From IMG/VR virus record IMGVR_UViG_3300017747_003292, positions 1 through 47,026 of that record: a stretch of 47,026 bases of DNA; one strand, 5' to 3'. The DNA is from a virus. Its lineage: Duplodnaviria > Caudoviricetes. The position numbers and the translations under genes were made by a program. The notes under the pieces are model-generated. The model was not told where the DNA came from, searched no databases, and saw nothing but the letters and a program-made list of their open reading frames with translations. Positions 1 through 47,026 of this stretch are shown piece after piece. Numbering within the stretch: the stretch's first letter is position 1; the number at the start of each line of letters is the position of its first letter.

Positions 1-123
1 AAACGATCCAGTTGCTTGTGTATTTGGTGTAAGATAAATCTCAGGAGTAAAATTAAATCCACTCCCACTCGTTGGTGTCAATCCACCAGCCGACCCAGTA
101 TCAGCCTCGTTCCAAGCATAGGT
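1..123. repeat. Terminal direct repeat, copy 1 (circular assembly overlap)
   Basis: Bases 1-123 (aaacgatcca...agcataggt) are identical to 46904-47026, and a minus-strand ORF reads in frame across the join. Confidence 0.97.
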
Positions 124-1362
124 GTAGGTTGGTGTTCCACCAGCAGCAGTGATTGTTACTTGGCCCCGAATTCGATAGCTTCCTGTGGGGAGTCCAACAT
201 AACGTTCCACTGTAAGAATTCCATTTGCGAAACTTGCGCGACCAAGTGCTGTCTCACCAAGAACAATATTGGTTCCAATCGTTGTAGTCAAAGCTGTTCC
301 ACTACTTGAACTTCCACCAGTAGTTCCACCACCAGTTTCAGTGACAGTAAGGTCCAACGCAACTGCAATATCATAGTCCAACGGCGCATACACCAACACA
401 TTGATGCCATCACTCGTTGCCGTATACCCATGATCACTACTAAAATCATTTATCGCCGTCACAATAGCGGTTGCCGTCAATGTCGCACTCCCCGCTGCTG
501 TCACCGCTCCACCACACAAATCCACCAACGGTGTTGTTGCAGTAGATTGTGCCGGTGCCTGCACCTGAAAGGTTCCAGCATTATTCGTAATGGAGAACTT
601 GGCCACCGCCTTTGTTCCTTCCACATCCTCATCCACCCTCGGAAATTGTCTCATCCCAAACACACCCGCAGTGGAACTTACCGTCAAATCTCCACCAAAA
701 TAATCCGCCACTGGACTCTTCACCATCGTCGACCCCGCCTGCGCTGCTGCATTTTCATCCACATTTGCCACCGTCTCCCACCCTATCGTTCCAAATTGTC
801 TATCCAAATCATCAGACAAATCACTAACAGTATTCCGACCATATAGAACCAAACCATTGGAAGACTGCTGAACGTGAGTGCCATCATAGTAGAGAAATTC
901 ATTACCATCTGCAAAGCCAGCAACCGCGAGAGTCTTACCATTATACACATCGGCAAAAACTAAACTTGTCATTCTATGCTTAGTATTATCATAAGAAATT
1001 GAAGTATCATTAACCAGCGTTGGATGCTTCAACTGTTGATAAACAGCTGTAAGATAAATCTGTGAAAGCGCACTTGCAAGCACAGGTTGTGACTGTGTTG
1101 GCGTAGTTCCAGCAGCCAATGCGGAACCAAAGACATAAAAACTTGTATCTACAAAAGTTCCGGGATAAAGTGAAACTTGAGAATATGTGGTATCTAAGAC
1201 ATTATAGTCATCCAAATCATTAAACTTACCTCTTTTAATAACATCCCCACCCTCATTCACATACCCATTCTTCAAATCCACCAACGTCCCCACCACGCTC
1301 GAAAGCTGTTCCCTTCTAGTGTCCAACCCATACTTAAAACTCGGAATGAGAAACTCAGCCAT
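1..1362 (-). CDS. Tail nozzle/stabilization-like protein, 5' part; continues across the junction at 46903-46811 (about 484 aa total)
   Basis: Absent from the ORF track because it crosses the end. ATG at 1362 gives MAEFLIPSFKYGLDTRREQLSSVVGTLVDLKNGYVNEGGDVIKRGKF..., open to base 1. The N-terminus resembles podovirus gp10/tail tubular B starts, followed by Thr/Gly-rich beta domains. Confidence 0.75.
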   Translation of the reverse strand, partial: MAEFLIPSFKYGLDTRREQLSSVVGTLVDLKNGYVNEGGDVIKRGKFNDLDDYNVLDTTYSQVSLYPGTFVDTSFYVFGSALAAGTTPTQSQPVLASALSQIYLTAVYQQLKHPTLVNDTSISYDNTKHRMTSLVFADVYNGKTLAVAGFADGNEFLYYDGTHVQQSSNGLVLYGRNTVSDLSDDLDRQFGTIGWETVANVDENAAAQAGSTMVKSPVADYFGGDLTVSSTAGVFGMRQFPRVDEDVEGTKAVAKFSITNNAGTFQVQAPAQSTATTPLVDLCGGAVTAAGSATLTATAIVTAINDFSSDHGYTATSDGINVLVYAPLDYDIAVALDLTVTETGGGTTGGSSSSGTALTTTIGTNIVLGETALGRASFANGILTVERYVGLPTGSYRIRGQVTITAAGGTPTYTYAWNEADTGSAGGLTPTSGSGFNFTPEIYLTPNTQATGSF

Positions 1363-1363
1363 A

Positions 1364-1621
1364 CTATTCTTGCCCTTCTTTCTTCGCTTGGTGTTTTGCA
1401 AACGCCGTAGACCTATACATTTTAATCGACGCAACCAATGAGGCTCCAGAACCAATCACCCAGTTGAGCCAAAACTTAGTCATAGGTTCAATATATTTAG
1501 CAGCCTCATCACCACCAAAATATGCTTGATTAAAAGTAAACCAAGCAATAAGCGCATACAACAACCCATCAATAAACACTGATGGAATTGTTGTGAAGTA
1601 TTTATGAAGATAAGCTATCAT
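1364..1621 (-). CDS. Putative holin (2 TM)
   Basis: 85 aa with two hydrophobic helices and a basic C-tail, located after the tail/receptor genes. Confidence 0.55.
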   Translation of the reverse strand: MIAYLHKYFTTIPSVFIDGLLYALIAWFTFNQAYFGGDEAAKYIEPMTKFWLNWVIGSGASLVASIKMYRSTAFAKHQAKKEGQE

Positions 1622-1926
1622 GGTGATTTGAAAAAGATTGCTGCAAGTTTACTTCCAAAGAAACTCATCAACGCGCTAACTACGCCAACCACCGCAACGA
1701 GCTTTGCCTTAAACACGGTCATTTCTTCGCGGTGTTTATTGAGTCTGGCGAGTTCGCTCTCGGTTATCGCCTTGAATTCCTTATGGTCACGAATCAACCC
1801 GCCCTGGCCCTGTGCTCCGAAAATGGTCGTGTGCATCTCGCCAACCTTCTGATTCGTGTCCCGCGAATTTTGAATTAGCTCACTAATCAAGTCATCGTTC
1901 ATTTTCCCCAAGTCCCCTTCTTTCAT
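1618..1926 (-). CDS. Coiled-coil plus C-terminal TM protein (holin/XhlA-like)
   Basis: Soluble helical N-part, then LVAVVGVVSALMSFFG. Overlaps both neighbours by 4 nt. Confidence 0.5.
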   Translation of the reverse strand: MKEGDLGKMNDDLISELIQNSRDTNQKVGEMHTTIFGAQGQGGLIRDHKEFKAITESELARLNKHREEMTVFKAKLVAVVGVVSALMSFFGSKLAAIFFKSP

Positions 1927-2321
1927 TGTAGTTGTGTGCTTAACCTCACCCGAATCATCGCGTTGGATTTAACCTCGCGCATCACTTGCGCCGTCTCAAC
2001 GGCGGCCCAGCCGTTACCGGTGTTCTCTTCAAAGTTCGCAATCACGTTGAAGATTCGAATCTCCACCGGCTCAGAGTTGGTATTGAACCCCATCGTGCGC
2101 ACTGTGACGGGCTGGCTGAATCCAAATGGGAAATTCTCAACGGTGTATTCCGTGATATGCAGCGGTAGCTGAGCGGTCTGCTGCGGTCCCCATTGCAGCT
2201 CGTAGCCAATCGCGTCCGTGAGGCTCAAGGGCGCATCCCAACGAAATGTTGCCGCTCTCGGCATTGGTTGAGCCGAGCACCACGCCAGCGACAACATCCA
2301 GATTGCCAGCGCGACTCTCAT
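1923..2321 (-). CDS. Signal-peptide protein with fibronectin-III-like domain
   Basis: MRVALAIWMLSLAWCSA|Q; FN3-like pattern TFRWDAP...GYELQWG...YTVENF...NSEP. Confidence 0.55.
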   Translation of the reverse strand: MRVALAIWMLSLAWCSAQPMPRAATFRWDAPLSLTDAIGYELQWGPQQTAQLPLHITEYTVENFPFGFSQPVTVRTMGFNTNSEPVEIRIFNVIANFEENTGNGWAAVETAQVMREVKSNAMIRVRLSTQLQ

Positions 2322-3823
2322 CGGATGACCACTCCACCACGCAGCTCAACGCGGTTCAAGGTTGCTGAGATGCGGGAAGACCCACGCAACGGATGCCGAT
2401 AGGCCAGTGCGGTATATCCAGCTTTCGCGCTGTTGAACCAGTAGGTGTTTTCAACAATCAGCGGTGTGCCGGTATTGATTGCCGCAACCGCACCGCCCGA
2501 CGTATTGCCCCACGCATAATAGGGATCAATCGCGGAGTCGGGAGAAGTGGGCGTTCCTAACGCGTTAATCAAAGTGCCTTGTCCAAGTCCGGGCATATCC
2601 AATATCTTCGTGACGAGATTTATTTCGTAGGTGTTTCCGATGCTGAAACTCAAATCGGGATCTGTGTATCCATCAATGTCCGCTTGGAATGTCAGCGTTG
2701 TGGCCGTGTTCGCTGTAATCATCGACGCCAGAAAGGTCGTGGTGTTGCGGACAATGTAGCCCTTCCACTGGTCTGTCGTCCACGACTTGCCGCTATCAGT
2801 CATCGTCAACGTTCCGACGCTAGATGCCGTTCCTGTTACCAACGGATTTCCTGCATCGTTCTTGTCCCACGCATTGGTTCCGTTGGCTTGCTTCCACGAA
2901 AATGAAGAATCGTCCGTAGCCCTGAAAGCGGACATGTGAACGATGTTCGTTCCATTCCAGCTTGTGAGCGTGTTGGAATAGACCAGCCCTGTTCCTGAAC
3001 GCACCAACAGTAATTGCGACACTGAACCGTCACCAACAAACGTATTCATATACGCTTCGATTGCTCTTGTTCCGCGCTGGAATGTGCCAGAATCAGCTCC
3101 GTGCATTCCCAGCCGACTGTTTGAATCTGTGTTATAGCGGAACACCCAACGCGCTCCCCGGTCACTATCCATTGATTCGTAGAGCGATCCGCTCTTGGTA
3201 ATAACATTATCCTCAATCACCCAAAACTTATCCGTTCCAAAGTGAGTTGCCTCTGCCCATGGAAGATCGTTTTGGTGGCTTATGATATGGCTGAACTGGT
3301 TCATGGTGCGCCGAAACACGCACGAGTGGGTAACCCCGAACGCGCCGTAAACGCGAATGACCCCGGCGTCCTGCGTCACCGCATTGAAGTAGCAGTTGTC
3401 GATCACCGCTCGCGCCGTGGAGTCGATGCCAAACGGAGCTTCGACGTAGATTGTGCCACCATCCGCTGTGCCTGATTTCGTGCTAGCTCCGTCCGCAAAT
3501 TGAATGCCAGTGATTCGAGTTGTTTTGTTCGTCACCGGAAACACGGCGATCACTGCTCTGTTACTCCAACAACAGCCGCCCGTGGGAATGCTGTCTTGAA
3601 TGATCGTCGAATTTGTTCCGCTGCCTTGAAGCGTGATTGCCTTGAGAACCACCAAGGGAGAGGTCCAATCCGAAGTGCCTGCTGGAATGACAACCGTGTC
3701 ACCGTCCGATGCGCTGGCAATGGCAGTGGCAACGTCAGCGGTTGACGTGCTCGCAGCGTTGATCGTTGCTGCCTCAACCGTTGGAGCAAAACAGAGAAGC
3801 AGTATAAGAAAAAGATTTTTCAT
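2318..3823 (-). CDS. Right-handed beta-helix protein with signal peptide (tailspike/depolymerase-like)
   Basis: MKNLFLILLLCFAPTVEA|A; 'DVATAIASASDGDTVVIPAGT...KAITLQGSG' beta-helix cap and repeated xxDN/YN strands. Confidence 0.7.
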   Translation of the reverse strand: MKNLFLILLLCFAPTVEAATINAASTSTADVATAIASASDGDTVVIPAGTSDWTSPLVVLKAITLQGSGTNSTIIQDSIPTGGCCWSNRAVIAVFPVTNKTTRITGIQFADGASTKSGTADGGTIYVEAPFGIDSTARAVIDNCYFNAVTQDAGVIRVYGAFGVTHSCVFRRTMNQFSHIISHQNDLPWAEATHFGTDKFWVIEDNVITKSGSLYESMDSDRGARWVFRYNTDSNSRLGMHGADSGTFQRGTRAIEAYMNTFVGDGSVSQLLLVRSGTGLVYSNTLTSWNGTNIVHMSAFRATDDSSFSWKQANGTNAWDKNDAGNPLVTGTASSVGTLTMTDSGKSWTTDQWKGYIVRNTTTFLASMITANTATTLTFQADIDGYTDPDLSFSIGNTYEINLVTKILDMPGLGQGTLINALGTPTSPDSAIDPYYAWGNTSGGAVAAINTGTPLIVENTYWFNSAKAGYTALAYRHPLRGSSRISATLNRVELRGGVVIR

Positions 3824-4593
3824 TGCGGGTCAGCGACGATGGCCGAAAGGCTTGATGAAACGTCAGAAGAATAAACGCGCACGTCGTCAACCCTGCCATC
3901 CATAAATGCGGAGGCGGAAGCGCGGGCACCGACATAAAACGTATAAGTGGAGAGATTTCCCGATCCGATCTTGTTGTTCGATGTCAGGCTTTCAGACTGA
4001 AGCACACCATCGAAGTAAATTTTAATGTCTCCGGTCGCCGTTGAATTGTCGTAAACGACCGCGACATGCACCCACGTTCCAGTTGCTGGCGCAGCGACTT
4101 CTTCGGTGCGAAAGTTCGCTGCATTTCCGCTTACGCCTGCGTAGAATACAGATGTATCGGTGTAAGCGATGAATCCGTAGTTGTTAGCACTATAGCTCGC
4201 TGATGATTCCCACAATACTTTACTCGCGCCAGAAACTACGTCCCAGTAAACCCACGCACACACCGTGATTATGCTGGAGCCGAAGGCAATTGTGGAAGTT
4301 GTCGCGGCGTCATCGCTATTACCGGGGATGAAGTCTAGGCATGAGCCTGATCCTGACTTGCCAGTCAACCACGCTGCGTCAGTTGTCCCATCATCAGAGA
4401 TTGCCGCGCTCCCGGCGATTGTGGTTCCGCTTCCTTCGTTTAACTTCCACCAGACTAGCTCTGGCTCTGGAGAAGTTGCCGCAGCAGCAGGCCTCGCACT
4501 CATCAGTGCGCGACGACGGGAGGATTGCGCATCGGTTGTGAAACAAACTGCAATTAGCAGGGCGGAGAGAATGAGGATACGGTTCATGGCCAT
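3820..4593 (-). CDS. LamG/concanavalin-A-like lectin domain protein with signal peptide
   Basis: WWKLNEGSG, ITVCAWVY, WVHVAVVYD, IYFDG and MDGRVDDVRVYS are LamG signatures. The N-terminus is hydrophobic. Confidence 0.85.
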   Translation of the reverse strand: MAMNRILILSALLIAVCFTTDAQSSRRRALMSARPAAAATSPEPELVWWKLNEGSGTTIAGSAAISDDGTTDAAWLTGKSGSGSCLDFIPGNSDDAATTSTIAFGSSIITVCAWVYWDVVSGASKVLWESSASYSANNYGFIAYTDTSVFYAGVSGNAANFRTEEVAAPATGTWVHVAVVYDNSTATGDIKIYFDGVLQSESLTSNNKIGSGNLSTYTFYVGARASASAFMDGRVDDVRVYSSDVSSSLSAIVADPQ

Positions 4594-6896
4594 GCAAAGT
4601 AGGAGTAAACGACTTGAACATTAGTGCCTTGTTGCCGCCCTGAAATCTCAAGACGCGTTGCATTGGTCAACACGCTTGGCGCGTTGGTTCCGTAGGTTCC
4701 GGCGAATCGATAGCGATTCGTCACAGCGGAAAATTCCAGCGTCCGATCTGAGCCGCTGCCGTTGGTGATGTTGCATGACCAGTAGTCAACAAGCGAGTCG
4801 CTGTAACCCATCACAGCCCGAATGCTGACGTTCGTGAATCCGTTGATGTAAACTTCAGGTTGCGTCGAGAGCAGTGTGAAGTTGGTGTTAGCTCCACCGA
4901 CTCCAGAGATTGCTGTTGGAGTAAATCGAATATTTCCATTCGTCAGCACATGCTGGCCGCTCGCAGTGCTCATAATCACCAGCGGCTGTCCTACCGTTAC
5001 TGTTCCGCGATCAATCTGAACATCATTCGTGCTGCCCGTTGCCGCTGGAGAATTCGTGGCGCGGGTGAAGGCCATCATGTCGCCTTGAAATGAACTAAGA
5101 CCCATCATTGGGATAGACGCATTACCAACCACCGAAACAGCTCCAGTTACAGTAAGCCCGCCACCAACAATGGCATTGGAGCTGAGATAAAGCCGCTTCC
5201 AAAGAGTTGTGGTTCTTCCAAGGTCTAAGTGATGTGTTATATTTGGTGAAAGATGATTAGTTCCTAAATCAACAGTCCCATCAACCACTCCAACATTTGA
5301 AAAAGTAAACTGCGCCTGACTTCCAAGAGGACCAACTACAGTCATTCCGTTAATTACCATCTTGTTTGTAAAAGACGAGCCGCCACCCTGGTATCCAACA
5401 GATATTGAAGGAGAACTATTAACCGCCCAAATAGTTAAGTCTTCCCCTGCTTCGTCATAGACAAAGGTGTTCGTTCCATCAAAAGCTCCTCCAGTATTAT
5501 ACTGCACTGAAGTAGCCACGCCACCCGGACTTCCGCTTCCACTCGCAGTCAACGTCCCTCCGCTCAGAGACAGCCCTGAAAGCGTTGCTGTTTTCACTTC
5601 ACCATACGCGCCGATGTAAGGGATGGTGTTGGTGGTAAGGTGCCCCAGCCGCAACTCAGTCTGGTCGAGGTTGTTGATTCTGCCGTTCGATGCAATGTCT
5701 TCATAAACAACCGTCGCGCCACTGCCACGGATGGAGTTTGCCGAGAGCGTTACGTTGGTTACGAACTGGCCAATCTGGATAATCTCAGCCGTGCCGTCAG
5801 AGTGATTATTAACAAATGTCGGATTGAGATTAGTGACTCCAGAGAACACTGTTCCACTAGCAGCAAACATGATTGGGACGGCTGCACTAAAGTTTACAAA
5901 CTTGTTTCCACTGTAAAGCGCATCGCGTCCGTTCTCTTGTGAAATACCATAACTCATCGTGCCGCTGCTATACTTGAAGATTGAGTCCGTCACGCGCACA
6001 TTCGGGAAATTTGTGCTGATGAAGATTGGTTCACCACCACCAAATACGCCGAAGTTACAGTCGTTGATGTCGAAATGATTCTGAGCGCGGTCGCTGGAGA
6101 TTGGTGCACCGGAAACCAGAATGCCTTTCGCACCAGCGTCCTTAGTCACAAACCAACAGTGGTCAGCGTAAGCCCAGTGCATGTAGTTGGTGGATGCCAG
6201 CTCAATACCCGCCCGCTTGAATCCAGTTGTCTCCATGTCGCGAAACACCGGCTCTGCGCAATCGACAATCTTCACGCCTACTCCATTCGCTCCAGCGTTG
6301 TCGCCCTCAATGCGGATGTCCTTGAACCGATTGATGCCACCGCTTCCGATTGTAGTGGTGCCGACTTGGAACACTGGGCCATTCAAAGCAGCGGTTGCGC
6401 GGATGACGGTCACAGGATTTCCGCCGCCACGAATGATGCCCCAGTTCGTGATCGTGATGGTCGCATCTGCCGAGTAGCTATTCGAATAATACGGATTGGG
6501 ATGAATGAAGATGTCGAATCCCGTTACCGCTCGATTAACAATCGACTGCATCAGCCCGCTGAAACTCGTCGAATTCGTCACGATTCCAAGCCCGCGATTC
6601 GCCGCGAAGAGAGAGTTGCTCACGGTCGGGCTGCCCCAGATTTCCCATGAGTTCCACTTATTCGTATACGTTCCAGTTCCATTAAGGTTCGTTAATAGGG
6701 CCGTTCCACCCTGTGCACTCAACGCCACATTAGTTCCAACAATGGTTGAATTCGCCAAGGTGTATGGTGTAACATACTTAAAACGATTTACACCCGTGTT
6801 AACCTCAGTCTGCGTTGCGGGAGGAGGAACAACTTGCGCCACCAAGCCTTGTTTCAAAATGAAACAAGACATTAAGATTAGAAAATGTTTATTCAT
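4584..6896 (-). CDS. Tail fibre/tailspike with pectate-lyase-like beta helix
   Basis: About 770 aa, T/N/G-rich, with a beta-helix region (IIRGGGNPVTVI..FKDIRIEG) and a 'SVQYNTGGAFDG' fibre motif. The likely start is MNKHFLIL at 6896 (the track starts at 6905). Confidence 0.7.
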   Translation of the reverse strand: MNKHFLILMSCFILKQGLVAQVVPPPATQTEVNTGVNRFKYVTPYTLANSTIVGTNVALSAQGGTALLTNLNGTGTYTNKWNSWEIWGSPTVSNSLFAANRGLGIVTNSTSFSGLMQSIVNRAVTGFDIFIHPNPYYSNSYSADATITITNWGIIRGGGNPVTVIRATAALNGPVFQVGTTTIGSGGINRFKDIRIEGDNAGANGVGVKIVDCAEPVFRDMETTGFKRAGIELASTNYMHWAYADHCWFVTKDAGAKGILVSGAPISSDRAQNHFDINDCNFGVFGGGEPIFISTNFPNVRVTDSIFKYSSGTMSYGISQENGRDALYSGNKFVNFSAAVPIMFAASGTVFSGVTNLNPTFVNNHSDGTAEIIQIGQFVTNVTLSANSIRGSGATVVYEDIASNGRINNLDQTELRLGHLTTNTIPYIGAYGEVKTATLSGLSLSGGTLTASGSGSPGGVATSVQYNTGGAFDGTNTFVYDEAGEDLTIWAVNSSPSISVGYQGGGSSFTNKMVINGMTVVGPLGSQAQFTFSNVGVVDGTVDLGTNHLSPNITHHLDLGRTTTLWKRLYLSSNAIVGGGLTVTGAVSVVGNASIPMMGLSSFQGDMMAFTRATNSPAATGSTNDVQIDRGTVTVGQPLVIMSTASGQHVLTNGNIRFTPTAISGVGGANTNFTLLSTQPEVYINGFTNVSIRAVMGYSDSLVDYWSCNITNGSGSDRTLEFSAVTNRYRFAGTYGTNAPSVLTNATRLEISGRQQGTNVQVVYSYFAWP
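6850..6866. repeat. parS-like palindrome copy 1 (intragenic)
   Basis: TGTTTCA-AAA-TGAAACA. Confidence 0.9.
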
Positions 6897-7584
6897 AAAC
6901 AGCACGAATATAAGAAGTGCCAGTATTAAAGTTATGCGAATTTACCTCTGCGCCATCTGCAAATTTTACAGTGCACCCATCTCGTTCAGTAGGATCGAAT
7001 TTTAGCAATCGAAAACCGTCTCTTCCAAAATACTTAGAAACAGTTAACCCATCTCCAACCGAGAATGACAAAAGGCTCTGAGTGTCGTCTCCAATAGAAC
7101 CAGTATCCTGTGCAAACAAATGTGCATACAAAGTTCCGCCGGAACCATTCTTAACAGAAAGTTGTAAAAGGCGTTTAGGTCCAGTTGAATTATCCCAAAT
7201 AGACCTAACACCAGAAACGTTAGTAGTTAAATCCCCCACCAACGTAGTATCTGCTCCAACCGGAAAATCAGTCTCCACAATCACAGTGGCATCCACTCCT
7301 TGATTAGTCAATGCCGTATAGTTCACATTTGTCGAACTAACCGCAATTGTAAGTTCACTCAAACAAATTGGATCAACAGGTTTCCAATCAAAAGGTGCAC
7401 TTGCAGGAGCAAAGATACTAGCCACAGCCGGAACATCGGCAGCGGCCAAACTTGCAAGTGGCTTCTCATGGAACTGAATATAGTTGTCCGCCGTATGGTT
7501 ATTGTTCCCAAACACCTGCACCACCCTGCATGGCCCATAGGCCACCCACTTTGCCTCATCCGTAATCAAAAGTTTTATTTTCAT
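6889..7584 (-). CDS. Virion structural protein, possibly two tandem beta-sandwich domains
   Basis: 231 aa within the structural operon. The two halves share a pattern (GPCRVVQVFGNN / GPKRLLQLSVKN). Confidence 0.5.
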   Translation of the reverse strand: MKIKLLITDEAKWVAYGPCRVVQVFGNNNHTADNYIQFHEKPLASLAAADVPAVASIFAPASAPFDWKPVDPICLSELTIAVSSTNVNYTALTNQGVDATVIVETDFPVGADTTLVGDLTTNVSGVRSIWDNSTGPKRLLQLSVKNGSGGTLYAHLFAQDTGSIGDDTQSLLSFSVGDGLTVSKYFGRDGFRLLKFDPTERDGCTVKFADGAEVNSHNFNTGTSYIRAVYE

Positions 7585-7586
7585 AA

Positions 7587-8303
7587 TTAAGTCACCGCAA
7601 TTATCTTCACCGCCTCAGCATCCTGATACCTAGGTTTCCCAAACACAAAATTCCCGTCAATCACCGGCATAGACCCTCGAAGGAAATTCAACCTATCCAC
7701 TGCCCGTTTCATCATCAAAGGTGCATTCTTCTGTTCCCGCATCGCAAGGATGTCAGCGGCCACGCTATACACCAGCAAGAGATGGTCTAAATCCGCCTTG
7801 TCAGAATCTGAGGCCAGTGCCTGAACTACGCGTTGTCCAGTAAACCTTAGTGTTTGAGTAGTAACTGGCACTGGCCAAATCTCGATCTCGTCAGGATTGG
7901 AGGTTTCATTTGCATTGGTGACTACTTGCCACTTCTGAATAGGGTCTTGTGCTTCTGTGGTTCCCTCTCGGCAGTTGTAGTCTTCCAACATGATCCCGTA
8001 TTGCACAGGCTCATAGTAGCTATTGAACAAACGTGACACCACCAAAGGGCGTTCAAAGTTAATAGTAACACTCTGTCCCCTCGTATCACTCGTGGGTATA
8101 TCAAAATACCTCCCACCCGCCGTGCAACTCAAATCCCAATCATGTTTTAGAAAGTTCCAATCCCACTGAGAGGACAACTCCAGTTGCTTGCTTGATAACA
8201 GATAGTTATACTCCGTATCAAGAGCAGTGTTCGTTTCCTGCACATCTCGAATCTCCGCTTTAAGCAGAGCACGAACTGTTGAAAGAAGTTGTCCTCTTGC
8301 CAT
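7587..8303 (-). CDS. Head-tail adaptor / tail tubular protein A-like
   Basis: 238 aa with WDWNFL, IEIWPVP and HLLLVYSVAA motifs typical of podovirus adaptors, positioned after the capsid genes. Confidence 0.7.
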   Translation of the reverse strand: MARGQLLSTVRALLKAEIRDVQETNTALDTEYNYLLSSKQLELSSQWDWNFLKHDWDLSCTAGGRYFDIPTSDTRGQSVTINFERPLVVSRLFNSYYEPVQYGIMLEDYNCREGTTEAQDPIQKWQVVTNANETSNPDEIEIWPVPVTTQTLRFTGQRVVQALASDSDKADLDHLLLVYSVAADILAMREQKNAPLMMKRAVDRLNFLRGSMPVIDGNFVFGKPRYQDAEAVKIIAVT

Positions 8304-8306
8304 ATT

Positions 8307-8879
8307 TTAACCTTGAAGCGCGGCTGCACCCACCAAGAAGTGATCATGCTGCCCAGCATTGAGTTTTAGATTGGTCCACTCACCCAAAGTCTGATGCTCT
8401 TGTTCATTCTTTGGGTCGAAATTAGGAAACTCCACCGGAATAGAGGGAATGTTTCCCGGGTAGAATTTGTTCACAACCAATTGGTTGTATTTGCCAGTCA
8501 ACCTTGCCCGCTCACCAGCCGGAGAAAGATTCCGAATCCCCATCACGTGCTGAAGACCATTGATCCTACCCTGATAAGATTCAATCTTGGTCTGCAAGGT
8601 GATACTTCTCTTCTCTCGAACTTCTTCGGTGATGTTTTCCACCTCACCAAGCTCATCCAAAAGGGTTTCAAGCTTCGAGAGTTCATCCTGCAAACTCTTC
8701 AAAGCCATCTCATTCGCCTTGATGTCAATCTGCTCGAACTTGATAATAGGCATCCCGCCTGCATTCCCACTATGCATCGCACAGAGCAACATCACTTCTG
8801 CTGGAGTTACATGTTTCAGTGCTACAGTCGCACCTATTTTGTCCAGCTTCAAGACTATATTAGCAATCGGTTGTTTCAT
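8307..8879 (-). CDS. Hypothetical protein with central coiled coil
   Basis: 190-aa ORF tightly packed in the operon. Confidence 0.65.
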   Translation of the reverse strand: MKQPIANIVLKLDKIGATVALKHVTPAEVMLLCAMHSGNAGGMPIIKFEQIDIKANEMALKSLQDELSKLETLLDELGEVENITEEVREKRSITLQTKIESYQGRINGLQHVMGIRNLSPAGERARLTGKYNQLVVNKFYPGNIPSIPVEFPNFDPKNEQEHQTLGEWTNLKLNAGQHDHFLVGAAALQG

Positions 8880-8936
8880 AAGGAAGGTGCCCCGTTAAGA
8901 CTTTTAGCCACGGGGCCACAGCTTGGTTATGTGGCT

Positions 8937-8953
8937 TGTTTCAAAATGAAACA
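8937..8953. repeat. parS-like palindrome copy 2
   Basis: TGTTTCA-AAA-TGAAACA; 23 bp identical to the copy 1 context. Confidence 0.9.
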
Positions 8954-8956
8954 AGA

Positions 8957-9586
8957 CTACGGACGGAATCCAGTCAGGTCGAGGTCGGTGATAGAGATGC
9001 CACCAGTGAAGTCCGTATCAGCATTCACAATTGAACGAATACGGCAACCCTTTGCACCAGCCCAGTTAACAGCCTTCACGATGTTTGTTGAGAACGTCAC
9101 AGCACCGGCTGCCGAAGTTACAACAAACGAGAAGTCATGCGTATCAGCAACAAACGTGCTACCATCATCTGGAATGTCTTTCCAGAAAGGCGTCACTGTA
9201 AACGTGATGGAAGCATTTGCACCAGAACCACCAATCAATTTACCACTAATAGTAAACGGACTGATATTCAGGAAGTTCGTAGTGCCAATTGGTCCAACAT
9301 AGATTTGAGAAATAGGAACATTACCATTCCTGTCACTCCACAATTGAACATCACGCACCAGTTTCGCCGTGTTTCCAGCATTCGTAACCAACACAGCAGT
9401 TCCCGCATTATTCGTCCAACGGGTGCCAAAGATATTGGTCATTCCCGCATACATAGTAATGTTAGAAATTGCTGCCACGTTAGAAACTTGCAACGACTTC
9501 ACATTCAAGAAACTCTGAGAGATGTGGGATTGAGCACTCGCTCCCACAGTCACCAAAGCCAACGCCAAAGTAATAAGATATTTCAT
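8957..9586 (-). CDS. Signal-peptide beta-rich protein following the capsid gene (possible decoration protein)
   Basis: MKYLITLALALVTVGASA|Q is a clear Sec-type signal, with an AAGGA upstream. Function is inferred from position only. Confidence 0.6.
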   Translation of the reverse strand: MKYLITLALALVTVGASAQSHISQSFLNVKSLQVSNVAAISNITMYAGMTNIFGTRWTNNAGTAVLVTNAGNTAKLVRDVQLWSDRNGNVPISQIYVGPIGTTNFLNISPFTISGKLIGGSGANASITFTVTPFWKDIPDDGSTFVADTHDFSFVVTSAAGAVTFSTNIVKAVNWAGAKGCRIRSIVNADTDFTGGISITDLDLTGFRP

Positions 9587-9610
9587 ATTCTTTTATTCCT
9601 TTCGTTCAGA

Positions 9611-10651
9611 TTAAGCAATACCATACACACCCATGCCATTCAACTGTGTGGCTTGGAGGCCACCAGTCCAAGTCATGGACTTCAGCATCACGAGATACTG
9701 GTAGGGACGTGCGGGAAGCAGAGTTTTATTATCCTCACCCTCCATCGGGCGAAGAGTAATACGACTCTTATCCAACACATAGCAACGCTTGGACATACCA
9801 AGATCATCCATCGTAGGATCATATTCGAAAGTGCCAATCCCACCAATGCTGATCTTCTGGAGACCAATGTCATTGTCCTTGTTCGAGAAACCACTCTGGG
9901 TGTAAATCCCCTTCGCCCGCACCTCAATCTGGAGAGCGGCCCAAAAGGCACTACCACAAAGCATCTTACTCGGTTTGCCACCACGTTTCTTCAACTGCAG
10001 AATCTCGTTGGTGAAGAAGTTCGTAATGGTTTGGTTCTCGGCACTAGGACTCAGGTCGAGTTTAACGCGAGACCTCCACCAAGTGTAGGTGGCCTGCGCG
10101 AGACTACCAACAGTTCCAGTAGTCGGGTCATCTTGAAGGATGGCCTGAAGACCGGGAACCTGATTGCTATCCTGTGACCCGTCCTGCCACAGCATCAGGT
10201 TCTTGGCGCGAGACCAACTCTCACCAAAATCCGCCATAGCACTCTTGAGGATAGGAGTCAGCCTCGTGGCAGCGTCACTATGATCCGAGGTTTTCGATTC
10301 CCCATCCACAACCGTAATCCCGTCCTGTTTCAACTGCGTGTGGGTGATAACAAACCCAGCATGCACTTCCTTCCACGCATACGTCGCACGAACACCAAGG
10401 GCCATTTGCGTAAAGGTCAGGGGACTGTCACCCGTATACCCAGCAAAGAAACCACTCGTATCGTTCATCACACTTCCTTGCACTGGCTCGGAAATGTATT
10501 GCTTCGCAGCTGGGAACGTTTTCTTACCGCTCTCCAAGAAACTCAGCAGGGGTTTATCCTGCGTCGTTTGAAGGAGCATTTCCTTACGCACATAGAAATC
10601 AAGTGCGTAATCTGTAACACTCTGCACCGTCAATGATCCAATCGTAGCCAT
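9611..10651 (-). CDS. Major capsid protein
   Basis: 346 aa after portal and scaffold, with ALDFY..QDKPLL, YAWKEVHAG, GLQAIL, GTVGSL..YTWWR and MTWTGGL motifs. Confidence 0.85.
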   Translation of the reverse strand: MATIGSLTVQSVTDYALDFYVRKEMLLQTTQDKPLLSFLESGKKTFPAAKQYISEPVQGSVMNDTSGFFAGYTGDSPLTFTQMALGVRATYAWKEVHAGFVITHTQLKQDGITVVDGESKTSDHSDAATRLTPILKSAMADFGESWSRAKNLMLWQDGSQDSNQVPGLQAILQDDPTTGTVGSLAQATYTWWRSRVKLDLSPSAENQTITNFFTNEILQLKKRGGKPSKMLCGSAFWAALQIEVRAKGIYTQSGFSNKDNDIGLQKISIGGIGTFEYDPTMDDLGMSKRCYVLDKSRITLRPMEGEDNKTLLPARPYQYLVMLKSMTWTGGLQATQLNGMGVYGIA

Positions 10652-10661
10652 ATTTTATTCC

Positions 10662-11690
10662 TTACAAAGTCGCAACACCCGCTTTATTAAATCCACGAGA
10701 AATTGCTTCTTCCATTGTTTTCGGTTCACCTTGAACCGAACTTGTTGACTGATTCGAGCGCACCACAGTTCCATTCTTTCTTGGTCCTGCAAATGCACTC
10801 ACTGTTCCCTTGATGGCGGTGTAGCACTTCTCAGCAAAAGCTGTCAAATCCTGTGGGGTTTTGATACCAGCCTTCTGCCATTCAGCACCAATTTTATGAA
10901 GAACAAGTTCAAATTTTCCATCAGGCGCGTCAGAGTTAGCCTTTGGCTTAAAATCTGGATCGTTGCTGATTTTAGAATGTGCCCAAGAGTCAAAGGATGT
11001 TTGAACCTCCTGCATGAACCTCTGTTGCTGTTGTTGTGCGACTTGTTCCCGAGTTTGCTGAGTCTGCTTCTCGGAAAACTTAGATTTGTTTTCCAATGCC
11101 GCATACCTCTTAGCCATCTCAAGACTAATCTCACCATTCTCAACCGCAGCCGTGAGTTCGGGTGAAAGAATATCTCCCTTAAAGGTTTGGAGTTCTTGAA
11201 CTTTAGGGTTCAACATCTCCATCGCCTTTGCAGGGTCATTCTTCACCAAAGCCGCAACGTTCATCCAGTAGGAGAAGTCTTCTGGTGCAATCCCATGCGT
11301 CTGACAAAATTCTTCAATCTTGTTATACGACGCAACTGCATCCTTCTGAGACTCCACCAATTGTTCTGCCGCTGCTTTGGCTTTGTTTACTTCCGCAAAC
11401 CGTTCATACGGGATAGGTCCCTTATCCTCAACCTTGACTTCTACTTGTTCTTCACCACCATCTTCTTTCTTTTCCTCTACCTTCTCCTCATCTGGCACCT
11501 TCTCCGCAGAAGATGCTTCAAGTCCAGCCTTAACAGCAGACTCAAAACTTTCCGGTTGTTCAGCAGGAGTTTCTCCCGTAGTCGAATCAGGAGTATTATT
11601 TACGACTGGTTCTGAGTTCACACTCTCAGACGTGGACGGAGAGGATGAACCTCCATCGGTGTTTACATCCGGATTACGCAGTATACGCAT
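10662..11690 (-). CDS. Capsid scaffolding protein
   Basis: Acidic disordered N-terminus, IPYERFAEVN motif and coiled coils, lying between portal and capsid. Confidence 0.75.
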   Translation of the reverse strand: MRILRNPDVNTDGGSSSPSTSESVNSEPVVNNTPDSTTGETPAEQPESFESAVKAGLEASSAEKVPDEEKVEEKKEDGGEEQVEVKVEDKGPIPYERFAEVNKAKAAAEQLVESQKDAVASYNKIEEFCQTHGIAPEDFSYWMNVAALVKNDPAKAMEMLNPKVQELQTFKGDILSPELTAAVENGEISLEMAKRYAALENKSKFSEKQTQQTREQVAQQQQQRFMQEVQTSFDSWAHSKISNDPDFKPKANSDAPDGKFELVLHKIGAEWQKAGIKTPQDLTAFAEKCYTAIKGTVSAFAGPRKNGTVVRSNQSTSSVQGEPKTMEEAISRGFNKAGVATL

Positions 11691-11701
11691 AAATTTTAGG
11701 C

Positions 11702-13792
11702 TCAGGCCGGGCGAGACATGTTGAGTTGTTGCGCCGTTTGCCCTGAGCCGTTGTCAGCACTGAATGATGGTGCTGGAGGTTGAGTCGAAGGCCCATTGGA
11801 ACCTTCTTGCATGGGTCCACCATCAGTGGATGACGAACCACCACCGGGAGATGAAGAGGCTTCTGGTGGGGTTAAAGGGAAAAATCCACTAGAATCGAGG
11901 TTGTCATCAAGGCGTTTGGCGGTTTCTTCAACCACACCAATAGGATTAGCACCAGCTTGTAAGAGAAGTGGTGCAAGGTCACGCCAATTAGCAATATCCA
12001 CAGCCTTGTTTGGACGGCCACTGGATGCTGCTTCGATCTTCAAAAACACTTCATTGAGGTAATCTGCTCTGCTCTGGTCGCTGTTAGGCCACACCGCTCC
12101 CACTCCTGCAATACGTTTTGCAGTCTCCTCACTCATCTCAAGCAAGAGCATCTCGCCACCTGCCTGTGCCAACCGCGAGAGAAATCCATCAAGGTCGTCA
12201 ATGTTCGACGCCGACACATTCATCCTGCTCTGCTCGGCAATAGTCCCAACCGTAGCTGTTACGTCCGCCTGTGCTGGTCCAAGGTTCGCCTGCTGCATCC
12301 CACCCCCAAGCATCATATCCTGCTCAAGAGTTTGGGTCTCATACATCGCCGGGTCAATCTGCATCATGGGCATTGCCATGATAACCCGGTCGAGTGGCAT
12401 ATCCGCAGGAACACTCTTCAAACCCACTGCACTATTCGGAGCGGCATTAGTTAGAGTTTCAAGGTCTTCTGGAGAGATAGTTCCAGCACGATAAATATAG
12501 CGGGGGGAGTTTGCACGTCTATGATCCCGCAAATCTTCCCGTGTTCTATTCCACTCCATCTGTGGACTCTTCACTGTTTGAACGTCACTCGGTGGAAAGA
12601 TACTTGTCTGTGAATCGGGATCAACCTCAAGCTCATTAAAAGTTAGTGCAAACACATGCCAAAATCCAGAAATAGCTGGGAACACCGGCTCAGGTTCCAA
12701 CACAAATTCTTTCCACCCATCACACACAAAACAACGAGTCTTGGTTGTGTAATCAAAAATCTCATATAACTTAACCAATCCGCCACTGAAAACATCTGTT
12801 TTAACATTAGACGGTTGGTTCTCAATTACATCATTAGACTGATTTGCTTCCTTTGCTCCACCCTCTGCACCAGTGCCAACCTTAATCTTAGTTCCAAAAA
12901 TTGCATTGACTTCTGCAACTGGCAAAACATACTCAATCGCTTTCCATCGTGCGCCAACAAAATCTACCAGCGACCTACAACGAATGTCTGGAATAATAGC
13001 AGTGGAGGGAAGAAAATCAAATTCTAAACGCTCTGGAAGTCGTGATGCTTCTTGCGGCACTCCAAGACTAGCAGCAAGGTTCTTTAATGTTCCAGTAGTC
13101 GCACTATCCTGCGCCACTGTCCCATCCTCGATCTTGTTTATAATTTCCTGCGCTCGTCCTGCCCGCTCATTCGCTCCACTCCTGGTATCAATGGAAGAGG
13201 GACTGTAGTTTGCACTATCTTCACGACAAAATATTGGTCGTCCGTAGGCCACTCCACAAATAATAGCCCGTCGAACACATTGTTTGAGTTGCTGCTTAAA
13301 CTCTGGCTTTTGGGAATCAATCGCGTGGCCATAGATTATTTGTAGGGTTTTACCAATCTTATCCACCATCTGCTTTCGCAAACGTCCATCCTCCACATCC
13401 TTGAAAAAAGACGCAAGCTCTGGTGGAAGTTCCATCCCTGCACTCAAAATCTGCTGCGCCTGTCCGATGGCCTCCATGAGACTCTCGGTTTCGCCATTCC
13501 ACAACTGGAAATCAAGCCTTGGTCGTCGTGTGGCAACGGCAGTAGGATTCTTGGCATACAACGATGCAACCTTTTGATTGACCATCCGCAAGGTGATGTT
13601 GTTGACATACTTCTCGGTGTCCATCTTGGTCTGCCCGGGCCACTGAATCCCAGATGCAAACTCCATGTTCCGTCGCATCCGCTTGAAGTCAGGCTCCCAC
13701 TTAGCCTTGGCCGCAGTGATCCGTGAAACCCACTGCTCAACCAATGCAGTAGTTTCAGCACTAACCTCAGGAGATGTAGTTTCTTCAATCAT
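11702..13792 (-). CDS. Portal protein
   Basis: 696 aa directly after terL, with LYAKNP and TATVGTIAEQ motifs and a disordered C-tail. Confidence 0.85.
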   Translation of the reverse strand: MIEETTSPEVSAETTALVEQWVSRITAAKAKWEPDFKRMRRNMEFASGIQWPGQTKMDTEKYVNNITLRMVNQKVASLYAKNPTAVATRRPRLDFQLWNGETESLMEAIGQAQQILSAGMELPPELASFFKDVEDGRLRKQMVDKIGKTLQIIYGHAIDSQKPEFKQQLKQCVRRAIICGVAYGRPIFCREDSANYSPSSIDTRSGANERAGRAQEIINKIEDGTVAQDSATTGTLKNLAASLGVPQEASRLPERLEFDFLPSTAIIPDIRCRSLVDFVGARWKAIEYVLPVAEVNAIFGTKIKVGTGAEGGAKEANQSNDVIENQPSNVKTDVFSGGLVKLYEIFDYTTKTRCFVCDGWKEFVLEPEPVFPAISGFWHVFALTFNELEVDPDSQTSIFPPSDVQTVKSPQMEWNRTREDLRDHRRANSPRYIYRAGTISPEDLETLTNAAPNSAVGLKSVPADMPLDRVIMAMPMMQIDPAMYETQTLEQDMMLGGGMQQANLGPAQADVTATVGTIAEQSRMNVSASNIDDLDGFLSRLAQAGGEMLLLEMSEETAKRIAGVGAVWPNSDQSRADYLNEVFLKIEAASSGRPNKAVDIANWRDLAPLLLQAGANPIGVVEETAKRLDDNLDSSGFFPLTPPEASSSPGGGSSSTDGGPMQEGSNGPSTQPPAPSFSADNGSGQTAQQLNMSRPA

Positions 13793-15327
13793 CGACCAGA
13801 ATATTTAACTTCCAAGCTCGTAGTGCGCTCTTTGTGTGATTTCTTCACCCATGCCAAAGTGATGGGTCGCATCACGTTCAAGTCCTCAGACACAGGTTTA
13901 GGCATCACCGTTGCCCGAGTCATATTATTGATACCCATACCTATGTGTGCAATAAAATCTACAAAGTCATCTGCTTTACCACCGGGAAACATCAAGAGTT
14001 CATGGACTGCTTGTGGCCACCAATGGGCGAAGCTGGGGAACTTGACCTTCATCATGGACATACGACCACGGATAGACTGTGCTCGGCTCTCTTTATCCCT
14101 AGTAGGAGTCACCTCGGTAATGAGATTGAACACCTGCTCACTCGCCATCTGCTCTTTGAGGAAAGGTCCCCACGCCTTGGAGATATGCCCCTTCTCACTC
14201 CAAAACTGCAACGGGTCCCTTCTCTTCAAAAAATCCACGAAGCCCGTAACAACCTCTTTCGGACCTGCCACCTTCCAGAAAATATCCGGGAGAATGTAAA
14301 GGGTTCCATCACTATCAAGGGCTGCACCACCAAAGCAACTCTTATTCGCATCCTTGGCTTCGCTGACGGCCCAATCACCTGCACCATAGATTTTGGGATT
14401 CTTAGCCATCAGAGTATTATACTCTGACATTGAGTATTCTTGAAGCCATGCCTTTTGGAAGAAGTTTCCTTCTTCTGGAGCTGGCCTTTGACCATATTGC
14501 CCTGCCTGCGTTCTCGCGGGTAACTGCCGAATATCAGCCGCCATCTCTTCGGTAAACCATTCCGGCCACAACCTATCCCCAGGGTTTCGCCCCAATACGT
14601 CACCTTGCTCCGCAAAGAATGGAAAACGAATCTGTTCCCACTTATCTGGTTCCTTTTCCAACAAACGACCAATGAGGTCATCTTCATGACGACGGTTGGC
14701 GACAATGATTTGAATTGCGTTGGGTTTTAGGCGTGGCCAGAAATCGTTTAGATACCAAGCCCATTGCTTGTCTCGGATGAGTTTGGACTCTGCGTCTTCT
14801 TGGGAACCGAGGTAATCGTCAATCACCCCTGCGTCCGCACGGCGTCCCGCAAGTCCTGCCCCAACACCAGAGCAGCGATATGACCCGCCGTTTGTAGTTG
14901 ACCACTCTTGGACAGCGCGTGAATCCTTTTCAAGTTCATATCCCAAGACTTTATGGAATCCTGCGACTCCGTTGCGACACTCTCTGGAGAAGGATTCAAT
15001 GAGGTCTGCACTATAGGAGCAGGCAAGGATTCGGCAGTTGGGGCGTCGCTGGATGAACCAGATTGGAAATATGACACTGGAATAAGAGGATTTCGCACTA
15101 CCCGGTGGCATCATCACAATCAGATTGCGACAAGGCTTACCGGTTGCAGAGTTAATTAGATTACCATCAGTTACTTCTTGAAGTTTCTGGAGGAGGTATT
15201 GGTGGTGGAGTGCAGGCATCCACCCTTTGTCCGCTCCAAAATGTTTTGCCCACTCAGTGAGATTACCACGTATCTCTCGCCTACGTGCCAGCTCTAGTGC
15301 GGCATTTGGGCGAGAGATAGTGGACAT
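13789..15327 (-). CDS. terL: Terminase large subunit
   Basis: Walker A-type MPPGSAKS, Walker B GVIDD, 'NRRHEDDLIG', and nuclease residues (GDWA; FPGGKADDFVD). Confidence 0.95.
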   Translation of the reverse strand: MSTISRPNAALELARRREIRGNLTEWAKHFGADKGWMPALHHQYLLQKLQEVTDGNLINSATGKPCRNLIVMMPPGSAKSSYSSVIFPIWFIQRRPNCRILACSYSADLIESFSRECRNGVAGFHKVLGYELEKDSRAVQEWSTTNGGSYRCSGVGAGLAGRRADAGVIDDYLGSQEDAESKLIRDKQWAWYLNDFWPRLKPNAIQIIVANRRHEDDLIGRLLEKEPDKWEQIRFPFFAEQGDVLGRNPGDRLWPEWFTEEMAADIRQLPARTQAGQYGQRPAPEEGNFFQKAWLQEYSMSEYNTLMAKNPKIYGAGDWAVSEAKDANKSCFGGAALDSDGTLYILPDIFWKVAGPKEVVTGFVDFLKRRDPLQFWSEKGHISKAWGPFLKEQMASEQVFNLITEVTPTRDKESRAQSIRGRMSMMKVKFPSFAHWWPQAVHELLMFPGGKADDFVDFIAHIGMGINNMTRATVMPKPVSEDLNVMRPITLAWVKKSHKERTTSLEVKYSGR

Positions 15328-15353
15328 TCCAGTATAGCAGGTCTCTTAAGCCC

Positions 15354-15695
15354 TTACTCTACCGGCACAGTGGGTTCATCGGGAGTTGGCGTAGTCACAG
15401 TGGCTTCATCCAAAGCCTTAACCTTAGACGCAAGCTGCCCAGTGATGTTCTCGATAGAGTTCAACAAGGCTTGGTCAGATGCACTAATCTCCCCACTAGA
15501 ATTCTGCAACTGTTCAATCTTTGCTTTGAGTGCAGTGACATCCGCCACCACCCCATCAACCGCAGAATCAATAGATGCAAACTGCTCCGTTACGCGTGCT
15601 GCAAAATCCGAGATAACTGACATAATGTGTTTCCTTTGAGTTAAGAGACGTAGTTCAAACCAACCAATTGAGAGAATAAGAAAGTAAACCCACAT
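15354..15695 (-). CDS. Coiled-coil protein with hydrophobic N-terminus
   Basis: The ATG overlaps the upstream stop (TGATG). An alternative start is MSVISDF. Heptad pattern present. Confidence 0.6.
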   Translation of the reverse strand: MWVYFLILSIGWFELRLLTQRKHIMSVISDFAARVTEQFASIDSAVDGVVADVTALKAKIEQLQNSSGEISASDQALLNSIENITGQLASKVKALDEATVTTPTPDEPTVPVE

Positions 15696-16381
15696 CAACT
15701 ATTTCCACTCGCGATAGTGGCTGCGAGTTCCTCGTCTGAGAGTTCGGCTGCATCCACATTCCCGTGCATTACGATTTGTGGGGCAGTGCCATAGAGACGA
15801 TCAAGGAGTTTGTGGGCGTCTTTGCACCGATCGGCAGGTTTTTGATCCTCAAGTTCCCCTCGAATGCTTTTCACCAACAGGAGTGCCGCGTCCTTCGCTG
15901 CGCCTTGAAGTTCTGCCATCACCGCCTTGCGGCCAGTCTTCTCCATCAACTGCGCGATGTAGGATTGTGCCCACTCCTGTTTTCTGACGTTCTGGATACA
16001 GGCAGTGGTGTAACCAGTCTGTTCTGCAATCTCGGTGGAGGTGAAACCCTGTGCCGCCAAGATACAAATGGCACGATGCTCTGGGCGTTCAACTTGAATA
16101 ACGTGTTGCGGCTTGCGCTTGTCTTGGTTCCAGAATTTAGGAGCTTCTTGTTGCTCTGGTATAGTGGCCGACTCCGTGGCTTCGGCAATCTGGCCTCCTA
16201 CGGCGGCCTGCGCATCCTTCGCTCGCTGCTCATACCTTGCCACCTCCTCATCACTCACCCCATCCATCAACGCCTTAAACGCTTCAACAGTCCCCTTAAC
16301 CGTGCTCTCGCCTACGGCTTGCGGCTGGATTGTATTCGCCTCCGGCTCACTCAGCATCTCGCTAATATCAAACGGTTCCAT
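15695..16381 (-). CDS. Putative terminase small subunit (HTH)
   Basis: HTH 'AAQGFTSTEIAEQTGYTTACIQNV', LLDRLYG and C-terminal ELSDEEL; first gene of the late arm. Likely ATG at 16381. Confidence 0.65.
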   Translation of the reverse strand: MEPFDISEMLSEPEANTIQPQAVGESTVKGTVEAFKALMDGVSDEEVARYEQRAKDAQAAVGGQIAEATESATIPEQQEAPKFWNQDKRKPQHVIQVERPEHRAICILAAQGFTSTEIAEQTGYTTACIQNVRKQEWAQSYIAQLMEKTGRKAVMAELQGAAKDAALLLVKSIRGELEDQKPADRCKDAHKLLDRLYGTAPQIVMHGNVDAAELSDEELAATIASGNS

Positions 16382-16385
16382 AGCC

Positions 16386-16402
16386 TGTTTCAATTTGAAA
16401 CA
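16386..16402. repeat. parS-like palindrome copy 3
   Basis: TGTTTCA-ATT-TGAAACA, just upstream of the terS ATG. Confidence 0.9.
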
Positions 16403-17020
16403 CAACCTGTGTTTCGTTAGTTACCTTGATGTGGACAACCCTCCGCTTCGCTCGGGACTACAATCTCCACCCGCACAAACTCATTCAGTGCATACTCCCG
16501 TAACTCTAATTCTAGCCCATCCTTCACGGCTTCGTGTTGTTCGCTTGCTTTCATGCCCCTAATCTACTCCTCACCTCCCAGTCCTCAACCGGAATCCTAG
16601 GATGGAGTTACGCTCCAGCACATTTCCCATCTAGTCTATATTATCACCAAGGTGTTGTTTGCCAAAACCTCACTTCTATTGACGTCTCTATTGTTTGGAC
16701 TTTGGAAGAGTTTTGAAAAATGATGCGGTTTGGTGAGAGGGGTCCCAAGATTAAGGGCTTGGAAAGTGAAAGGGGGGTGTGGGGGACTATCGTGGTGAGT
16801 CCATCCGATTGGGAGGGGGCAGAGCAAGAGGGAGGGCAAGCGAGGAAATTGGGCGCAGGCTTCGCAGGCTTGGCCTAGGCGAGAGATGATGGGCAGGATC
16901 ATATAAACAGGCGGGCGAGCCTTGCGGCTCGACCTAGGCGAAAGGATGGAGAAAGATTGCGAGGTGACACAATGGATGCTTGCATAGCATGGACCGGGCC
17001 AAGTGAGAATCTTTCCGGGG

Positions 17021-17036
17021 TGGCATTGGGATTGCT
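17021..17036 (+). promoter_or_regulatory. Sigma54-type -24/-12 element
   Basis: TGGCATTGGGATTGCT matches TGGCA-N6-TTGC (GG-N10-GC), in the divergent intergenic region. Confidence 0.45.
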
Positions 17037-17440
17037 GACCTCAAAAGCCGTGCCATGTTTTTATTGTCCGTGCATGGCATAGAAATATATTGTACCATTG
17101 GATGAAAAATAAAAAGAAAAGCCTTGCATGTTTTTCGGCTTATGTTATTTTCTTTGTAGCTGGACGCAATAACGCAGAAGGCTAAGAGAAAGAAAATATG
17201 AGAACGATGATTGTGGAATATCTGGCGAAGGGAACAATCGGAGACCTTTATAAAGTCTCCTTTGTTCAAGATGGCGAAGTTGTAGGCTATTGGCCGATTC
17301 ATGGCGAGGGGATTGGAGAACTTGCAACGGATTGGATTGTAAACGGCAGACGGCCAATGTGATTATCGCCACCTTCCCATAGGAGAAATTCTATGGGAAG
17401 TGGGCGGCAATCACGCTGCAACAACCATAGAGAGAACATT

Positions 17441-17710
17441 ATGACAAAAGAGACAATCAAGACGGAATACTTGGACGCGGTTGCAGTGAAGCTCAAAACA
17501 GAATGGCATAGCCAAGCGGCGCATAAGATGGCGGTGGGAGTGTGGATGCTGGACCAGCTTGATATTCAAGATGCCGCGCAGCGGGCAAAACTCCTAAAGG
17601 CTTGGCATGAAACGCCTAGTTCGTTTGGAACGAATTGCTCGGCATTAGGGCAGGCTTTGGGACGTGTTAGCGGGAAGGTGAAACTTGAAGAAACATTCTC
17701 TGGATTCTAA
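17441..17710 (+). CDS. Early hypothetical protein
   Basis: MTKETIKTEY..., preceded by AGAGAG and followed by a terminator. Confidence 0.7.
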   Translation: MTKETIKTEYLDAVAVKLKTEWHSQAAHKMAVGVWMLDQLDIQDAAQRAKLLKAWHETPSSFGTNCSALGQALGRVSGKVKLEETFSGF

Positions 17711-17739
17711 TAGATATTAGATAGATAGACAATAGAATT

Positions 17740-17769
17740 GCCCATCCTTTGATTAGGATGGGCTTTTTT
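17740..17769 (+). terminator. Rho-independent terminator
   Basis: GCCCATCCT-ttgatt-AGGATGGGC followed by TTTTTT. Confidence 0.85.
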
Positions 17770-17801
17770 CTTTCTCAATAGATTCCGTTGTTTCCATTCT
17801 T

Positions 17802-17922
17802 TAGCATCAGGAAACGACCGGCATATATGACAGGGAGTCCCCTATAAGGAGGGAAAAAAAAAAAAAATTACATAGAGGGGGGATAAGACACCAACCTATA
17901 TGGAGGGTGTTTCCTGATGCTA
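17802..17922. repeat. 14-bp inverted repeat enclosing a poly-A tract
   Basis: TAGCATCAGGAAAC (17802-17815) and GTTTCCTGATGCTA (17909-17922), with an A14 run between them. Confidence 0.8.
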
Positions 17923-18085
17923 GGGAAGATGTGGAATGGAAGGAAGGAAAGGACAAACAACAAGCAAGCAATCTTAGGATTGCCCTAGCCTAAAGCCAAG
18001 GGCAGGCTATGCTCTTGGCAAGCAAGCCATTGGCCCTTGGCCATAGGATGAATGCGAGAAAGCAACAACCTAACATAGGAAAATA

Positions 18086-18688
18086 ATGAATCCAGAAGTG
18101 GAAGTTAAGCCGAGGTATAGTATGAGTGAAGAGGCGTTTAGGAAGTATGAGGAGTATATTGGAATAGCAACGAAGGGAAGTTTTGAGGTTAATCCTTTGT
18201 CGTTGCCAAAACCTTTGAAGCAATCGACATTAGCGGTGAATTTAAGGGAGGCGATACGTGGGTTGAAGAAGTATGGATATAGGTCGAAGGTGGTGCCGAT
18301 TGGGTATGAGTTAGGGAGGATTAGGGTGTTGGAGTTGACTAATGGAAATGTGTGGTTGAGAAATGAGTATGCAGATCAAATGGGGAAGGTTGAGAAGAGG
18401 TTGGAGTTGAAGTCAATTGTGGTGGATGCGAATGGAGCGATTGTGAAACTTAATCAGAAGGTGGAAATACCAGAAGAACAAAGAAGATGGATGAGGGAGT
18501 TGGAGGTGATGGAGGTGCAGAAGTGGTGTGAGGAATTAAAAGCCAATCCGATGTGGAGGATTAACACTGCGTGGTTGATCAAAGCAACTGTGGAAGAGGA
18601 TGTGGAGTTCTTACGTGAGATTAGAAAGAGTTATGAGGGAGTGGATGTGGAGGAACTTGATCATGGGTGGTGGAGGCTGTATCAATAA
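18086..18688 (+). CDS. Hypothetical protein
   Basis: 200-aa ORF with AGGA upstream and protein-like composition. Confidence 0.7.
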   Translation: MNPEVEVKPRYSMSEEAFRKYEEYIGIATKGSFEVNPLSLPKPLKQSTLAVNLREAIRGLKKYGYRSKVVPIGYELGRIRVLELTNGNVWLRNEYADQMGKVEKRLELKSIVVDANGAIVKLNQKVEIPEEQRRWMRELEVMEVQKWCEELKANPMWRINTAWLIKATVEEDVEFLREIRKSYEGVDVEELDHGWWRLYQ

Positions 18689-18697
18689 ACCTTTTGC

Positions 18698-18714
18698 TGT
18701 TTCAAATTGAAACA
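18698..18714. repeat. parS-like palindrome copy 4
   Basis: TGTTTCA-AAT-TGAAACA. Confidence 0.9.
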
Positions 18715-18719
18715 AGACT

Positions 18720-18983
18720 ATGACACAACTACAATATAAAGAGTTGGCGCAAAGGATGGTGATGGAAGTTCGGGCATTGGATAGTGAAGTGTGCACCGGA
18801 GGATTTGAGAAGGGTTGGCCGAAACCAACAAATCAAATTGAGGCGGATAAGAAGTTGGAGAATCATACTAATACAAGGAAGAAGTACCATATATTTCTAA
18901 AGCAAATGAGTGCGAGCACTAGGGAGTTTGATGTGATGATGAAATTGGAGTATGAGAAGGAAGTGGAGGTGGATGGTGAATAG
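18720..18983 (+). CDS. Hypothetical protein
   Basis: 87-aa ORF whose ATG lies just after palindrome copy 4. Confidence 0.6.
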   Translation: MTQLQYKELAQRMVMEVRALDSEVCTGGFEKGWPKPTNQIEADKKLENHTNTRKKYHIFLKQMSASTREFDVMMKLEYEKEVEVDGE

Positions 18984-18997
18984 CAAGCCCTATGCCA
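18982..18997 (-). promoter_or_regulatory. Sigma54-type -24/-12 element
   Basis: The minus strand reads TGGCATAGGGCTTGCT. Confidence 0.4.
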
Positions 18998-19628
18998 AGG
19001 GCAGGGCGGGGAGCTAAATATAGGGGAAGGATGAAGAGATTAAAAGCGAGAAAGAGCTTGCAAGCCATCCTTCCCCTGTTAGGCTATGGCCATGAAGCAA
19101 GCCATTCCCTCCCTAGCCAAGCCCGCCAAGGGCATTGGAGCAAAGGATGGAAATGCCCGCTTCTCTTCCCTCCCTCCCGCCTATCGCATTGTCCTAATCC
19201 TCCCACGCACACAACCACTAAAGGGTGAACAACGGCTTGGCAAAGTCTACACCCCACACGCGCTGAATAACGGATTGAGTAAGGTGGCCGACCGATGCTT
19301 GGTGGTGGGAGTGCGGGAGGGGACAACAATAAAGAAAGAAACCAACATGCCCACCGACCTATTCAACGCAATCCTTTGCGTGATTTGTGCAATTTTGATA
19401 TACATAATGATATGAAAATCTCTAAAAAGAATAAAGAAACAATCGCACAAATTCCGGCGGAATTGATAATCAGGACCGAGAGTCTTAAAAAGGCACTACA
19501 AGATTATCCAAAAGACGGCGGAATACTTATTCAAGCTTATGAGGAGCTAGTAATGGAAACACCCGCGCGAGGAAGAGTTTTGTGTGGAGTTTCACTTTGT
19601 ATCACTGTAAGAAAAACATTAGAATGAT

Positions 19629-19859
19629 ATGAGACCTCCCACACCAGAAGACATCAAACATTGGGCACGCACTCCAATTGCTGTCCACTCTTCTCTTCAA
19701 ATTGATAAAGAGGGAGAACAAACGGTGCAGCATAGGTGGATGAGGCTTGTTACTGATAGTGGAGCGGTAGAGACACTTGAAGGTTCGCCAAGAGAATATT
19801 ATCTTGAGAGGGTGAAGAAAGGTGGTAGGACATTTAGGTTGATTGGGGTGAGTGAATAA
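19629..19859 (+). CDS. Hypothetical protein
   Basis: 76-aa ORF packed among small early ORFs. Confidence 0.5.
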   Translation: MRPPTPEDIKHWARTPIAVHSSLQIDKEGEQTVQHRWMRLVTDSGAVETLEGSPREYYLERVKKGGRTFRLIGVSE

Positions 19860-19860
19860 T

Positions 19861-20046
19861 ATGGAACAAACAGAGGAACAATTTTTAGCTTGGTCGCAAG
19901 CAAAGTATGAACACCACCGACGGATTGCCGCTATTCGTTTTGCAAAGCGAAAGAATCATACGTGGAGTAGTGATCATCCTGACTCCATCAGAAACAAGAT
20001 CAAACAATTAAATGCACTTTTGTTTGAAGCAGAAGCAAGTGAATAA
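19861..20046 (+). CDS. Hypothetical protein
   Basis: MEQTEEQFLAW...; the stop lies 2 nt before the ribozyme. Confidence 0.5.
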   Translation: MEQTEEQFLAWSQAKYEHHRRIAAIRFAKRKNHTWSSDHPDSIRNKIKQLNALLFEAEASE

Positions 20047-20048
20047 AA

Positions 20049-20098
20049 GCTCGAAACCCCTTTTGGGGTATAGCACTAGTGGTGCTACTGATGAGAGC
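20049..20098 (+). ncRNA. Hammerhead ribozyme, type II
   Basis: GCTC-GAAA-CCCC(TTTT)GGGG-TA^-TAGCAC(TAGTG)GTGCTA-CTGATGA-GAGC. All core nucleotides and three perfect stems are present. Predicted cut after A20070. Confidence 0.93.
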
Positions 20099-20228
20099 AA
20101 TTTCTAGTCCTACAAAAGGTTCGATTCCTTTTGTATCTGGGGTGCAAGACCTAGAGCCACTGGGTGGCGGAGAATATAAACACCCAACAAGTTTCGAGTG
20201 GTTTCTTTTCTTGTTAGGGTGGGAGTGA

Positions 20229-20471
20229 GTGGAAGCCTCACAATATTTTATGGAACAATCAATTAAACAACTAAATGAGATTCTGCCGAATTGGGTGTTT
20301 AGTCCCTATTCAACCAACCGTCAAGATGACCGGATTCTATGTATCCCTAATGGTTACATTAACCATAAACATCATAGTGATTTACGCGCAATTGCACCTA
20401 TTGCAGGTAATGTGGGAGCGGTAGGGTATTTAATACATCGATCAGAGATCAAAATTGAACCTGTAAGATAA
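20229..20471 (+). CDS. Hypothetical protein
   Basis: 80-aa ORF downstream of the structured RNA region; start uncertain. Confidence 0.45.
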   Translation: MEASQYFMEQSIKQLNEILPNWVFSPYSTNRQDDRILCIPNGYINHKHHSDLRAIAPIAGNVGAVGYLIHRSEIKIEPVR

Positions 20472-20702
20472 CATGAAAAACAAAGACCTAATATCTGAGC
20501 TTTCAAAACTTGATCCGGAAGCAGAGATTGACGTTATTCACTATTCTAAAGCGGTGGCAACAACTATTGAAGAAATTCTTTGGGACAAAACGCAATGTCG
20601 AATTGCTTTACTTCTCGAAGACTAATAATTTCGACCCCCAAAAGGTCAAACAAGTTAAATGTCACTTGAATAAAAGACATACCAAACAAAAACACAAACA
20701 AG

Positions 20703-21386
20703 ATGAAAGTAGAAATTAAAGAGAGTCTCAAAGTTGGTGAACGTGCATTCAAAGCACCGGTTCTCGTGTATGAGAACATGGAAGAGATTAACAAGGCGGC
20801 TGGGAGTGTCGAGAAGCCGGTAGAGCGTTTGAACGGATTCCTCCACGCCCACGGCTCTGCCGGTGACCTGCGCGACCTCATCGCATCCATCGTGGAAGAG
20901 GTTTCCAAAGTCAAGCCGAACGTAAAGGACACGGGTAAGAAAAACGCAAAGGGTGAAGCGATCACCGAACAGGAGAAGGAAGCGGTCTACGTTACACGTG
21001 TCATTCAGGCACAGCCTGAACTCTTCGACAAGGTGCAAGCCTTGCTCGATCAACGTGCGCGTGGTTACACCTACAAGGATGAGAAGGGCACTGAGGTCAA
21101 GGTTCCTGCACTGGCGGTGGACATCAGCGTGCGCGTGGCCGCTCCCAAGGGTCCAAAATCCCTCGCGGCAAAGTGGAAGGAAGTCGCAACCAACTTCCTC
21201 GCGGGAAAGATCAACCCCAAGAGCGGCAAACCCTACAACCTTGCCAACCTCAACAAGGAGTTCAAGAAGTTCAATGTGGCCGAATTCGCGCCCACTGGTG
21301 AGCCGAACACCCCCGCAAACATCGAAGCACTCGGGTGGCTCTGCAAAGCCTACTCGGACGCGAAGGATGCGTTCGCTTCATTGTAA
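20703..21386 (+). CDS. Hypothetical protein, probably abundant
   Basis: 227 aa, K/A/E-rich, with visibly biased codons (AAG, AAC, TTC), an A/C-rich leader and a downstream hairpin. Confidence 0.8.
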   Translation: MKVEIKESLKVGERAFKAPVLVYENMEEINKAAGSVEKPVERLNGFLHAHGSAGDLRDLIASIVEEVSKVKPNVKDTGKKNAKGEAITEQEKEAVYVTRVIQAQPELFDKVQALLDQRARGYTYKDEKGTEVKVPALAVDISVRVAAPKGPKSLAAKWKEVATNFLAGKINPKSGKPYNLANLNKEFKKFNVAEFAPTGEPNTPANIEALGWLCKAYSDAKDAFASL

Positions 21387-21395
21387 GTTCAACAC

Positions 21396-21421
21396 GGCTA
21401 CACCTAAGGGTGTGGCCCTTT
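21396..21421 (+). terminator. Hairpin, possible terminator or stabiliser
   Basis: GGCTACACC-taag-GGTGTGGCC followed by CTTT; the U-tract is weak. Confidence 0.5.
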
Positions 21422-21734
21422 GAGCCTATATGAACCTAATCAAAATAATAGCATCACTATACATCAAAGGCTACTACTTCCTCATCCTAGACGGCAAAGC
21501 AGAGGTGGTGAGTGCAGAAGAAGTGGGACAATGGATGGGAGGGAACTAATATGATCACTAAAAACCCATGGAACAATGAATGTGAAATGTGCTACTCTAA
21601 GCACAAGTTCAAAACAGGTGACTGGATGTTTCAAATCCTACACCCTTGGTCACCTGACGAACCAATTATCGTTTGCAAGGTTTGTCTTATTCTTAGTGGA
21701 GTTTCGGCGCAAGATAAAAAGATTTTTCCGTTTC

Positions 21735-22031
21735 ATGGTAACTAATATAGCAATCATGACCATCACCGCATATTGCCACTGTTCCCAGTGCTGTGGAAAG
21801 CCCAACCAACCCACCGCAAGTGGCCTCCGGCCGCGTGCAGGAACCACCATCGCAGCACCAAGAGCCTTGCCATTCGGAACCACGATCATGATTCCCAGTG
21901 TAGGAGCAAGGAAAGTGCAAGATCGCCTTGCAAGAAAATATGACAATCGTATTGACATCTTCATGGCCTCACACCAAGCGGCAAAGAATTTCGGTATCAA
22001 GAGAGAAACAGTAACAATCATAACTAAATAA
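21735..22031 (+). CDS. 3D-domain (MltA-like) peptidoglycan-related protein
   Basis: ITAYC..CCGK..TASG..IAAP..LPFGT..VQDR..RIDIFM..A.NFG is the 3D-domain pattern. Likely start at 21735 or slightly later. Confidence 0.85.
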   Translation: MVTNIAIMTITAYCHCSQCCGKPNQPTASGLRPRAGTTIAAPRALPFGTTIMIPSVGARKVQDRLARKYDNRIDIFMASHQAAKNFGIKRETVTIITK

Positions 22032-22035
22032 TACT

Positions 22036-22263
22036 ATGAGTAACACTAAGACTAAAATCAAAATCCTAGATCGTCTCGAAATCCTCGACCGCGCAATCAA
22101 GATGTGTGAAGAGAGCGAAACCACCCTCTCCAATCCCGGCATTTGTCTCGCCTGTGGCGCAGATGCAGATGGGTGTGAACCAGATGCACGGAACTACGAA
22201 TGTGAGGCTTGTGGCAAGAACAAGGTGTTTGGCGCACAAGAGGTGATAATGATGCTCGCATAG
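22036..22263 (+). CDS. Small zinc-ribbon protein
   Basis: GICLACG..GCEPDARNYECEACG (two CxxC). Confidence 0.75.
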   Translation: MSNTKTKIKILDRLEILDRAIKMCEESETTLSNPGICLACGADADGCEPDARNYECEACGKNKVFGAQEVIMMLA

Positions 22264-22266
22264 TCC

Positions 22267-22283
22267 TGTTTCAATTTGAAACA
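22267..22283. repeat. parS-like palindrome copy 5
   Basis: TGTTTCA-ATT-TGAAACA. Confidence 0.9.
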
Positions 22284-22297
22284 AGCCCAAAACCATT

Positions 22298-22825
22298 ATG
22301 CATTATCTACGAATTTCAATAGTAGTAGACAGCGACGAACAACTCGACACCATCCGAGAGGCCCTCTCCAGCGACCTCGAATGCTCTCTCGATGGTGCCT
22401 GCAAAGTCGTTAACATCACCCACGACCGCGACCTCGCTGCCGCTTTTGTGCAAGAACGGAGTTCAAGGACCGAACACCAAGTGCTGACGAAAAAGGAGTC
22501 CTCTCTCTCCTATGACGTCGCTACCGTTCTTGCACACTACTCATTAACACTTCCTAAGAGTTGGTTGAAGCATGGGGCACCTCCACCAAAGGTGCCACAG
22601 AACCAAATCTATGGTGAGATTCAGGGTATCCCCTCACTACGTGGCCGCATCGTTCTCACCAATGGCATCATGGCCTTCATGGTGCGAGAGGATGGTAGAT
22701 GGAACTATGTGCACTGGAACCACTTCATCCCGGATGATGTGGACAAAATCGACCACGACATCCCACAACCCATGCAGAGGACACGTGTGGATTCTAAGAC
22801 TGAGCTTGACTTTATGAACTTCTAA
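22298..22825 (+). CDS. Hypothetical protein
   Basis: 175-aa ORF after palindrome copy 5. Confidence 0.65.
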   Translation: MHYLRISIVVDSDEQLDTIREALSSDLECSLDGACKVVNITHDRDLAAAFVQERSSRTEHQVLTKKESSLSYDVATVLAHYSLTLPKSWLKHGAPPPKVPQNQIYGEIQGIPSLRGRIVLTNGIMAFMVREDGRWNYVHWNHFIPDDVDKIDHDIPQPMQRTRVDSKTELDFMNF

Positions 22826-22829
22826 ACCT

Positions 22830-23069
22830 ATGAAACCCATTCGCATAAACCTTCGAAGCGGTGGTCGCTATCTAAAAACCATCCGACAGCTTGACAACCT
22901 TTCACAACCAGAAACCGCCAGACGGTTGAAGATTTCCCGCGCACACTGGGTAAACCTCGAATGCGGCAATCGCCCGATTGGGACGTGGAAAATCTTCACC
23001 CGCATCTGCAACCTCTTCCGCATCTCCCCTATGACCCTTATCCACTGGTATTACCCAAAAGCAGAATGA
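22830..23069 (+). CDS. XRE-family HTH regulator
   Basis: LKTIRQLDNLSQPETARRLKISRAHWVNLECGNR. Confidence 0.85.
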   Translation: MKPIRINLRSGGRYLKTIRQLDNLSQPETARRLKISRAHWVNLECGNRPIGTWKIFTRICNLFRISPMTLIHWYYPKAE

Positions 23070-23428
23070 ACACCTTCACCAACCCATACATCAACGGCGA
23101 CCCAGAGATCAACCTCTCCAAAGATGACACTTATAGTCGCCGCGTCACCTTTAGCGTGCATGACGTGGACAAAGTCTTCTTGCACTTGGTCCGCCCCCGT
23201 CATGGCACTGAAACCACTGCCCTCACCATCCTCTACCGCAAACTCTGCCAAGCCTGCCGGAAGCGTGGTATCACAGACCTCACCCACGCAGAAGCATTTG
23301 AACATTTCGTTACCAACCTTGAACTCACACTCCCCACAAATGAACTCCCCACTCCCCCCATTCGACCCAAACGCACCAGAAAGTCCACTGGAATCCCTAG
23401 TGGACCAACCAATGCACCTCAAGAGTGA
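23066..23428 (+). CDS. Hypothetical protein
   Basis: MNTFTNPY...; ATGA overlap with the HTH gene. Confidence 0.6.
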   Translation: MNTFTNPYINGDPEINLSKDDTYSRRVTFSVHDVDKVFLHLVRPRHGTETTALTILYRKLCQACRKRGITDLTHAEAFEHFVTNLELTLPTNELPTPPIRPKRTRKSTGIPSGPTNAPQE

Positions 23429-23950
23429 AGAAGAGGTTCGTGCTTTTATGATGAAGATGAAAGAACTTCGGGACTCCTCCCAAGCACGACAAGCCTATTT
23501 CCGTGGAAAGGTGGAGAAGGAAGTTAAACCCACCGCCTTTGATGAACTCTGACCATAACTTCAAAGCCGCTCAACGGTCCCATGACAACCAACTTCCACC
23601 CGAGGAAAAGAAACGGGTGTGCCGTTGTTGTGGACTCTGGAGATGGGAACATGAGTTTCCGAGTGGTGATAGTCACACCTGCCTAGAGTGTGTGGAGTGG
23701 GCAGAGAGTCAGAATCAATAACACTTTTTGGTGGTAGTTTTTATTGTGAAAAACGAAACGTTGTCATTGAAAACATTGGTCTATCACAAGTTCTCCAATG
23801 TATATAACATACGCCCTAAGCCGAGCACTGATGACAAGGTGGGAAACTCGGTTGCCACTAAGCAGAGGGACAACTAGAGACGATTATCCTCTTTAAACAG
23901 ACGTCGAAAACGGGACTTGCCCACCTAGGACAAAGACGGGCAACTAATTT

Positions 23951-24081
23951 ATCCCCGTGCCTGTGCTGGCCAATTTAGTAGCTCTAAATGGATACCGTTC
24001 GAGTCGGATGGCTACTAGCGAAGCGAGTGAGAGCACAATGAACCTCAGCCCTGAAATGGGCCGGACTCACTCGGCGGGGAT
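23951..24081 (+). ncRNA. Candidate structured RNA with T-loop
   Basis: Nested stems ATCCCCG/CGGGGAT, TGGCCA/TGGCTA, ATTTAG/CTAAAT, CCG-TTCGAGT-CGG, CGAGTGAG/CTCACTCG and GCCC/GGGC in an ORF-free gap. Confidence 0.5.
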
Positions 24082-24099
24082 TTTAATTTACTAACTATT

Positions 24100-24333
24100 A
24101 TGAAAGCCTCATTTGAACTAAAAATCTGTAATAATGTGGACTTGAAAGATGCAACATGTCTGCTTTCTGGACATATTGGAGCCAACATTGTTGGCCTTCA
24201 AGTGTTCGGTCCCAAGAAAGAAAGTCTCTTTTACATAGAACTCCCTGCTAATGAACTAATCATTGCAGCATCTCGACTTTCAGCTGGACCAGATGGTTTA
24301 TGCCCATTTCCAGAAGGAACTACAAAAGTATGA
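24100..24333 (+). CDS. Hypothetical protein
   Basis: 77-aa ORF with an AT-rich leader. Confidence 0.55.
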   Translation: MKASFELKICNNVDLKDATCLLSGHIGANIVGLQVFGPKKESLFYIELPANELIIAASRLSAGPDGLCPFPEGTTKV

Positions 24334-24495
24334 CCAAATTCAAACTCTGCAAAGAAAAGGCAGGTGTTATTAGTGAAGGTCCAATCTGGTGTCTCTGGCA
24401 CGATTGTTGGCTTTACACTGGTGACAATCTCTTTCAACTTTTGCGTAATACTATTAAGTATTGGAAGAGTGACACTGCTCTAATAGGATAACTTT

Positions 24496-24837
24496 ATGTC
24501 CAATTACACCGACACTCAACTAAAGCAAGCACTCGCAAAGATGTTGCCAGAAGAAGTAGAAATAGACCCAGTTATTAATGTATTTCGTTACAGATTTCAT
24601 GGAGATTGTGTCCTCGACACCGAACTTCTCCATCTGTGTTGGATGGTGGAAGAAGGACTTAACAGCACAGAACATTGCTTTTACTTCAGAGTAATTGAGA
24701 ATAACATCCAAGAGTGGTTAATTGAACAAGATGAAAAAGTTGGATACGGAAGCATCTATACTTGGTCAATTCACGCCACCTGGCAACAACGAACGATTGC
24801 CTTGGCGAAGGTGAAGGGAGTGGAGATACCAAAATGA
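24496..24837 (+). CDS. Hypothetical protein (phage ABA-sandwich-like)
   Basis: N-terminal TDTQLKQALAK and C-terminal HATWQQRTIAL pattern; family call is tentative. Confidence 0.5.
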   Translation: MSNYTDTQLKQALAKMLPEEVEIDPVINVFRYRFHGDCVLDTELLHLCWMVEEGLNSTEHCFYFRVIENNIQEWLIEQDEKVGYGSIYTWSIHATWQQRTIALAKVKGVEIPK

Positions 24838-25082
24838 AAACCCCACAAGAAGAGGCGGAAGAGATGAAGGCGAAGGCGTCATCTTTTTACCACACGCTAG
24901 GCATGACCGTTCGAGATAGTATCAAAGAATCAATCCCTCTCCCCGAACTCATCGCAGTTGCGAGGGCGGCGAGTGAAGTCGAAAAGCTGACTCCATTTAC
25001 AAAGTTCAAAATCACAGAAAAAGACATTGAACTAGCAGCGGCACTCCAAGCCCTTCGCGCAACGGGAAAGGTGGAGTTGTGA
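24834..25082 (+). CDS. Hypothetical protein
   Basis: MKTPQEEAEE...; ATGA overlap with the upstream stop. Confidence 0.55.
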   Translation: MKTPQEEAEEMKAKASSFYHTLGMTVRDSIKESIPLPELIAVARAASEVEKLTPFTKFKITEKDIELAAALQALRATGKVEL

Positions 25083-25227
25083 ACTACTTTCTTCGCGCAC
25101 TTGCAATGCTTCTATTTGTAGTTTCAGTCCTACAATCCACTCACGAACGGAGAATGGAAGGCTTGGTTATGAGCGTGTTTCTGCTCATCATGTCGGTCGT
25201 TTTATACAAAGAACCAAAGGATAAACC

Positions 25228-25611
25228 ATGAACCTGACACCAACCGAAATCGAAGAGTTGCGGATTGCGATTGCAATTGAGGCGGGGTGGAATATAGAAA
25301 ACTACGGCCCCGAAGGATATGAGACGCTGTATTGGCGATTGCGCAAGCCAGACAACTCGATCCGCGAGCATGGATGCACCGGCGAAAGTTGGTCGCGCAA
25401 CATGTTCGGGCATATGGTCCCTCCCTACACCACCAGCATCGACGCCATCCAAGCGGCATGTTTGGAGAGGTTTAAGGATGAGACATCAGTTGCATTTCAA
25501 GTAGAGCTGTTGCAGGCCAAAAGCGAACATCCTTTCATCTGGCAACTAACCGCCCTCGACTGGTGCATTGCCTTCGCTCGCACTGCGAAGATTTGGAGGT
25601 TTAATGTATGA
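25228..25611 (+). CDS. Hypothetical protein (phage ABA-sandwich-like)
   Basis: ELRIAIAIEAGW...VPPYTTSIDA...TALDWCIAFAR. Confidence 0.55.
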   Translation: MNLTPTEIEELRIAIAIEAGWNIENYGPEGYETLYWRLRKPDNSIREHGCTGESWSRNMFGHMVPPYTTSIDAIQAACLERFKDETSVAFQVELLQAKSEHPFIWQLTALDWCIAFARTAKIWRFNV

Positions 25612-25887
25612 AAGAATTTTTGTTTCTAGCATGGTCAATTGCCATGCTGCTTTTGGGCGCGACTCTTCAATATCAATCCAGTCGCGAGCAAGCAGTCAAA
25701 TCCGGCCACGCCGAATACTACCTAGACGCAGACAACAACAAACAATGGAGGTGGAAGTGAGCGACTACAATTTCATTCCAGATATTCCGCCTTGGTTTGC
25801 AATCATGCTTCTCATCTTTATGGGAATAGGATTCCTAACCGTAGTTGGAGGTATCATTTACTTAATCATCACACACATCAGATTCGT

Positions 25888-26124
25888 ATGACCATCTCAC
25901 CAGAAGCAAAAGATGCAGGACGCGATTGGGCAATACCAGCAAGCGAATTCCAGAAAGTAGCTGATAAGTTAACCGCTCCACTCCAAAAGGAAATCGAACG
26001 GCTCAGGGGTGAGGTGGAGAAGGCGTGGAGAGAAGGTTACGAAGACCGAACTTCATTCAGACAACTTGAAAGCGACGACTGGACCAACAGCCGCGCCAAA
26101 CGCGTGGCGGAAGGGAAGGAATAG
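25888..26124 (+). CDS. Hypothetical protein
   Basis: MTISPEAK...; ATGA overlap, coiled coil. Confidence 0.5.
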   Translation: MTISPEAKDAGRDWAIPASEFQKVADKLTAPLQKEIERLRGEVEKAWREGYEDRTSFRQLESDDWTNSRAKRVAEGKE

Positions 26125-26125
26125 T

Positions 26126-27220
26126 ATGATTCCAATCCCACTCCGCAACGGCGCAATGTTCGTCAGTTCCAGTTTCCTCGACACCCTCACCTGTCCACGC
26201 TCTAGTGAATACTACAAATTGAATGCTCGCGTTGCTGATCGTGGCACCAGTGCTATGACCTTTGGTCAACACCTGCACAGTGCCCTATCCCTCTACTACC
26301 GTCTCCAAGAATACAACCTAGATCATGATGTGATGATGGGTAGGGTTTCCACACTCTTGGAAACCGAATTCTCCCTTCATCCCACCGACCCTGACGACTG
26401 GCGCAACCTGAACTGGGCAATGGAAACATTCCAGCAACTTGTGCAGAAGTATAAGGATGAGGAATTTCAGGTGGTGAGGTATAAAGAACCAAGAAAATGC
26501 ACCAAATGTGTTGAAGGCACCACCTGCATCTGGTGCAACGGCACCGGCTTCACCACCATCATGTCCGAAATCCCTTTTGCGGTGAAGTTGTTTGACTTCC
26601 AAGACAATAGTGGTATGCTCTATGGTCAACTACCACAAGAACAGTGGCCCACTTACAAATCAAATGGCCAACGTATCCCAATCTACTATCACGGCTTCAT
26701 CGACCTCTTAATCTCCCGCAACGGACTCCTATACGTAATGGACTTCAAATCCACCTCCCAACTAGGCCCATCCTACTGGGATGACAAGAAAGCAATTGCG
26801 CAACCAAAGGGATATAGTTGGGCTTTGGAGCAACTACTTGGTGTGAAGGTGCATGGCTACCTGATTAGGGCCATCCGAACAATACCGCCACCAAAATACG
26901 TGGCAGAGGGCCGTGCCAACACCAAAGGCGAGTTCAAAAAGATCGCGGATTGGTGGGACGAATCCCTCTCACAACAATCCTTTGAACTTGGTCCGGGAGA
27001 ACTCGATGAGTGGAAAGAGAATGCAATCTCACAGGTGAAGCAATTCTTCTACCACTACCAACAAGGTGTCTTCCCACAAAACAAGAGCATCTGCTCTGGG
27101 AAGTATGGGAAGTGTCAATACTTCGAGGTGTGTTCCACCTTTCCTGCCTCCGACCGAAACCAACTTTTGAACAGCACAATGTTCAAGACCAAAGAACAAA
27201 ACATGAACCTACTAAAATAA
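26126..27220 (+). CDS. PD-(D/E)xK Cas4/RecB-like exonuclease
   Basis: CPR near the N-terminus, FGQHLHSAL, GFIDL...MDFKST, QPKGY and C-terminal C..CQYFEVC (Fe-S type). True start probably ATG 26126. Confidence 0.88.
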   Translation: MIPIPLRNGAMFVSSSFLDTLTCPRSSEYYKLNARVADRGTSAMTFGQHLHSALSLYYRLQEYNLDHDVMMGRVSTLLETEFSLHPTDPDDWRNLNWAMETFQQLVQKYKDEEFQVVRYKEPRKCTKCVEGTTCIWCNGTGFTTIMSEIPFAVKLFDFQDNSGMLYGQLPQEQWPTYKSNGQRIPIYYHGFIDLLISRNGLLYVMDFKSTSQLGPSYWDDKKAIAQPKGYSWALEQLLGVKVHGYLIRAIRTIPPPKYVAEGRANTKGEFKKIADWWDESLSQQSFELGPGELDEWKENAISQVKQFFYHYQQGVFPQNKSICSGKYGKCQYFEVCSTFPASDRNQLLNSTMFKTKEQNMNLLK

Positions 27221-27221
27221 C

Positions 27222-27656
27222 ATGAGCACAAACATCCAAACTGTTATCGAACAAATCCAATACCGCATCGATCAAAACAACGCAGCAACAACCAGACTTT
27301 TCAACCTATCCCAAGTTCTTTCAAAGTTCCCACAGCTCGACGATCTCTCCATCCCAATCAGCTTCCAATATGATGGTCATAGTATTGACTTCGACTACCT
27401 CACCCACGACCAAACGATTGAAGTAATCAAAGTGCTGGGTGGCAAGTGGACCAAGAGTCTCAATGGCACTGACACCATTGACTATAATACCACCATCGAT
27501 GGTGTAAACTTCCGAATCTTTGCCGGTCAACCACCACCATCCTGTGAAGTCATCGAAGAGACCGTGATTGTTCCCTCCCACTACACCCCTGAGACAACCA
27601 AGACCATTCGTCGACTCAAATGTGTCCCCGAAATCTCAGGTCCTGTTTCAAATTGA
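27222..27656 (+). CDS. Hypothetical protein
   Basis: 144 aa; the stop codon lies within palindrome copy 6. Confidence 0.65.
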   Translation: MSTNIQTVIEQIQYRIDQNNAATTRLFNLSQVLSKFPQLDDLSIPISFQYDGHSIDFDYLTHDQTIEVIKVLGGKWTKSLNGTDTIDYNTTIDGVNFRIFAGQPPPSCEVIEETVIVPSHYTPETTKTIRRLKCVPEISGPVSN

Positions 27657-27660
27657 AACG
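27644..27660. repeat. parS-like palindrome copy 6 (one mismatch)
   Basis: TGTTTCA-AAT-TGAAACG, overlapping a stop codon. Confidence 0.85.
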
Positions 27661-27668
27661 CCACCATC

Positions 27669-28460
27669 ATGAATCTATCATCACCTTCTACTCCTAAGCC
27701 CGACTCCAAACGTCGCATCCTCATCCTTGGGCCACCCGGCGGTCGCAAGACCACCTCCATCATGAGTTTTCCAAACATTGCCTTTTTTGACATTGATGGG
27801 AACCTTGATGGTCCCAAGCAAGCACTCAAAAAAGTAACTGGCACCGAACCATCCTTCGGCTACGAGAGTGCCTGTCTCTCCAAGACCGGTGCATTGCTTG
27901 AAATCCACGAATGGTTTGACAACCTCATCTTCCAGATGACTGCGTTCCGTGATGAGGTGAAGAGTGGCAAAAGCCCATTCCAATTCGCCTGCGTTGATGG
28001 TCTCCGCAACCTTGGTGAAATGATCAAAGCATCTGTGATGAAATCCCAACGTCGCGATGCAATGGAGACCCGTGACTGGGACCCATACAAGACCAAGATG
28101 CTCAAGGTGGTCTTCCTCTTGGCACAAGAAATCGGTGTCCACATGCTTTTCACCTGCCACGAGCAGGAGATATGGAAACCATCTCCCAATCCAAAAGAAA
28201 TGATGAAAGACATCCTCGTCGGCTATGAACCCATGGTGCAAGGCGGCATCCAAAACGCATTCTCTGGTTTCTTCACCGACGTTTGGCGCATCACCTCCGA
28301 GCTTGCAGGCGGTGGACAGGTTGAAACCAAAATCACCTCTGTAAAATCCACCTACTCTCCTGACCTAAAATCCTCCCTTGGTATGCCACCAGAAATCACA
28401 ATCAAAAGCAATGAAACTGCTTGGTCCAAACTCCAACCTTATTTTGAAGGAAAACTATGA
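27669..28460 (+). CDS. AAA_24/Sak4-like ATPase (recombination)
   Basis: Walker A GPPGGRKT, FDIDG, CVDGL, FTCHE and FFTDVW; sits near a Cas4-like exonuclease and an SSB-like gene. Confidence 0.8.
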   Translation: MNLSSPSTPKPDSKRRILILGPPGGRKTTSIMSFPNIAFFDIDGNLDGPKQALKKVTGTEPSFGYESACLSKTGALLEIHEWFDNLIFQMTAFRDEVKSGKSPFQFACVDGLRNLGEMIKASVMKSQRRDAMETRDWDPYKTKMLKVVFLLAQEIGVHMLFTCHEQEIWKPSPNPKEMMKDILVGYEPMVQGGIQNAFSGFFTDVWRITSELAGGGQVETKITSVKSTYSPDLKSSLGMPPEITIKSNETAWSKLQPYFEGKL

Positions 28461-28786
28461 ACCTCGAAACCCTCCAAGCCGAAGTCTCTGAATGGGCCAC
28501 CCGTAACTTCCCACACAACAAACCACACATGCCACTCCTTGGTGCCGCCGAAGAGATTGGTGAACTCTGCCATGCCCACCTCAAAGACGAACAAGGAATT
28601 CGTGGCACTCACGCTGAACATCAGGAAGCCAAGACTGACGCGGTAGGGGACATCGTAATCTACCTCGCAAACTATTGCCTTCTCAACAACCTTGACCTCT
28701 CCCTTGCAGTTACCACTGCATGGAACCAAGTCAAGCAACGAGACTGGAACACTAACAAACAAGACGGAAAAATAATTACCAAATAA
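28457..28786 (+). CDS. MazG-like NTP pyrophosphohydrolase
   Basis: AEEIGEL...DAVGDIVIYL helical motif. Confidence 0.88.
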   Translation: MNLETLQAEVSEWATRNFPHNKPHMPLLGAAEEIGELCHAHLKDEQGIRGTHAEHQEAKTDAVGDIVIYLANYCLLNNLDLSLAVTTAWNQVKQRDWNTNKQDGKIITK

Positions 28787-28790
28787 TACT

Positions 28791-29177
28791 ATGAGCAAAC
28801 ACCGCGATGACTCCTTTGGTCGCAGCGACCGCTACGCCAATCCACTTGACGGCCTTCACAAACTCTCCGGCCACAAACAAGAGGCACACCATAAACTTGT
28901 GAGTGGCATCATCAAAGAGATGAACTTCAAAGAGGACGAAATCAACGACATCACCCGCCTGCACATGGAAGCAATCCAACGGGTGAAGATCATCCGCCAA
29001 TATGCACAGGCTGTGCGGCAGGGTGAATTCGAGAGTGGCACCGAACACAATGTGGAACGCATGATTGCGGACCTCACACCACGGTTCCTCGATGCCTTCC
29101 ATCACTATGACAAGGACCAATTGCTCAATATTCTCTCCCTCATGCTGGTGGAAGTCACCATGAAGGAAGTATCCTAA
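28791..29177 (+). CDS. Hypothetical protein
   Basis: 128-aa helical ORF in the operon. Confidence 0.65.
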   Translation: MSKHRDDSFGRSDRYANPLDGLHKLSGHKQEAHHKLVSGIIKEMNFKEDEINDITRLHMEAIQRVKIIRQYAQAVRQGEFESGTEHNVERMIADLTPRFLDAFHHYDKDQLLNILSLMLVEVTMKEVS

Positions 29178-29256
29178 CCAATTTCCCACCTCCGGTGGAA
29201 AACGTCGGAGAACGAACTCCCACAAACCAAAACAGAAACAAACAAACACAAATAGT

Positions 29257-29727
29257 ATGACAAACGAACTCGATCCCCTCGCAATGCCCGCTGGTGAACT
29301 CAAAGAACCCTCCTTCCCGGTCCTCCGTGAAGGCATCAAGACCATGGTGATTCGTGGCCTTGAAGAAAAGAGTGGTGAAAGCAAGACCGACGGCAAGCCC
29401 TACAAGCAGCTGTCCATCACCCTTGCCACCACCAAGGACGACATGTCGGATGAAAACCAACCCCTCAGTGCCGGCTTTGCGTTCAATGCCAGCATCTTCC
29501 TCACACCGAATGAGCGGAACAGCGCAACCCAAATTGCCGAACAAGCCGCCATGCCGGTGAAGGCTGCACTTGGTCGCACCACCAAGACCACCATGCGTGA
29601 ATGCGTGCAGAACCCATCCTTGCTTGTTGGCAAGGTGGTGGACGTAAAGATCGGTATCCGCAAAGCCAAGGAAGGTAGCGGATATGGTGACAGCAACGTA
29701 GTGAAAAGCTGGATCATCCCGGCCTAA
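29257..29727 (+). CDS. DUF669-like ssDNA-binding protein
   Basis: FPVLREG..IRGLEEK..GKPYKQL..LVGKVVDVKI..YGDSNVVK OB-fold-like pattern; context downstream of a Sak4-like ATPase. Confidence 0.6.
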   Translation: MTNELDPLAMPAGELKEPSFPVLREGIKTMVIRGLEEKSGESKTDGKPYKQLSITLATTKDDMSDENQPLSAGFAFNASIFLTPNERNSATQIAEQAAMPVKAALGRTTKTTMRECVQNPSLLVGKVVDVKIGIRKAKEGSGYGDSNVVKSWIIPA

Positions 29728-29850
29728 GAGATGGTGAGAGTGGGGCGCGCATACTTATCACGCGCAATTGCATCTTCTATTTTAAGCCTTCCTAAAATTC
29801 ATCCTTAATTTGATATTGCCAAGCCTTTAAAATGCCCTAAATTGGCATCT

Positions 29851-30261
29851 ATGAGCAATCTAAAGCAAAGCATGAAGGCAATCGAGATCCAAGCCATGCG
29901 GCAAGCTATCGTATATGGATGGTATCGTCAGCCCAATTACTTATACATAGGTAAATCTAACGTGGGCATATGCCGAATACTAGCGCATGATAAAATAGGA
30001 GTTGTCGAACCGTTACTAGAAGAAGATGAAATACATATCTTTACCGTTGATAAGGACATTAGCTTAACTGAAGTTGAGCTGATACAAAAATACAAACCAA
30101 AATACAATTTTACTTATACTCATAAAGAACCTATGGAAGTCAACTGCATTAAATGTGGTAATAAATTTTGGCAGAATCGAGCATGGCAAAAATACTGTAG
30201 TCGTCAATGCTCGGGTTCAAAGTCGCACTATTCTTCACGTGCTTTTCAGCATATTAAGTAA
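29851..30261 (+). CDS. GIY-YIG endonuclease with C-terminal zinc ribbon
   Basis: IVYGW..YLYIGKS..R..H..E.ELIQKYKPKYN, then CIKCG..YCSRQC. AT-rich relative to its flanks. Confidence 0.82.
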   Translation: MSNLKQSMKAIEIQAMRQAIVYGWYRQPNYLYIGKSNVGICRILAHDKIGVVEPLLEEDEIHIFTVDKDISLTEVELIQKYKPKYNFTYTHKEPMEVNCIKCGNKFWQNRAWQKYCSRQCSGSKSHYSSRAFQHIK

Positions 30262-30280
30262 CCAATTTCCCAAACATAAG

Positions 30281-31813
30281 ATGAACCCCACAACCTTACC
30301 AATAAATGAAATCCAATCCATCGACCGACAACGTCTTGACCTTGGTGATATACAAGGTCTGGCAGAAAGCATTCGTCAGTTCGGACTCTTGCAGCCCGTG
30401 GTCATCACTAAAGACCGGCGACTCATTGCAGGTGGTCGACGTCTCGCGGCGCATCAATTCCTCGGGAAGACTCATATCGAGGTTGTCTTTCGCGAAGACA
30501 TGCCACAAGACATGCTCCACATCCTCGAACTTGAAGAGAACATCAGACGGAAGGACGAAAGCTGGCAGGAACGCTGCCTCCACATCACCACTATCCATCG
30601 GCTCAAACAAAAAGCCAACGCCCTCGAAGGCACCACATGGACCCAGCGTGCTACCGCGGAACTACTCGGAGTGGACTCAGTCCGAGAAGTCAATCACGCG
30701 GTCCAAATGGCACAAAGACTAGAAGCGGAGCTTGATGAGAACAAACAACCAAAGCCCGATGCAAGGTTCTGGAACTGTGAAAGCATCTCCGAAGCATTTC
30801 GACTCTTGTTCCGTGACGAAGCAGACCGTGCAATGGCTGACCTCGCACGCCGTCAGGCAGAACGCACGGCCTCCATCACCCAGATCGAAGTTGAAGAGGA
30901 CCTTGTAGGTCTCGACCCATTTGACGACGCTCCATCCTTACCTCAATCAACTGTCACCGCAGTTTACGAAGACGTCGCTAAGGCACAAGCCAAACTACGT
31001 TATGACTCCAATCCTATCAATCCACCAGATGGGTTTGAGGAATTTTGGAAACACCGTCAAGCCATGCTGAATGATAGACAAAACTCTATCTACATCTCCA
31101 AACAACTAATCAACACCGACTGCATCACTTACATGCGGGAAAATCCCGGTCGCTTCGACCACGTCATCACCGACATCCCATATGCAATCGACATGGATAT
31201 GATCTCCCAATCCCAGAACACCTTCCGGGACATAGACACAGTCGAGGAACTCCACGACGTATCCTACAACATGCAGTTGATCGCCGACTTCTTCCCAGCC
31301 GCATTCTCCACCATCAAGGAGAAGGGTTTCTGCATTACATGGTGTGACCAAATGCTCTGGCAATACATGTATGACCATGCAGTGAAAGCGGGTTTCGCTG
31401 TGCAACGCTGGCCCATCGTTTGGCACAAGAACAACGCAATGAATTCTTGTGTGGCCTACAACACCACCAAGAACACGGAGATTGCAATTGTTTGTAGAAA
31501 GAAAGGCACCGTGCTGGTGAACCAACCCAACACCTCTGTGATCCAAACCGGCAAAGACGATCTCTGTAACTCCCTCGATCACCCATTCGCCAAACCATTC
31601 GCCATCTGGAAATTCCTTGTGGAGATGGCTACCCTCGAAGGGCAATCCATTCTCGAACCTTTTGCTGGTCGTGGCTCTGGTGTAATCTCTATGCTAAAAC
31701 TCAACCGCGCAGTGATTGGAACTGAGCTGGACACCAACCACTACAATGCCCTGTTGGAAAACGTCAAACAACTCCACTACCTCCCACTCAACCCAAACTA
31801 CAAGTTCCACTAA
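30281..31813 (+). CDS. ParB (CTPase + HTH)-DNA N6A/N4C methyltransferase fusion, 510 aa
   Basis: ParB motifs: LAESIRQFGLLQPVVI, IAGGRRL, ELEENIRRKD and HTH WTQRATAELLG. Beta-class MTase motifs: VITDIPY, HPFAKP, LEPFAGRGS, IGTELD. Likely start ATG 30281. Confidence 0.9.
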   Translation: MNPTTLPINEIQSIDRQRLDLGDIQGLAESIRQFGLLQPVVITKDRRLIAGGRRLAAHQFLGKTHIEVVFREDMPQDMLHILELEENIRRKDESWQERCLHITTIHRLKQKANALEGTTWTQRATAELLGVDSVREVNHAVQMAQRLEAELDENKQPKPDARFWNCESISEAFRLLFRDEADRAMADLARRQAERTASITQIEVEEDLVGLDPFDDAPSLPQSTVTAVYEDVAKAQAKLRYDSNPINPPDGFEEFWKHRQAMLNDRQNSIYISKQLINTDCITYMRENPGRFDHVITDIPYAIDMDMISQSQNTFRDIDTVEELHDVSYNMQLIADFFPAAFSTIKEKGFCITWCDQMLWQYMYDHAVKAGFAVQRWPIVWHKNNAMNSCVAYNTTKNTEIAIVCRKKGTVLVNQPNTSVIQTGKDDLCNSLDHPFAKPFAIWKFLVEMATLEGQSILEPFAGRGSGVISMLKLNRAVIGTELDTNHYNALLENVKQLHYLPLNPNYKFH

Positions 31814-31819
31814 CGGTCT

Positions 31820-31836
31820 TGTTTCAATCTGAAACA
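31820..31836. repeat. parS-like palindrome copy 7
   Basis: TGTTTCA-ATC-TGAAACA, 6 bp after the ParB-MTase stop. Confidence 0.9.
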
Positions 31837-31847
31837 CGCCCATCACC

Positions 31848-32036
31848 ATGTCCTCCACAATCCACATCCCACACTCAGGCGACCTCTACGAAATCCGGCA
31901 CGAAGGAACCCTTCTCACGTCGATTCGTAAATGGTATTCTGGTGGCCAGATTGTAAAGGACATAACGTTCCAAACTCTCCCACCTGAAGTGCAACGCCAA
32001 CTAATCGAAACCATAAAACGAAAGCGATCCAAATGA
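31848..32036 (+). CDS. Hypothetical protein
   Basis: 62-aa ORF coupled to the next gene. Confidence 0.55.
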   Translation: MSSTIHIPHSGDLYEIRHEGTLLTSIRKWYSGGQIVKDITFQTLPPEVQRQLIETIKRKRSK

Positions 32037-32362
32037 ACTTTAACACCACCAACTGGTCCACCTTCACCCGTCCTGATGGTCTCTGCAATCTACTCAACGC
32101 ACACGGAACTGTGCTCGCCACCTTCCGCGACTGGCAGCTTGCAGAATACGTGGCCAATCTCACCCAAGAGGTCGAGAAGAACACGGAGATTATCTCGAAA
32201 CTTGAAGACCGGGTAGCAGAACTTGAAGAGGAAGTTAGTGTTTCTGAACAAGACTACAAAGACACTAAGGAACAAGGTGAACAGAACCACCGCACCATCC
32301 TCGATCTCGAAAAAGAAATCGACGACCTCAAAGTCAAGCTCTTCAACCTTTCCCGCGCATGA
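32033..32362 (+). CDS. Coiled-coil hypothetical protein
   Basis: 109 aa with ATGA overlaps on both sides. Confidence 0.65.
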   Translation: MNFNTTNWSTFTRPDGLCNLLNAHGTVLATFRDWQLAEYVANLTQEVEKNTEIISKLEDRVAELEEEVSVSEQDYKDTKEQGEQNHRTILDLEKEIDDLKVKLFNLSRA

Positions 32363-35058
32363 GTAACTTTGATGACTTCGACCTCGAAGAAACCATCTCC
32401 GAGAAGGTGGTTCATTCCACCGTCCCAAACCAATTCCCATCAATTCCACCCACCACCTATCGTCTCGCCATCATAGGTGATTTTCCACACGCAGATGACG
32501 TTCACCAACAGAAACCCTTTGTTGGAATGGCAGGACAATTCCTATCCAACATCCTCTCTTCACTCTCCATCCTCCGTGCCTGTTGCTATCTCGGCAACGT
32601 CCACCAAACCCCTCGAACCAAGTTCGACAAAACCCCACCCACCACTGATGAACTCACCAAGCTCCACGAAGACCTCGCCATCTTCAAACCTAATCTGTGC
32701 CTGCTCCTCGGTCGCACACCTCTCATACTTGCAAAAGCAACTAAGGACCTTGACGCTTGGAGAGGTTCAATGTTTGTCTCCGAAACTCCGGGACCTTTTG
32801 CTGGCTATAAGTGCCTTGCCTCTTACCACCCAAGAGAATGTCTACGCAACTACGACTGGACTCCACTCCTCACCATGGACCTCAGGCGCGCAGCAGTCGA
32901 AGCAAGGACTCCCACTCTCATACTCCCCGACCGTGCTCTAATCACCAACCTCCCCTTCCCCACCCTTCTCCATGAACTTACCCAAATTCAACTCACCAAA
33001 CCCACTATTGCTTGCGATATCGAGGGTGGAATCAACACTCTTTCATGCATTAGTATCGCTACTTCTCCGCAGCACTCTTTCCTTATTCCGTTTACACGAT
33101 TGGATGGAACACCATACTGGGATCAGTTCGAGGAGGGAAGACTTTGGAAAGAGCTTGCTAGTATTTTATCAGACCCAAGCATCACCAAAATCTGGCAGAA
33201 CGGTTTGTATGACCGTTTCGTTCTCCAATACTCCTATGCGATAGTGGTCCGTAACTCCGAGGACATCATGCTTGCGTGGTGGGAACTCTACTGTGAGCTT
33301 AAGAAATCCCTTGGCTTCCAGTGCTCCATCCTCACCTCCGAACCCTTCTACAAATCCGACCGCAAGACCACTGACCAAGACACCTTCTACAAATATTGCT
33401 GCCGTGACTCTGCGGTTACATTCGAAATCCACTCCAAACTAAAAGCCCTTCTACAACCAAAACAACATGCCCATTACTTATTTAACAATACTGCCCTCAA
33501 CTTCCTCCTCTACGCCGAACTACGCGGTATCCGTTACAATCAACCTCTCGCTAATGAAAGGCTCCAAGACGTTGAAAAACAAATTTCTGGTTTACAAAAC
33601 TCCCTCGACTCCATCGCTGCCGACATGGGGGCACTTCGACGACTTAGTTTTAACTGCTCAAATCAGGATGTGCTTAGACAAGTTAACGAAATCTGCTGCT
33701 ATAAAAAGAACCAAGCGCAACCCAAAAAAGAGTTTGAAGAAGCGGGTTACTTCCAAATCAGAGATCGTCTACAACAAGAAACACCGCTCACCCCAGACGA
33801 GCAAGGTGAAATCTCAATCCTCTGTGGGTTGATCATGAACAGCAAGAGCACCAAGTTTAAGGACTTCCTCTATGATACTTGCGGCCTCCCAGTGCAATAC
33901 AAAAAGGACCCAGTCACCCGGGAACTCCGTCCCACAACCGACTACGAGTCCCTGCTCCGACTCACCAAATCCCACTCCCATCCGGTTCTTGGCCTTGCTC
34001 TTGACCTGTCTCGCCTTCGCACCCGTGCACAGATGCTGGCGATACGTTCCATCAATGGACGTATGCACTGTTCTTACAATCTTGTTGGCACAGAAACGGG
34101 TAGAATAACTTCCTCCAAAAGTATCCTCCCATCTTATGGCAAGAAACGAGTAGGGGCCAACCTACAAACCGTTCCGGATGACTGGGACGTAGCCGACCCC
34201 GACTCCCCCCTTGCACAAGGTATGAGGGACCTCTTCCTCGCCGACGAAGGTTGCTACATCGGCAAAGCCGACCTCAAAGGTGCAGATGGTTGGACCATCG
34301 GTGCATACATGGCATCCATCGGAGACCGCACCATGCTTGACGACCTCCTCTATGGAATTAAACCTGCACAAGTAGTCGCCTACATCCTCATGCACGGAGA
34401 AGCGAAATACTCCCAATTCGCCAAGGACCGCGTTGCTCTACTCGACGCTGTTCAATGTGTAAAAAAAGACATGTGGCAATACTTCGTTTCCAAGGTCGGC
34501 ATCTGGGGTTATTTCTACACCATGGGACCAAAGTCCCTTGCCATGAACGTCTTCATCCAATCCGAGGGTGCAACTGTTCTCTCTGAGAAAGACGCTCGTG
34601 AATTCCAACGCTGTATTGGTGTCCGCTATAACGCCCACCGCTTGCACAAATACTTCGAGGATCAAATCGCCCGTCACCCCTACCCATTCAAACTCGAATG
34701 TCCCAATGGTATGACTCGTAGATTTTTTGGACGGAAAAAGGAAATCCTCGGTGAGGTTCTAGCCCATGTCCCACAGGTCGTAACAACCCACGCCACTGTG
34801 ATGGCCGCAACAAATCTTTGGATGGATGTTGACAATCGCCGCACCGATGGTAGCTTACGTGTTGAAATTCTACACCAAGTCCACGACGAACTCGTTATGC
34901 AATGGCGTATTGAAGACACAGAATGGGCAAAGGAGAAAGTTAAACAATGGTTCAACAACCCTATGAAGATAGTCAATCAAACAATAACCATTCCCTACGA
35001 CGGTGCCTATGGCACAGCATGGTCAATGGACTCTAACCACAAAATCGGAACGCTATGA
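32359..35058 (+). CDS. polA: Family A DNA polymerase with N-terminal uracil-DNA-glycosylase-like (family 4) domain
   Basis: UDG-like: IIGDFP..KPFVGMAG..SYHP. 3'-5' exonuclease: CDIEG, QNGLYD, YCCRD. Polymerase: TETGRITSS, NLQTVP, ADLKGAD, K..IWG..Y.MG, QVHDEL. Confidence 0.93.
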   Translation: MSNFDDFDLEETISEKVVHSTVPNQFPSIPPTTYRLAIIGDFPHADDVHQQKPFVGMAGQFLSNILSSLSILRACCYLGNVHQTPRTKFDKTPPTTDELTKLHEDLAIFKPNLCLLLGRTPLILAKATKDLDAWRGSMFVSETPGPFAGYKCLASYHPRECLRNYDWTPLLTMDLRRAAVEARTPTLILPDRALITNLPFPTLLHELTQIQLTKPTIACDIEGGINTLSCISIATSPQHSFLIPFTRLDGTPYWDQFEEGRLWKELASILSDPSITKIWQNGLYDRFVLQYSYAIVVRNSEDIMLAWWELYCELKKSLGFQCSILTSEPFYKSDRKTTDQDTFYKYCCRDSAVTFEIHSKLKALLQPKQHAHYLFNNTALNFLLYAELRGIRYNQPLANERLQDVEKQISGLQNSLDSIAADMGALRRLSFNCSNQDVLRQVNEICCYKKNQAQPKKEFEEAGYFQIRDRLQQETPLTPDEQGEISILCGLIMNSKSTKFKDFLYDTCGLPVQYKKDPVTRELRPTTDYESLLRLTKSHSHPVLGLALDLSRLRTRAQMLAIRSINGRMHCSYNLVGTETGRITSSKSILPSYGKKRVGANLQTVPDDWDVADPDSPLAQGMRDLFLADEGCYIGKADLKGADGWTIGAYMASIGDRTMLDDLLYGIKPAQVVAYILMHGEAKYSQFAKDRVALLDAVQCVKKDMWQYFVSKVGIWGYFYTMGPKSLAMNVFIQSEGATVLSEKDAREFQRCIGVRYNAHRLHKYFEDQIARHPYPFKLECPNGMTRRFFGRKKEILGEVLAHVPQVVTTHATVMAATNLWMDVDNRRTDGSLRVEILHQVHDELVMQWRIEDTEWAKEKVKQWFNNPMKIVNQTITIPYDGAYGTAWSMDSNHKIGTL

Positions 35059-35234
35059 CCACCGCCACTCTAACCCTCGGCCCCCTTACCCAACCCAATG
35101 GCACCATCCGTGTGACCATAGTCTCCAAATGGCCATCACCCCCCGAAGACTTCTACCTCGTCACTGATGATAGTGGCAAAGTCTACCGTGCCCATTCCTC
35201 CCAACTCTCCGACTACAAAAAGACTGACGTCTAA
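35055..35234 (+). CDS. Small hypothetical protein (59 aa)
   Basis: MTTATLTLG...TDV*; exactly fills the gap, with ATGA and TAATG overlaps. Confidence 0.55.
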   Translation: MTTATLTLGPLTQPNGTIRVTIVSKWPSPPEDFYLVTDDSGKVYRAHSSQLSDYKKTDV

Positions 35235-36445
35235 TGGACTTCATCTCCCAATACCTAATAGCGAACTCTGGCACCGCTGTGCCTCAACGCTACACCATGT
35301 GGTCTGCCCTATCAATCCTTGGCATGACCATTGGTCGCAAAGCCTACGTAAACCACGCCCACTACATCCTCTATCCCGGTATATATATCTGCCTCGTAGG
35401 TATCCCCGCCAGTCGTAAATCCACAGCGATGAACGCAGCCCGTTCGATGTTCGACTCCACCTTCCCGGACTACCCCACTGGTGTCTCTGTAACTTCTCGG
35501 GAGGACATCATCAAATTCATGTCCTCCGAAGCCTGCCTCAAAACCTACACCGACGAGAATGGCGAAGTGGTGGAATGGCGTCCCCTCGCAAACTTCATCA
35601 ACGAACTAACCAACTTCCTCTCCTTCAACCCAAAGGGAATGATTGAATTCCTAACCGATGCCTATGACACCAAACACTTCACCTCGTCCACCATCAAACG
35701 AGGTAAGGAATTTATCCTTCATCCTTATGTTAGCATTCTGGCATGCACTACTCCAGACAACATCATCACCTACCTTAAAGCAGATATCATGGGTGGTGGT
35801 TTTTCTCGCCGCATCATATTTGTCTATGAAACTAATCTTCCCAAGAAAATAACCTTCCCATTCAAATCCCCCGAAGCGTTCACTGCCGAGCAATGGTGCA
35901 AAGATCATCTCCTAAAGATTTCGACTCTTGCTGGCCCCTTCAAATGGACCCAGAACTCTCGCACCATCCTTGACCAATGGTATACCTCCATCCCCACCTC
36001 CACCGACCCTGTCCTCTCTGGCTACTATGAATCCAAGGACGTGATCGTGCAGAAACTCGCCATGTGTTTGGCAATGGCACAACCAGAACCAAGACTGGAA
36101 TTCAACGATGACAACATCCAAACCGCCATCGCCTTCCTTGAATCCAACGAAGACAACCTCCCCCGCCTCACTGTCGCTGTGGGCCGCAACGAACTAGCTG
36201 TCCCCCAATCCAAACTCCTCCAAGCCCTCTACGACAAAGGCGGGATGATGCCCGAAAAGATGTTCCACCGCATGGCAGCTCAAGACATGCAGGAGCAAGA
36301 ATACAACTCCACCAAAATCCTCTTCAAAACCACTGATCAAATCCACGAACACTCCCTTGACATCGACGGTCAACGTGAGACCATGATCCTCAACCACGAA
36401 AAATTCCTCCAACTCGTGAAAGATGGAGGAATCCTAGTCAAATAG
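35234..36445 (+). CDS. DUF3987-like P-loop ATPase, putative replicative helicase
   Basis: YICLVGIPASRKSTAM, INEL, FLTDAYD, ILACTTP and GGGFSRRIIFVY; follows polA. Confidence 0.75.
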   Translation: MDFISQYLIANSGTAVPQRYTMWSALSILGMTIGRKAYVNHAHYILYPGIYICLVGIPASRKSTAMNAARSMFDSTFPDYPTGVSVTSREDIIKFMSSEACLKTYTDENGEVVEWRPLANFINELTNFLSFNPKGMIEFLTDAYDTKHFTSSTIKRGKEFILHPYVSILACTTPDNIITYLKADIMGGGFSRRIIFVYETNLPKKITFPFKSPEAFTAEQWCKDHLLKISTLAGPFKWTQNSRTILDQWYTSIPTSTDPVLSGYYESKDVIVQKLAMCLAMAQPEPRLEFNDDNIQTAIAFLESNEDNLPRLTVAVGRNELAVPQSKLLQALYDKGGMMPEKMFHRMAAQDMQEQEYNSTKILFKTTDQIHEHSLDIDGQRETMILNHEKFLQLVKDGGILVK

Positions 36446-36446
36446 C

Positions 36447-36463
36447 TGTTTCAATTTGAAACA
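36447..36463. repeat. parS-like palindrome copy 8
   Basis: TGTTTCA-ATT-TGAAACA, between the convergent arms. Confidence 0.9.
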
Positions 36464-36495
36464 AAACTATATGAGCAAACTAATATCCATAAGTA

Positions 36496-39400
36496 TCATT
36501 CTGATCTTTCTTGCTGTTCTTGGTCTCGTGGGATTTTGCCTAATGACTTTGCCATAGCAATCTTCCGTGCACCTTCGAGCATGTTACTAATTAGCGTCTT
36601 CCTAAGTTTCGGTGTTCGTTCTTCCAATGACTTATTCTTTGCCAAGTTTTCCACCAACCTATTCACCTGCTCCACATACTCATCCTCAAGAACCTTCACC
36701 TGCTCCATTGTCAACTGCTGCCGCTTATCACCCCTTCTAAGGCTAGGCGTATAACCCACTCCATCCACCTCATTCTTCTTTAAGAACTCCCTCACCTTCG
36801 GTTCCAACTTCCCCATCACCCTTTCACTCCTAACACTATCCGTTTCATAGTCCACCGCCCACTTTCCAGTGGGTTTTTTTATGCCCTGCGGTGCCTGCTT
36901 CTCACCACTCTCCGTCTTCTCATTCAACTCCCGGCCCACTTCCCGCAACATCGCATCCCGTAGTTTGATCTTTTCCAAACCATTGGCACCGAGTCTTTTC
37001 TCCAAACTCTTAATCTGCTCGGCATCAAGAGGTTTCCCATTCACCTGCAACATCGTGCCAGCACGGAGGGATGCACCTGCACCTTTGGTCTCCTTCACCT
37101 TCTTAAGTTCGGAAACCCAATCCTCACCAGCCTCAATTGCTTTCTTCACCTTCTGCATTCCACTTCGAATCTCAACTTGATCCTCCGTCCCACCCATCTG
37201 ACCCATAGGCACAAAGCCCGGCTGCTCTTTCCGCCACTTATAGAAAGCCTTCATAGCCACCTCTAGTTCAAGGTCTTTCTCGCTTAACCCACTCACGGCC
37301 AATCCCATTCTAATGGTTCGACTAATAGGTGTTTTGGATTCAAGGAAAGTGGCAATACTCTCCATCTTACCCATACCAGTGTATCTCCCAACCCCCATCC
37401 CCATATCAACCAACTCCTGATTGATAGATGCAGGTGCAGAAAGCTTCACCAATTCCTTAGTGAAGGATTCTCCACCCTTCACATTCTGATTAAGCCTCTG
37501 CATCACCGAGAGGGGGCCACCAAACCCACTCACCAAACTATCCCCTGCAAACTTCAACGACTCTTCCTCTGCTTCCCGCATCGTCTGATAGATACCATAC
37601 AACCCGCCACTCACCCCTGCCAGAATTCCAAGAGTGATTGCACCCTGCAACGTGCGCCCACCAAGCAACCTACCCATCAGCACGCTGTTGTGATACAAAG
37701 GACTCCAACTTGCTTTGCTCGGATTCTTGGCATACGCATGCACATCATCGATCCAATTCCCACCCACACTCCTAAATTGATTCAGGGTCATCTGCGGATA
37801 CTTATGAAACCAAAACGCTGCATTGAACAAACGACTCGCACCCAGCCTGCTCATCTCAGCAGTAGTCTGATTCCCCGTAGTAAGCCACGATGCAGCACGA
37901 TTCTCAAACTGCTTGAGCAATTCCACATCACCATTCACCATCTTGGTGGCCTGCCCCTCATTGAATCCCATCGCACGAAAGAGTGCCTTTGCCCGATTCA
38001 ACGAATACTCACCCATCTTCCCACCCTTAATGGCATCACTATAAACCTTTGCACTAGCCGCAGCAGTGGTCTCCTGAATCTCATTCAAGAACTGTTGACC
38101 AGTGAGAGTCCTCACCCCCGTTGCCACTTGCCTAGCTACCGACCGCATAGGTGAACTCGGATCAAGTGCCATATTATACATCGCCTTGTTGCGGGCACCA
38201 GTCAACTCAAGCTGGTCATAGAACGTATTATCTGTGAGCATCCTTCCAACCGCTTTGCCCATCGTGGTGTATCCCATGAAGATACTTGGACCACCACTCA
38301 ACACTTCCCCGATGTTCACTGGCGCATTCGCACTCAGCATCAACGCCTTGAGCGGAGAACCAATAGTCCCACTCACTGCACCAATTGCGGTAGTTGCCCC
38401 ACCTTTGAACGTATCAAGTGGATGTCCTTGCAGTGCCTTGACTAGGTTGTCAAACTTGACAATATCACTTCCTTTGTCCAGCTCCTTCATGATCGCCTTG
38501 CGGGTGGCTTGGAGTTTGCCGCTCTGCACCCACTGTCCATTGTGCTGAATCAAAGGATACACCTCACGAAACGCAACCGAATGTGCTGTGCGTTGTGCAG
38601 CCTGCTCAAGGTAATTAAATGGATCACTCACCACCACCTCATGCCACCCAGTCGCTGTTTTGATATGTGTGATGGTGCGCGGGAATTTCCGTGTAAAATC
38701 CTGATTGATTCGGTCAAGACTTGCTGCATCACTGCTTGGGTCACCGAGGGTCTGCTTCATCTTGTCGAAGAAGTTCTGCACCTCCTGCACGGGTTTATTG
38801 TTGAGCTTCGCCACACCCTCAATCCACCTATTCCTACCTTCTCCACCATTCACGATGAAGTCATAGCCCACAGTAGTAGGAATACGTTGCAGTTTCCCAC
38901 TCGCCTTAAACCCCGGATTCGCCCGCTCTGCCATCTTACCAATAGCAAGGTTGGCATCAGCTGCGAGTTTTATCCCGCGCTTTGCGTGTAGTGGAGTGGT
39001 CACTGCTCCCTCATTCACCCCAAAGAAGTTGTTAAACGAGGCAAAGGGTGTCACCTCATTACGTCCCCTCATCCACGTAGTGCCCTCCCTCATCATCTTC
39101 CCCACCTGCTTCTTGGCTGGATCAATCACGGGAGTCAATTCACCATACAACTCTTTCCCACGGCTGATGATTTGGCCCGCTTCTTCACTCACCTTCTTAC
39201 CAACTGGTCCACCCAATCGCCCAATCTGTTCCTGCAAAGGTTCTGCATAGGTGCGGATGAAATCCTCACCGGTTTCCTTGACCTTCTTACCAAGGGTGGT
39301 GATGTCCTTCACTGCCTGCTTTGCAACAGGACCAACAGGATTCATATACAACCTACCTTCCACCTGCTCTGGTCTATCCTTCTCAAAGACACTGAATTTC

Positions 39401-42400
39401 TTGTCAGTCTTTGGGAGTGGGTATAGGGTGCCAGAGACATCAGTCTTAGGCGTGCCGTCTGGATTTTTGAAGATGAGGTTGGAGCGAGGACTCGATTTAC
39501 GCAAGGACTTAGCCAATTCTAATGCCTCTTTGTAATCCGCAATCGAAACTGTTTCACCTGTATCTTGATTGGTGACATCCCACTTACCTTTACCGTCTGC
39601 AAAGACAGAAATCTCTGAAACTCTTACTGCATTCTTATGCTCTCCCACACTAACCCTCTCCCCCTTACTCCCAGTCAACTCTTCCGCTATACCATGCAAC
39701 ACTCCCGGCCTTTCAATAGGCGTTTGACCTTCTTTTGCACTAGCCAGAGCTTCTTGTTCTGATTTCCACGGACCGGCTTCTTTGACAAATTTTCCTTCCT
39801 TATCTCGAAGAGTCCAATAAGTCTTGTCGTAGTTGAGGCGCATGCCGGGTTCCTGCTCCACCCCATAATCAATAACTTTCCACCTACCTTTCTCACCACT
39901 ATCAGGTTCGATTACATATTTTTTGTTCGGCGACTCTTTAACTAACTGTTCAGCTGCTTCCCTTGTGAGTAATCCTTTTACATACTTACGTCCGTGCAAA
40001 TCGTGCCCCTCCGTCATCATCGCAGTCTCCGCATCACTCAACATAATATGAGTGGCACCTTCTTTCCGCACTTGATCAATTGTTGCTTTGAGGATTAGAC
40101 GATTGTAGTCGCGGAGGAGAGGGTGACCAGTAGCATCACCCATTTTCTGTTTGAGAGTATTCGCATACTGTTGCGCTTCTTGTTCTGTTGCGAAGCGAGA
40201 GGTAGCACGCTCACCACTACCCCCGAAGCCTGTTCTATTCTGATGAGATACTACCCACGGTTTAGTTTCATCACCAAAAGTTGCAGGTTTGTTTTCTACC
40301 TTAATTTGGTCTAATTGTTTGCGGTGCTCCTGCCCCCACCTACTCTGCCCCTCCGCAAGAAGTGCAATCCGCTTCCCATCAGGAGTTTCAGGAAGGTATT
40401 GAACCATACTCCATCCGAGAGTGTTGGGAAGGTTTTCGTGGAGGTTGTCGGGTTGCCATAACACGTTTCTTTTAATGTTAAAATCATTATTCTTTTGTCG
40501 CTCGACTCGTTCTGCCTTAGAAAGATCAGGATTGTGTGGCACCACCACATCCACCCTCTGCACATTCTTTCCCCCTTTAGTAGTCGTCCACTCAGGCATT
40601 GGTTGAGTAGTGTCGAGAGCGGAGACTGTGGAGTAATAGGAGGTTGCGCGGGGGGAGGTGTCTTTAGGTTCGTGGTATGTAGTAGCTTTTAGTTCAGCAT
40701 ATTGCTGTGCCTTACTTACATCTACACCCAGTTGTCGCAGTCTATCCACATAGGCAGTAGTGCTTTTCTTTTCTATTGTAGCTCTATTTAGCTGATCTAC
40801 TACTAGCTGTGGTGTTTCATCTAGGTTATCATACCACTCATGCGTCATTCTATCATACTCCTTCTTCGCCTCACTCACCTTCCCCTCCATCCCATAACTA
40901 TGAGTCTGCACCTCCACTCCCCCCTCCTGCAACATCTCTGCCGCTTCTTCCGGACTCACCTTCCCCAGCTCCACAATCTTCTTATCCACACCACTCTTCT
41001 CGTAGATGTCCTTCTCAGCGGGAGTCAATTTATTCTTAACTCTATTCCACAACTGCTGCGCATCCACCTTCTTGGTCACATCCTTAAACCCACTCTCCTT
41101 AGGGTCGAGTGCAATACGGGGGCCACTTAGTGCAAAGGTGTCTCCACGCTTCTCCTTTTCTTTCTTCTTGAACTTCTCCACAATAAACGGGAAGGGGTTC
41201 GGCACACTCCCACCCTCTTTGTTCTTCTCAATCGCCCTAGCCATTCCACCACCCATCCCACCACCACTAGGTGCAGCACTAGCAGCCTGTGCCTGTGGCG
41301 GCATCCCACCATACTTATTCTTCACCCTCTCATTCTCCTTCATCACCTCCTGCATCTGAGTGAAACTCTCAGGTTTGTCCATTGTGGGATCATTCTCACG
41401 GATGGCTTTGAGCTTTGCCTGCGCACCTTGATACGCAGCAAGGTCTTCTGGAGTTCCATAGTAGGTGGTGCCCATTGGGTCACCTAGTGGATTGAGATTC
41501 TTAGATGTGGCCATCTTCGCCACTGTGGGTTTCACCGGCACTGCTGGTGCTGTTTCATTTTGAAACACGACTGGAGCCTTAGGTTCCTCAACCTTCACCT
41601 CTGGTTGCACCACACTCTGCCTCGCACTCGGAATCCCCTGAGCCTCCGCAGGCGCACGGAAACTAATCTCACCCCCGCTTGGTTCCACCGGCGGCCTACT
41701 CGGAACAAACACTGGCCTCACTGGTCTTGTTTCATTTTGAAACACAGGCTTCACCTCAGCCTGTTTCTCTCCACCAATAATCACCGGAGCCTGCTGTGCA
41801 GGTCGCACATACTGTTCCCGCGGCACAAACTCCTTTGGTCCACGATACAACTCCACCTGTTCCTTAGGACTCAGCTGACTAATATCCACCGCTTTGCCAG
41901 TAACATCCACCCCAAACCTCGCCGCCCCAGCAGGACGATCAAGTGGACTTCCAGTCGGCATCGTAGGTCTCTCTCCCGGCGCAGGCAACCTCGGAGGTGT
42001 AGCAAACTCCGCCTCCGTAAACGGCAACTCAGGTGCCTTCAACTGAAGACCAGTAGGCGCAACCGGTCTCTGCAACGGTGGCATCACCTCCGGCACAATT
42101 GGTCGAGGCGTATACTGATCCACCAACCCCTTGCCAATCTTCCCACCCAACAACAGATTGATTGCAGTATTATACGCAGCCTCTTCCCGCGCCTGCGGTG
42201 TCTCCCCCGTCACTATCCCCGGTGCACTCTGTAACCCACTCGTCACCATCTGTGGTGCAAACACGGTCGCAGCAAGTTGTCCACCAACACCCTTCCCCGC
42301 AGCCAACGGAAGCGTGGCCACATTCTCCGGCGTAGTCAACCCCTGCACCACCTGCGCAAGCACCCTCGGCAATGCACTCACATCTGGCATCTGTTCCGGA

Positions 42401-42834
42401 CTCGCCATCGGAACATTCACCATTGGTTTTCCAGCACCAAAATACGGGTCTTCCCCCACCTCTTGGGTCAACTGCCCAGTATCCCTATTGATCACAAAAG
42501 GCTTGGGCCTTGGACCATAAAGCTCCCCCGCAATCTGATTAAGTGGAATCGACAACGCAGTCCCAACCCCATGCATCAGTGGTTGCAGCGACAACCAACT
42601 CGCCACATTATTCGCAAGCTCACTCCCCGCCATCCTCCCGCCCCAGCCTTGGACCTCAGGTGGATTAACCACATCCATCCTCCCCTGTGCCGCACCCACC
42701 TCCGCCTGCACCTGTTCACGGGTCTTCTTAACCCTTGTCCCACCACTAGAAAAATCCAATGGCGTGCCCTTGCCGCTAAAGTCCAAAACCCCAGCTTGCA
42801 CTGGGGTTCCTTGACCGCTAAAATCTAATGGCAT
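36496..42834 (-). CDS. Giant internal virion/DNA-ejection (polyvalent) protein, 2112 aa
   Basis: Last gene of the structural arm. Three N-terminal LDFS.GT repeats, a Pro-rich linker, a central 'LLAEGQSRWGQ..HPLL..LILKA..EGATHIMLSD' domain and a helical C-terminal part. Confidence 0.75.
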   Translation of the reverse strand: MPLDFSGQGTPVQAGVLDFSGKGTPLDFSSGGTRVKKTREQVQAEVGAAQGRMDVVNPPEVQGWGGRMAGSELANNVASWLSLQPLMHGVGTALSIPLNQIAGELYGPRPKPFVINRDTGQLTQEVGEDPYFGAGKPMVNVPMASPEQMPDVSALPRVLAQVVQGLTTPENVATLPLAAGKGVGGQLAATVFAPQMVTSGLQSAPGIVTGETPQAREEAAYNTAINLLLGGKIGKGLVDQYTPRPIVPEVMPPLQRPVAPTGLQLKAPELPFTEAEFATPPRLPAPGERPTMPTGSPLDRPAGAARFGVDVTGKAVDISQLSPKEQVELYRGPKEFVPREQYVRPAQQAPVIIGGEKQAEVKPVFQNETRPVRPVFVPSRPPVEPSGGEISFRAPAEAQGIPSARQSVVQPEVKVEEPKAPVVFQNETAPAVPVKPTVAKMATSKNLNPLGDPMGTTYYGTPEDLAAYQGAQAKLKAIRENDPTMDKPESFTQMQEVMKENERVKNKYGGMPPQAQAASAAPSGGGMGGGMARAIEKNKEGGSVPNPFPFIVEKFKKKEKEKRGDTFALSGPRIALDPKESGFKDVTKKVDAQQLWNRVKNKLTPAEKDIYEKSGVDKKIVELGKVSPEEAAEMLQEGGVEVQTHSYGMEGKVSEAKKEYDRMTHEWYDNLDETPQLVVDQLNRATIEKKSTTAYVDRLRQLGVDVSKAQQYAELKATTYHEPKDTSPRATSYYSTVSALDTTQPMPEWTTTKGGKNVQRVDVVVPHNPDLSKAERVERQKNNDFNIKRNVLWQPDNLHENLPNTLGWSMVQYLPETPDGKRIALLAEGQSRWGQEHRKQLDQIKVENKPATFGDETKPWVVSHQNRTGFGGSGERATSRFATEQEAQQYANTLKQKMGDATGHPLLRDYNRLILKATIDQVRKEGATHIMLSDAETAMMTEGHDLHGRKYVKGLLTREAAEQLVKESPNKKYVIEPDSGEKGRWKVIDYGVEQEPGMRLNYDKTYWTLRDKEGKFVKEAGPWKSEQEALASAKEGQTPIERPGVLHGIAEELTGSKGERVSVGEHKNAVRVSEISVFADGKGKWDVTNQDTGETVSIADYKEALELAKSLRKSSPRSNLIFKNPDGTPKTDVSGTLYPLPKTDKKFSVFEKDRPEQVEGRLYMNPVGPVAKQAVKDITTLGKKVKETGEDFIRTYAEPLQEQIGRLGGPVGKKVSEEAGQIISRGKELYGELTPVIDPAKKQVGKMMREGTTWMRGRNEVTPFASFNNFFGVNEGAVTTPLHAKRGIKLAADANLAIGKMAERANPGFKASGKLQRIPTTVGYDFIVNGGEGRNRWIEGVAKLNNKPVQEVQNFFDKMKQTLGDPSSDAASLDRINQDFTRKFPRTITHIKTATGWHEVVVSDPFNYLEQAAQRTAHSVAFREVYPLIQHNGQWVQSGKLQATRKAIMKELDKGSDIVKFDNLVKALQGHPLDTFKGGATTAIGAVSGTIGSPLKALMLSANAPVNIGEVLSGGPSIFMGYTTMGKAVGRMLTDNTFYDQLELTGARNKAMYNMALDPSSPMRSVARQVATGVRTLTGQQFLNEIQETTAAASAKVYSDAIKGGKMGEYSLNRAKALFRAMGFNEGQATKMVNGDVELLKQFENRAASWLTTGNQTTAEMSRLGASRLFNAAFWFHKYPQMTLNQFRSVGGNWIDDVHAYAKNPSKASWSPLYHNSVLMGRLLGGRTLQGAITLGILAGVSGGLYGIYQTMREAEEESLKFAGDSLVSGFGGPLSVMQRLNQNVKGGESFTKELVKLSAPASINQELVDMGMGVGRYTGMGKMESIATFLESKTPISRTIRMGLAVSGLSEKDLELEVAMKAFYKWRKEQPGFVPMGQMGGTEDQVEIRSGMQKVKKAIEAGEDWVSELKKVKETKGAGASLRAGTMLQVNGKPLDAEQIKSLEKRLGANGLEKIKLRDAMLREVGRELNEKTESGEKQAPQGIKKPTGKWAVDYETDSVRSERVMGKLEPKVREFLKKNEVDGVGYTPSLRRGDKRQQLTMEQVKVLEDEYVEQVNRLVENLAKNKSLEERTPKLRKTLISNMLEGARKIAMAKSLGKIPRDQEQQERSE
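41551..41567. repeat. parS-like palindrome copy 9 (intragenic)
   Basis: TGTTTCA-TTT-TGAAACA; encodes VFQNET. Confidence 0.9.
41728..41744. repeat. parS-like palindrome copy 10 (intragenic)
   Basis: TGTTTCA-TTT-TGAAACA; encodes VFQNET. Confidence 0.9.
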
Positions 42835-42837
42835 AAG

Positions 42838-43791
42838 TTAATTCTTTCTGTATTGCTTCTGGTCAGCAGGGTTGATATAATATGATCCACTCGGCAAAGC
42901 ATCAAACTCAGCTTGAGATTGGGGTGAGGCAAACTGAGTAGGTCCACCCTGCAATCCAACACGTGTGTTTCCACTTGGTGCAGGTGCTTGAATCTGTCCA
43001 CCTTTCGGTGCATTCGTAGCCTGATTCAAAAGCTGTGGAATCAACGCTTGAATCGCTTGTGTCACCTGTGCATTCATAGGGTCATCAGGATTGGTCTGTT
43101 CACCAAATGCCATTCCCTGCCCACGAATATTCGCCAAACTCCCAAGCAGTTGCTGATAATTCTGTGGCGCAAACGTCCGCTCTGGTCCCACACTCCCAGC
43201 CACGTTTGGAACCAATGCTTGGCCTTGACTCACAGTTCTAGGACTACTAACCAGCGGCTGCTGATTCATCACATCATACAACATAGCCCCCGGTCCAACC
43301 GTAGCATTCATCTTCGTTCCAGTCGCCATCATCTGTTGCGCCCTCGGATCACCCATCTGCATCATCTTCGCCATACTATCAGGATTAAACCCACTACTCG
43401 GCACCCCACCCATTGCCTCCATCACCCGTGCAATGGCAATATCATTCCTCGGACCCATATCCACACCTTGATTCTGACCCGCCTGCACCATTCCCGCGTT
43501 CCAAAGTGCATCTTTCAACTGCCCCTTCGAGCGTTCGGTGTTTGTCACCTGCCCAGCACGTGCAGTATTAAACCCCGTCACACTCTCCGCCTGTCTCCCC
43601 TGTTGTCCCATCAACTCCCCCCGTTGCCGTGCAATCGCCTCTTGCATGGCCTGCTCTCTCAACTTCAACTGCATCATCTGCTGCGCTTGTGCCTGTTGGT
43701 TCCTCTGCTGCGCCAACCCAAGTGCAATCTGACTTGCAACCTGTCCCAGATGACTCACGCTATTCCCAACATTCTCGTATTGATTAGGCAT
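42838..43791 (-). CDS. Ejection/internal virion protein (Q/M/G-rich)
   Basis: Likely start MPNQYEN at 43791; C-terminal EFDALPSGSYYINP motif; typical position. Confidence 0.6.
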   Translation of the reverse strand: MPNQYENVGNSVSHLGQVASQIALGLAQQRNQQAQAQQMMQLKLREQAMQEAIARQRGELMGQQGRQAESVTGFNTARAGQVTNTERSKGQLKDALWNAGMVQAGQNQGVDMGPRNDIAIARVMEAMGGVPSSGFNPDSMAKMMQMGDPRAQQMMATGTKMNATVGPGAMLYDVMNQQPLVSSPRTVSQGQALVPNVAGSVGPERTFAPQNYQQLLGSLANIRGQGMAFGEQTNPDDPMNAQVTQAIQALIPQLLNQATNAPKGGQIQAPAPSGNTRVGLQGGPTQFASPQSQAEFDALPSGSYYINPADQKQYRKN

Positions 43792-43795
43792 AAAT

Positions 43796-44419
43796 TTAAG
43801 CTTGACCAGCAAACATTCCACCAAAATTACTTCCCGCATCTATCCCGCCAATTGCACCCATTCCACCACCTCCACCTGCTGTGGGATTAGTTGCACCAAA
43901 GCTTCCCGCCGCTCCACCCAATCCTGCAATAATCTTCCCCCACATCGCAAGTTGGTCCTGACTATGTTGTGCATCCTGCATCAACCCCGGGAAAACACTT
44001 GCGTCACCTGCACTAAAGTTACTGATCTTATTAAGTTCATCCTGCAACCTAATCTTACGAATGGCGTCATTCAACCGCCAATCACTATACGCCCCCAACG
44101 TGGCCCTGTTCTGCCCCATCAACCCTCCTTGAATCTGACCTCGTTTGGTCTGTTGCTCGTTGATACCAAGTGGGCTCTGTCCCACCCTATCATACGCATC
44201 CAACCTCCGTTGCTCCCCCTGTCCAAGGTCAATAGCCGCCTGCTCCACCCCCTGCTTTTCCACTGCTGGTTGCCACGTTCCAAAGCTCTGGTTCCTATAC
44301 TTATTCTGGTTGGCGATCTCCCGTCTCGCCACCTGATCCATCTCTGCCGCCGCAAGGTCGGATGCAATCCCTTGCATCACACTCCCTGCGCCCTGTGCAA
44401 TCATTCCGTATGGCATCAT
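43796..44419 (-). CDS. Ejection/internal virion protein
   Basis: 207 aa, G/A/Q-rich, with a Gly-rich hydrophobic tail. Confidence 0.6.
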   Translation of the reverse strand: MMPYGMIAQGAGSVMQGIASDLAAAEMDQVARREIANQNKYRNQSFGTWQPAVEKQGVEQAAIDLGQGEQRRLDAYDRVGQSPLGINEQQTKRGQIQGGLMGQNRATLGAYSDWRLNDAIRKIRLQDELNKISNFSAGDASVFPGLMQDAQHSQDQLAMWGKIIAGLGGAAGSFGATNPTAGGGGGMGAIGGIDAGSNFGGMFAGQA

Positions 44420-45417
44420 AGTGTTGGAGCGAAATAGGTTTGGTTAGTCTGTTGCCCACCCACTGGATTTTGATATCCTTGTAGGAGTTTTTGAATATAG
44501 AATTGGTTCATCACATCACCAAATCCATTGGCTAGAGATGCAAATCCACTAGGACGCTCTGCAATTGAACTCGTGTTGATGGCGGTCTTCAAAGCCTGTG
44601 TTGGGTCCCCGGTTTGATAAAGTTGTTGAATGGCTTGTTGTCTACTCTGTTCGATGGCATTCCGTAATTGGTTACCTTGATTGATGGATTCGTCTGCAAT
44701 CCCCTGCCTACCAGTATTCATTGCCTTCTCCAACTTATACTTCGCCTTATCATCCACCGTGGATCCAGTCAGTCCTACATTAGAAAGCCCAAACAAAGTA
44801 TTATCCCTTGCACTCTGATATTGATCCGCGAGTTGCGGAAGTGCAAAATCAGTATAAGCCTTCTCACGTGCCTGATAGAATTCAGGCTGATACCCCTTAA
44901 AGGTCTTCATCTCCGGGGCATTAAACAACTGCCCCCTAGTCAACTGCTTATTAACCAACTCCCTCGGTGTTGGTGCATCCTTCTTAAACAAACTCATCAA
45001 GGAACTCGCAATACCTCCACTCCCAATCCCAATCGCAGCATCCTTCAACCCGCCGCTCCAATCACCAGTCTTCATGGTATCTCCAAGGCTCCCCATAGAA
45101 CTAAGCACTGGAATGCTCTTCAAAGTTGAATCAACTCCATCCTCTTGCCTTGCAGGTTTGGGTGTATAGTATGGACTAAACTCCCCTTTCTTATTCTGTT
45201 TATAAAACGATTGCTGCTTTCCAAACGTGTTCCACGCAGTCTTCGACAACGGTTGGGTGTTCGCCATTGTATAAAAGGGTGCACTCCCACCACCATACAC
45301 AGCATTCAACTGCTGCATACCAAGGTTTATGATCCCCTGTCTCTTCTTCTCACTCTGCTGCCCCATTGCACCATAATTAGGTGTTCCACCGCCAAAAATT
45401 GCATCAGTAAGTTCCAT
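44416..45417 (-). CDS. Ejection/internal virion protein
   Basis: 333 aa with FGGG N-terminus, PQLADQY..LFGLSNVGLTGS and a coiled coil. Confidence 0.6.
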   Translation of the reverse strand: MELTDAIFGGGTPNYGAMGQQSEKKRQGIINLGMQQLNAVYGGGSAPFYTMANTQPLSKTAWNTFGKQQSFYKQNKKGEFSPYYTPKPARQEDGVDSTLKSIPVLSSMGSLGDTMKTGDWSGGLKDAAIGIGSGGIASSLMSLFKKDAPTPRELVNKQLTRGQLFNAPEMKTFKGYQPEFYQAREKAYTDFALPQLADQYQSARDNTLFGLSNVGLTGSTVDDKAKYKLEKAMNTGRQGIADESINQGNQLRNAIEQSRQQAIQQLYQTGDPTQALKTAINTSSIAERPSGFASLANGFGDVMNQFYIQKLLQGYQNPVGGQQTNQTYFAPTL

Positions 45418-45419
45418 AG

Positions 45420-46811
45420 TTATTTCGTATTACCGAGATTGTAGATGATGTTCACCGAAGAAAGCCGTGGAAGCACAGTGGAATTACCATTATCATCGCT
45501 TTCGATTCTGAGCTTAATATGCGTCCCGTTGCCACTGCAAGCAAATCTACTGATATCATAAGATGAGCCATTGATGATAGTGGGAGAAGATACGGGGTCA
45601 CGCTGGAGAACAGTTACCAAATTATTCGTCTGTGGATTAGTTGCAATCTTCACCTTCCAACTACCTACCGCAGCAAGTTCAATCCCAGTAAATTGTTTTC
45701 TTTGACTGGGACTACCCATATCCATCCAAGGAGTTTCAATATAAGTAGGACTCCAATCCGCAGTATCCGTATCATAGGAATACAGCCTGTTATTACTTCC
45801 AATCAAATACACCACACCCGCAACTACAAACATCTTCACAGGGCGAAAAGATGAATCCGACTTCCACACCGTGCTATCTCCACTCGCCCCTGTGATTGTA
45901 ACACTTGTTCCCTGTGCAGTAAAGGTTCCTTCCTTAAACAAAACTTCTGTTCCGTTGGATAAACTCGTCGCACCTGTTCCCTTCTGCCAATGATACCTAA
46001 CACCAATCGTCAAACCAGTAATCGTGCTTGTTCCAGTTAAAATAGAAACCAATGGCAAATATGTTGGTTCATAACTTGCCCAAGCAGTAATTTTACTCAT
46101 CGGACATTGCGTTAACACATAAATAGTATCATACACAAACACCCAATAGTTCTTCGTCACCGGATCAACAGCAGAACAAATCTTATACCCAGCTGCTTCC
46201 GCTAGCACAATCTTTGCACGAATAATCGAATCAATTGGTGTTCCAATATCACTAACAAAAGCGTCACCAGAAAGTTCCTTCGACTTCAAACTACGTATCC
46301 CAGTCCGGTCAGGATAATAAACATCTACCTCACCAATCGCCTGAATACCTTCTCCATGCTTGGTTCCCGCATTATCAAGAACTTGACTCAAAACCCACTT
46401 ACTCGGATCAGCGTCAATAGTCCAAATTTGAATAGTCTTCTCACCAAAAACAGCAAAGCGATTACCAATCGAACCAAATCCATAGGCACTATCGCCATTA
46501 CCATACTGTGTGGTGAATGGGATAACAGCACTTCCCACATTCTGTTCTTCCCAACCAGTGGGGTCATCAATTGCACTTAATGCAAAACCACCACTAAATC
46601 CAAGCAAGGCACGATTACGGAATTTGAAAACGCTTGTAATAGTCTTTCCACTTATGTTTCCTTTACCTAAAGTAAAGTTCCCCCCAAGCGTAGAGGTCAT
46701 CTCAGCAACCCAATAATCTCCCACTGCCCACGTTCCACCAAAGCGCATCTTGTTGCGCTGGCCATAGTCCTTCACCTCTGCAACACCACCTGAAAAAGCA
46801 TATGTAGCCAT
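45420..46811 (-). CDS. Tail nozzle/stabilization protein (gp10-like, C-terminal portion)
   Basis: Propeller-like SAIDDPTGW, FAVFGEKTIQIW, GIRSL, DIGTPID; ends IETPWMD..KQFTG..IKLRIES..LSSVNIIY. Confidence 0.7.
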   Translation of the reverse strand: MATYAFSGGVAEVKDYGQRNKMRFGGTWAVGDYWVAEMTSTLGGNFTLGKGNISGKTITSVFKFRNRALLGFSGGFALSAIDDPTGWEEQNVGSAVIPFTTQYGNGDSAYGFGSIGNRFAVFGEKTIQIWTIDADPSKWVLSQVLDNAGTKHGEGIQAIGEVDVYYPDRTGIRSLKSKELSGDAFVSDIGTPIDSIIRAKIVLAEAAGYKICSAVDPVTKNYWVFVYDTIYVLTQCPMSKITAWASYEPTYLPLVSILTGTSTITGLTIGVRYHWQKGTGATSLSNGTEVLFKEGTFTAQGTSVTITGASGDSTVWKSDSSFRPVKMFVVAGVVYLIGSNNRLYSYDTDTADWSPTYIETPWMDMGSPSQRKQFTGIELAAVGSWKVKIATNPQTNNLVTVLQRDPVSSPTIINGSSYDISRFACSGNGTHIKLRIESDDNGNSTVLPRLSSVNIIYNLGNTK

Positions 46812-46903
46812 TAGAGTCCTTCTTTATAGGTGCAGATGAACAAAAAGGTAATGTTTTGCACACTCGTTAACTGTGGAACAGAGGAATCACTCACCAAACA
46901 CTT
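46811..46903 (-). CDS. 3' end of the junction-spanning tail protein
   Basis: In frame with 1362..1, reading KCLVSDSSVPQLTSVQNITFLFICTYKEGL*. The stop overlaps the next ATG (TAATG). Confidence 0.8.
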   Translation of the reverse strand, partial: KCLVSDSSVPQLTSVQNITFLFICTYKEGL

Positions 46904-47026
46904 AAACGATCCAGTTGCTTGTGTATTTGGTGTAAGATAAATCTCAGGAGTAAAATTAAATCCACTCCCACTCGTTGGTGTCAATCCACCAGCCGACCCA
47001 GTATCAGCCTCGTTCCAAGCATAGGT
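46904..47026. repeat. Terminal direct repeat, copy 2 (circular assembly overlap)
   Basis: Identical to 1-123. Confidence 0.97.

Follow-up and report, generated by a model that had tools for sequence, protein, structure and literature searches.

The window examined here, which is the whole stretch of 47,026 nucleotides of viral DNA, encodes a 510-residue fusion that, judged by its domains and its covariation with the sites, is a ParB-family site-reading protein, and its helix-turn-helix (HTH) is very probably the reader of palindromes that recur ten times across the phage's own genome. The HTH is favoured as the reader because site and protein covary residue for base, because the chemistry of this pairing is like that of ParB and Noc, and because the gene has been cleanly lost from two genomes that have no sites. 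In the same chain the HTH is followed by a beta-class methyltransferase, and it is about an even call whether the protein would act as a self-addressed methyltransferase that loads at the palindromes and slides from them. What is new is the site family together with a predicted residue–base code; the fusion type itself is already known, and is left unexplained in the accessible text that describes it (PMC12704722).

Architecture of the fusion protein and its palindromes

The window is a complete, circularly assembled, podovirus-like genome (46.9 kb, with a 123-nt terminal overlap). Its minus strand carries the terminase, portal and major head genes, and its plus strand a replication block that comprises an exonuclease, a Sak4-like annealase (AAA_24 in Pfam), a MazG-like gene, a likely ssb, the fusion gene, a UDG–PolA fusion and a primase-family gene. 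The fusion gene is placed between ssb and the DNA polymerase in this lytic-type block, and ssb lies upstream of it in 70 of 71 loci. The parts of the gene are as follows.

30281..31813, + strand: gene for the fusion of ParB fold, HTH and beta-class amino-methyltransferase, 510 aa (Pfam, PHROGs, ORF call, predicted structure)
30281..30553, + strand: ParB nucleotide-binding fold, residues 1-91, with R16-x-R18, G51-G52-R53-R54 and E83..E86-N87..R90 (structure comparison, conservation)
30638..30727, + strand: ParB/Noc-type HTH, residues 120-149 (profile alignment to Noc/Spo0J, covariation)
30680-30682, + strand: V134 of the recognition helix, aligned with the ParB Arg and the Noc Gln (profile alignment)
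30878..30955, + strand: acidic low-confidence linker, residues 200-225 (pLDDT < 50)
31088..31786, + strand: beta-class N6-adenine/N4-cytosine methyltransferase domain, residues 270-502 (DIPY before FxGxG, structure comparison, Pfam)

Two Pfam families match this one chain above cut-off, ParB_N at residues 14-88 (PF02195) and N6_N4_Mtase at residues 293-490 (PF01555). Its motifs are AGGRR (50-54), ELEENIRR (83-90), the HTH (120-149), DIPY (298-301) and EPFAGRGS (459-466), and motif IV (DIPY 298) comes before motif I (FAGRG 461), in the beta-class order. In the structure model (mean pLDDT 84.9) the HTH helices span residues 122-129 and 134-149, and residues 200-225 are disordered. The reading in an earlier note on this DNA, of a 510-aa protein with a ParB box, an HTH, an acidic linker and a beta-class methyltransferase, is borne out by the Pfam matches, the motif positions and the model. 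The ParB fold superimposes on Noc and ParB structures with Z scores of 14.2-14.7 (rmsd 1.5-2.0 over 87-90 residues), and the methyltransferase domain on CcrM (Z 24.6, rmsd 2.9, 227 aligned) and M1.HpyAVI (Z 24.2, rmsd 2.1, 192 aligned). A profile of 36 N-terminal halves aligns unbroken to Noc and Spo0J with the recognition helix included (E 5e-22 to 1e-18), the alignment to Noc being continuous over positions 4-155, and Foldseek placed residues 1-200 against Noc over 160 columns (rmsd 4.5).

The nearest solved structures for the N-terminal half are ParB, Noc and plasmid ParB, a likeness that would suit a reading of the sites as dispersed centromeres, with the fusion partitioning or positioning a plasmid-like or carrier-state genome through a host ParA or SMC; phage N15 has dispersed centromeres. 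This is nonetheless very improbable. As the earlier note had reported, there is no ParA or integrase among the 57 window ORFs, here scanned against Pfam and PHROGs, no ParA-binding peptide was found in the fusion protein, whose chain opens directly with the ParB fold, and the gene's place beside ssb is that of a lytic replication gene. The domain scan of the fusion protein gave no match to a ParB C-terminal domain. The fusion and its sites are not a ParABS system.

Exact copies of GTTTCA-N3-TGAAAC occur ten times in the window, as against a mean of 0.12 and a maximum of 2 in shuffled sequences, so that a chance origin was rejected. Perfect 17-bp arms are present in nine of the ten, and the site as a whole, with an outer GT and AC, spans about 25 bp. 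Seven sites lie at gene junctions and three within coding sequence, and several are 1-20 bp ahead of start codons. No strand is assigned to them.

6846..6870: site 1, in the part of ORF 4584-6896 (minus strand) that codes for its signal-peptide-like start
8933..8957: site 2, where two genes of the virion operon adjoin
16382..16406: site 3, immediately ahead of the start codon (ATG) of the HTH-bearing gene that lies upstream of the terminase (15695-16381, minus strand)
18694..18718: site 4, with ORF 18086-18688 on one side and ORF 18720-18983 on the other
22263..22287: site 5, flanked by ORFs 22036-22263 and 22298-22825
27640..27664: site 6, overlapping the end of ORF 27222-27656, ahead of the Sak4-like gene
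31816..31840: site 7, just past the fusion-gene stop codon, the palindrome beginning 6 bp after TAA
36443..36467: site 8, past the primase-family gene, at the point of convergence of the two arms
41547..41571: site 9, within a segment of a 2112-aa ORF that is rich in Pro, Val and Glu
41724..41748: site 10, also in the 2112-aa ORF, at a distance of 177 bp from site 9

The palindrome 6 bp after the stop codon and the nine others dispersed round the genome had been counted correctly beforehand, but the emphasis then laid on the former was misplaced: its position is incidental, a site being present after the stop in only 2 of 41 genomes. The canonical 16-bp parS with its 2-bp spacer has no copy in the window at 0-1 mismatch. 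A likeness of the site ends to a CRISPR repeat was also set aside, there being no array and the cores in relatives being different.

Covariation of the site with the recognition helix

The fusion gene has near-core status in a large clade of uncultured phages: the protein has at least 440 relatives of near-full length at E <= 0.001 (8000 candidates scored), and the ParB–HTH gene is present in 34 of 40 records found through the polymerase. Relatives were gathered by separate scans of viral contigs with a fusion-protein alignment and a polymerase alignment, their loci are syntenic, and the comparative set comprises 93 genomes or loci, the window included. Among annotated phages none covers 80% of the fusion protein; in a genome scan (23 of 64 parts) near-full-length or close matches were found only on three MAG-binned contigs, the labels of which conflict, and no RNA runs are among the listed sequencing runs containing the region, of which the best is a freshwater metagenome that may be the source sample.

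When a palindrome finder blind to the protein was used, a genome-specific, odd-centred palindrome was found in 49 of 86 fusion-bearing relatives (the best score in 16 simulated genomes being -1.5). Addition of a GT/AC-anchored finder raised this to 57, with 29 fusion-bearing records site-less, and sites are present in 25 of the 28 fusion-bearing relatives with at least 40% polymerase identity. Sites of this family measure about 25 bp and for the most part carry GT at -12/-11 and AC at +11/+12; the core varies between genomes, being GTTTCA (window, G001), GTTCAA (G004), ATTCAA (G006), GCCCAA (G007), TATCA (G015) or TGTCA (G023). It follows from this variability that likeness to parS belongs only to the window's lineage. 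The base read by the residue equivalent to R173 of ParB would lie 6 bp from the dyad base, which would give a read span of 13 bp as against 14 in parS, a register one base pair shorter. The proposal that the site is a 17-bp parS with a longer spacer was rejected on these grounds, since the cores of relatives differ (GCCCAA, ATCA, GTCA) and the likeness is out of register.

For the covariation analysis a motif qualified if it had an odd centre and either a score of at most -2.5 or an outer GT; 51 of the 93 qualified, the 42 without a qualifying motif were excluded, and removal of proteins more than 60% identical left 41 genomes. It was found that arginine at residue 2 of the recognition helix (window 134) goes with G at -6 in 5/5 genomes versus 5/36 of the others (p 3e-4) and glutamine with A in 3/3 versus 0/38 (p 9e-5), the position and the residue rules having been chosen by eye on part of the same data, so that these Fisher p-values are optimistic. 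The predicted R–G and Q–A rule of the phage clade matches the known ParB/Noc code, in which R173–guanine contacts of ParB and Q158–adenine contacts of Noc have been seen in crystals (PMC7383237).

A comparison of 1609 eight-residue windows from ten core proteins, with overall identity partialled out, placed residues 130-138 of the fusion first (r 0.349; mean of the remaining windows -0.005, sd 0.085), whilst with 21-residue windows a polymerase stretch reached 0.310 and the HTH 0.300. Across 1901 variable columns of nine shared proteins T121 and R123 had the top single scores and V134 the top summed score, single-column z values being up to 5.3 in background columns of Sak4 versus 5.6 in the HTH. 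Held-out genomes gave ATCA seven times (G064, Gln), a weak GTTA twice (G075, Arg) and G in two of three anchored matches (L435, Arg); the exceptions are L434, which has T with an arginine and an insertion that lengthens the turn, and G008 and G055, which have A without glutamine. On the polymerase tree, the base at -6 differs in 4 of 5 cherries that differ in Arg/Gln class versus 3 of 14 of the same class (p 0.038). Strict independent pairs on supported branches of the primase tree are too few, with no single rule at p < 0.05, and the R, Q and K rules never reverse. The earlier note had proposed testing whether dispersed palindromes covary with the HTH across relatives, and the core does track the recognition helix.

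It would be improbable that the sites are read by something else, whether by the product of the conserved unknown gene 20703-21386, by that of the HTH gene ahead of the terminase or by a factor of the host, and that the link to the fusion reflects shared ancestry. Two observations speak for such a reader: the gene at 20703, for which an atlas search returned no family, has the second-best eight-residue window (r 0.341, 29 genomes), and G049 has five clear sites, with the fusion gene absent from its 35.6 kb (76% complete). The G049 contig stops before ssb, and the 3.4 kb upstream of its polymerase is more than the usual gap. Against it, the stretch from ssb to the polymerase in G051 and G066 contains no fusion gene, and the 33 and 41 kb of these records are free of sites; G066 still has the genes at 20703 and 18086 and the HTH gene on the terminase side. 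The expectation that relatives lacking the fusion also lack palindromes was thus confirmed in these two genomes but not in the incomplete G049; no close further relatives of G049 and G051 were found by search. Site similarity follows polymerase identity weakly (r 0.17), and the sister genomes G023 and G015 have swapped R/Q together with G/A. The XRE gene at 22830, once put forward as the protein that the motif might track, was rejected as a reader: it has no match in 47 of 47 relatives (a search run without a positive control), and by profile the window copy is the only one among 93.

Site placement, the nucleotide box and the methyltransferase

The fusion HTH being the predicted reader, the ten palindromes would be loading sites for the phage's own ParB–HTH–methyltransferase, docked through the HTH; once docked, the protein would close as a nucleotide-gated clamp, slide a few kilobases between sites and in doing so confine methylation to the phage genome. 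With its lineage-specific core this address would belong to the phage alone and differ from host parS. The benefit to the phage might be partial anti-restriction, self-marking or timing. Closure and sliding by the fusion are likely, and methylation in cis may or may not be the selected output, with the two prospects in balance. A broader idea is held tentatively, as somewhat more doubtful than that: that this would be genome-addressed modification, whose specificity comes from clamp loading at phage-private palindromes about every 5 kb and marks self only, with a code that diversifies like immunity types and a cargo that is exchangeable.

In 27 near-complete genomes, 126 of 259 site centres lie outside called ORFs as against 24 expected, the other half being in coding sequence. 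Spacing is more even than random (p < 0.05) in 15 of 26 near-complete genomes, which are related to one another and include linear contigs treated as circles; for the window's own sites the evenness p is 0.17. In the 41 genomes a site lies before the start of the fusion gene in 3 and inside it in 12. The most frequent adjacencies are before the primase gene (10/39) and after ssb (10/34), no gene was found with an adjoining site in most genomes, and fixed operator positions are not supported, as site positions are not conserved beside any one gene. A sigma-70 promoter scan at the sites was at chance level (19 vs 18.4 expected). Intragenic sites are mostly in linker-like segments. One such segment is the linker of the fusion itself; another, residues 52-84 of the scaffold-position protein, has a site in 9 of 15 genomes, and the core there is always the one proper to the genome concerned. 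Even spacing, the absence of ties to genes and the linker-coding positions together suggest that the placement would fit position-independent loading points every few kilobases better than promoter operators.

The residues that would hold a nucleotide are near-invariant across 87 proteins: G51 and R54 are present in all, R16, R18, E83 and R90 in 86, and residue 87 is N in 80 and D in 7. The box had first been described as intact-looking for CTP binding, which stands for these residues but not for catalysis: Gly52 of the window aligns with, and replaces, the catalytic Glu93 in the GERR box of Myxococcus xanthus ParB, and Glu occupies this position in only 15 of the 87 proteins. The M. xanthus E93A variant has been reported to retain nucleotide binding and closure and to spread further (bioRxiv 2021.05.05.442810, accessible text), and for this reason slow release is one possible reading of the missing Glu in the putative clamp. 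Some ParB-fold fusions are reported to bind ATP or GTP (PMC12704722, in part), and in another phage ParB system the nucleotide-binding residues are described as dispensable (PMC13229309, in part). Among relatives no clear association was seen between the presence of sites and an intact GxRR box.

The mostly missing Glu, the short distance of several window sites from start codons and the 12 of 41 genomes with a site inside the fusion gene would each be compatible with a plain site-specific dimer that does not slide, acting as a stoperator-like roadblock or operator, or methylating only beside its sites or genome-wide in trans. Phage repressor sites spread over a whole genome have a precedent in stoperators, according to the available portion of PMC9283540. 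Such a dimer is quite unlikely here: the near-invariant G51, R54, R16, R18, E83 and R90 would be needless for a plain repressor, and the sites are symmetric, evenly spaced and not tied to genes.

The beta-class motifs of the methyltransferase are intact in 77 of the 87 proteins. They are gone in G059, G067, G068 and G076, of which G059, G068 and G076 keep their sites, and L430 and L432 have no recognisable methyltransferase and likewise retain sites. In G057, G060, G061 and G062 a different predicted DNA methyltransferase (phrog_3816, E <= 1e-33) is joined to the same ParB–HTH, again with sites retained, and these four are nested among G059 and G067 on the polymerase tree. By this comparison the sites appear to follow the ParB–HTH half, with a methyltransferase that is usual and was gained twice. 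The persistence of sites after decay of the enzyme favours a non-catalytic role, whilst the fusion of a second methyltransferase in one lineage favours selection for methylation.

The main rival to a methyltransferase that loads and slides is a KorB-like or structural role. The fusion would still slide from its sites, but its main job would be KorB- or Noc-like, either long-range control of transcription or the coating and organising of replicating DNA, and the methyltransferase would be a passenger or a C-terminal dimerisation module. Beta-class methyltransferases are dimers, which bears on the latter. The five site-bearing genomes without a working set of methyltransferase motifs (G059, G068, G076, L430, L432) and the excess of sites outside ORFs speak for this role, and KorB silencing is reported to act over distances that can exceed 1 kb (PMC11790492, in part). 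We consider it unlikely all the same, given that the catalytic motifs are intact in most proteins, that a second methyltransferase family has been fused in one lineage and that promoters and operon starts show no conserved site position (the primase and ssb adjacencies given above come closest).

The anti-restriction function that the earlier note had suggested for methylation is not supported in its blanket form. GTAC is still strongly avoided, with 2 copies in the window as against 86 expected, and 26 of the 65 genomes whose enzyme is intact avoid it as well, from which it follows that the predicted methylation does not make avoidance of restriction sites unnecessary. Avoidance of 4-mer palindromes does not differ between 6 enzyme-less and 65 enzyme-bearing genomes (p 0.17); 6-mer palindromes are slightly more avoided in the enzyme-less set (median 0.615 vs 0.67, p 0.03), a difference too weak to use. 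No methylation target was revealed by palindrome avoidance.

Relation to known systems and significance

Noc and BisD are site-loaded ParB clamps with outputs other than partition. KorB–OB of plasmid RK2 is comparable: there, too, a clamp of the ParB family has its sites, a dozen of them, dispersed over a mobile element and serves something other than partition (PMC11790492, accessible text); in contrast, no IncC/ParA or KorA-like partner was found in the phage, the phage sites show no tie to promoters, and a catalytic cargo is fused. ParB–parS and Noc–NBS likewise have a ParB fold followed by an HTH, a palindromic site and the correspondence of R with G and Q with A, whereas, as far as the available text on them goes, the phage differs in having an odd-centred site of about 25 bp with outer GT/AC and a core that varies by phage lineage, in lacking a ParA peptide, the ParB C-terminal domain and the catalytic Glu, in carrying a fused enzyme, and in spreading its sites across the whole genome at a spacing of about 4-5 kb (PMC7383237).

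Fusions of ParB to methyltransferases were already said in the earlier note to be known in phages, and phage and prophage ParB-fold::N6_N4 fusions with the same two Pfam domains as the window protein are indeed described in PMC12704722. In its accessible text they are among the commonest phage ParB fusions, their role is left open, and no HTH, cognate site or sliding model is given, whereas here there is a site family and a predicted residue–base code. The single ParB–methyltransferase fusion found to have been characterised, BCE_0392 of a Bacillus cereus prophage, is unlike the window gene in being terminase-linked and in its reported non-specific nicking (PMC3459991, PMC3592412, PMC5512222, each in part). 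BCE_0392 gave weak m6A in E. coli and no reported activity on lambda or pXbaI DNA in vitro, which its authors suggest may be due to misfolding or to missing recognition sites (PMC3459991, in part); a need for loading sites would fit the inactivity on lambda DNA, and misfolding fits too.

In the ParB-dependent phage thymine dioxygenases a phage ParB fold is likewise coupled to a DNA-modifying enzyme and activates it, but, in the text available, the two are separate proteins, the ParB is without a DNA-binding domain and its nucleotide residues are non-essential (PMC13229309). The mycobacteriophage repressor–stoperator systems resemble the present one in their many genome-wide sites, which diverge with the phage protein; from the excerpts available, stoperators are asymmetric and bound by a monomeric repressor, unlike the symmetric sites, ParB fold and enzyme found here (PMC9283540, PMC6550527). 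In the open literature (subscription papers and supplements fell outside its scope) no description was found of cognate sites or of a load-and-slide role for ParB–methyltransferase fusions.

A large clade of such fusions gains a concrete predicted DNA target and a predicted residue–base code, and with these the binding of the site, nucleotide gating and methylation in cis become testable. The natural pairs of recognition helix and site would broaden the range of ParB/Noc specificities far past parS and NBS, and could yield orthogonal tools for DNA labelling or region-wide methylation. If sliding methylation is true, it would mean that a ParB clamp delivers an enzyme, and that a virus tells its own DNA from that of its host by the site at which the clamp is loaded.

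Cargo of the ParB-HTH protein and avoidance of short palindromes

In related phage genomes G057, G060, G061 and G062, the beta-class domain carried by the ParB-HTH protein is replaced by phrog_3816, a predicted DNA methyltransferase that is unrelated to it, at the following loci:

L254:2-856
L259:8389-9777
L260:5283-6650
L261:8300-9685

A decayed methyltransferase domain lies behind the ParB-HTH in G059, G067 and G076; the domain in that place in G068 is unassigned. Over the whole window, GTAC is seen twice (86 expected) and GATC 106 times (217 expected), with GTAC avoidance found in 26 of the 65 relatives that have an intact enzyme.

Neighbouring genes and other features of the window

1-1455, minus strand: 485-codon frame running past the window start over the circular junction, with matches in 9 relatives
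15695-16381, minus strand: HTH-bearing gene upstream of the terminase
20703-21386, plus strand: conserved 227-aa protein matched to no known family, present in 57 of the 93 genomes
29842-30261, plus strand: AT-rich ORF directly upstream of the fusion gene
32359-35058, plus strand: fused DNA polymerase A, uracil-DNA-glycosylase-family domain and 3'-5' exonuclease

When the site core was scanned for covariation with protein sequence, the 227-aa protein took second place. The product of the HTH-bearing gene is likely to be the small terminase subunit, and in 10 of 27 relatives a site falls inside this ORF or coincides with its beginning. The polymerase fusion is kept clade-wide and is split in some relatives (G066, G070). 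The AT-rich ORF, which has a counterpart in one relative and a weak HNH-family PHROG match, is possibly a mobile endonuclease; by eye its start is GIY-YIG-like, and a four-cysteine motif is found at its C-terminus. The 485-codon frame is omitted from the default ORF list.

Where the two arms of the window diverge, a strong terminator-like hairpin (17740-17763) is followed downstream by a 31-nt inverted repeat flanking a run of 15 A (17797-17927). The A-rich start context AATAATACTATG is repeated at 22013-22043 and 28768-28798; it lacks a Shine-Dalgarno sequence and may be a clue to the group of the host.

Lineages with altered sites or P-motif

The outer GT/AC of the sites is exchanged for other flanks (ACTTT or A-rich), the odd centre being kept, in G022 and G032 and in G037, G038, G039, G047 and L051. 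The P-motif is altered (GGTR, GECR) in two sister lineages, one comprising G026, G027, G071 and G084 and the other G030, G033 and G035. Convincing sites were not found in these seven genomes, and the methyltransferase motifs are intact in both lineages, in which site-loading may have been lost and the enzyme retained.
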